Shown here: positions 1-64,000 of the stretch, one piece after another
Position numbering within the stretch: the first letter of the stretch is position 1
Layout of the letters: the number at the start of each line of letters is the position of its first letter
NCBI GenBank assembly: GCA_030704615.1
Contig: CM060734.1
Coordinates: 54,250,001-54,314,000 of the forward strand
Direction: 5' to 3'
DNA from: Takakia lepidozioides
Taxonomy: Eukaryota > Plantae > Bryophyta
Length of the DNA stretch: 64,000 nucleotides
The notes under the pieces: model-generated
Database searches by the model: none
The model's input: the letters and a program-made list of their open reading frames with translations, nothing else
What the model was told of the DNA's origin: nothing
Position numbers and translations under genes: made by a program

Positions 1-244
1 ATACCAAGATCGCCGTTCCTCCATGAGAGGAGGAAATAGTGGGGTTCCACCATGCAACGTGCGAGGGCCAGAAGCTGTTTCCAATGGATCTGATCTTAAC
101 ATCATCTAACTTAGTTTCTTGGAGAAAAATGATAGCTGAAGTAGACATAAGGGAAGAAGCCCACAATTTTACTCGTCGTCTTTTAGGCATAGTGGTATCT
201 GAGCCCATACCACGTATGTTCCAAGAGAATAGGGACCAGGTCAT
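1..244 (-). CDS. LINE ORF2 N-terminus, apurinic/apyrimidinic-type endonuclease (partial, runs off window)
   Basis: Manual translation from ATG at 244: MTWSLFSWNIRGMGSDTTMPKRRRVKLW...IIFLQETKL...SSHGGTAILV. This contains the APE motifs SWNIRG, LQETK and GGTAIL. Confidence 0.9.
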   Translation of the reverse strand, partial: MTWSLFSWNIRGMGSDTTMPKRRRVKLWASSLMSTSAIIFLQETKLDDVKIRSIGNSFWPSHVAWWNPTISSSHGGTAILV

Positions 245-295
245 GTGGGGAATTTTTCCCAGCCCGTTGGTGAGATCCAACGAATTGATGGCTGA

Positions 296-2462
296 TCAGA
301 CAAAGCCCAGAGAAAGCTGGAGATGAAGAAAGGGAATTGCAGAAATGAGAGAGTTCAGCCACAGTTTGACCGAGAAAAGCCCTTTAACTTTGCAAGAGAG
401 GGAAGAAACAGGGCATAACAACTGTCCACAAGCAGGGATGACAATAGTGGGGAGGAATAGAATAGTCCAAGAGGGAGGATTGCAACACATATGAAGCTTG
501 GTTTTATAACAGTAGATAGGTCTCAGAAAGAGGGAAGAGAAAGAAGTGGGGGAAAGAGAGAGAAGCGAGTGAGAGCAGCAAAGCTTATTCGAGCTTACCG
601 GGGATGGGGCAGTGGTGTCCAGATCCATAATGGTGAAGAACTTGTCACTCAATGGAGGTTCGACCTCCGAGGGGAGATTCCTTTGGGAGTAATGGAACTC
701 CTCTACAATCTCCATTCCTACTCCATAAATTGAAGCCAAGAATTTTCTGTTCCCCACATCTCCAAAACCCTCTGGAATGTTCTTTCCAGACAACTAAGTT
801 CGGAGGAGGAGCTGTCCAAGAGTTTAAGATCAGAAATGCGCATGGTAGGGAGGAGTTGGACACTGTAATCTCCAGAGGTGCTTTGGTGTTGGAAAACACC
901 GAAGAAAATTGGTGTACCTTCATTGAGAATCAAGTTAGGAAGATAATGCAAGAAGATGCTACTGATTTTAGCCAAAATGACCTCCACCTCTTTTCCTGGT
1001 GAGAAATCGACTACATCCTCTGGGAATATCCACGATTCCATGAATGTTCCCCTGCTTGTAGCCAAGATTGCAGGATTACCATCAATGAGAGTAAAGATTA
1101 TATGAGTGATGCGCACACCTAGATAAACCGGGCCATCTGTAGGAGAGGGGTCATCCGGGAGATTTAGCCTGTGAAAGGACTTGAGCCGGCAGCAAAAGGC
1201 TCCTAGGTTGTCCTCTTCATCATGGCCAACCTTACAGATAAGAGTCTCAGCCCTGGACATTGCAATCAGCGGAACCGGAGAGAGCAAGAATTCTATTGCA
1301 TTGAACTGGGAAGCAGAGGCAGGGGTTGACAGTACCCTAAGCCTCTTGGCCTGATGTCTATCGGACGGAGAGCCATCGTCACGGGGAGCGTTGTTTATTC
1401 GCATTCTGGCACTGCCACCTCCACTTGGGCCATTACCCCTCTGACCATGATGATTCATAGGAGCCTGTTTTGTTGCAACAGACGGAGTCACAACATTAGA
1501 GCTTCTGGCCTTCTTTAGCTGTGGGCAATCCACTTTAATGTGCCCTTCCCTATGACACTGGTGACAAAGCACATTAAGTGACTCTTCCAGCACAACCACC
1601 GTGATGAACATGTTGTCCAAGGTTGGGAGTTTCAGGGATGGTTCTATGTTCACATTCTCAGGCATCCATACAACGATCTTTGGAACACCTGAATCCCAAG
1701 AATGCTCCATGTTGGTCACCGAATCAATGCTGAGGAGATCCTCTTCATCCAAGTCATCCACATTCATAGATCCAATATATAAACCAAAGTGAGCACTTAT
1801 TTCATGTAGAGATTTAGATAGATGGCAGGGAGATAAGGCCAAGCAAGCACTTTGGGTTTACAAGTTACCCCCATTTTATGACCCCAATCAGAAGACCATG
1901 GAAATATATGGACTCGATAGCAGGACTTGCGAGTGTTAAATTTGAGGGCCTTGGCAGCAAATTCTTCAGAGCTGAACAGAAAAGAGAAGAAGCCCCTTCC
2001 AAGGGGGTGACAAAAATGCTTGGTGAGGCCTCCATCCGGGCCCAAATGCTCCTGAGCCCACGTTTTGACCCAATGACGATCTCTGACCCTACCAGGAAAG
2101 AGGAGCAAGATTCCTCTTTTAGACAGCAGTAGAGAGTGATTTTTTAAGACATCCATATCTAGAGATAAGACAGGTTGGTTTTCTTTCATAACCGCTGCCT
2201 CCTCACTCCACAGCTCCACCTGCCTGCCTGGAGGGGAGAGCGGGGCTGAGCCCAGAAGACCCGCACCATTTTGTCTGTAAAACCCTCCACTTTTTCGTCT
2301 CTCGCGAGGACCTCCAAAAATGACACTTGTATTCGGAGCCATAGTGACGACGGAAAAGTACACAGAGAACACGAAGCCTAGAAAAAAATTACGGATAGAC
2401 AGTCGACCAAGCACATTAGAAGAGGCAAGTGAGCCACAAACGTCCGAAAGAGAGACGAGCAA
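296..2462 (-). pseudogene. LINE ORF1 (gag-like nucleic-acid-binding protein with zinc knuckle), split across three frames
   Basis: The N-terminal segment (PLGRGFFSFLFSSEEFAAKAL...HIFPWS) resembles plant L1 ORF1 (DUF4283-like). Knuckle CHQCHREGHIKVDC. Frameshifts near 1820 and 760. Confidence 0.75.
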
Positions 2463-3032
2463 AGAGAGCGGAAGGAAGGAGAGGAGGAATGAGGAAGATA
2501 TAGGTGGAGTGGTAGGAGATAGAGGGGCGGGAAGCTGGCTCTTATCTGTATGTAGCCATACCCTTGAAGCAGAACAACACCAAGATTCGGAAAAGAAGTT
2601 GTCCGCACTTCAAGACTTGCAGCGGGCAGTAAGGAGAGCGATTTCTTTCCTAACTGAATCCCGAGAACGATGTAGTACTTGAAGAATAAGGGACAAGGGA
2701 CATAACACCCTCAAATGCAATACCCGAAGGAGCAGTTACATCAACCTTGAAGAGATGAAGGGGGATGAACACATCTAGGAGAAAGAGGAGAAGAGAGGAA
2801 TCAGAAGGAGGACATTCGTTTAAAGTAGTTTTAAACGCATAGAGATGTTAGCAGCAATAGACGTAATCCATCACTCACCGAGCCAAATCGTAGAACATAG
2901 AGGGATAGATGAGGGGATCAGGGATGCATCCGTTGAGCAGTGAGCGACGACTTGCCAGCGGCTAAGTCCTTTCTTCACTCACCGCACTTCACGGAGCTTT
3001 CGCGACGTCCTATATGCCCCCATTCGCGGTGT

Positions 3033-3918
3033 TATCTCGTTCATATTGTCAAACACTTGGCGTGCATCCACCATCCTTCCACATTTGGCATACATGTTGA
3101 CTATGGTATTCTCCAGAAGGACATCTCGCACAATTCCGGTTTTGATAATGTGGGTATGGACCTCTATGCCCATTTCCAAGGCTGCTAGGCTCGCACATGC
3201 CTTTAGAATGCAAATGAATGTGACCTTGTTGGGCGTGACCCCTTCTTATAGCATTTGCTCATAGATCTTGAAAGCTTCCCTACCAAAACCATGCTTGAAG
3301 TATCATGCTATCATTGTATTCCATGTCACCAGATCTCTTTCAGACATTTGGTCAAACAGGTGACGTGCATCTACCACACGCCCACACTTGGCATACATGT
3401 TGACAAGGGTGTTGAGTAGAAAGATGTTTGGACAATATGGGTGTGCACCTGTTTCCCTCTGCTAGGCCTTGCATCCTGATGCACTGCTGCAAGACACAGA
3501 CATAAGTATCGGAGTCTGCCTGAAAGGCTTGATGGTTCAAAATGTGTATGGCTTCTTTCAGTCGTCCTGCTTTACATAGTGTCCTCACATCCCCACACGT
3601 ATCAGAGTACTTGCTGAGTCCCCCTGTTGATCCTTGAAACCAGACTGATTGTGGTCGATACTCACATACCTCCACAGCTTGTGTTTTTCCAGAGGTTGTC
3701 TGTTGATTAGCACCTGAACTATCACAACTATCACTAGATTGTCCTCGACCAGGTGTCTCTCCTTTCACCAAAAGAGGATTCCACCAACCCCTAATCCAAG
3801 GGGCCTCATAATTTGTATGCTTAAGTCTGAAACTTGGTAATCTTGGATTTCTCTGTGAGAACCACCGACTGGCAGCTGAGAAGCCATAACTTCCCTTACA
3901 GCCTTGCATACACTCCAA
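3033..3918 (-). pseudogene. PLS-class PPR gene remnant, truncated by the LINE
   Basis: [14 protein letters not shown]..., YVCVLQQC and NMYAKCG..DARQVFD motifs match the intact paralogs. In-frame TGA at 3303-3305 where paralogs have GGA, plus frameshifts. Confidence 0.85.
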
Positions 3919-4029
3919 GAATCTATCAAAGAACAGGGAGAAGCCTTCTCAACATACTTTCGCGAACTGCTAACCAAAAAGAACAATCGCTAGCAATTTA
4001 AAGAACTATTTTTGTTGCTTTTCCCATAC

Positions 4030-4158
4030 ATAAATCAAAGCTGTCGTTAACCAAGCAACTGGAGATTAGGCACATTCCCAATAGCCGAGGGGGATTTGAA
4101 CCCCCTGATCTGCCCAGTATGCAGACAACGCCCCCCCACCCAAGCAACCATGATACCC
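4030..4158 (-). mobile_element. tRNA-derived SINE-like fragment
   Basis: On the minus strand: an A-box-like TGGTTGCTTGG and a B-box GGTTCAAATCC inside a GGGGG/CCCCC T-arm stem. No complete cloverleaf. Confidence 0.45.
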
Positions 4159-7084
4159 AAACAACGTGTCAAGTTATTTTACCACTAGTGTGAAACTAGC
4201 TAGAAAATAGTTAGTTTTGATATATTGACATTTGGGACAAATGTCAATCAAGGGGCCAATGTATGTTTGGGCACCTGGCGTGGTTATCTTCATGGCAGAT
4301 CGCGGTGGACTCATCTTTCTCGAGTTGAGCCTCACTGCGTCTAGCTATGGCGCCGCAGTGTGGATGGGGTGCACTTGGCTCGACTTGTATTTGAGTGATG
4401 ATTTATACATGCATCAGTTTGTGTGAGACACGTGAGCTTGTATTCTTCTTATTTATCACTTAAGAAAGATCAGCTCGAGTTTGTGAGTGCCAAGTTCGAG
4501 TTAGTTGTAACCCTTGTGTTTTCATGAGAGAAGCGGTTCAGCTTAGAATGCACGGATTCGTGCATTAGTCTATTTGAAGCATATAGGCTGCAGGTTTGCA
4601 ATGGATAGAGAGGCGGTCAGCTTGTATTGAATGGTGGCGTTGCATAGCTCAACGCTATGGCAACTAAGTTTGGGCTTCTACAATCCAGTGGGCCAATCAT
4701 GTGCTAGGCTCAATCCGTCCATGGCCCTCCTTGAGAAAGCATTTCACCTCCTTAACAAAAATAGCCTCACCTTGTCCAACCTATTGTCCCCACGACTGTG
4801 GAGGATCTGAGAAGAATCCTTGCCAGAGTCATTCTATACTTAGTGCTTCGCCTGCACGCAAACACCACTGAAACATGGCTCTTTACTAGCTGCTGATGGT
4901 CTTGAGTCTTCTTGAGGATCCTCATATAGGCAGTCATCTCTTGTTCCCCACTTTTGGCAGTGCAACCACAGCCAGACTTGTACCATCGGGGCAACAGAAG
5001 CAGTGCTGGAATCAACACTGTTTTCTAGCATGATGTGTGTATCAGCCCTTACAGCAATACTCAATTCCCAATACCGGATTACACTAGCTGTGCATCTTTA
5101 TGGCGCTGCTTGACTTAGTTTCCATCGCCTGAGAGTAGAAGTTGTCTATGGGAGGGATACAATCCCGCAGGATAATGCCTTCACGGATACGTCATCGCAA
5201 ATCGCAAGGAATGGTACTTGAGTACACTTTTATCTGCCCTTACCATCCGTCGGTGTGGGTGATAGTTGTGGCTCTCGCAGGGGATGACGCCATTAGCTGT
5301 CTCATCAATGGTAGGAGTGAACTCAACATACTTTTACCTCTTATCGGCTGTTCACGAGCACTGTGGTAATTCTCACAGTGATGAAACTTGGTGGGTATTC
5401 ACCCAAACAGAGTCTCTCACAGGGACAGGCCACAATCATGTACATAAACTACCTCCCTCTCCCTCTACCATGCAATGAATGAAGAGAGAGAAGATTCCTT
5501 TTCCGAATTCTAGATAGTTCACTGTAGTTTCTGCCTGGATGGGTTGAGGAGATTAGGGAGTCTTGTCAGCCCATACAGTCTAAACCAGTAGAAAACAAGC
5601 AAAAATGACTATAATAGCCGAAGAAGAGATCACGAGCCAGCCCCTGCAAGTGTCGCCGCTTATAGTCGCTCAAAGTTCTGAAGTGACTCGTTGGAAATCC
5701 TTGTGTGGACTTTGCGCATCTTCGAGTCAGTGACTGGGTTGGGCTGTGGGTTTGGAAGCTCACGATGCTTTGTTTCAGGATTTCGCAAGGGGGACGAAGA
5801 GGAGGTACCGGCTGCTCTTAGGGGTCCCGTGGAACGTGCCTGGCTCTGCGCTCATGAAGTCCAACGAAGCTGACATGTGACAAAGATATGAGAGAGGGTC
5901 AGAACTTGCGCTTCTTGCTTCCCGCTTCGTGTTCCCTCTCTCACAGGCACATGAATGGCAGGGTGCACCGGTGTTGTCATGGGCGAACAGGGAGACTACA
6001 AATGCATGACCCTGTCTCCTCCCTGCATTGAACTGGCGGTAGGCCTCACATCATGCAGGATATTGACGGACCAAGTTATGCAGCTGAAACCGGCATCCAG
6101 CTTTTCGATGCCGGGCTCAAGACCCTTGCAAGTCATGGGTGTGCCGCCTACCCAGTCCGCAGGGAAACCGAAGAAAGGTACAGACATGGAACCCTTTGCA
6201 CATTTTTGGGATCTCTACCCTGTTTTGGGGAAATTGGACAACGAGCTCAGGGTGAGAGTTATGGCAGGGCTCGTGCACAGCCCACGGAATTGAGCTGGAA
6301 CTTCCAAGACATGCGAGCATTTTGAGTTCACTTCTTCATGTAGAGGAAGAGTTACCCAATATTTGGAAGACATCGTTGAGGTCCCTCTGGAGCAGTGCAT
6401 AGCGATGAATTAGAGGCCGAGGGAGATGCCTATGGTACGTTTTCGGCGATTGTTGATTATGACATGGGATAATCCCGCTGGGTGTCGCAGCCAGCTGTGG
6501 AGATTTATGCCCACCAGGATGTGGGTACTCACCCAGAAACGCCATAGCGCCCGCACCAATCCAGCCACAGATGACACATGTGGCTATATGAGTGCAGAGC
6601 CTGTCCTGAGAAAGGGTGGGGTCAGAGAGGGAAGAGGCCGTGATGAGGTTGTGGTTTATACAATTCGTTCTCGTGTGCATGCCCCTTTTCTAGCAAATGA
6701 GGGAAAACAGAGGGAAGGATAGGCAGCTTAATTCTATGGAATCACTCTAGTTGCTGAATATCTTGTTGGGGGGTTTGCACGCAGGCCAAGCATCAAGCAT
6801 AGAACAGCTTTGGCAGGAGTTCAAGTCAGATCCTTCAGAGTGGTGGGACAATAGGTGGAGTAAGGTGGGACAATATCTTCCCAATCATTTTTTGTTTCTG
6901 CGGTAGAAAGGACATTGATCATTTTATGAGTGAAGATGGATTTTGTAGACAGGAAGTGGCATTGATTACCACCATGTCACACCTGCTAGTGGTTGAACTA
7001 TTCTGAAACAGCACTGAAGGTGGCTTGTTCAAAGTTTGTGGCCTGTTGTTTGAAGCAATGCTCGTGGAGCTTTGGTGGTTGTAG

Positions 7085-7333
7085 CTGGGTATAGATGGCT
7101 GCTCAGCTGCCCACCAGTGGTTTTCACAGAAAAATCCAAGATCACCCGATTTGAGACAGAAGCGTACAAAGGAGGTCCTCTGGATTGAGAGCTGGTCAAC
7201 CTCTTCTTGGATGACAGCTGAACCAGCTGCCATGATACAAGGTCAAACACAATCTGCTAATGGTTCTTTGCAGCATGGAGCTCAGGACAGAGTGTACCAC
7301 GGGTATTTGAGGGTTCCAACTCAAAAGAGATAA
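7085..7333 (+). pseudogene. Remnant of a PPR gene 5' end, homologous to the N-terminus of the 3033-3918 pseudogene
   Basis: DGCSAAHQWFSQKNPRSPDLRQKRTKEVLWI aligns with YGFSAASRWFSQRNPRLPSFRLKHTNYEAPWI (about 3790-3890, minus strand). Confidence 0.6.
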
Positions 7334-7457
7334 AGATCTAACAGTTTATTGTCAAAGTAGATGGCTGTAAGTGGTTGTAGAACTGTTGATAAGTAGCTAG
7401 AAGCCTGTCCCCATGAAGAGATATTTGTTGGCAGCATTGAGATTTAGTATATGAGGC

Positions 7458-10010
7458 ATGAGCTGTAAGTTTGTTACTAAGAGTTGTCAGTCATGCAGGA
7501 TGGCAGGGTTGAATCAAGCACAATTGGTGGAAGGACGTCAGACTGGGGGCAGGTGTAACACCTCCACCATTCCCACTGATTTAGAAAGAGGACCGAAAGA
7601 GGGAGTCAACAGGGACCCTTCGAGCACTCGTGGGTATTTGAGGACACTATGTAAAGTAGGCCGACTGAAAGAGGCAGTGCACCTTTTGGACAAACCAGGC
7701 ATTCGAGCAGACTCCAATACATATGTATGTCTCTTGCAGGAGTGCATAAAAATAAAAGACCTGGCTCAAGGAAAGCAGGTGCACATCCACATTGTCCAAA
7801 GTGGATTCAGGCCAAACGTCTTTCTACTGAACACCCTTGTTAACATGTATGCCAAGTGTGGGAGCGTAGTGGATGCACGCCAAGTTTTTGATAGAATGCC
7901 GGAACGAGATATGTTTTCGTGGAACATGATGATGGCAGGATATGCCAATCATGGGAATGGTCAGGAGGTTCTCAAAATCTATAAGCAAATGCAACAGGAC
8001 CATGTCAGGCCAGACCAGGTCACGTTTACTTGCGTTCTCAATGTGTGTGCCAGCCTAGGAGCCCTGGAAAAGGGCAGAGAGATCTGTAGTGACATCCGGA
8101 AATGTGGAATTGTGCCAGATGTTAAACTACAGAATACCGTTATTGACATGTATTCCAAATGTGGGAGTGTGGAGGATGCACGTCTAGTGTTTGACAATAT
8201 GTCTCCACGAGATGTTGTCTCATGGAATGCCATGATCTCAGGATATGCCCAGCATGAGTGTGGTAGGGAGGCTTTGAAAATCTATGAGCAAATGCAAATG
8301 GAAGGAGTGACACCCAACAATGTCACCTTCACTTGTGTTCTCAATGCTTGTGCGAGCCTGGGAGAGAGGGTAAAGGGCAAAGAGGTACATGCTGAGATCA
8401 GTAAAGCTGGAATTGCTCCATATATTAATGTGGAGAATGCCCTTATTGACATGTATGCCAAGTGTGGAAGTATGAAGGATGCACGTGAAGTGTTCAACAA
8501 TATGGCTAAACGAGATGTGGTCTCATGGAGTACAATGATTGCGGGCTATGCTCAGCATGGCGGTGGTAGAGAGGCTTTCAATTTGTATGATCGAATGCAA
8601 CAGGAAAGGGTGATGCCCAACAGGGTCACGTTCATTTGTGTTCTTAATGCATGTGCCAACTTAGGAGCCCTTGGAAGGGGCAAAGAGATCCATGGTCACA
8701 TTATCAAAGGTGAAATCGTGTTAGATGTTAAATTGGAGAATACCCTTCTTGATATGTATGCCAAATGTGGGAGCTTAGAAAATGCACGGCAAGTGTTTGA
8801 CAATATGGCTCACCGAGATGTGGTCTCATGGAGTGCTATGATCACTGGATATGCACGGAACGGGTGTGGTATGGAGGCTTTTGAGGTCTATCAGCAAATG
8901 CAGCGGGAAGGGATAACACCCAATAGGGTCACTTTCATTTGCATTCTGAATGCATGTGCCAGCCTTGGAGCCCTGGAAAAGGGCCAAGCAGTCCATTCTG
9001 ACATCAAGAAAGCTGGAGTTGCATCATATGTTAATTTGGAGAATACCCTTGTCGACATGTATGCCAAATGCAGGAGCATGACGGATGCGCGTCAAGTGTT
9101 TGACAATATGGCTATACGAGATGTGGTCTCATGGAGTGTGATGATTGGAGGATACGCTCAGCACGGGTGTGATAGGGAGGCTTTTGAAATCTATGAGCAC
9201 ATGCAAAGGGAAGGGCTGATGCCTGACAGGGTCACATTCACTTGTGTTCTCAATGTTTGTGCTGGTGTAGGAATCCTGGAAAAGGGCAAGCAGGTCCATG
9301 CTGACATCATCCAAAGTGGGATCGCACAGGACATTATTTTGGAGAATACTCTCATTGACATGTATTCCAAATGCGGGAGTGTGAAAGATGCACGTCAGGT
9401 GTTTGATACTATGGCTCAACGAGATGTGGTCTCATGGAGCACAGTGATTGCTGGATATGCTCAGCATGGTTGTGGTAGGGACACCCTCCAACTATTTGAG
9501 CAAATGCAACAGCAAGGATTGAAGCCAGACAATATTACCTTTATATCTCTTCTCTGTGCATGTAGCCATGTGGGCCTAGTGAATGAAGGCCGTCATTACT
9601 TCAATTCCATGAAAGATTATGGCCTCACTCCTACATTGAAGCATTTTGGCTGCATGGTGGACCTTCTTGGCCGTGCAGGGCGATTTGATGAGGCAGAGGA
9701 CTTCATTAGTAATATGCCAATTGAGCCAGATGCTTTGGTATGGGGAACTTTGCTTGGGACCTGTAGACTTCATAAAAATGAGGAGGTAGCAGAACGTGCA
9801 GCAAAAAACATTCTGAAGATGGATCCACAGCAGGCTGGAGCTTATGTGCTGCTATCAAACATCTATTCTGCAGCTGGCAGGTGGGATGATAAAGCAAAAG
9901 TGAGAAAAATGATGGAGGAGAGAGGTGTCAGAAAGGAGGCAGGGCACAGTTGCATTGAGGTCAACAACCAAGTGCATAAGTTCGTTGTAGAAGATAAATC
10001 GCATCCATAA
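7458..10010 (+). CDS. PLS-class PPR protein ending at the start of the DYW domain (E+-like), 850 aa, intronless
   Basis: Repeated P-L-S triplets (about 101 aa period) and E1/E2 motifs. Ends KEAGHSCIEVNNQVHKFVVEDKSHP*. Confidence 0.9.
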   Translation: MSCKFVTKSCQSCRMAGLNQAQLVEGRQTGGRCNTSTIPTDLERGPKEGVNRDPSSTRGYLRTLCKVGRLKEAVHLLDKPGIRADSNTYVCLLQECIKIKDLAQGKQVHIHIVQSGFRPNVFLLNTLVNMYAKCGSVVDARQVFDRMPERDMFSWNMMMAGYANHGNGQEVLKIYKQMQQDHVRPDQVTFTCVLNVCASLGALEKGREICSDIRKCGIVPDVKLQNTVIDMYSKCGSVEDARLVFDNMSPRDVVSWNAMISGYAQHECGREALKIYEQMQMEGVTPNNVTFTCVLNACASLGERVKGKEVHAEISKAGIAPYINVENALIDMYAKCGSMKDAREVFNNMAKRDVVSWSTMIAGYAQHGGGREAFNLYDRMQQERVMPNRVTFICVLNACANLGALGRGKEIHGHIIKGEIVLDVKLENTLLDMYAKCGSLENARQVFDNMAHRDVVSWSAMITGYARNGCGMEAFEVYQQMQREGITPNRVTFICILNACASLGALEKGQAVHSDIKKAGVASYVNLENTLVDMYAKCRSMTDARQVFDNMAIRDVVSWSVMIGGYAQHGCDREAFEIYEHMQREGLMPDRVTFTCVLNVCAGVGILEKGKQVHADIIQSGIAQDIILENTLIDMYSKCGSVKDARQVFDTMAQRDVVSWSTVIAGYAQHGCGRDTLQLFEQMQQQGLKPDNITFISLLCACSHVGLVNEGRHYFNSMKDYGLTPTLKHFGCMVDLLGRAGRFDEAEDFISNMPIEPDALVWGTLLGTCRLHKNEEVAERAAKNILKMDPQQAGAYVLLSNIYSAAGRWDDKAKVRKMMEERGVRKEAGHSCIEVNNQVHKFVVEDKSHP

Positions 10011-10323
10011 ATTGAGGAAATTCATGCTGAGCTGAGATTGTCTGGGCTGATGAGAGAGGCAGGGTATGTTCCTGACACAGGCTTTGTATTGCATGATGTG
10101 GAGGAGGAGCAAAAGAAACTGTCTCTTTGCCACCACAGAAGCTCGCATCAGCACTCCCCCTGGGAAGCCTATCCATATCATCAAGAACCTTCGAATTTGT
10201 GGTGACTGCCACACAGCCAGTAAGTTCATCTCGAAGATTGTTGGGTGGACAGTCATTGTACGGGATGCCAACCGCTTTCATCACTTTCAAGAAGGGGTTT
10301 GCTCTTGTGGGGATTACTGGTGA
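10011..10323 (+). pseudogene. Inactivated DYW deaminase domain of the upstream PPR gene
   Basis: After the TAA the frame continues [42 protein letters not shown]. About 20 nt are then missing across [10 protein letters not shown] (frameshift), followed by [23 protein letters not shown]. Confidence 0.9.
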
Positions 10324-11513
10324 AACAATCGACAGGCATGAAAAAAAGTGCTCTGCTTCAAATGCAAGCATGGAAAGTCAATACTTGCTGGCAAATTGTA
10401 GAATTCAGAAAACAATACAAATTTGCATCTGTGAAAAGCATATGGATGTGATATGCCACTTGACTACAGCACCAAATGCCATACACCACCTGCCAAAGTA
10501 GACAGCAATTTTCATAGCTTGATATTTCACACGGTAAGGTTTAAGCTTGATCGGTCTTCTTTTTTCTCTCTTTTTCTTAAAACCAAAGTGACCAGTCTTC
10601 ATTCTCACCCATGTTGCCATTAAATCAATTTGGGGATACGAAGTTAGAACTTGTGATGGAACACGCACACACAAAGCATTGAACCAACCTCAAACTCCCT
10701 CACTGCATGCACAACAAACAGGGAAACAGCCTGAGACAGTCGAGACTTGATATACCAGCTTTTTCCACTCTTGACTGCAAAATCTGCACCCCTGGCCACC
10801 TTTTTATTTGATACTAAGAGTGTGCTAAGATTTACAGACCTTGACTGTTCAATCATCCCTTACCTCTACCTCTAATTTCATAGTTTTTCTCAGTAAGAAT
10901 GGAATCTTATAACCATTTTGTGAGCATGAAAATATTCCGCAACGTTTGCAAAATTCTAGCAACAACCGACCGAAGGGAAGGTTGAGAGCTAGTTTAGCGT
11001 AGAGCAGGAATAGGGTGCCATAGTGCCATGTCATCATTGCCACGTTTCGTAGCCAGCTGTTGTTGCCATCTGTCATTGCCAGCTGTCGTTGCCATGTTTC
11101 GTATGTCATCCTGTAGAATCACCCTGTAGTATATTCCCTCTGTGGCTCTCACACTTGAATGGAACATGATGTCGTCAATTTCTTTCTAACTGCCTGGATT
11201 GCCCGAAAAATCCGAAAATAACTTCTTGAACGGTACTTTGTCGAGCCTAACCCTTTTCCTCCCTTCTTCTGTTTGATGTTCAAAGGAGAGAGAGAGAGAG
11301 AGCGCAATGGCTACATAGGTTGATAAGGCCTGGCATTTAGAACAGTTTTGGCTTGCCCAGGCGATCTATAATATAGAGCCATGAAGTGTCAAGAAGGGTT
11401 AGAAAGAGCTGGACTCTGCGGAGGGCATTTCTTCAAACGGCGCATCAAGGAGAGCGTTCTCTGGTGAGAATCCCGGGAAAAAAGGTGAGCATATTCACAA
11501 ATCTTACCAAAAA

Positions 11514-11715
11514 TCAGTAGCTCAGTTGGTTAAGTGCACGGAGTGCCACCCAGATGATTCTGGGGTCAAATCTTGCTACTGACGGGTGTGGTATGGTTCC
11601 TACTCATTCCCTCCATGGCGCATAAATGAAAGAGGTTATTTTCTCCTCTCACTACAAAGGGGCCTGATTTGTGAGCTGTCGCTCCCAGGTGTTTCACTTA
11701 TATATATATATATAT
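11514..11715 (+). mobile_element. tRNA-derived SINE, family A (tRNA-Gly(GCC)-like head), copy 1
   Basis: TCAGTAG...CTACTGA acceptor-like stem, A-box TAGCTCAGTTGG, B-box-like GGGTCAAATC and (TA)n tail. A near-identical copy lies at 28162. Confidence 0.8.
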
Positions 11716-11754
11716 TACGAAATTCCTAAATAGCGGATCCAAATTTCAGAGTTT

Positions 11755-12022
11755 AAAAAAAATCGGAAAATAGCACGAGTGGCTACAGAGTTTTGCAAAA
11801 CTTAGGCATATATTCTGTTCATCCATTCAAATTAGGACAGAATCATCCATATCCATACTTTCATCCAGATATCATCCATATTTGGCAAATTCATCCATAA
11901 TTTTTATCTTTTTGGAGAAATTTGGCGATTTTATCCATGAGAGAACATGGAATTTGCTACAGAATATTCTTTGCTATTTTTTGAGGTCGCCATTTGGCGA
12001 AAGTTCGCCAAAAAAAAAAAAA
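11755..12022. repeat. Dispersed non-coding repeat (GCACGAGTGGCTAC family)
   Basis: Inverted homolog at about 29705-29965; the terminal motif GTAGCCACTCGTGC also occurs at about 28051. Confidence 0.7.
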
Positions 12023-12670
12023 GTTGGATCCAATTGAACCGAATTTCCATAAGAATATATTTCATGATATTGGGCAGCTTTTCCTAGTTTCTTCAAAAAA
12101 TTTGGACAAGCTCTGATGTGGCAACAATTGCTCAGTTGTAGCCAGCAATGCGTGTGTTGCTGGGAGAGATGAAAATAGGATGAGCAACAACGAAAAATTT
12201 GTGTAGCTAGACTGCCAAGGTACGCATCTCAAGAGGAGTTGCATATCTGCATCATTTTTTTTAAGACCCCCCAGTCTCTGTGAGACTCATCTAGAGAAGA
12301 ACTTTCCCGGAAATGAACTTGCCGATCTAGTAAAAAGTATAAATTAAGAACCCCAAAAGGTTTTGTGACATACAGCCAACTCATCTCAAACCCCAAAGGA
12401 GGCTTGGCTTACTTGGGAAACAATTCAAGGTCATCTCCTCCTAATCTGTTTGGTGAAATTTGAAAACACTATGCAACTACCAATCAACTGACTTAGGCTT
12501 TCTGACATGTAGAAGTTCAAAAAGAATTATTAACACAATTACATTTACAAATACTCAATGAAGCATTAAATCACTTAAACTGGAAATTGGCAGTGTTAGC
12601 CAAATTGTGGACAACACATTTCAGGTGGACACAGTTAAGAGCTGCTTGTTAATTCCATCTTCGGTTAAGA

Positions 12671-12860
12671 CCAGTGTTGGACTGGTAAATAGGGTCCGGC
12701 CGGGTATCAGCCAGGGTATTGAATAACCGACCCGGCTGGTATCGGCAATTCCAATACTATGGTTGATAACCGGACCGGCTGGTATTGCCAAGGCAATACC
12801 CAGGTGCATACCAGTGTTGGTCTGGTATCTGGGTTTCGCCAGGTATCAACCGGGGTCTCT
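12671..12860. repeat. Internally repetitive segment (CCAGTGTTGG x2, CCGGCTGGTAT x2), possibly a DNA-transposon end
   Basis: Direct sub-repeats are visible. CAGTGTT resembles hAT termini, but no partner TIR was found. Confidence 0.35.
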
Positions 12861-13611
12861 CCTAACCTAACCTACTGTTCCCGCAAAACATTTGTAGTCC
12901 CCTACTAGTACCCTACCAGAAGGTTCTCGAGTTCCCCGGCGGCCCCCCAAATCCTACCAGGCGGCGGTTCGGGTTCTCCTTTCCCCAGCCCCTACCAGAG
13001 CTCGACTCATCGCTGCAGGTTTGTTCAGGTATCATATTAATATGCACATATGTATAGACATTATGGATGCAGGGTTTCATGTGTTTATGAGCGCCTCTTT
13101 ATGATCTTCATTTTGCGAGACACTATGGATGCAATTCTGATTCAGTGTATAATTGTATGGGGGTTGGTATCCTATGAGATGATCAAGTTTCCCTTGTGGT
13201 TTTCTTGATTATTCAAATGGCCATTTGAATATGGCCAAGGCAAGCTCCTTAAGGTTGCTGATGATTGAATCCTCAGGGATCGGCCCGGAGAAAGAACGAC
13301 CGCGAGAGCCCAATGGATTTGTGGTGATCAAGTAAGTAGGTGCCTTTCTTAACACCCTCCAGAGTGCAAGCAGCAACTTCATCTGGCTGATCCAATTTGG
13401 AATGGTCGAAATGGTTGATGTCGCGACCTGTCTTGGTGGGAAGTTCAACTGCAAAGGAACCCACTTAGCATGCACCATGAGGATAGAGGTCCGCCTCTTG
13501 TAGCATAAAAGGGCTCAGGCAGTTAGTGCATCAATGACTGCCTTTTCACCTTTACTCTCTGCCCACAACCGCCTTTACTAAGCACTTTCTTTTCACAGTC
13601 TGTTGCTGCTT

Positions 13612-16600
13612 TCACCAGTAGTCCCCACAAGAACAAACCCCATCTTGGAAGTGGTGAAAGCGGTTTGAGTCCCTTACAACAATTGCTCGTCCAGCAATTT
13701 TCGAAATGAACTTGGTGGCCGTGTGGCAGTCACCACAAACCCTAAGGTTCTTAATAACACGCAGCGGTGTCCCATCTGGTGTGCTGATGAGCCCAAAAGC
13801 AATGGCCAGCTTCTCACTGTGGTGGCAAAGAGAAAATTCCTTCATTTCGTCTTTCACATCATGCAAGACAAAGCGCGTGTCAGGCATGTACCCAACTTCC
13901 TTCATCTGCACAGACAATCTCTTGAGCTCAGCATGAATTTCTTCAATTTGTGGATGCAACTTATCTTTCACAGCAAATGTATGAACCCGGTTGCCAATCT
14001 CAATGAAACTGCTCCCGCGCACCTTAATGACACCTGTGTCCTTCATCAGTTTTCTGACCTTTGCTGTATCATCCCACCTTCCAGCTGCAGCATAGATGTT
14101 TGATAGCAGCACATAAGTTTGAACGTCCTGTCGATCCAACTTCAGAAGACATTTTGCCACACGTTCCCCTAGCTCCACATCACCATGAATTCTGCAGGCA
14201 CCAAGCAGGGCCCCCCACACCAAACCGACTGGTTCAATGGGCATTTTGTTAATGAAGTTCTCCGCCTCATCCAATTGGCCCGAGCGGCCAAGAAGGTCCA
14301 CCATGCACCCAAAGTGTTCCACCATAGGAGAAAGACCATGATCATGACTGATTGAATCAAAATAGTGACAACCTTCATCCACTAGGCCCACATGGCTACA
14401 CGCAGAGAGAATACATATAAACGTGACGCTGTTTGGCTTCAAGCCTTCCTGTAGCATTTGTTCAAATTGTTGCAGGGCCTCCCTACCACACCCATGCTGA
14501 GCATATCCTGCGATCATCACTGTCCATGAGACCACGTTTCGTTTAGCCATGTGGTCAAACACTTTCCGCGCATCCTTTATGCTACCACACTTAGCATACA
14601 TGTGGATGAGGGCAGTCTCCAGAATAATATCGGACACAATTCCAGCTTTGATAATGTCACTATGGGCCTCTTTGCCCCTTTCCAGTGCTGCCAGACTGGC
14701 ACATGCATTGAGTACACAAACAAATGTAACCTTATTAGCCATCACTCCTTCCTGTGTCATACGTTTGTACATCTCAAGGGCTTCCCTACCACACCCATTC
14801 TGAGCGTATCCTGCAATCATTGTGCTCCATGAGACAACGCTTCGTTGAGGCATATTCTCAAACACTTTAAGTGCATCCTTTATGCTCCCGCATTTGGCAT
14901 ACATGTGGACAAGGGTATTCTGCAAATTAATGCATGATGCAATTCCAGTTTTTGTGATGTATGCATGGACCTCTTTGCCCTTTTTCAGGGCTGCCAGGCT
15001 GGCACATGCATTGAGAACAGCAATGAATGTGACATTGTCAGGCGTCACTCCTTCTTGTCTCATTTGCTCGTAAATCTCTAATGCCTCCCTACCATAGCCA
15101 TGCTGAGAAAATCCTGTTATCAGCGCACTCCAGGAGACCACATCTAGTTGAGCCATATTGTCAAACACTTGACAGGCATCCTTCATGTTCCCACATTTAG
15201 CGTACATGTGGACAAGGGCAGTCTCCACAATGACATCTTGAACAATTCCAGCTTTCATGAGGTGAGCATGCACCTCTTTGCCCTTTTCCAGGTCTGCCAG
15301 TCCCGCGCATGCCTTGAGAACACAGATGAATGTGATCTTGTCAGGTATCACCCTTTCTCGTATCATTTGCTCATATACTCCCAAAGCCTCCCTTGCAAAC
15401 CCATGCTGAGCATACCCTGCAATCATTGCACTCCATGAGAAAACATTTCGTTGAGCCATGTTGTCAAACACTTGACGTGCATTTTTCAAGGTCCCACATT
15501 TGGCATACATGTTGAGAAGGGCGGTCTCCAGAATGACATCTGAGGTGATTCCAGCTTTAATGATGTCAGCATGGACCACTTTGCCCTTTTCCAGGGCTGC
15601 CAGGTTGGCACATGCGTTGAGAATGCAAATGAACGTGACCTTGTCAGGCCTCACCGCTTCACGTATCATTTGTTTGTACATCTCAAATGCCTCCCTACCA
15701 CATCCATGCTGAGCATATCCCACTATCATAGCACTCCAGGACACCACATCATGTTGGGCAATATTGTTGAAAACGTGATGCGCATTCTTCATGCTCCCGC
15801 ACTTGGCATACATGACAACAAGGGCAGTCTCTAAAATGATATCTTGCACAATTCCAGCTTTGATGATGTCAGCATGGATCACTTTGCCCTTTTCCAGGGC
15901 TGCCAGACTAGCACAAGCGGAGAGAACACATATGAATGTGACCTTGTCAGGTCTCACCCCTTCCCATATCATTTGCTCATACATCTCGAAAGCCTCCCCA
16001 CCATCCCCATGCTGAGCATATCCTGTGATCATGGCATTCCATGAGACCACATCTCGTTGAGGCATCTTGTCAAAAACTTGACGTGCATCCTGCATGCTCC
16101 CACATTTGGCATACATGGCAGCAAGGGCAGTCTCCAGAATTTTATCCGGTGGAACTCCAGCTTTGATGATGTCAGCATGAACTTTTCTGCCCTTTTCCAG
16201 GGAGCCTACGCTGGCACACGCCTTGAGAATACAAATGAACGTGACAGTGTCCGGCATCACCCCTTCCCTTATCATTTGCTGATAGATCTCAAAAGCCTCC
16301 ACACCATACCCATGCTTTGCATATCCTGCCATCATCATAGTCCATGAAAACAAATCTCGTTCAGGCATTTTGTCAAACACTTGGCGTGAATCCCCTACAC
16401 TTCCGCACTTAGCATACATGTTGACAAGGGTATTAAGTAGAAAGATATCCGGCTTGAAGCCACTAAGGATCATGTGAGCGTGCACCTTCTTTCCCTCTAC
16501 TAGGCTTTTCCTCTTGATGCACTCCTGCAAGAGACAAACATAAGTGTTGGACTGTGCGGAATCACTTCCCTGGCTTAAAATTTGCAGGGCCATTTTCAAG

Positions 16601-16776
16601 TGTCCAGCCTTTGATAGTGTCCTCACATCCCAACAAGTGCTAGAAGTGTTCTTGTTGAGCCCCTCTCTTGGTCCTTTTGCAAAAGCAGCGTTCATGGTGG
16701 AGGTGCCTGATCCAGACAACTGTGCCTGGATTAACTCTGACATCCTGCATGACTCAAAATTATTAGTTACAAACAT
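13612..16776 (-). CDS. PLS-DYW pentatricopeptide repeat protein (organellar C-to-U editing factor), 1054 aa, intronless
   Basis: Long PLS array, E1/E2, and an intact DYW domain with HHSEKLA, CGDCH and terminal CSCGDYW. Confidence 0.96.
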   Translation of the reverse strand: MFVTNNFESCRMSELIQAQLSGSGTSTMNAAFAKGPREGLNKNTSSTCWDVRTLSKAGHLKMALQILSQGSDSAQSNTYVCLLQECIKRKSLVEGKKVHAHMILSGFKPDIFLLNTLVNMYAKCGSVGDSRQVFDKMPERDLFSWTMMMAGYAKHGYGVEAFEIYQQMIREGVMPDTVTFICILKACASVGSLEKGRKVHADIIKAGVPPDKILETALAAMYAKCGSMQDARQVFDKMPQRDVVSWNAMITGYAQHGDGGEAFEMYEQMIWEGVRPDKVTFICVLSACASLAALEKGKVIHADIIKAGIVQDIILETALVVMYAKCGSMKNAHHVFNNIAQHDVVSWSAMIVGYAQHGCGREAFEMYKQMIREAVRPDKVTFICILNACANLAALEKGKVVHADIIKAGITSDVILETALLNMYAKCGTLKNARQVFDNMAQRNVFSWSAMIAGYAQHGFAREALGVYEQMIRERVIPDKITFICVLKACAGLADLEKGKEVHAHLMKAGIVQDVIVETALVHMYAKCGNMKDACQVFDNMAQLDVVSWSALITGFSQHGYGREALEIYEQMRQEGVTPDNVTFIAVLNACASLAALKKGKEVHAYITKTGIASCINLQNTLVHMYAKCGSIKDALKVFENMPQRSVVSWSTMIAGYAQNGCGREALEMYKRMTQEGVMANKVTFVCVLNACASLAALERGKEAHSDIIKAGIVSDIILETALIHMYAKCGSIKDARKVFDHMAKRNVVSWTVMIAGYAQHGCGREALQQFEQMLQEGLKPNSVTFICILSACSHVGLVDEGCHYFDSISHDHGLSPMVEHFGCMVDLLGRSGQLDEAENFINKMPIEPVGLVWGALLGACRIHGDVELGERVAKCLLKLDRQDVQTYVLLSNIYAAAGRWDDTAKVRKLMKDTGVIKVRGSSFIEIGNRVHTFAVKDKLHPQIEEIHAELKRLSVQMKEVGYMPDTRFVLHDVKDEMKEFSLCHHSEKLAIAFGLISTPDGTPLRVIKNLRVCGDCHTATKFISKIAGRAIVVRDSNRFHHFQDGVCSCGDYW

Positions 16777-17125
16777 TGATGCTCACATTGACTGAACATG
16801 TTACCTAGCTCTGAGAGGTCAGAGATCTCATGAAAGAGATGCACTCATGGCATGTCAGAGAACTATGTAAGATGTGCAGTAAGGCAACTAACAAGTGAGA
16901 CAAGTGAGACAGACAAAGATATAAGATGGAATATAAAAAAGCACCAACTTCACATGCCAGAACTAGGGATAAAAATGATGAGTACAAGTCTGACTACATG
17001 GAGGGTCCACTTAGCTACAACAAAGGGGGTCGCCTGGGCACGCCTGCAGCCTACTTCACAGATACAAACCTGGATAATTATGTCTAGGGAGAGAATGTAT
17101 AAGACGTTGTTTGCCGTAGCCTTGT

Positions 17126-17330
17126 GGCCATAGACCCCATGCCCAGTTTGGGCGGAACAAGAGGGAACAGACACTTTGTGAGGGGCTCACTCTGGTAGTG
17201 GGACTTACCTTGATATAAACACTTATGTCAGGCTTTCCAGATACCCTCTAAAGCCCTTCACACAAGCATCAATCTGCTGTGTGTAATCACCCCAGCAGTT
17301 AGACCCCAACAAGGCCAGGGCTTTAGGCTC
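17126..17330 (+). repeat. Dispersed ~200 bp repeat, copy 1
   Basis: GGCCATAGACCCC...GGGAACAGACACT...GGGGCTCACTCT..GTAGTGGGACTT...CAGTTAGACCCCAACA..CAGGGCTTTAGGCT recurs at 34741-34938. Confidence 0.8.
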
Positions 17331-17989
17331 AGTTGGTGAACAGAGGCACAGGGACTATGTGCTCTATGGTCCTGAAAAGGGTTGCTGTCCTGATGCGAAT
17401 ACCCCAGACAATGTCAGAAAATGGATATTGTCTGCAGCCCCCCCCCCCCCCTCCACAATTCGGGCATTGACAATCTCCCTTTCTGCTCTACATCTTTTTT
17501 TTGTTCAAAGCTAGACTCCCCCCTCTGAGTTAAAAAAAAAACAAAACAAAAGCCCATTCTCTCCCTCCTCTGACATATGAAGCCGACCTCCTGAGCAAAT
17601 TTTCCTTATATGGAGGACACACGCAACCAACACTGACCTTGGCACATTTAGAGGAATGTCAGTTCCGTTGACATAAGCATCCAGAACCAGAACCACGTAA
17701 GATAAATCTGGTTTCCTTCCTTGACATGGTCCCCGGTACTCTCGACACGCCAAATCTCCACCCAACCTGGTCTTCATCTCTGTATCGAAGACACTGCAGA
17801 AATCTCTATATCACTTCCAAGGACAACGGAAGTTACACATCGTGTACAAAGGAACATGAATTTCTCCCACCTGTGCCATGACCCATGAAGTCAACCTTCC
17901 TCTCTCTCACCTTTCCAAATCGAGTACACGTAACAGGACGACTGGTATTCCATCTTTCTGTCTCTTTATCCTTCTTTGATAAGGAAGAG

Positions 17990-20076
17990 ATGACTGACCA
18001 CCTTGGCACTTCCATTTCAGAAACACTCGCGCATAGATTTGACTTGCAAGATCCAGCAGTCGTGTACTTGGGTGCGAGTGTTGTCCCCTATCCGGTAGTG
18101 CGGGACTTGTGGATCGAGCTCACTCCTGTCTATGGCGTACCCTTCCACCGAGTTAGGCAGCTCAGTCATTCTTGAGAGTCCCAAGGCGCGAGAAAAGGTT
18201 ATTCCACTTTACCTTATGAAACAAGGAGTTATGGCATGTCTGTTGAATCTTTGACATGCACTGTCGAAGAGGAATGGCAAAGGTTTGGGTGGTAGACAAG
18301 ACATACGTCTGGTACATCTATATATGCATTTGTGAGCATATGAGATGTTAACGGAAGCCAGTGCTATGAAAATGCTGCGCGCCCTGTCGGTGAGTTGGTT
18401 TAGGATCTGCTAAGCGTAGTGTACAACAGAAGGAACCACGAATTGATTCCGGGAACTTTTGACCAATATGTTGTTCGGTGAAATGGAAGAGCGAGGAGCT
18501 GAAAGCGCGCCTCTCTAAGCTGCAAGACTTAGCTGACCAAAAGGTCTACAATGAACTCGTGAGGGATGTCACACGACACAGCCGTGATAAAGATCCAGTC
18601 TACTTCTCTTCATACAGGGACCAATTTGGCTTCGGTGAGCCCACATTTGATGCCCGCCATTTGAGTGTCGCAGGCCGTTGGGCGCCAGTTTAGTTGAAGT
18701 GGCATGGTTTGAGCTCTGAATGAGCATACACTGAGATTGTCCCAACGGATTTTGGGGCTATAATCAGCTGGGTCAATGGTCACAGACCTGGGTATCGGTG
18801 TTATTGCTAGAAAATTTCCCTTGGCCTCTTTTTCTTGCTCTCTTGTCAACTCCAGGCATGGGGTCTATGCTTATAAATGATGGAACACACAGATGTCAAG
18901 CATGCTTGTGGGTGTGTGAGAGGCATGTACTCATGGACCATTTGGACGGACTAATTCTATGAGGTACCTTCAGGACGTAATTCCTGTGGAGAACTAACCC
19001 CCCCAAGTGCCGGCCTGTGTTCAAAACCCACTTAAGGGTTTATGAAATACAACCCAAAAATTCATACTGCTCATAGGAAGTTAGCAAGTGATAATGGAAG
19101 GGATAGTATAGACGCAGTTTGTCAGAATGGTTGTGACCCTAGCAGATGTATTGATCCAAGAAGTCAGCCAAGAAGCCTGGCAGTTTAGAAAAGAGGTGTG
19201 CAGTGACAATATGCTAATGCTGTTGAAGAGAGTTTCCCATTTAGAGGAAGAGTCAATTGCAGTACATTAGAAACGTTCATCATCCTCAATAGACAAAAGA
19301 CAGAGACACAGAGAGACAGGCTGTTGTCGGATGCAGATTGTCTTCTCAACATCGCCTACTACAGTGAGGGTGGGGCAACATGGTGCACTGGACACACCCT
19401 TGACCACCTCTTCAACATAAAAACGTCCAAATCACTGTGCTTTCCTTGTGATTCTGTCCTTTGGATTATTACATATGCAGCCTTTCACCTTCAAGAGGCT
19501 TTCCTGTCAACTGATTAAGAGGTTGGTTGTTGATCATCTTTGCAGGGTTACATGTAATGTTGATTATGTTTACGGCCTATATTTTTGGATATACCGTTTT
19601 TCGATCACAATTTAAGGACAATCCTGCTCTGGTATGTCTCATCATTTTCCCTCTAATTTCAAATGGGTGAAGACCATTGATTTATGGCTGTGATCTTTCT
19701 GAATCAGTCCTATTAATTCTCAACCCAAAAGAGGAGGTCGGTTTTGAGACATGGATGCTTCAAGTAAGAGTCACTACAAGAAACATTGGCATGATTGTCA
19801 CTTCACCTGTTTTGAAGACATTTCCCCAGATGTTTAGCTTGGATTTTCTAGGTTTTCGTCTTAGCTCTGTCTGTTGCAGCTGTATTGGTAATTGCTTTGT
19901 GAATTACTAATTTATTAATGGATGATGGAAATGCAGCATGCAGCTGGGGGAGTAATTGGTCTCTTGCTGGCATGTTTGCGGAGATTGTACTTTTTATTGT
20001 ACGGGCGTCTCTTGCCGAGGAAACCTCAAAGAACTCCCCATCTAAGGTGAAAACAAGGACGGGGCGTGTGTTGTAG
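17990..20076 (+). pseudogene. VMA12: V-ATPase assembly factor VMA12/TMEM199-like gene with two apparent frameshifts; exons ~17990-18197, 18490-18634, 19546-19631, 19937-20076
   Basis: The spliced peptide SPKAREK|SEELKARLSKLQDLADQKVYNELVRDVT...FSSYRDQFGF|GLHVMLIMFTAYIFGY..NPAL|HAAGGVIGL..GMFAEIVLFIVRAS matches plant Vma12 homologs. GT-AG introns are in phase. Frame breaks near 18153 and 19963; the start codon is uncertain. Confidence 0.75.
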
Positions 20077-20159
20077 ATATGTTGACAGTCCGAGATTGCA
20101 CTGAAGCAAACACAGCCCAAACCTGACAAAGCTCTGTTCAAGAAGATAGCTGCTGGTTT

Positions 20160-20720
20160 TCTTCATCACCAGTGTGAGAAGTTGGCCATTATTGTCAGGC
20201 TCATTAGCATGCCCCCTAGTCCGCCTCTGTCATGAAGAACCCTCAGGTGTGTGGTGACTGCCACATGGCAACTTCATGGATATGCCAAATAGAATGTGGT
20301 GGCCTGGAACACCATGATTACAGGGTATGGTCAGCATGGGTGTGGTATAGAGACTTTAAGATCAATGAGCCAATGATACAAGAACAGGTAACAAACAATC
20401 AATTGTGTTGTCAATGTGTTTTAAAGCCTATGATCTCTGGAAAAGGGTGTAAAGGTTCATGCTGCAGGAGAGCTGTAACTACGCGATAAATGTCACCCTG
20501 AAATCTTTGTTGACATGTATGCCAAATGCATGACTGTTCTCACAGGAAGTAACGAATGCATGATACGATCAGCTTGGGTGTTGTATGGAGGCTTTAAAAT
20601 TCCATGAGCAAGTGATATGTGGATGAGTGACACCAATAGGGTCATGTCCATTGACATTGTCAAATGCGTGTACTGGTCTGGCATTCCTGGAAAAGGGCCT
20701 GGAGATCAAAGCTGGCCTGT
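20160..20720 (+). pseudogene. Degenerate DYW fragment followed by degenerate PPR repeats
   Basis: HHQCEKLAI..., KNPQVCGDCHMAT, then VAWNTMITGYGQHG and DMYAKC remnants with frameshifts. Confidence 0.75.
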
Positions 20721-23052
20721 GAGTTGAATTCGCTTTTGTTCAGAACATCTTGCAGCTGTTGCACAACGGACAGCCCATGACCTGCAACCTTCAGTAAATA
20801 GGAGCAAAGTTTATGGAGAAAAGATTTGATAGAAGGAAATTTTCCATCATCTTTGAGCTATGCAGGTCCCAACAGCTTTTATAGTGGAGATATGAAATTT
20901 TTTCTTTCTAGCAAGGCTGAAGTGATATGATCTTATCATGGTGTAGTTGCAAATTGGAGACTCCCAAATTTGATCATATGGTGGCCCATTTATTGTCCAG
21001 ATGACCCCACTCACTTGACCCTATTATGATCTGTTTATGTGTGTTATGTAGAGGATGCGGACTCCGGAGTGTACCTATTCAATAACTAGCCACCAATATT
21101 GGGGGCATTTTACATGCATCTCTGATCCTAATCTAATGCCCGTATGCCTTAGAACTAATAGCTACTGGACACCAAAGAAGGGGTTTGCACCGCAATGGGT
21201 GCTGCTACCCGCGCCATACTATTCAGCAGTAGAAATTCTAATTCTTATCTAGTATTCGAGTAATATGTACAATGTACATTAACATTCATGCCCGCATGTA
21301 TGATCTGAGTTCGGCGGTGGACCAATCGGTACTGGTGGTGCCTGGAGGCGACGAGAGTTTGCGTGAACGTGTTTGAGCTCCTGCAATCAAACACGAATAA
21401 TCTTGCGTTACATTCAAGGGGTAGGTCCTGCAGTTTTGATTGGATAGAATAGATTGTACATACCTGCAAATCGTGCAATGCGGTGTTCGATGTTCCGTTG
21501 GGAAAAACCAAATCATGCTCCCCATAGGATGATGCGAGACCTGCAGGAGACACAACTGCGCCCCGGAACACTAGTTAAGGATGAGATCAGTTCTTGCTAC
21601 AGCATTCCCTGGACTAACAAAATTTTATGCATGTATCACATGAATCTTAGTTGTTTTTCAAGTCATGTGAAACTTCAAGCTGTGATATAAGCAGTGGAAT
21701 CGTTCCAACCCCAGTGACGCTGCTCTCAGGATACGCATCTACAAGACTGAAATATCGTAGTACTAGTTTATACCGAGGTCACTTTCATGAGATTGTCGTT
21801 TCTGTAGCATGCAGTCCGAAGTGGTAACCTTGTCGTCAGGAGGGGAAATGAGAATAGGTTCAGGTGCACACGAGCACACTATGTACCTCTGTACAAAAGA
21901 TGGCGCGAGCGTCTGCTTGCACCAGAGACAAAGAGGACCTGCATGCTTTCAGTTATTACCAGTAGCTGGAGGATCAGCACTTTTGGGAGGGTAGATTCAA
22001 CGCGATGGTGCTTATGACCCTTCTGGCCGGCGGCCATGTAGCCGGCTGATCCCTGGGATCCTACACAGTACTTTGTCTAGGTGCTGCAAATGTCTTCCAA
22101 GCCAAATGAGTTTGTATGTAGATCTAGTCCGATCTCTCTCTCTCTCTACACCACCGAGCGGTGAAGAATGCAAACGGAACATGACTAAGTCGATGCATGC
22201 TCGTCTTCTGTCAACGCACGGGCAGAGGGTTCTTGTGGAGTCAAGCTGAGGACGTCATCTTCCCTGCATGACGCAGAGGGAAGTTGCCCGACAGACGGGC
22301 CCGACCAACACGAGGCCGTAAAGAAATGCCACCATTTCCCTGCCTAAAAGAAATGTAAAAAAACTCCTTTACCCTAATGTAAGAACTTAATGCACACGTG
22401 CAACCTCGGACAGGATGGTACGCCGGTTTCCGGCATGTCAAATCTTCCCCACCCTCTCGTGAGAGTGACATGGAGTGTGAACTCCAGTCGGGGTTACACG
22501 AGGTGTGTAACTCCAGAGTATAGCTTCACACGCCAATAAACAAAGTAAATTTGTGATAAGGAAAGTTCTAGGCGTCCGCGCTCACGCGGCAAAGTTAAGT
22601 TACAGCGCGATGAGTGCGATGCGGGCCAAGCAATTCAGCACCAAAGGTCTCGCTCTAGGGTTTTGCGGTCACTCCTGCATACATATGTGATTGCCTGGTG
22701 GTGCGGAGAAGGGAACAAGTGATAGCACCGTCACAGACTTCTCCAGCGGCGATCGGCTAGCGTGTCCAGTGTGTGGTACATCCTGATCCTACAACTTTAC
22801 TCCTCCTTTTGTGTGGATTTTCTTCATAAATCTCATAGAATTTCCATCTTGCAGTATTAGCGTCTTGAGCTCAACAAGAGAAAAATTGTGAGTCTTCGTC
22901 CGTCTGGCCAAAAGCCATCATAATTTCAGGAAGCTTCGCGTTGAAGTCCCTCTATCACGGCCTTGTTCTCTCGCGTGTTCAGTATCTGGTGATCTGAAAC
23001 CTGGGCTGATTGATTCCTGCTACCACTATAAGCAGGGGATATTCTTGCGAGG

Positions 23053-25567
23053 ATGTCGCCAGATCAGGAGAGGGCGGTCGAGGAACAGAGGGCATTGCTT
23101 GAGGACTCTGACATATACCGGGGAGAGAAGGAGCCTGAGACAAAAGATGAGGAGAACAACAAAAGTGAAGTGGTGAACGGATTGCCCGCTGGCCCGGGAG
23201 GCCCTGTGGTTGGTGCCCCCGTTTCTCGCACTCCCTGGTCATCGGGCCTGTTTGCGTGCTTTGGAAGGAATGATGAGTTCTGCGGCAGCGACCTGGAAGT
23301 CTGTAAGTTCGATAAGCTTCGTTTCTTGTTTTGACTTGGTGAAAGAATTTCTGGAGAGGGACGATGGTTGAGATGGCAAGGAAGTAGCATTGGTATCGAT
23401 GTACAATGCCTTGTTCGTAAATGTTGAGCAGAGCTGGCGCACTGAGTGGTCTCAGCAGATTTGAGGCAAATGCATGATAATTTTCCGTATTTCTGGATAT
23501 TGAATGAGAGAATTAACTAGTCACTAACCTTAATCAGGCATGTCAAGGTGATTGTCTGCCAAATCGCCACCAAGTAGCCAGAGACAAGTATCTGGTGTTT
23601 GCACAGGTGGTTTGGATTATTTGAAATTGTGTGACATTTGAGTAGAGATTGAACAACCAATGTATCTACCTATAATATTAGTGAGTAAAGGGAATACAAT
23701 GGTGCCCAAGTTCAAGCTTCTGTGCAAAATTGCACACCGCTCTCAGACATGCTCCTTTTGGGCACCATTGTGGGCTTTCTGGTCTCATTTGCTAATCTTT
23801 ATGTGGGGAGTCCAGCAAGTTAAAGATCAGCATGGTCTCAAGTGGAGGGAACTAATTCCCTTATTAGTATGTGCACAGGTTAATCCTGAGTACACGTGTC
23901 AAAGGGCTGGTAACTCACTGTCTAGGATTTTTTAGCGTGATCTTGTCGTGCATCTTGTCGTGCCATCCATATTCAGTAGGCTAGGCCGCGCTTGTCCTAA
24001 ACCGGCAGTACATCTGCAAGGAGAGCTGGTTTAGCAGGTCAACAGTTGAGCAGGGTCACAAAATCATACAAACCTCAGTTGAAAGCTCAGTGGTTAATTA
24101 AAGTAGTTGCTTAGACATGTGAAGGACAAAATTTTGTCAGGGATAATGCCTATTAAAATTTTATTAGGGTATCTTATGGTTTAGTGAGCATGTATATGGG
24201 TCACTTGTTCGCCCCAGGTCCCAAGGGTGGGCAGTTGGTGTAGCAATATGTGCAGCTCTTGTGCAGTTCCAGCTTCAATCCCTCTAGCATGCACATTAGG
24301 AGGGAGTGGATTTTTTGGACTTTTATCCTTTATATAAGAAATAGTGATCTGTAATGTTATTGATATGACTAAAAACTGGAATTTGTCAGGTATCCTGGGG
24401 ACATTTGCACCATGTGTGCTATATGGCAGCAATGTGGAGCGCCTGTACTCAAGTCGAACAGCCTTCAGCAATCACTGTCTGAGATACAGCAGCCTCTACT
24501 TTTTGGGAACCTGGCTGTTCGGCTACAATGTCTTGGCACCTTGTTTTTCTTACCCTTCCCGGTCTGCCATTCGCCGAAAGTTCAACTTGGAGGTATGATA
24601 TAGTCCAGGAATTGTCCCCGTGACTTACTCTGTGCACCATCCAGAATGGATACACCTTCTGCCTGGTTTTATCACATTTCTTGGTCATCTAGAGTCTCCA
24701 TCATGCAGGCTGGCAGTTGTGTGTCAAGCAACTACCAGTAGCTCAAAATCACATTTCAGAAGCAGTCAGCTTTGATCAGTCTGAAATGGAAAGGTCTTTC
24801 TAAAACCATTATTAGGAGGGATTTTGAAGTTTTCAGGTTTTAGAGGGATCAAACCAGAAGATTCTGTATCTAAGATCCAACTTGCAATTCGACTGTGTGG
24901 CTTGACTGCTATTAAAATTCTTTCCCCAACATGTGTTAGTGACCAAGCGCAGGCCTGTCATGAAAATTCCTGTTGGCTGTTGATGAAATTAGGTACGGAG
25001 TAGCTAATGTTGTTGGATTGCCAGTGCAATGGCTCTGGCTATTTTCTGATGTCCTGGTTTTCCTCTGCTTTGCTGCTTAGCATTGCTGGGTTCCCTGTGG
25101 TTGGGAACTTTATGAGATGGTGGAAGTTTGCACTGTATGTGCATTTGCACTGGATTTTGTTTGTTGATTATCGACATATTTAGATTTTGCCTGAGCCTGG
25201 CTCTGCAAAGACAAGGGAGGACGAAAAAATCAATAAATCCACATGTCGTTCAGATGATCTGGTTGTCGATGGTTTCTTCAAGTAAAGTTTGACTTTAACA
25301 TTGTATGTTGGGATTATTTCACAGGGTAATGGCGAATATTTGGCCAGGACTGTAGGATGCTGCAGCACAACAATGGCTGATGATGAAAGGAGCGAGCGAT
25401 GTGAGTCTCTCATAGACTTTGCTACGCACATATTCTGTCACAAGTGTTCTTTGTGCCAGGAGAGCCGGGAGCTTCGCCGCAGGCTGCCTCACCCAGCCTT
25501 GGTCACCCATCCTCATATGCCCATGATTCCCCCTTTGGCGCAACACATGGCACCTCCAAGTGCCTAG
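23053..25567 (+). CDS. PLAC8-family (cell number regulator / PCR-like) protein; exons 23053-23302, 24390-24592, 25325-25567
   Basis: PWSSGLFAC, DLEVC|ILGTFAPCVLYGSNVERL, RSAIRRKFNLE|G and HIFCHKCSLCQESREL. GT-AG junctions with consistent phase. Confidence 0.92.
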
Positions 25568-28161
25568 GTCTCTCTAGCCTCAGCTGAGTCGTGCCTCTGA
25601 GAAACCTACAGAATGTGACCACCTCTGCAAAGAAATTGATGTTTCCTCTTGACTATCGGATCCGGAATCAAGTAAAAAGTCGGACCTAGGTCTTTAGAAG
25701 TTTATATTGCCTATTTTGTCAGTGTTTGTAATTTATCTAAGCTGTTGTTTTGCGGTAATCTTGACCTCACTCAGCTGCAGCAGCTATAATATCCTGGAAA
25801 AGTAGTTTATCACATTACCATATACTACAATGTGTGAACATAGACCGCAGTCTTGAACAGCACTACCTATTGTGCATGGACTTCATTATACAGTTTGTTT
25901 TGCTGACAACATGGATAGAATTCTTCATAGTCTGATGTGATGAATAATTTTCAGTTATTCTGCACATGCTTTCTCAGTATCAAAATATGGTACCTTAGTA
26001 TCCTTAGTTAAATCTAAGATGGTTTAATGTCGCCTGGAGCAAGCAGGCCAGTGTTTGGGTGTTTGTGCCTGCACATATCTAGGGTGCTATTGAGAAAAAG
26101 GATTTCAGCAGCTTAAGGTTGGAGACTGGTCTCCTCAATGCCCTTTTGGCTATGCTGTAGAGGAAGGAGGCGAAGGCAAATGGCTGAGGAAGTCGGGCAG
26201 GGGTAAGTAGGCAAAATGACTGTTTAACCCTTAAGTGCCCAATGCTGACATTTTGAAAAATGTGGACCCCAGCTCAGAAAAATGAGCATAACTTGGTGAA
26301 AAAAACGTTTACAGACACCTGGAAATTTCCAGGCCAATCAGGCAAAAATCAGAGGAAGTGTGGGGCCCATTTTTTGGGCCCCCCTCCCAAAATAAAAAGG
26401 GGGGAAATTGGAGGAATTTGCAAATTTAAATGACAGGATGAAATCTGCAGGGTCTGATCCTGCTCACAGGTGTTATCCAGCACATTGGCATTCTGATGAG
26501 CCATAGAATGCAGAAATTGGATTCACATTTTCATACAATGGTTTGCACACATCTCGTCTTCATAGTCTTATGAGTGCCTTATCTAACACTTCTTGTTTTG
26601 AACATTGCAGCTTTGTTTTGCATTATTGTTACTCCCTTATATTTGCAGTAATACTCTCTGCCTCCTCCAATCACCCTGCACACCCAAGAAGGTCCACCTG
26701 ATGAAAATTATGAGTACAATCAAAGGGGTTGAAGCCTGTTGCCACTGACACCAGAGGCTTCAGTGTGGGGTCTCTGCCTTGCTTGGTGCCGGCAGAAATC
26801 ATGGCAATGTGGAGCTAGCAAAAAAGGCATCAAAATGCCTTCCGAGGTGTGATCCACAACAGGCTTCAACATATATACTTCTCTCGAATATCTATACTGC
26901 GGCTGGGAGGGGGGTTGGTAGAACGTGAGCACACTGGTGAGCAGGGGACAACGTAGGTGTGAGCACAAAAACACGGCAATAGGGTACACATATTCCACGG
27001 AAATAGAAGTCACGCGAATAGGGTTCCAAAATAGCGAAAATGTTAGTTGTGTGCCTATTTCTGTCCCTATTTCTGTCCTTAAATCCTAACCATAATGAAA
27101 ATAGGCACCCGTAATGTATATCTTCAAGCTCCAAGTTCCACATATCTAGAGCTTTGGTATCCTACAAAAGAATAACACATTAGGGAAAAACAAAGTCACA
27201 ATAACCAACACCATCCAAAACACACAAATATTAATTGAACAATTTAATATAATGAGGCAAACAACAGGCTTTTGTAGCAAAATAAATCAAGGTATCAGGT
27301 TTTGCAAGCGAAATAATGGATTTCGCAATCGAAATTTCCAAGTATCGCTACGTAGGTCATTATCCAATGGTTTCGTGGGCGAGACAAATGTGTGATGTTT
27401 GGTTTTGCATATAAGAGACAACAGTCTTTTGAGAGTGGAGTTGAATTTAGACCTCATTGGTTGTGTTTAAGGGCGATACCACACTAGCGGGCTGCTGCCT
27501 GTGGAGAGGCGTTGACATGGCTCCAAACTGGCGCCTACAAGTGAAATATGGATTTCCAGGTAGTGTCCCTTGGAAATCCACAATTTTCGGAAGACATTTT
27601 GTTGTGACGCGATTCTCCAAGGTTCTAGAAATTGGTTATTTTTAGAATGAAAAGATAAGGTAGTTGCGATTTTTTGCCGCTGGGCTTAAGTGATAGTGTG
27701 GTAGCTGATTCATTGCCACTTGGTGACATGGACCTATATCATCCAACAATCCCTAGCTTGCAACATCCATGTCCGTGCCATTGGTGTGCCACTAGTGTGG
27801 TACAGGCCTAAGTATATCTAGCTTTGTCCCTTGACAACCGCGTTGTGAGTGGTAACACACACATACCACCTCGGAGGTGGTTGTGGTTCCGTCCACCTTG
27901 AAAATGGTTGTGAGTTCCATCCACCGATTGGTGTCACAATGGTGTCCACCTTCTTGCTGAAAGGCAGTATGCTTTGTGACGTCAAGACACACCACAATTT
28001 GGGCTTCCATTGGAGGCGTCATACTTGAACATAATATATAGCTATTTCTTGTAGCCACTCGTGCTGTTTTTTAAATTTAAGAAAAAAATCATTGGTAATT
28101 GTCAATTAATTATTCTCAAACCTTTTTTTAAGAATTTTTGAGAGTTATAAATGCTCCAACA

Positions 28162-28391
28162 GTCAGTAGCTCAGTTGGTTAAGTGCACTGAGTGCCACCC
28201 AGATGATTTTGGGGTCAAATCTTGCTACTGACGGGTGTGGTATGGTTCTTGGGTGGTGTCCCACTCATTCGCCTCCATGGCGCATAAATGAAAGAGGTTA
28301 TTTTCTCCTCTCACTACAAAGGGGCCTGATTTGTGAGTTGTTGCTCCCAGGTGTTTCCCTTTCTAAAAATAAATAATAAATAATAAATAAA
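28162..28391 (+). mobile_element. tRNA-derived SINE, family A, copy 2
   Basis: Near-identical to 11514-11700, with a GTCAGTAG...CTACTGAC stem and an A-rich (TAAA/TAA)n tail. Confidence 0.8.
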
Positions 28392-29241
28392 TGCAAGATA
28401 ATTTTTGTTAACTTGATGATGACTCTGGCATAGGCTGGAGTAAGTAAGAGTCCCGTCACCTTAGGGTTACTGTCCTTTTTGGGGGGGGGGGGCCTATAAA
28501 AGAGAGTATGGTCTGATTTTTGTTTTGAAGTTATGGGTCTGTATTCTCATCTTTGCTTCCTTGCACTAGCAAAATCATCCCAAGTGCGCTATGCGGAAAT
28601 GGGTTTTCTTTCAGTTCTGTGTGGTACTATAGGTCTCTAATGAGGTGTGCGTCCACGCCTGTGCCAACACAGTGGCTAGCAATGAAAACAAACTTTTCGT
28701 ATTCTTTGACAATCCCCATGACCACCTGGTTGCGTACACTGAAAAATGTTGAATTCTTTCCTATTGGAATCCAGTAAATTGATTCCATGTCACCGACCGC
28801 CTCTAGAGATATAGCCCATTTGCAGTTTGAAACTGTTTGACTTTCCGAATCTGACTCCTCAAACGTTTCTTGGTAAACTCCAAAAACACAGTTTTTCAAA
28901 TGGGCGATATGGGGGCACAGGAAAGGATCATTGGGCTCTTTTTTCCTTGCCTGGAAGAACGGTTTGCCTCCCTTCCCGACGACTCGGACAATATCTCCCA
29001 CTGCAATTTAGTTGTGAAGACTATCACATTGTAAGATCTTTTCCTTTCTTTTTCTTGCGTGGAAGAACGGTTGCCTCCCTTCCCGGCGACTCGGACGATA
29101 TTTCACACTAGAATTAGGTGTGAAGACGATCACATAGTAAGATCTTTTTCCTTTTTTTCATGCCTGGAAGAACGGTTTGCCTCCCTTCCCAATGACTCGG
29201 ACAACATTTCCCACTACAATTTAGGTGTGAAGACGATCATA

Positions 29242-29410
29242 GGTGGACGCGTTGCCGAAGCAAGCGTAACTTATGGTGTCACTTGACCCCATAGGCCTAC
29301 TGCCTTCCGGTGGGAAGGTGGACACCGTAATGACTTCCAACAGGTGGATTGAACCCACAACCACTCGTGAGAGGGTATGTGCCTTACCACTGGGCTACAT
29401 GCTCGTTGTT
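29242..29410 (-). mobile_element. tRNA-derived SINE, family B, copy 1
   Basis: Reverse complement of 29485-29670; A-box TAGCCCAGTGG and B-box GGTTCAATCC. Confidence 0.7.
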
Positions 29411-29484
29411 GAAAACAATCACATTGTAAGAATATCTTTTTCCTTTTTTTTCTTGACCGGAAGAACGGTTTGCCCCCATTGGTA

Positions 29485-29678
29485 AACAACCAACGTGTAG
29501 CCTAGTGGTAAGGGCATATACCCTCTTACGAGTGGTTGTGGGTTCAAACCACCCTGTTGATTGTTACAAAGGTGTCCAGCATCCACCTTCCTACCAGAAA
29601 GGAGTAGCCCTACACCCTTCCGGGTCAAGTGACACTATAAGTTACGCTTGCTTGGGCACCCCGTCCACCCTTTTTTTT
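29485..29678 (+). mobile_element. tRNA-derived SINE, family B, copy 2
   Basis: A-box TAGCCTAGTGG, B-box GGTTCAAACC; ends in a T-run. Confidence 0.7.
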
Positions 29679-29704
29679 GGCCTCCCTTCTCAACAAGTCA
29701 GCAT

Positions 29705-29966
29705 TTTCTTTTTTGGCAAATTTTCGCCCTCAAAAAATAAAAAATAAAACTCTGTTGCAAATTCTCCATTTTTCATGGATGAAATCACCAAACTTCTTCA
29801 AATAAAAAATAAATTATGGATGAATTTGCCAAAATATGGATGATATAAATGGATTAAAGTATGAAGGTGGATGATATCTTAATTTGAGTGGATGAACATA
29901 ATGTATGCCTATTTTTTGCAAAATTTTGTAGCCCCTCGTGCTGTTTTCCAAATTTTAAAAAAAAAA
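29705..29966. repeat. Inverted copy of the 11755-12022 repeat family
   Basis: The reverse complement reads GCACGAGGGGCTACAAAATTTTGCAAAAAATAGGCATACATTATGTTCATCCACTCAAATTA, matching 11773 onward. Confidence 0.7.
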
Positions 29967-31846
29967 CGCTGTCTACGACTCGGACGATATTTCCCACTAG
30001 AATGTAGGTGTGAAGACGATCACATTGGTAAGATCTTTTTGCCTTTTTTTCCTTGCCTGGAAGAACGGTTTGCCTCCCTTCCCCACGACTCCGACGATAT
30101 TTCACACTAGAATTTAGGTGTGGAGACGATGACATTGTAAGATAGGTGGAGGTGGAGGTCCTACCAGTACATGGCCCTTTGCCTGCCACAAAATGCCAAA
30201 GAGCAGAACCAAAGTTTGGTAGGTGGGTGTGTAAAGCTCCAAGGTCAGTCTTCCTCAACCCTCTCACACATGTGGGTCCTGCCGTTTCTGCACTTTCCTT
30301 TGCAAACAGTGAGTGATGAGTCCGGCCCTCTCCTTTCCAAGTCATCACTCCTTTCTTCAAAGGCAGCTTCCATGCACCAGAGCCCCAAACCCTTGTTTTA
30401 CATGGGACTTCAAAATGTCCCATCCAAAATGGGGGCTCTGTCAGACTATCTCCTTTGGGAAGTCAGTTTGCAAACCCATAGACACGACAAGTTCAGTAGT
30501 AGGCAATGATTGTGACAGGGGTCCTTGTTTACCCCCCCCCCCCTCCCCTTCTACCCAAACTTACAAACAATTTCATAACGGAAATGCCAAGTTAAGTTAC
30601 ATGAAAACATTTGCGACGTGGCTCTTAGTTACGCCGGCTTTGGCCGGAGTCTTCTCTCTAAAACATTTGCTACAGATTGGAGTCGATTTGCGAATAAGCC
30701 CCCCAAGTTTGGAGTCCATTTGCGACAGATTGGAGTCGGAGATAGATAGGTTGTTGCGCAAGCATTATGCAAAGGCTGATCGGAATCTCCGCGACCCACA
30801 TTCTCACCAAAACAACCACCCAAAGCTGAACGTAGTTTATTCAACTCCGTCAGCCAGCTGGAGTCATCAACTTATTGCGGCTCCAGTGGTATTTCCTACC
30901 GCAATATTTAACAAACAAACATATTGGAGAAGACCCGTAAGAACTATCATTCTCAACATCCCAAAGCATCACAGAATCAAAGGGATTGAGAGACGTTGGA
31001 TATCACAAGGGGAGTTACCTCCATGAAGGTAAGGGCAGACTGCAGTTATGACACAGTTCCGTGTGCTGTTGTGGAGCGGGCAGCTGCCCGCGGTCTGATT
31101 GACGCGTGTCAGAGATGCTGCCCGCTCAGCGCCGTCTGTCACAAGGGACGGCGTCAGTCGGGGAAAGCGACGGGTCGGCGTCGGGCGGGGACGGCGGGCG
31201 TGCGAAGGCGGCAGCGGGTGACACGGTGAACGGGCGGGTGGGGGCGACATAGGCGGGGCACGTGCGGGGAGGTCCTGAGCTATGGCGGTCTTGCTATTGC
31301 GTCTTGCTCCTAGGCTTTCTCTCTCGGGGCCTTCACCTTCAACCAGCTCGCTGCGCCGTGCTCTACAGATGCCAGCCATGTCTCGAGGGGCTTGCAGACT
31401 GAGGTTCAGGTTTGGTTTACTGGGAGTGCAGCGGGCGGATGCACAGATGTGAAGTCTGGCAGAAGTTGTTGCGTGTTTTTTTTGGTGTGTGTGGGGGCGG
31501 GGGGGGTAAGTGCCTCGTTTCCACGTTGTGGTGATGGAGTGAGAGCTGCGAAATGGTGCGGGGAATGTGCAGAATGTGGCATTCGGATAGGGGGGATCAC
31601 CCGCGGTGGCAACTTGTTCCTCTGTGGAGTCTTTGATTTGAAGATAGGAGTTGGAGATACGCGAGGATCAGTGGTGTGCAGCGGCGGGCAGCCGGATGTC
31701 TTAATGATGGAAGCAGGAATGTGGGACTGGAGAATGTGGTTTCAAGAGAGATGCAGCAGTAAGTTATTGGGCACTCTGTTTTTCAGAAGCCATAGTAATA
31801 ATTAAGGTAGGGAGAGAGAGAGTCGGAGAGGGAGAGGCAGAGAGAA

Positions 31847-39617
<7,771 letters not shown>

Positions 39618-42057
39618 TAGCCATGTCCGCATTGCTTTCTTATCTTCTTTACATTTTATAGGATGTTGCATAGAGACCTGTCTATTTAGTTGTAATCAGT
39701 GTGTAGGCTGGTCCTAGGGGTGTGCCTTCCTGTATGTGTACTCAAGTGTTCATTGTTGAGACTGGCTCGAGAAGTTTGTTGAATATTGCTAGTTTTGAGT
39801 AGCAATGGATTGGCTTGTAGGCAGAGACGTAGGAGGTTGGGAAGGCTTGGTATGTAGTGCTAGTCATCCAATTTGACGTGGTCACTGTGCCCATTTACTT
39901 CAGCTATAAGCTTGTAGAAGCCTCTGGCTGGGCTCAAGAAATAAACATAGATCAAAGCTGGATTCTTAGGATTATTGCAAGTGCTTTGGTTGAGGCGTGG
40001 TCATGTAGGCCTATCGTGAATACTTGAGCGTCTACAGTGGAGCTTCAGTGCATTTAGGTATGTGTGGGTTATATAATTTATGTTGGGATTTTCAGCTGTA
40101 GCTGTGAGTGCAGCCAAATTTTGTCACCAAGATTAGTACTAGATGAGTGTAGCAGCCCTATGGAATAACTAGTATGAGACTCATGGCAAAGGCACAGAAC
40201 GGCCTCTTGCTTTCACATCTTGATTTGCAGGGACTCTTAGATTGGGTCATCAGCACCAACGCAGAATGACCAGGATCTACATTTCGAGCTATGCTGTCAT
40301 AGGCCTTCATGCTGGGACTACTTGCAGAAACACTTGGGCCTGAATTGAGTGTGATGTTATGAAGTACCTATAAACCTCAGGTGCTTCCATTTTCTCGTTC
40401 GGCGTCAGAAACCAGCTCAACCAATTTGCAGTTTGTAGTAGCAATTTCCAATGTGCTGGAGACTGCATGGAGTGATTATACCCAACAGATTTGATCTGTC
40501 ATTAACCCTAAACCTGACCATCATTAGCAGAGGGGGCATACATGATCAGAACCATCATCAATCATACGCATGCGGGCACCTCTAAACAGATTGACAAGTT
40601 GGTCTCAGTTAATGTATTGCAGAGTTTGCCACTAAAGAAACTGTAATTTCCACCATTGTCTAGAAAAGAAACTTCAGGTAGGAATAGAACGGATTTGAAT
40701 GTTGAGAAGCAGCAGCTTTTGAGAGCTTGTGCTGGATGTACTGGTGGACACTGCAACTTCCTTTCTCATGTCACCCCACATGTCATGGTCATTAAATATA
40801 CTCAATTTGGTCAGGGATTATTGGTTGATACAAGCTTGATCTGAAGATTGGCTGATTGATAGATTGAGTATATTTAAGTTTTATCTGTCATTACCAACTG
40901 CAAAAACTACACAAAGTCAGTCCAGACTGTCAAAGAAGGCTGTATGTACTGGTTTGTTTGAACTGGCTGGCTCAGCAAAGATTGCACGTACAAAGAACAT
41001 TATGCTTTATCAACCCATGTCCAGCTTTTGCGTCGAATGTAACAGGTAGTAACCTCGCACTCAATACCACAACCCCAATACGTCCAGCTCAAAAAGAACT
41101 CCTCCTGGTTTACAAATCCACTATCTTGCCCACCACATATGGGGAAGAAATTGGCAATGCCACCTGCACTTGATGCTGGTCTCAAGTTTCTTAAGATAGT
41201 CTCAGTTGTTGCATCAATTCTATGCAACATTCCGATAAGCTCTTCATCTGTAGACTATTCTTGTACAAAGAGATTCAGCTGGTGTATCTGCAAAAAGCAG
41301 AAAAACAGCTGTATTCTCAGCCAGTCACCACTTACAAGCTCACAACGATCCATGTGAAAACATGTAAAAAATGCTTCGAAGACTGCTTCAAGGTTGTGGG
41401 AAGAAAATGTGCAGAGATTCTCAATTAGATACAGATAATATGCTATGGAGACTCCAAGAAATCCATTGACCTTGTATGGGTTTTAAGTAATAGCACTAAC
41501 AAGTGTGTTGCAGAAGGAACAGTACCCGTTTGAAGATACCTCCAAATACTGATGTGCAGCCTCTAATTGTTGGTGGGCCAATGCAACGAGAGATTGTAGA
41601 CGCAACAGGTTCCTCGGAAGATCTCTGGAGAGTCAACAGATATGATCTAGGATTAAATTGCCAAACATCCAACTCCATCTCCGAGCCATCCTCTCCCAGG
41701 GAAGTGCGCAGCCAATCTACCAAAACCTGTCTGCAATATTTCAAACCGTATGCAGTTGCACTTTCCAGACAAGACCAATTTGCTCCTATAGCATACACTG
41801 CCAACATGTCCCAAAGAACTTATCACCATCAAAACCTCTTGGAGGACAGTTAAACTACGACCCCTCCCAACTCTACCCAGGCATGCTCTTGGGGCCTGCA
41901 AGAGACACACTGACTTTTGAGATTCTACAAGAAATTTTCAAATATTTCAACTTACTCTTACCAGCTCAGTCAGAAAGAATCCACACACAAAAGGCATATG
42001 AACTGCGAGCTCATAGCTTCATACCCTCCTGGAGACCTTGAAGTGGAGTTCCCACTC

Positions 42058-43518
42058 CTACATATCTGAAACAGACCAGAGATATGCCTCCAGCTCCATT
42101 GCTTGCTTTTCATTCTTCGACTTAAACATTTCCTTCTCAAACCCTGTACTTCGATCTACCCCATCCCAATGCCGACCAGGCTTGATACCATAACGATTAG
42201 CGGGAGCTCCCCCACCTCTTTTTAACCAGCTGTGATTGGGTATGTCCTGTGGCACGATAAATCCCGACTCTTTCATTTCCTCCCTTGATCCCAAGTCTTC
42301 CAGAACAGGAACGGAGCTCTTCTGCTTGACGAGATGAGCCATAGGATCCCCCCAGCGCAGCCGATCCTTGAGAGATTGATCTAGCTCGGGATCATCTCTG
42401 GACCGTGCAAAGGGTTTACTTTTCTCCTCCTCAAACTCAGCCCGCCTTGCTTCAGCTTCTCGCTTTTGTGCCAAGCCTTTTCCCCACTCTAGTGGCTTTT
42501 CTTTAGGTTTAGCATCACCCTGCTGTTGCCGTAGCAACTCTTCTAACCCTTCCAGCCTCCTACCTCGTTTGTCACGATAAACGGTCTCTGCACCTCGGCC
42601 ACTTAGTGAAGGATCCATGTCTTTAATTCTCTTGGCATCGAGTTGTTTCTTGCGGGCAAGCTCTTCCAGATGCCCCTTGTCAGATGTAAGGCCTGCACGA
42701 GTGCCATCCGTCATCGTCTCTCTTTTCCGCATCCCATCCCTCTTGTCATGCTTTCTATCAGCAGAAAGAAGATCTGGTTCCTCCCTGGAAACCGAAGCAG
42801 AGGATTTCCTCCTGGGCGGTGACAAATCGGGAGGAGCAGACTGTGATTGCTCTTCTGCTTGTATCCTACTGCCGCCGCTTCGTGCAGCAAGAGGAGGTCT
42901 TGGAGGCTTCCTTCGGCGCGGGGAGAGATCGACTTCACGAACCTTAACGGAAGAGCGCCTCACTGGCGGAGACAAATCTTCTGAATCTCTTTCAGAAAAG
43001 GCCCTCCTTCTAGGAAAGGATAAATCAGAACTCTTAGCTATTTTCCGTGGGGGAGACAGATCCGGACTTCTGGAAGACCTCCTTCGAGGAGGAGACGAAT
43101 CAGGGGTCCGACCTCTCCTTCGGGGTGGAGAATAATCAGGACTCTTGGCCCTCCTTCGAGGAGGGGACAAATCCGAAGGCCCAGGCTCGGTAGCGTCTCC
43201 ACTGACTGCAACCCAGCCACTCCCGTCATTTGCAACCGACATGTAGGGGCGGTGTTGCTTTGCTGCCTCCATCTTGTGCATCCGCTTCACCTCCACATCC
43301 TCTATCACCTGCGGCCCTTCTCCCTCCTCATCCTTCTCATGGTCCGATTCCTCTACCACTTGTTTCTGCCATGTTGCATCATCATCCACGATGATCACAC
43401 CTGCCGCCGAAGTAATCTGGGAGCCTTTCCTCTTCTTGCTCTTAAGCTTGCCGCGCTTGCTCTCCTCAGCGCTGCTACTGCTATAACGCTTCAGGTAGCT
43501 CTGCATTGCCGACGCCAT
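42058..43518 (-). CDS. BUD13: BUD13 homolog (RES complex splicing factor), 486 aa, intronless
   Basis: DLSPPR repeats, SGRGAETVYRD, EWGKGLAQ, RWGDPMAHLV, NRYGIKPGRHWDGVDRSTGFE, and terminal YLWSVSDM. Confidence 0.95.
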   Translation of the reverse strand: MASAMQSYLKRYSSSSAEESKRGKLKSKKRKGSQITSAAGVIIVDDDATWQKQVVEESDHEKDEEGEGPQVIEDVEVKRMHKMEAAKQHRPYMSVANDGSGWVAVSGDATEPGPSDLSPPRRRAKSPDYSPPRRRGRTPDSSPPRRRSSRSPDLSPPRKIAKSSDLSFPRRRAFSERDSEDLSPPVRRSSVKVREVDLSPRRRKPPRPPLAARSGGSRIQAEEQSQSAPPDLSPPRRKSSASVSREEPDLLSADRKHDKRDGMRKRETMTDGTRAGLTSDKGHLEELARKKQLDAKRIKDMDPSLSGRGAETVYRDKRGRRLEGLEELLRQQQGDAKPKEKPLEWGKGLAQKREAEARRAEFEEEKSKPFARSRDDPELDQSLKDRLRWGDPMAHLVKQKSSVPVLEDLGSREEMKESGFIVPQDIPNHSWLKRGGGAPANRYGIKPGRHWDGVDRSTGFEKEMFKSKNEKQAMELEAYLWSVSDM

Positions 43519-43977
43519 ATCTACAAGCTCGAATTCCTTGCTGCTTTCTCACACTAGGTGGCCGTCACAAGATGCGTGCGAGATGGCCGCCATAGCGCAG
43601 GCTGTGGACCAAGGCAAGCTGTGCCAGCAGACCCTCCATGGAAGCTCGCTTCCTCAATTGATGGGAACCTGGGAACGCTATGGTAATCACGGGTCTTTAT
43701 ATCAGTCTTATGTTTACTAATATGTATTGTTTTCTTTTTCTTTTTCTTTTTCTTCTTCTTCTTCTTTTTTCTTTAAAAGTACTTTTAGAGAACAGGGGCC
43801 GGCACAGAGGCCCTGGATATTATTATTGATTTATTTGGAATTATTACCCCGGGGGGGGGGGGGTGCCAGAAGCTGAGAGAAAACTCCAGCTGAAGCCTGT
43901 GTAAGAGCCACTTCACCTTGTGGCTACTGTCCTCTATCGGGGGTAGGCTCTATATTGGGGAGTATATAATCTGTAGG

Positions 43978-44246
43978 CATCCACTTTGGATGATTTGCAG
44001 GTTCTTAATTTTGCTGCACTCCTGCAAGAGACCAACATAAGCATTGGAGTCTGCCAAAATACCTCGTCAGTTCAAAATATGCAGCGCTTCTTTCAGTTGC
44101 CCTGACTTATATAGTCCCATCACATCCCCACAAGTGCAAGAGCTCTTGTTGAATCCCTCTCTTGCTTTTTTTTCAGAAACGGTAGCCATAGTGGAAGTAC
44201 CTGTCTCTCAGAAAATTTGCCTGATTTAACGCTGCCATCCTGCATG
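43978..44246 (-). pseudogene. Degenerate PPR gene 5' end immediately downstream of the PPR-DYW stop codon
   Basis: CRMAALNQA..., TCGDVMGLYKSGQLKEALHIL, ADSNAYVGLLQEC and IIQSG match paralog N-termini; contains stops and frameshifts. Confidence 0.8.
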
Positions 44247-44251
44247 TCGTT

Positions 44252-46891
44252 TCACCAGTAATCCCCACAGGAACAAACCCCAAATTGGAAGTGATGAAAG
44301 CGATTGGCATCCCGTACAATAAGAGCTCGCCCAACAATCTTAGAGATGAACTTGGCGGCCGTGTGGCAGTCACCACACACCCGAAGGTTTTTGATGATGC
44401 GGATAGGTGTGCCAGGGGGCGTGCTGATGAGCCCAAAAGCAATGGCCAGCTTCTCACTGTGGTGGCAAAGAGAAGATTCCTTCCGCTCCTCCTCCACATC
44501 ATGCAACACAAAGCGTGTGTCAGGCACATACCCAGCCTCCTTCATCCGCCCAAACAATCTCTTCAGTTCAGCATGGATTTCCTCCATTTGTGGATGCAAT
44601 TTATCTTCGACAACAAATGAATGCACAAGGTTGTTGACCTCAATGGTGCTGCAGCCTGGCTCCTTTCTGACACCCTTGTCCTTCATTAATTTTCTCACCT
44701 TTGCTTTATCATCCCACCTGCCAGCTGCAGCGTATATGTTTGATAGTACTACATAAGCTGGAGCGTGCCATGGATCCCTCTTGAGAACACCTTTTGCTGC
44801 ACGTTCCGCTGCTTCAACATCACCATGAATTCCAGTGGCACTAAGCAAGGCCCCCCATACCGGACTATCCGCTTCAACTGGCATCTTCTTGATGAAGGCC
44901 TGTGCCTCATCCAATTGTCCTGCACGGCCAAGAAGATCTACCATGCACCCAAAATGCTCCACTGTAGGAGTGACACCATGATCTTGACCCATAGTATTGA
45001 AGTAGTGACGGCCTTCATCTACTAGGCCAACATGGCGACAGGCAGAGAGAAGGGATGTGAAGGTGACACCATCTGGTTTCAAGCCTTCCATTAGCATTTG
45101 TTCAAACAGTCGCAGTGCCTCCCTACCACACCCATGCTGAGCATATCCTGTCATCATTGCATTCCACGATACCAGATCTTGCTTAGCCATTTTGTCAAAC
45201 ACTTCACGAGCATCCTTTAGTTCCCCACATTTGGCATACATGTCAACAATGCTATTTCCTAAAATGATATCTGGCACTATTCCACTTTTGCTGATGTCAG
45301 TGTGGACCTGCTTGCCCTTTTCCAGGGCTCCTAGGCTGGCACACGCATTGAGAATGCAAGTGTATGTGACACTGTCGGGCACTATCCCCTCCTGTTGCAT
45401 TTGCTCATAAATAGTCAGGGCCTCCCTACCACACCCATGCTGAACATATCCTGTGATCATGGCATTCCATGAGACCACGTCTCGCTTATCCATGTTATCA
45501 AACACTTGCCGTGCATCCTGTACACTCCCACATTTGGCATACATGTCGACAAGGGCAGTCTTCAAATTAGTGGATGATGCAACTCCAGCTCTGATGATCG
45601 CAGCATGGACCTCTTTGCCTTTTTCCAGAGCTCCTATGCTGCAGAACGCATTGAGAATGCAAATGTACGTTACACATTCAGGTATCACCCCTTCCCGTTG
45701 CATTTGCTCATAGACATTCAAAGCCTCCCTGCCATCCCCATGGTGAGCATATCCTCCGATCATGGCATTCCAAGAGATCACATCTCGCTTAGCCATATTG
45801 TCAAACACGAGACGTGCATCCTCCATGCTCCCGCACTTGGCATACATGTCTACCAGGGTATTTTCCAAATTAATATATGATGTGATTCCAGCTTTGATGA
45901 TCTTAGCATGGATCTCCCTGCCCTTTTCCAGGGCTCCTAGGCTGGCACATGCATTGAGGATGCAAACGAACGTGACCCTGCTGGGTGTCACCCCATCCTG
46001 TTGCATTTGTTCATAGATCTTGAAAGCCTCCCTCCCATACCCATGCTGAGCATATCCTGCGATCATGGCGTTCCATGAGACCACATCTCGTTGAGTCATT
46101 TTGTCAAACACTTGACGTGCCTCCTTCATGCTCCCACATTTGGCATACATGTCAGCAAGGGCAGTCTCTAAATTGACATTGGAGCCAATTCCAGTTTTGA
46201 CAATGTCAGCATGGACTTCTTTCCCCTTCTCCAGGGCTCCTAGGCTGGCACATGCATTGAGAACACAAATGTACGTAACCCTGCTTGGCATCACCCCTTT
46301 CAGTTGCATTTGACCATAGAGCTTCAAAGCCTCTCTACCACAGCCCTGCCTGGTATACCCTCCTATCATCATAGTCCACGTAAAGACCGTTCTTTCTGGC
46401 ATTTTGTCAAACAACTGGCGGGCATCTGCCACTCTCCCGCACTTGGTATACATGTTGATTAGTGTGTTCAGTAGAAAAATGTTGGGCTTGAATCCACTTT
46501 GGATGATGTGGGCGTGCACCTGCTTTCCATTGGCCAGGTGTTTCACGTTCATGCACTCCTGCAGGATATAAATATACGTATGGGAGTCTGCCTGAAAGCC
46601 TGGTTGGTTCAACATGTGCAGCGCCTCCCTCAGTTGGCCTGCCTTACATAGTGTCCGCACATCCCCACAAGTGCCAAAACAGTTCTTATTGACTTCTTCT
46701 TTCTGTTCAAAAGCAGTGGTAATTGTGTAGGTGCAACCCTTGCCACCAGCCTGATTTCCAACCAGCAACTGTGACCAGTTCAACCCTGCCATTCTGCATG
46801 GGTCAAAACTATCAGTAATACACGAATAACACTTGAACTCACAAATACATATCTCAAGGCTCCTAGACAGTTGAAAGAAACGCCTCCTCAT
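44252..46891 (-). CDS. PLS-DYW pentatricopeptide repeat protein (organellar C-to-U editing factor), 879 aa, intronless
   Basis: PLS array, E1/E2, PG box [22 protein letters not shown] and CSCGDYW. Confidence 0.96.
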
Positions 46892-49800
46892 CAGGGGAAA
46901 CTCTTCCTACATATCACATAGAGATGCAGAACTACCAGTAGACCAACTCCCCAACAACAGGGCCAATTGGGCACAGTGCATTACAATGCCAACAAGAGCT
47001 AGAAACATTGTTGTAAATGACGGAAAGGTGTGACAGGGAAGTAACACACCTGAATCCTTGCTGACTTCCACTCTAGAAATTTTTGCTCTCTTAGTGGGTC
47101 CACCTTCATCTGCCAATGGTACAGTCCCACAAGAGAGTAGAGAAGAAGACAAACGAGAACCCACCCAAAAGCTGGAATTTGCGAAATCGTTTTATAGAAT
47201 TGAAGCAGTCAAGGAGAGACTGTCTGAGATTTCCACTGTGGAGAAGTCGAAGACGGTGGAAAACGAGGGATGAGGAATTTGAGCTGTAATGCAAAAAGCA
47301 AAACCCTGAGAACTGGAAAGGGAAAGAAATGGTTGAGGAACGTCCTATGAAGAAGAACTAAAAGGAAAGGATTGTAGGGACGGAGTTGGATGCTCTAAGA
47401 TTGACAGATAAGAGCTCCATAAGTGTGCACCACCACCCTGACTTCGACATCTCAAGTACATATTACTTCAGTGGCTGGAGAGAATTGGGCCGCAAGAAAT
47501 CCCCTTCATGGTGAGCAGCAAATCTCTTCCGACGGAGGGAGTTGTGTTGAGGTGACATATGTAAGAGGCTCTCCATAATTGCGTACAACCGTCACTCCTC
47601 GGCAGGTTCAACCATGGAGTACGTGGAAGTGTAAATTTTTGAGAGGATTGACGACTGTGCGAATATTGAAATTGGAACTCCGATGGATTTGGAACTTGGA
47701 GATTCTTTCTCCGAGCACTGAATGTCGTGCTATGTTTCATCCTTGCCCTTTTCCCGTACTTATGCTGTCACAGACTGTGCTTCTCAGATGCTCAATTGAT
47801 GCCTGCTCTGGTGCATTCAAACCAGCTTCTATGAATCGCAGAGAAAATGTGCCATTGTGCTCCAAACTGAAGGTCACTATCCTTGATGCTAGATCTCAGC
47901 ATTCATACGCAATAGACATGGAAGAGATTGAGCATCATCAGGTACTTAAGCAACTCATGCCTACAGACCATTTGAAACAGCAAATGTGAGATACTAAAAA
48001 CTAGAACTTACTGGGCTACAAGACTTGGGGGATTCATTTACTCAAGCAACCACACAATGGTTGATCATTTTGCTCTTTTGCGCAAAAGAGCAAAAAATAG
48101 GGTTCAAAGATTTTCTCGAATCATACTTCGAAGAGTTCGAGGAGTGGAATCCTATTATCGTCTCGCCCTTCCCATGGGCAGTGTCTACAAAACGGATGTG
48201 CGATTGCACGTATCGCCTTGTGCGGCAGGTCTCACTTGGTGCACCTATCAGTAAGTATGAATATTCTGCTACAACCTGTACAGAACAATGCGATGCCATG
48301 AGTACAGCGAAATCAAGCAACCGCTTTGAGCATTGCTGCCTGTTCGTATTGGTTTTCACCATTGCCTTACCCACAGCTTCTAAACACTGCATGTCTGAAA
48401 GCTATGTGATCTTTCAGGCCCATATGTTTGACGGGTCCGATTTGAGCGGGGAGATGGCCCATATGTTTGTACCTAGAGGCGGGAAGATGTAGCAGGAAGC
48501 CAAAGGGAGAGGCTGCCCTAAACCCTAAACCCCTCACAAGGGCTGCCAATGCGGAAACAAGTACAAAGCTTTCTTCTCTTCATAATTCAGTTGGAGATTT
48601 TCGTCGCCTGCATCACTGAGGGCAGTTATTAGCTTTGATTTGAGCGCTTTGCCTCTTGTATTCGGTAGAAGAGGAGGGTCAAAAGAATGGCCGAATCCCA
48701 GAGAAGTGCTGGAGTCCTGGAGCATCGAACTGGATGAAAAAGTGAACCTACACAGATTTGGGTATTCAGGTACGGGCCTGCGATTGCACGCTCGGTGATG
48801 ACAGTGTGGAGGATGGTGGAGTGTCGACACATCTACACTTTTGACCATGGATTCTCCTTCTGGACACCACTCCTCAGCATGTATGTCTGTACTGGACTGT
48901 GCTTCGCAGCAATTCTCAGCATCTTATTACACGAAGAATTGGGTTCTCGTCTCAGTTGTCGAACTAGTATCGGAGCAGTTGATTTTGTGGAGAACACAGC
49001 CGGCTTAATTGCGCAGTCTTCAGTTGTTCAGCCATGTGAGGCTTGTCGATGCAAGAGCAGTCTTCTTCTGCATAGACAACTACATGAAGTTTTTCTGGGT
49101 GTGCAGAGGATCGGAATTGTGCATTCTCTGCTTTTGCGCCCCTGATTTGAACTTAAGGACTCCCGTTTCCTCCACCTAATTGGTTTGCACCAATTTTTCA
49201 GCTTTCACATGCCTTGGCTCAGACAATGTGTGGCTTGAATTGGCCGGTTGAATATCATGTTGAGCTGCTAAGGTGCTCTCACAAATTCGCGTGAGGCTCC
49301 ACCGGTCTCCGTCTATCCTGCAAATCAAACGAAGATTTCGGACATCTCCTGGACGCTGTATAGTCAGCTGCAGATTTGATTTACAAAGCTAGACCGACCA
49401 CGTATAGGGCAACCATGTATATATAGAAACGAAGCTAGATCCCCAGGAATATATTCAGTTTCGGACCAGCGCTACATTTACTTCTAGAAAACAGACAGGT
49501 GCTCTAATACTTCAGAGATCCTGACCAGTTTCCAAGTGTGCATCGCTATATTGCGAATGCGCTGGTCGAAGACAGAGTGTGTTCAAGTGACCAGTCAGTT
49601 ATGTGTTTTGTTTCGCTGACATAATTTGCTTCAAATTGTGGTCACTTTAGGAACACCTAAGAAACACAAGATGAGGTAGTCCTTGTTTGGGCTGACAGCA
49701 GATTAGAGTTGACCTACTTCGTTCCTTCAGGAGCACAAACTCGATGATAGGAAAATCGCTTCTCTAAGTAGTTCTATGTGGCCATTCATTCAGTCTAAAT

Positions 49801-51114
49801 AACAGGTGGCCCCCGCCGCAATGCATTTCCCCTTCGCGCCCGGCCATGTGGCTGGTCAAACAACCCGGCCCCCTCAAAACCATGCAAAATCTGACACTTG
49901 AAAAATCCTAGCATGCAGGGCATTTACTCAAATCAAGATTTTTTTGCCGGAGCGTGTAGAGGACAACGGGGCGCACATTTTCCGTTCAGACGGCGTTTTC
50001 ATCAGACTTCATCCACAGAAACTACAGGGATGGATGTAAAACGACACGACCCAATCCGGGTTGCGTCGTCATTTAGAGCAAAGAGCTGCGCTTCTACTGA
50101 ACAATTCTATGCAAAAGAATACACAACATCCAGACAAGAAATATGCTAAATTGCCTTCTTGTAAGTGGAAGACAACAATGAATCGGGTTACCTGGTGATT
50201 TGCTAATGACAAAAGATCGTAGCCTTATTGCGCGACATGTACTATGTGCTACTGCAATTGGTGATGCTCCCGAGATACAAAGGGGAGGCAAGAAAGGATG
50301 CAAACTGGATTAACATACAGTCACACACCCTTAGAAGTGAAGAAACCTCTCTGCATGCTGGCTGGAAAACAGAATGGACAAATCAACTATCCTCCGTAGG
50401 GTGCAGTCTACAAACTGTAAACTTAGGCTGGCCAAGCACCAGAGCCAGGATGGCCAACATCAATTGTAGAGAAGATCCAAAACAATTGCCCAAAGTAAGC
50501 TCTCACCACACCCAATCTGAAAGATCTCACCTGTTACATCGACCCCAACAGAAGTTTATGCATGATTATTGATATCAATCATTTATACCAATCACAATGT
50601 ACTTCAATGCTCTGGGTTCACACAAAATGCTAATCATACAATATTACTTGGTTTTCTTTTGGAGGGTACAACATCAAAAAGTGTCACATCAGTAAGAATG
50701 TTACAGAGAAATGAAAACCCTCCCTCCAGATACTGTATAACTCACTTGTTGCCTATTTTCAGCTGACCCCCTTTGCTGGAGTCAATAGTTAGAAGCTGCC
50801 TAATTGATTAGAAGTCTCACCAGCTATGACGAAAGGTAACACTTTAATCTCCAACTATGGATATTCGAAATGTTAAGTCAAGGGCCTCATGCGAAAAGGT
50901 TCTCCACCTCCTCCACCTGCATTGGAGAAAAACCTGACAGCTGACTACACAGAAGTTTCCACAAAAATGTAGAACTTCCATGCTCAGTTGCAGACCACAA
51001 TCAATTTTGAGCCACTGATTAATCACAGGTTAATCAACTGCAACAAGCCTCTCAGCCTGATACCAGGAAAAACGAGTGCAAGGAGAAGTCGGTAAAATCT
51101 ATCCAACAACTTTC

Positions 51115-53491
51115 CTAGTGTGACCACATGACTTTCGAGTATGGTGGCTTGAACATCTCCTGAGTCTCCCATGATGATGCACCAAAACTTGCAATGGGGC
51201 TCCCAAACTGAGCCCCTGGTACCCCCTCACCCCCTCCATCTATGACCTCATCCACGATATCCATAGCTTCCCCATCCTGCGCCATTTCTTCTCCACCATC
51301 ACTTACACCTGGCGCTGTTGCCACTGCACTATGTTTCATTGCTGACACGCCATTGAGAGGTGGCATTGAGAAGGTTGGTGGGGCCCATGGTAGAAGAGCC
51401 AATTGTTTACTTGGCTGTGGATCATTCTCCTCTTCCATTGCCATATCATCCCTAGAAGAGAGCAGACGAGGTAAGGAGGAGCAAGATGCAACTCTGTGTA
51501 GCCGCCTTGGACCCAAGAACGACGGTCCACCTGAAAGATCAAGCGCTGCATGCACACACCATCACAAGCAATTTCACAATGTGTCCTTTGAGAGCTATAT
51601 CCTTTTCTGTGATCTTTGATGACGAGGCCTTCAAACTACTCAAACTGCAAAAGTGGAGGGCCATCAAACCATGAAAGAGATGGAGAACCTCTGCCAAATA
51701 TAACTGTTCGTCCACAAACACACTCCTATAACATTGATGGAAGAGGCTGAAACACAAGATTTGTCGTCCCATTGTACAAAATTACTGTAGGCGCTCATGG
51801 CACCAACTGTAACAAGAAAAGTATTTCTTACACTAAAAACTTGCTCGTGCCACTCAAGAGGAAGACATAGAACAGCTAGTGATCTGACCCAGACAGATGG
51901 GAGAGGAAGGTGGCCTAACATCATCTGGACTAGCCCAGTTAGAGCTAACTATTACAAAACATAGTAGAGGTGAGTGCAAAAAACAACCAAATACTCTTCT
52001 GCAAAGATCCCAACGAATCAAAATAACCTCTTGAAAAGATCCTCACTGAAAATACATCCCTCTCCCTCATTATTTTCCTCCACTATTGAGCTGTGACTCT
52101 GCCTCTGTCCGAGTAGCCATCACATCACATGTTTTAGTCCACACAGATGAATGAGACACTGCCAAAGGACATGGGGTAGGCCCTGGATCCAAGGCAGAGT
52201 CTTCTCCCCAAGGCTGGTAAGCTACCATTGGCTACCAACCACAAAGTGAAATGGGCTACCTTCAAAAAGGCCAGTCCCAGAAAGTGAATCGGGACAAGAA
52301 TTAGTGAAAGCAGAAGAAGAGTGGCCTGCATCGTTAGTAAAGATGCCATTGTTGTCAGTACCCTTGCATGCAGCCAGGAACCCAGCTGTGTTCACTCTGA
52401 TTGGCAGTTCTGATGATCCTGATGGTGGCCCACCCGGAAACAGGGGCGGATTTATGGGCTTGTATACCACCAGTGCTTTGTCATCTGTTCCCTTGATGAC
52501 AGGTGGTGGCGGAGTCAGAGTTGGGTCTGGAGCTGATGGAGCAAGAATTGGTGTTTCTTTCGGAGCTCTAAAAACTGGTGGGTTCCAGATGTCTGTTGGC
52601 ACCCATCCACCCTGCAGACAAGGAAAGAGCACCGGTGTTAGGTAGATTGACGAGCTGTTTCAGTGCTTTGCACACTGGGAGGTTACATCATACAGTGATA
52701 GAAATAGTGCTGTAGCTCGCAGGTGCCAGAAAGGATGAATAGGGCACCTCCCTATCTATTTCAGAGTTCCAGCTGTAGCATTCACTGGAAGGAAAGTGCC
52801 TGCAATCCAAAAGCTTCACACAGCACCCACATAGACTACAGCTGTGGTGTGTGACACTGCAGTGGCCAAAACTACTTGTGTGTACAAGTCCGACGAATTA
52901 TCTTAATTGTTAGTAAATGAACCCGTCGGCAGGCACCAAGAGGACCCAGCCAGTCTCACATACATACTGACAACCCGGCACATTAAGTGCATTCTTTCTC
53001 TCGGCTAACGTAACGGAACGAAAAATCCTGATACATTACCATCGAGCACCTCCACTCAACACGGGATTACTTGCAATAATGCCAAGTAGAAGAAGACAAT
53101 GCGGAAGGCGATAACCCTCCTTCGCGAGGTAAGCTAATAGGCACCAATTGTGCAGAGCATTTCTTTTCGAAGTCAAATTCTTAAGCAGGGAAAGTCACGA
53201 CCACAGAAAATTGGCCAACCTATGTCGTCATAGGGTTTGCTACAAGAGCTCGCAAACAGAATATAATTTTCCTTGCTTAAGCGATCAAGTGGTTCAGCAA
53301 GAGTCCTCACTCGCCAATAACAGTAGCACTACAACTAGCTAAAGAAAGCATCTCATGCTTTTCAGCGTCGCTTCCAAATGACATACCGCGAGTCGAACCC
53401 GCTTGGAAGGCGACAAGCTCACATTGCTGAGCAGATCCAGCACGAGTTCATCAGATTCTTTGCGCTTGGCATGCAACGCCCGGGCGTTCAT
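51115..53491 (-). CDS. Plant-specific protein of unknown function (resembles the Arabidopsis At2g24100/ASG1 family); exons 53491-53387, 52611-52362, 51545-51115
   Basis: MNARALHAKRKESDELVLDLLSNVSLSPSKRVRLA | ...DDKALVVYKP... | ...LALLPWAP...AMDI...VMWSH. GT-AG junctions are in phase. The family assignment is from recalled motifs. Confidence 0.75.
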
Positions 53492-53854
53492 GATGTCCGC
53501 TGCTCCCTTCCCTTCTCACTGCACAACCTCCCTCTTGGCCGCCTCACGGCCTGCCATCGCAGCGCACGACTGCGCAGGCATCGCAACGCCACAACCTGGC
53601 CCCCGCACAACACACATTTCTCCACCAAACCTTCCGATTCGCACGCCCTCGCTTCCCCAAATGTCCAAACAGGAACGAACAAACAGCAACGAGCAAAGCA
53701 GAGCGCTGTCGAAGCTCCGCAGCGATGAAGTCGTCTCTCTCCCCCTCCTCACCTTCCCTCAGATTCTAGAGGAATCTCAGACATTCATCCGTCTTGACGG
53801 ACGAGGCTCACCACTTCCATCCAACAAACGTACGAAACAAGTACGATAATGTGA

Positions 53855-53997
53855 ACGTGTCGCATACATGCTCGTTGGAAGGTGGAGACTTGGCCCACGT
53901 GGCAGATCCTGCGGTTCTCATTGGTCATCATCCCTGGGCTGGGTATTTCGCGGGAAACCCCCGCACGTGGCATCTGACGGGGCCGGGGTTGCCACGT
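53855..53997. promoter_or_regulatory. Cluster of four ABRE/G-box motifs upstream of the 53491 gene
   Basis: ACGTGTC at 53855, CACGTGGC at 53896 and 53964, GCCACGT at 53991. Confidence 0.55.
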
Positions 53998-54864
53998 CAT
54001 GATCTGGTGGACCTTTCTTGAGGCCTATCCTGGATGAAAGAGCAACCGAAAAGGTAGATGCAAGAAGTTCATCCAAGTAAGCATGATTGCTAGTCCCCTT
54101 GGGCCCCTTGTGCACCACTTGGTCCCCTTGAGAGATGGCATCAATAATCACCGGATGTAATTAAGTTAGCATTTTCAGACTATGTAGCGGACAAGATGAC
54201 AAGAGTGCTCATTGTTTTGTTGTTTGTGTGAAATTTGGTCTTTCGATTCCATAGCCGCGCATAGGCTACTCACTCATGTTGCTTAGTGTGTGAGCAGAAT
54301 GTTCCTCAAAGTTTACGAAGATAAATAGTATGATGAAATGAAAATGCTCATATATAACTAGAAACCCTTACTAGCTGATGATGTGGCCAAGAATTAAGTA
54401 ACGTTGGCAAGTGTGAGCCTAAGCTCACGCCACGACATCGGGGTAGCGTCGTCCATCATCCAGTGCAAACCGACCTTTACCTTAGGACACCCCATACTTG
54501 GCACATGCAGGTTTCAAAACACAAAAAACTGGTAAATCAATATTTGAAGCCAGACGTTTGTTTGTTTTGATTTGTTTTGTTTTGAGATGTCCCAAACTGC
54601 GGGGCCCACCCTAAGTGCTTGGTCCCGTTGGAAAGCCCTCGACGAGGAAGGGTGCACGGGCTTGGTCTCATGATTTTTGGACCTGCAGTGTGGGAGATGT
54701 CGAATTTCAAGTACTTTTGGCCGCTGGAAAGTCGCAAAAATAAGGAAAGTGGCTTTCCGGCACAATGGTTGGAGCGACGGGAGAGATATCAAGGAAAAGG
54801 TCTCTGGTTCAAATCAGGTCGTAGATTATGTAGAAAAAAAGTGATTAGACTTGGATGACTTAGA

Positions 54865-55474
54865 TGTCATGCGCATACATATCGCTACACAACTACATCG
54901 CTGTCCAAACCACACCACACATATATGCCCAATAAAGTAGTCTGCCACAATGCGCATACATATCGCTACACAACTACATCGCTGTCCAAACCACACCACA
55001 CATATATGCCCAATAAAGTAGTCTGCCACAATGATAAACAAGCTAAAAAGGACACACACTCCCAACACAAGAAATATAAAATCCATCGCTATCACTCATT
55101 GAAACAGAAGTCGAGCCAGGGGCACCCCAAGCTATGGGGACTCCACCCCACAACAACCTGTACCCCTACATAAGCACACTCAAACCTAAACACATGCAGG
55201 AGCTCGGTCGCACAGGCTCAACTCGAGAGAGATGAGCCGCGCGACTGCCGCTCTCGTGAAGATAAGACGGACCAGGTGTCAAACTAAACTTGACACCTGA
55301 TTTAACACTTGACCTAAATCCAAGTATTGAATACAAATAACTAGTTTTATTCTAGCTGTTTTCACACTATGCTTATTTAACTTGACAGCTGTCGTGCGCA
55401 TATATATCGCTACACAACTACATCGTTGTCCAAACCACACCACACATATATGCCCAATAAAGTAGTCTGCCACA
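54865..55474 (-). repeat. Putative 3' LTR (TG...CA) containing three copies of an ~80-85 bp unit (54865-54948, ~54950-55029, 55390-55474)
   Basis: On the minus strand the PPT AGGGGGGCGAT directly precedes TGTGGCAGAC at 55474. The unit GCGCATA.ATATCGCTACACAACTACATCG.TGTCCAAACCACACCACACATATATGCCCAATAAAGTAGTCTGCCACA occurs three times. Confidence 0.7.
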
Positions 55475-55734
55475 ATCGCCCCCCTAGCTGGTGGATAGGT
55501 CCCTCTACCTCCAGATAGCTACAAGATGTAATAGCCACAGCCGTACTAAGTCCTCTATCACTGTCCCTATTATACTCAAACTCTATAGACCAAGGGGCCG
55601 GGTACAAGAGTAGCCCCATCGTTAGTCGCCGTCTTGCAATGTGTGAACTTGAGCCAGGATCTCGTGTGTTCAAGGTCTCCTAGTAGTTGGGCCTTACGTT
55701 GCTTGTTAGCCTTCCATGGTTGTATCCACTCCCA

Positions 55735-55836
55735 CTATCCAATGCAATGTGGACATAACCAATCCCCATCTGGAACCATCTCAAGAGGTGGAGTCAAGCA
55801 TCCCATATGCCAACCTCTAGAGCATCGATCGCACAG
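55735..55836 (-). pseudogene. PHD finger (C-terminal part) at the end of the retrotransposon polyprotein
   Basis: Manual translation LCDRCSRGWHMGCLTPPLEMVPDGDWLCPHCIG* gives the CxxC-x4-H-xxC...WxCPxC PHD signature; the first CxxC is missing. Confidence 0.88.
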
Positions 55837-56480
55837 AAGGAGGCAAGTGATGCTTGCTTGCTGAACCTGTAGCCCATGGCTAACCAGGGTAACTGAAGGT
55901 CCCAATCTCCTAGGTATCCCTTCTGCAAGCCATACTTGCGCAAACCCCTCTTTACTGTCTGAACAACTCTCTCTGCCAAGCCATCGGCCTCGGGATGATC
56001 CCGAGAAGTGGTACGGTGGTCTATCAAGGCCTTGTCACACAAAGCCTGAAACTCCCCCAAGAACTCTCTCCCTTGGTCCGTGAGTACCTCAGCTGGAGCA
56101 CCGAATCGGCTAAGCACACAATCCAGGAATGCATACGCAGCTCCCTCACTAGCCTTATCAGGCAATGGAACCAATTCAATCCACTTGGAGAAGTGCTCCA
56201 CCATCACCAACACGTACTTGTTGTGGCGCATGGTCAGTGGCAACGGCCCTGCGAAGTCAAGACTCCACCTGTAGCCCAATCCCATGATCGGAAGAGGGTG
56301 CAATTGTGGAGTAGGGGCGTTGAATAAAGCACGCACCGTGTCACACACCATGCACCTAGCCACAAATGTTGCACCTCTGTGTGCATACCACGCCACCAAT
56401 ACTGCCCCTGCAGTAGACTATGAGTGCGTCGCACCCCAAAATGCCCCAACTCCTCATGGGCATGCCGCACTAACCGTGCC
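55837..56480 (-). pseudogene. Integrase (HHCC + DDE core), frameshifted at ~56368, C-terminus deleted
   Basis: HAHEELGH...CMVC; SLDFAG, LTDQGREF and GLAERVVQT. Confidence 0.92.
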
Positions 56481-56859
56481 CGTTGTGTTGGGTGAGGCAC
56501 AATCCTCACTCGACCATCCTCCCACATTCGGAGCAGGTGTGTCCCCTCCCACCTGAACCTCTTGGCTCGTTGTAGGATCCGATCCCTCTCCTTGGCAGTC
56601 ACACTGGCTGCCGTGTCTCCAGTGCGGAGGTAGTCCAACACAACTGAATCCTCATGTATATCCTTGGCGCCACCTTGCTCATTGCTGGCCTCAGGGTCCT
56701 CAGACACTTGATCTACAGTCATCCCTGTTGCAGGTCCAACCTGGCCTTCCGCTGCCAAGATACACAGAAATGCAGATGCATGCCATCCGGGCACCATCTC
56801 CTCGTCCGTCTCACCATGCCACCGAGCTCCAGTGTCATCATGTTGGCTCGTGCATGGAT

Positions 56860-58200
56860 TGCGACTCAAGCCATCTGCATTGCAATTGACCAAACCCGGT
56901 CGATGCACCACCTGAAAGTCATACTCTTGAAGGATGAGTGCCCACCATGCAAGCTTCCCCGTCAGCTTGTCTGACTCCATCAACCACTTGAGTGGTTGGT
57001 GATCCGTGACAAGGGTGAAGAGATTGCCGTATAGATAGCACCTGAAGTGTGCCACGGCCCACACTGCAGCTAAGCATTCTCCCTCATATGAGCTATACTT
57101 AGACTCTGCAACATTGTTCGAGCGGCTAGCATAAGCCACTACGAACTCGCTTCCCTCATCATCCACCTGTGTGAGCACCGCTCCAAGCCCCAGCATGCTC
57201 CAATCTGTATGCAGCTGAAAAGGACGCCCCCTGATAGGTCGTCTCAAGATGGGCGCCGAGGTCAACCTCGCCTTGAGCTCTTGAAAAGTTTGTTCTTGCT
57301 CATCTTCCCACTGCCACTCCTGGTCCACCTTGGTCAGCTTGGTTAGAGCCTTTGCAATGGCACTAAATCCCTTAACAAACCGTCTGTAATAGTTTGCTAA
57401 CCCCATGAAAGCTCGAATTCGGCTCACATCCGTGGGGCGTGGAACCTGTGCAATGGATTCTACCTTAGTCTGTTGTACCCCCAATCCTCCAGGATATATC
57501 ATGTGACCCAGATACTCAATCTGGTTGTGGAAAAACTTGCGCTTTCCCGGATGTAACTTCAATCCGTGCGTCCTCAAGCGCTCAAATACCCCCTGAAGGT
57601 GTCTCTCATGCTCCTCCACCGTAGCACTAAAGATGATGATGTCATCTATGTAGCACCGAGCAAACTCCACCCCTGCTAGAATCCTGTCCATGACTCTTTG
57701 AAACTCAGCGGGAGCGTTTTTAAGCCCAAATGGTAAGAACCGCCACTGGTATAGGCAATCCTTCCCGTGCTCATTGATCCCCCAGAATGCCGTCTTTTGC
57801 TTATCCGCCTCCTTGATCGGCAACTGGTGATATCCAGATCGTAAATCCAACGTGCTAAAGACCTTGGAATGCCCAATGGCATCAAAGATCTCCTCTGGTG
57901 TTGGCATGGCATACCTATCGGACTTGGTCTGACGATTTACAGGCCGGTAATCACCGCACATACGTCTCTCCGTCTAATTGCCATAGACATCCTTCTTGGC
58001 TGGCATCACTGTGGCTGAAGCATACTCTCCACCAGAGAGCTCCACCAAACCTGCCTCCCAGAGATCTTGAGTCCTCATCTGAATCAAAGACCTCTCCATG
58101 TCACTATATCTATAGGGTCTCCGAAAGATTGGCGTGTCAGTGGCCAACTCAATACGGATCTCTTGACCCTTCAGTGCTCCCAAGTCCTTCAAACTGAAGG
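56860..58200 (-). pseudogene. Reverse transcriptase + RNase H
   Basis: CGDYR, LDLRSGYHQ, LPFGLKNAP, YIDD (57652-57641), LHTDWS, EGECLA and TDHQPL; TAG at 57974-57976. Confidence 0.95.
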
Positions 58201-58644
58201 CAAAGCATTTCCTGTAAGCCCTCAGGAACCGCCGTATACGTCGTCTCTCTCCTCCGGTGACAATGGGTCCAATGTCAGGCTCCCAATTGTCCTCCGTAAC
58301 TGCAATCTTAAGTCCAGTGGGCTTAGGGGTAGAGGACGCGTCCCGTGGTTGCTATGCTGCAACCTCTTGAGCAGTACTTCCTTCCTGCTCAGTCAGTGAC
58401 AAGGCCTCATCCTGCCCCATCATCTCACCATTGAGAACCTCCTCATCCCGGGAAGAATCCCCAACCTCATCCATCACAGCTGCTTTGGCTGCCAACTCCC
58501 TCTGAACCTCGAGCACCTCCCACGTGTGCCATGGATGTCTACACCCAATGGTCCTCACCGGCTCGCCCCCACTCGCTGCCTGTACCGTCTCGGTAGGCAG
58601 AGAGACCGTCAAGGGAAGTGCACTCCGCACTCTTCGTTGCTCAG

Positions 58645-59600
58645 CTCATAGCCAAGCTGATAATCCAGGTCAAGCAATTGAGATCCATTGCTTGCCCCAA
58701 CACCTGACGACGTGATGCCTCAGAAAGAGAAGGCACCGCCGTGGTCGCAGTGGAAAACCCCATAGCCCGCTCTCGCTCGTCGGCATTAGGCTCCACTAAC
58801 TGCTGCAACTGAGCATCCCACAGAAGGCCAGGTCCACCATCCCGAAAAGCATGGGATCATGGGAAGCTGAGCAGTGTAGGTAATGCTGCTCGTGGTTGAC
58901 CCACCCTGTTGACCACTGCCAAAGGCAAACGGTCATCGTGTCTCACACGTTGAGACTGCCTCCCTGTGTCCAAAATGCCATCCACGGTGAGGTGCGCTGA
59001 CCGCTGCACCCCATCAAATGCACGCTTGAGCAGTGCGGGTGGCATCAAGTTAGTCCACCATAGCCGTGGACGATGAGCTCGTGATCCCACTGCAGCTGCA
59101 TCCAGCAGCACTGCTAACCCAAGCCATGACCGGACTTGATGCACAATGGCCATCACCCTGGCCCGAGAATCGCCCATCAGTGGCACATTCTCCAAGATGT
59201 ATGCTGGCGATACAGCTTGATGAAGCTGCAAGTGGCGCAAAATCCGCACCATCTCCCAAAACAGACTCGTCCTCGAGTCTCGCAATCCGTTGCCATGCCC
59301 GGCTGATGAATGCCCTTGGCAGGGCCAACCTGCCACTACCAGATCAATGGAGCCAACCTGCTCCAAATCCGGCGCCCCCAGCAACGAAATGTCTGCTGGC
59401 AAGGCTTGTTGGTATCCACGAACTGCAGACACTGGCAACAAAGCAGGGTACTGTTGTACCAACTGAGCAACATGGCGCAGTGAGACGCGTCGTGCAGTCT
59501 CATCCCTCTCCACATACAGGTAACGCCTTACCCGCACACCTGCCTGTAGCACAGCAGCCAATCCAGTGCTGATCCCGCCAAACAAGTCCAGAAGGCAAAT
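58645..59600 (-). pseudogene. DNA (cytosine-5)-methyltransferase domain, DNMT3-like, embedded in pol between protease and RT
   Basis: Motif I LLDLFGGISTG, II YVE, III DI, IV DLVVAGWPCQG, VI YILENV and VIII AHRPRLWWTNL. Past the TGA at 58857-58859 the same frame gives IX ERERAMGF and X SRRQVLGQAM. Confidence 0.92.
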
Positions 59601-60039
59601 GCCTTTATCCGGATACTGCCACACAATAGGTGTGGTATCCAATGGTGACAACTGAGGTGGTCCTGGTGCAATACCCGCACTCTCCTCCTCTCCTGATGGT
59701 ACAAAAGCCTCTACCCAGGCTTGTTGCACCCGTCGATCAGCAACCTGCTGCAAATCCTTGCTCGTACCCCACAATGGAGTGTGAGTAACCATGGCAGGCA
59801 ACTCCACCATACCATGCATATCATCCTGCTCTGCTGGAGGTGGCACATCCTCTGCATGGGCATTGCCTTCCAGCAACTCTCCAGGCCAACTCACTGCAGC
59901 TGTAAAGATGGCTAGTGTTGGCATCTTGCCCCGCTGGGCAGCCGCAATACCCCCAATGAATGTCACAGGGAGTTGTGCACAACGACCATCCCCTGACTGC
60001 CATCCAGGCCTGTAGAATGCTGACTCATCCCAAAAATCC

Positions 60040-62555
60040 AGGGTGAAGCCCATGGGGTATAACACTGCCCCACCAACGAGGACATCATAAGAGACCGCGT
60101 CTGTTACAATGGCCTTGGCTCGCATTACTGAGCCATCGATAGGATGATCCGGCTGCAGTCTAATGGCCAACTGATGCCGTGTCATGCCCCGAGCCTGCTC
60201 TGATCCTCCCAGAGATGTCTATATCTGGAAAGGACAAGGCTCCATATCCGCCTCGATAAGGCCCAAACCTGCAATAGCAGCTCTGCCCAACATCAGTGGC
60301 TGAGCTCCCGAGTCCAACAAGACCCGCAGTGGCCGGTACTTCTTGCCTGCCGGTCCACTCAAAGAGAAAATGTCATCCTGGTTGTCTAACAAGACAACTC
60401 CAGGTGTCACCATGGCGCGCTCAAAGGCTGGCCTAGCTGGCAGCTCCGTCAACTTGGCAGCTGCAGCTTGCCAGGGCGCAGCCGTGGCAGTCTTGACCCT
60501 CAAATCCGAGGATCCCTCTGCCACTACACCTTCCACTAACTCCGCAGAAGATGAAGTGACCTCCCCACTCTCACAGAGTGTTGCTGCTAGTCTGAACACT
60601 GCAGCTGGCCTTACCCCCGGCGTCGCAATCATGGTTGCCGAGAACAATGGGGCTTGACACACAGAGGTGGCTGCCCCCAATAACACACCGGCTGCACTAG
60701 CCTTGGTAGCAGGTGTCAGTGCTGCACATGTAGCTCTCCCCAATGGCATAGTAACCTCCGCCTCGGTAACAGTCGGGCGAGAACTAGGTGCCATGGATGG
60801 CGTCGACACAGTCTCCGCCAATGTGAATGACTGAGGAAGCCTCGCCTGACGGCTTGCCTCCCCACGCTGTGGATCCAATTCCACCTCTGCACCTCGTGGC
60901 TCAGGAACTCGTGCTGCTCCTCGAGTCACTGCTGCAGCAGACTCCACCTGCTCTAGTGGTAGTGTTGCTCCGCACATGAATCCCATGCCTCCCATATCTC
61001 CTCCCTCAGGAGCAGGAGGTGGACCATCCCGCCTGGGAGCCGGTACCGCCTGAGCTATAGTCATGGTAGCGAGCCTCTGCTCTAGCTGCTGAAGCCGATT
61101 GGCCATGCCTTGGTCAACACCCTGACCTCCGCATCCTTGGCCATGTGGAGCTTGCCCTTGGCCTGCACCTCGTGCCCGACCACCTTGTCCTCTTTGGGCT
61201 GGTCCACCTCGCCCCCGGCCACCATTATTCCCTTGGAACTGGCCTGGGCGCAACTCAGGATGCAAGTCATAACACTGGGCATCTCCATGCCCATACTTGC
61301 CGCAATGCCCACACTGCAACTGTGCAGGCTGTGCTTGTGCCGGCCTTTTGCCACTCTCTGGGCAATCTCTCTTGACATGGGGTCCTCCACATGTCCAACA
61401 TATCACCCCTGGTTGCTGTTGGCCTGCAAAAGATGCCACGGGCCTCTGCACTTGAGGTCCCATGTAAGCTCCATGGAACTGGGGCTGGGCAACCTTGCCC
61501 CCCTGACCATGTTGTTGGGTAGTCCCTTGTGCCTGTGGGCTCACAGCTGTGCCCCGTGCAGGCATGTCCTTGCCAAATCCAATTGTAACAACTCGCTCCT
61601 CCACCATGTTGAGCTCAATCCGCTCAGCCAGCAGAAACACATATGCTAATGTGGGTTGGGCTGCTTGTAACAGGGTTGCATCTCGCACCCTTCTCTTGAG
61701 CTCCTTGTCCAGAATTCCATACCAAAACTGGATTGCCTGAGCTTCAGTAACCCCTTGGGTTACACTTATCAAGCGCCTCATACGAGTGTACGCCTCTCGC
61801 AGGCTCTCACTGGGTTTGCGCTGGAAGTCTTGCAAACTTCGCAGCTTCTCTGTCCGTACACCTTGGTAGTTCCTCCGTAACTCCTAGAAGAACTCCACCA
61901 CCGGGTTGAATCTAGGCACATGTGTTGTAGTCGTGGCAGGAGGAGTAGTAGCACCTTTTGAACTGGTACCACCTACAGAAGTACCAGCACTACTTGCTCC
62001 ACTACTAGTGCTGGCAGTGGGAGCTATTGGTACTGATGCAGCTACTGGTCGCGTCGTGCCTCGAGTAATGGAGACGTAGTCAGGTGACCAATACATCCTC
62101 CACTCCTCAATCTCTGCTTCATGTCCTCGCCTGAACTCGTGGTAATCGTCCATAGGCGGGCCTTCCAAATGCTGGAACAGTCCCTTCCACGCCATGAATG
62201 GGGTGAATAGCTGTGGATTGCGCATCTGCTGCAAATCACACCAGCTGTCGAACTCCTGGATAAAGTCATCCAACTCGATTGTGCCCACAGCTCCAGAGTA
62301 CCTACGAGGCCCCTTGGTAGCTCCATACATCTCCTCCATGTCGTCCCACAACAATGGCGAATGAAAGTGCACACTTGTTGATGAAGCCTCCGAGTCTGTG
62401 TCTGACTCTACAGTAGTTGAGGGTGGCGGTGAAGGTGGTCTGAACCGAATACCTCGTCTTGTGAACCCACTCTCACTGGTACTGCTTGTAGCCGTACTCC
62501 CCTCAAAACCCTTGGGTAACTCCGTAATGACACTCACAATGTGCACCTCCTCCAC
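60040..62555 (-). pseudogene. Gag (two zinc knuckles) and aspartic protease
   Basis: FQRKPSESLREAYTRM, CWTCGGPHVKRDC and CGHCGKYGHGDAQC; protease VLLDSGAQ...YDVLVGGAVL. One reading frame continues through TAG stops at 61884 and 60219. Confidence 0.9.
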
Positions 62556-64000
62556 GTGACACTATAAGGCTCTAGTACTAATCTAATAGTGACACGGGTG
62601 GGCACCTGTTGCAGTCTAAGGGTCATATCCCAATGGCTCAGGGCACGTGCTTTGAGACGGTTGCGGGTGTCCTCATTGCAAATGACTGCATCTCCTTCAC
62701 GCACAACAAACATGTCATTGCTGATGACTCCCATATGCAATCAATTCGTCCAACTGTTCTCCACTCAAATCAGTCTGAGTTCCTTGGGAAACATAAATCC
62801 TGTCCCCTTGTGTGCACAGGCTAAGAGAAGAGACCTGCCCTTCAATTACGTCATCATTTCCCCCAGCCATGCAAGGAGTACATCCACAGATTTATGTCTC
62901 ATGTAGACCACAACAGATTCTGGACACAGAATTGTGGATCTTTCATAGCACACTCACACTCTAAAAATTCCACAGATTTTTAGCAGAGTCCCCAAAACAA
63001 AAACCAGGTGTAGATATGTAGATTTCCCCTTTCTGCAGCTATCCACCCAAAAACTGAGTCAAACGGAGTCCATTTGACAAAGTTATGACCAACCAGGCTC
63101 TAAATCATTTAAATTATATCAGAGTTTTTTTTTTTTTTTTTAACACCAAAACGTTCCCGCCATTAAGAACCGTTCCCAGGTTTCATTTGTGGTTACAGGT
63201 GCACCACAGACTTGCTCGCTTAGTGAGCTGCTTTGCTCCAGCGACGACTCTCGAGCTCGGGTGTATGGCTATGGCGATGGTGATGGCCTGTGCAGCGTCA
63301 GGCATCTGTTTCCCGTAATGCAAGCACTCGAGCCATCCCTAATGCAGGGACAAGCCCTGATGATACTCTGTCAGAACCTGGTGGGCAGCTGCCATCTGCA
63401 CTTGCTCTCTCTTCAGACAATCTTCGGACCTAGTGTCAAATGTGGAAGTGGTGAAGGAGCTTATTGACAAAGGCAACTGTGTTGGACTATCCACAGAGTA
63501 GAGAGTAACCAGATCAGCTTCGTCATTTAGTTGAAGCTTGGAGCATAGGTCTGCATACTCCGATAGGGCAAGGCACTATCTCAATTCAGGTAGCGATCAA
63601 TTTCAATGTAGAAGCATACCCGCTAGCGGTATACTGATCCACCACAACATCCCCGTTGGACTTGTCTGCAATGTTCCCTGCAGCTTTGCAAGCTCGTGTA
63701 CCGAGTGTCTGGCCAAGTTGGGCAGCAACAGCATTCAGACTGGCCACAAACTTCAAGGTTGGATAACCACTCACTCCATATCTCGGTCACAGGTCTCCTC
63801 TGTCTTTGAGCTATGTTGGGTGGACTTGCTGGAGGGAAAGGTTGCTGGTCATTCCAACTGACACCAAGCATTTCAGTTCAGCCTTCTACCCGGCCGGCGC
63901 TACCACTGCCGTTGCTGTCCTACCAGCCAATGTCCCCGACCCCGTGCTTGCGACCCTACGCCACCACGCTACCTCCCTGCAGCTCCAACACATGGTTAGA

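Follow-up and report, generated by a model that had tools for sequence, protein, structure and literature searches.

The 64,000-nucleotide stretch of Takakia lepidozioides DNA analyzed here (the window) carries a decayed Ty3/Gypsy retrotransposon of the order gag-PR-DNMT / RT-RH-IN-PHD with split terminal repeats (54865–62561, minus strand), in which a DNMT3-like cytosine methyltransferase (MTase) lies between the protease (PR) and the reverse transcriptase (RT). Judged by sequence, its family is a land-plant relative of KnitGypsy-Dnmt3 of the alga Klebsormidium nitens, and a variant in which the MTase lies outside the RT open reading frame (ORF), upstream of a conserved in-frame stop codon. 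Under our best explanation, to which we assign a probability of roughly one half, the MTase is packaged at capsid level by way of this leaky stop and methylates new cDNA in cis before integration. Gypsy-borne DNMT3 was already known from an alga; the conserved stop with its proposed readthrough, the anatomy of the terminal repeats, the self-priming site, and a sister clade with the MTase between RNase H and integrase are new.

Anatomy and decay of the window element

All parts of the element are on the minus strand. Gag (61242–62339; PF03732 match below cut-off, E 0.027) is accompanied by two CCHC-like knuckles (61400–61362 and 61313–61272) and is 61 per cent identical to the N-terminus of Marchantia Mp4g09160. 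The aspartic protease (59991–60419) has LLDSGA at 60320–60303, with DSG at 60314, and the corresponding region of the relative L059 matches Asp_protease_2 (E 2e-4). Beyond the MTase follow RT (57500–58249; YIDD at 57652; RVT_1, E 6e-31), RNase H (RH, 56900–57298; PF17917, E 4e-34), the zinc finger and core of the integrase (IN, 55851–56638; PF17921 and PF00665, H2C2 and rve) and the C-terminal part of a PHD finger (55735–55863; PF00628, E 2.1e-9), whose N-terminal part has gone with a deletion. A polypurine tract (PPT, 55476–55489), found in the same place in relatives, precedes the terminal repeats: B1 (55390–55475), whose terminal GACA is the right-end motif; a two-base spacer with A2 (55032–55389), whose initial TGTCA is the left-end motif and which matches the 5′ A repeat of complete relatives; and B2 (55031–54951) with an extra tandem B (54950–54865), together spanning 54865–55031, 97.6 and 96.6 per cent identical to B1 and closing the element with TGACA. 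The 5′ limit is uncertain, as repeated DNA extends to about 63126.

As the initial annotation had proposed, the domain between PR and RT (58671–59630) is a DNMT3-like C5-MTase with motifs I–X in canonical order. The HMMER check that it had suggested gives a PF00145 match of 50.3 bits against a cut-off of 22 (E 3.1e-13), and every motif that it had named is in place (LFGG at 59585, ERDE at 59510, WPCQ at 59327, ENV at 59192, AHRPRLWWTNL at 59078, ERERAMGF at 58778, and RRQVLG at 58712). Motifs I, IV, VI, VIII, IX, and X, together with the fold, place it among C5 methyltransferases. Ranked against the sequences of solved structures, the window domain is closest to DNMT3A (41 bits) and DNMT3B (34), ahead of DRM (27) and HhaI (24), and a profile of 67 family sequences returns the same order (101, 91, 61, and 42 bits, respectively). 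The MTase domain of the stop-free relative L022 is predicted to fold with a pLDDT of 95; with that model, all 31 Foldseek matches listed are DNMT3 (TM 0.72), the VIA Z-score is 28.0 for DNMT3B versus 24.5 and 22.6 for bacterial MTases, and the superposition on DNMT3B is collinear over residues 7–320 (rmsd 2.5 Å over 263 residues). By its closest solved sequences and structures (DNMT3A/B/C), the predicted enzyme is thus of DNMT3 type, in agreement with the earlier reading of its motif texture. Identity with plant DRM enzymes was considered and rejected: the domain lacks their circular permutation (VI–X before I–V) and is collinear with DNMT3, and the DRM2 match is confined to query residues 9–134, at the C-terminal part of the DRM2 chain.

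The window copy is dead, with four premature stops, two frame breaks, and deletions. Three of the stops interrupt the Gag-PR-DNMT frame, in Gag (61886–61884), PR (60221–60219), and the MTase (58859–58857), and one lies in the RT frame (57976–57974), which has in addition a separate, family-conserved stop at 58354. Because the stop at 58859 lies inside the MTase, before motifs IX–X, this copy is unable to give a whole enzyme; the view that its catalytic motifs are intact holds for WPCQ, ENV, and RxR but not for the truncated enzyme. The frame breaks lie near 58646 (58640–58650) and, in the integrase, near 56400. A shared frame for Gag, PR, and MTase and one break before RT had been noted from the sequence; the frame and the break are both there, but in six sequencing-run comparisons the break is absent from other copies that cover the site, so it is private to the window copy, and the conserved stop at 58354 also precedes RT. 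A deletion at 55835 has removed about 516 bases present in other copies (runs X9 and X7). The 5′ repeat A1 is missing, and a search of the 5′ region found neither an A1 repeat nor a self-primer complement of at least 10 bases. Upstream of gag, repeated DNA occupies 62650–63141; other copies diverge at the junction at 62650, and the poly-A/T run at 63127–63141 may end another insertion that displaced A1.

The order PR-RT-RH-IN, a DDE integrase (rve), TG..CA ends, target site duplications (TSDs) within the 4–6 bp range in relatives, a PPT, and a primer site make the element an atypical member of Ty3/Gypsy, with split repeats as in KnitGypsy-Dnmt3. Two other assignments were rejected. A DIRS or other tyrosine-recombinase element would carry a recombinase, and there is none among the Pfam matches of the two L059 frames, whereas rve and TSDs are present. 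A chromovirus such as Tcn1 or Chlamyvir would carry a chromodomain, of which there is no match in ORF2 of L059 or in 14 long relatives; a PHD finger is found instead. That finger is intact in L059, and its nearest counterparts are those of CHD4, PHF12, PHF21A, ATXR5, KAT6A, and KDM5. Most of these fingers read unmethylated H3K4, and animal DNMT3 reads the same mark through its ADD domain.

A family of bryophyte elements with algal relatives

The element resides in land-plant DNA. A BUD13/CWC26 gene (42058–43548, minus strand), with best named matches in Sphagnum and Marchantia, groups inside bryophytes (support 93) and weakly as sister to the sampled mosses (57) in a tree of 25 sequences chosen from 120 listed rows; no named hornwort is among the 25. 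The window also holds a cluster of intronless PLS-class PPR genes (7455–10010, 13612–16782, 44252–46906, and about 2970–3950), two of them with DYW deaminase domains; their very many relatives in host sequencing runs point to an RNA-editing-rich bryophyte.

In run X1, whose BUD13 match shows no differences, the element is present as well, at a summed contig depth of 0.6–1.2 million versus 62–64 at BUD13, a measure that does not amount to copy number; the MTase bin, at about 1.1 million, is similar to the RT bin. In run X3, the depth is 4,650–18,100 over the element versus 4–11 in the neighboring 63161–63800, and 32,040 of the 39,795 aligned contigs are at least 95 per cent alike. The family is therefore very large and young in this host, with the MTase as a standard part.

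A one-off insertion, an assembly chimera, or algal contamination could have produced a single copy as decayed as this one. Such an artifact has a negligible probability in our estimate, given that named proteins of liverworts and mosses share the domain order, as do 51 of 80 metagenome loci, that in host runs the MTase bins reach the depth of the RT bins, that PLS-class PPR-DYW genes and a bryophyte-type BUD13 share the window, and that run X1 contains both the exact BUD13 and the element. The initial annotation had named a one-off insertion and contamination as what would overturn it, and on both counts its reading of a family trait in a land-plant host is borne out.

The longer homologs (n = 47) include 20 from Marchantia, two from Calypogeia, two from Sphagnum, and one from Klebsormidium; in these four genera, the homologs that share the domain order appear in the annotation as hypothetical proteins. 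A Closterium protein has the MTase followed by RT. The full HMMER search returned 142 cluster representatives at E<=1e-30, and the ESM Atlas holds one further Streptophyta PF00145 cluster. Among the best 80 of 207 metagenome loci, many of which represent one insertion recovered in several assemblies, 51 have PR upstream and RT/RH downstream of the MTase, 25 have one side, and four have neither. Four loci (L035, L045, L046, and L066) keep the MTase and have PR or RT-RH-IN deleted, as one-off deletions or non-autonomous derivatives. In IMG/VR, 17 loci have partial MTase matches of 28–50 per cent, none with retroelement domains in order. The best 120 of 1377 RT relatives include no element from a vascular plant, Physcomitrium, or Ceratodon above 41 per cent identity, which is weak evidence of absence.

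The nearest fetched loci are only 70–72 per cent identical to the window element. Run X9, labeled as another species, contains one 5,009-base contig about 94 per cent identical to 55470–59907 of the window, MTase included, with terminal repeats that differ from those of the window; no host gene of the window is matched at 80 per cent in X9. Horizontal transfer, a close relative, or a mixed sample is possible.

The MTase occupies two positions in Gypsy polyproteins (n = 196). It follows PR or precedes RT in 52 and lies between RNase H and integrase in 45; 32 more partly fit the latter order, and 67 are too short to tell. The RH-MTase-IN architecture with a PHD finger corresponds to one RT clade, a large sister clade (support 0.98; e.g. 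P0035, P0036, P0177, and P0180), in which Scenedesmus sp. PABB004 is the only named one of 10 members looked up; no description of a chlorophyte Gypsy-DNMT3 was found in the accessible literature. In an unrooted RT-RH tree, built without outside Gypsy references, the window element falls with Klebsormidium and Closterium on an 86-tip side (0.993) opposite the RH-DNMT-IN clade, and in the MTase tree Klebsormidium does not branch as the closest sister of the bryophytes. The MTase trees comprise retroelement and viral MTases only, and the later one is midpoint-rooted. It appears that the MTase was captured earlier and more widely than in one alga, or that the domain passed from one RT lineage to another. 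Within the MTase tree (P0002–P0038), Marchantia groups with Sphagnum (0.91) and the liverwort Calypogeia falls outside, a pattern of paralogous lineages or transfer. In a further clade from the same metagenome records (L067–L097), 30 of 31 loci have EC where the catalytic PC dipeptide would stand; its split repeats and self-primer are arranged as in the window clade and differ in sequence.

The MTase is under purifying selection: dN/dS is 0.08–0.31 in 7 of 14 pairs, with synonymous sites saturated in five, while two pairs of decayed copies that are close to each other give 0.59 and 0.94. This comparison across copies, which had been called for from the sequence alone, bears out a maintained domain; frame breaks make the RT values for the L022 pairs unreliable. 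Stop-free MTases make up only six of the 56 full-length domains in the loci. The CpG observed/expected ratio of the element (0.50) lies between those of two host genes (0.38 and 0.67) and is uninformative on self-methylation; CpG/CHG depletion likewise provides no discrimination.

KnitGypsy-Dnmt3 (de Mendoza et al. 2018; PMC5890265) resembles the window family in being a Ty3/Gypsy element with an intronless, non-permuted Dnmt3-like domain under purifying selection and with repeats, described as DIRS-like, in the split order A1..B1-A2-B2. The K. nitens protein KFL_009030040 has the order PR-DNMT-RT-RH-IN, with 44 per cent identity in the MTase. According to its authors, the algal MTase lies in the RT ORF, whereas in the window clade it lies in ORF1, before the conserved stop; the EC clade (L071) and P0188 do have the MTase, RT, and RNase H in a single ORF. 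The window family differs further in its land-plant host and very high repeat level, and the accessible text of PMC5890265 makes no mention that we found of PHD fingers, self-priming, TSDs, or joint anatomy. Marchantia is absent from its main text and three supplementary files. On sequence grounds, the phrase 'acquisition in the K. nitens lineage' in the available text of that paper is too narrow. No description of a bryophyte Gypsy-DNMT3 was found in the openly accessible literature, although supplementary DNMT3 trees (PMC12344493, PMC5890265, and bioRxiv 10.64898/2026.05.21.726589) may contain bryophyte sequences. The accessible literature on bryophyte methylation and on Ginger elements does not mention such a family, and the REXdb text, so far as accessible, mentions neither Marchantia, PHD, nor methyltransferase. 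The statement that no characterized land-plant family is known agrees with this literature, in which no description of one was found, but the family is a relative of an algal element and not a separate land-plant invention.

Other retroelements share parts of this combination. SymbioDIRS-Dnmt3 of Symbiodinium, which methylates CG de novo in yeast (PMC5890265), also has a retroelement-borne Dnmt3 and split repeats, but it is a tyrosine-recombinase DIRS element of dinoflagellates, whereas the window family has a DDE integrase and 4-bp TSDs. EpiLTRs of Cymbomonas and Euglena (bioRxiv 10.64898/2026.05.21.726589) are likewise LTR elements with a cytosine MTase and a chromatin reader; their DNMT is sister to DNMT4, is accompanied by DAM and a chromodomain, and is stated to be distinct from 'streptophyte Gypsy-DNMT3'. 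That preprint and Sarre et al. 2025 (PMC12344493) cite streptophyte retro-DNMT3 and, in their accessible text, name no land plant. Some Chlamydomonas Gypsy elements (e.g. Gypsy-7a_cRei) also carry a PHD finger in the polyprotein and have an intergenic insertion bias, but no methyltransferase is among their listed domains and their LTR pair is ordinary (available text of bioRxiv 10.1101/2022.06.16.496473).

The conserved stop and the terminal repeats

Between MTase and RT, the window has an in-frame TAG followed by CAACCA (58346–58354, minus strand), a CAR-YYA context of the tobacco mosaic virus (TMV) type. Such contexts define TMV-type readthrough (PMC2194720), and the TMV signal gives about 10 per cent readthrough in plants (PMC2754532). 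Both the end of the MTase and the start of RT are covered in 58 of 81 sequences. All 34 window-like sequences have an in-frame stop 81–111 bases before RT, and in 33 it is followed by CAR (24 TAG and 9 TAA); L057 is one transition away from such a stop. The CAR-YYA context after UAG is exact in the window and L020 (CAACCA) and in L058 and L059 (CAGTTA), whereas the 29 others have CAR-YYC, with CAACCC in 28 and CAACTC in one. Those 28 of the 33 represent one subfamily, one base off the consensus, and the stop with CAR amounts to only 4–5 independent lineages. Among 773 other in-frame stops taken as a control, CAR follows 33 and CARYYA none. In L059, whose MTase is 50 per cent identical, exactly two frames are open, a Gag-PR-DNMT frame of 1369 aa and an RT-RH-IN-PHD frame of 1047 aa, split by TAG-CAGTTA, and five of six liverwort gene models (Marchantia and Calypogeia) end 86–90 aa past the MTase. 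The description of the MTase as simply inside one Pol polyprotein thus fails for the window clade. The RT-RH-IN-PHD protein is likely made by readthrough of the conserved stop, to judge by context and by analogy with other stop-readthrough systems. MuLV, Tca2, SIRE1, and the TMV signal, as described in the available text of PMC2194720 and PMC2754532, also have an in-frame stop between ORFs in a CAR-YY context. Unlike in the three retroelements, the stop of the window clade comes after PR and an enzyme, which would place the MTase in the abundant product.

A cis-acting MTase could also coexist with an ORF2 produced by splicing or re-initiation, in which case readthrough would not set the stoichiometry. 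Re-initiation has the in-frame ATG between stop and RT in 31 of the 34 sequences in its favor, and CAACCC, the most frequent context, departs from the consensus by one base. Three lineages (the window, L020, and L059) lack the ATG, however, and an in-frame stop with CAR is kept in sequences 50 per cent apart. A contig of run X7 (presumed to be RNA, though it may be DNA) crosses the stop region, from 56554 to 58727, without a skipped part; run X7 yielded no contigs over 58728–59382, to which we give no evidential weight. We consider splicing or re-initiation quite improbable and prefer readthrough. Since the MTase lies upstream of the conserved stop, readthrough would have it made at the level of Gag, in excess over RT. 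Stop and CAR occur together in none of 24 EC-clade sequences, so that Gag-level dosage is not universal.

Complete relatives have the structure TSD-TGTCA[A1]..ORFs..PPT[B1]GACA-NN-TGTCA[A2][B2]GACA-TSD. Five of seven distinct complete relatives have an exact 4-bp TSD (L033, L042, L051, L071, and L084), one has a mismatch, and one has none; the TSD is not readable in the window copy, whose 5′ end is missing. None of the 27 loci with a 5′ A has a B before it, so two ordinary full LTRs are absent. The mirror form A-B-A..B, expected from a symmetric two-repeat circle, is likewise found in none of the 27, which counts against the circular route proposed below. The B1/A2 joint consists of the right end, two bases, and the left end (55390–55387 in the window). 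By comparison, the A2/B2 joint varies from copy to copy (e.g. L033:10837–10859), with extra bases in 7 of 14 rows, and in L042/L043 it contains the start of the primer site and a PPT remnant (L042:13333–13350). Such A2/B2 joints look as would be expected of end-joined cDNA or circle junctions.

After A1, none of seven elements has a TGG tRNA primer site. In five of the seven, the bases after A1 complement a stretch of 14–22 bases inside A, compared with 0 of 150 control positions each; this stretch lies 31 bases past a TATA box, where one matched. A self-priming site probably replaces the tRNA site. According to the available text of PMC4600332 and PMC6317226, Tf1/Sushi and plant Tcn1 chromoviruses also have a primer site complementary to their own 5′ repeat and no tRNA site, but they carry chromodomains, whereas the window family has a PHD finger and split repeats. 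Elsewhere in the window, 4167–4470 (plus strand) is the 5′ end fragment of a related element; its A repeat starts with TGTCA and is 70 per cent like A2, and its primer site is complementary to an internal segment of A in 10 of 12 bases, the two mismatches being of CpG type.

Possible roles of the captured methyltransferase

In the sequence of events that we propose for packaging at capsid level, transcription would start about 30 bases past the TATA box in A, and the RNA would prime itself. By analogy with TMV, about one ribosome in ten would read through the conserved stop; inside the particle, the protease would then release the MTase, which would outnumber RT, and the packaged enzyme would methylate the new cDNA before integration. 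The ends of a linear B-A..B-A cDNA would be joined, and staggered cutting by the integrase at the internal GACA-NN-TGTC joint would give A1..B1-A2-B2. The PHD finger, of the type that reads unmethylated H3K4, would steer insertion to inactive chromatin, where the insert would arrive methylated and either resemble the repeat DNA of the host or reduce its own expression.

The enzyme could instead act in trans in the nucleus, methylating genomic copies of the family or chromatin near insertions and thereby limiting spread or silencing neighbors. Gag-level dosage would exceed the need of one cDNA, de Mendoza et al. bring up rate damping as a possible role (PMC5890265), and the moss host enzyme PpDNMT3b, which like the window MTase has a non-permuted DNMT3-type catalytic domain and comes from a non-flowering plant, performs de novo CG/CHH methylation (PMC6453930). 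Host plant DNMT3 genes of this kind stand alone, whereas the window MTase is inside a retroelement. Against action in trans, a domain in the Gag polyprotein is expected in the particle, as is established in retroelement biology; ORF1 has no targeting domain, the PHD finger being on the integrase; and the K. nitens methylome is not unusual (PMC5890265). We regard action in trans as unlikely.

Methyltransferase activity is putative for Gypsy-borne DNMT3; KnitGypsy-Dnmt3 was inactive in yeast, a result that its authors call inconclusive (PMC5890265). This inactivity, the change from PC to EC in one clade, and the two different positions of the domain in the polyprotein, as for a passenger binding module, would suit a non-canonical role in cDNA or RNA binding or protection, in scaffolding the joined cDNA ends, or in RNA methylation. 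Yet the catalytic Cys and the motif VI Asn are kept in 80 of 80 loci and the second Arg of motif VIII in 77 of 79, a conservation that is partly built in because patterns of motif IV or VIII served to retrieve the loci. The SAM-binding motifs I and X are also kept in the family, and the fold is nearest to DNA MTases, with DNMT2 last in the structure and profile ranking. A non-canonical role seems to us rather improbable, and methylation of the cDNA in cis remains our preferred reading.

De Mendoza et al. left open the use of the captured DNMT3 and, in the text available, showed no activity for the Gypsy form (PMC5890265). Marchantia polymorpha has the family, including annotated ORF1 proteins with all motifs, and as a genetic model it offers methylation mutants, which makes the question testable. 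With the conserved stop, the model becomes one of bulk loading instead of one enzyme for each RT. Together with the TSDs, the split repeats suggest that a retroelement with a DDE integrase integrates here by an unusual route. They also account for the likelihood that such elements are overlooked or misassigned by LTR finders and in PF00145 gene counts of bryophytes. Capture of the MTase would no longer be placed in one alga but at the base of streptophytes or before. A broader reading, which we offer tentatively and consider doubtful, is that a Gypsy superclade of ancient green-lineage origin, extending from chlorophytes to liverworts and mosses, both writes and reads chromatin marks. In its bryophyte branch, a leaky stop would supply DNMT3 at capsid level, a self-primed, methylated cDNA circle would be opened by a DDE integrase at the end-to-end joint, a PHD finger would direct landing in H3K4-unmethylated chromatin, and the elements, at the high copy numbers indicated here, would contribute to de novo methylation of the host genome.
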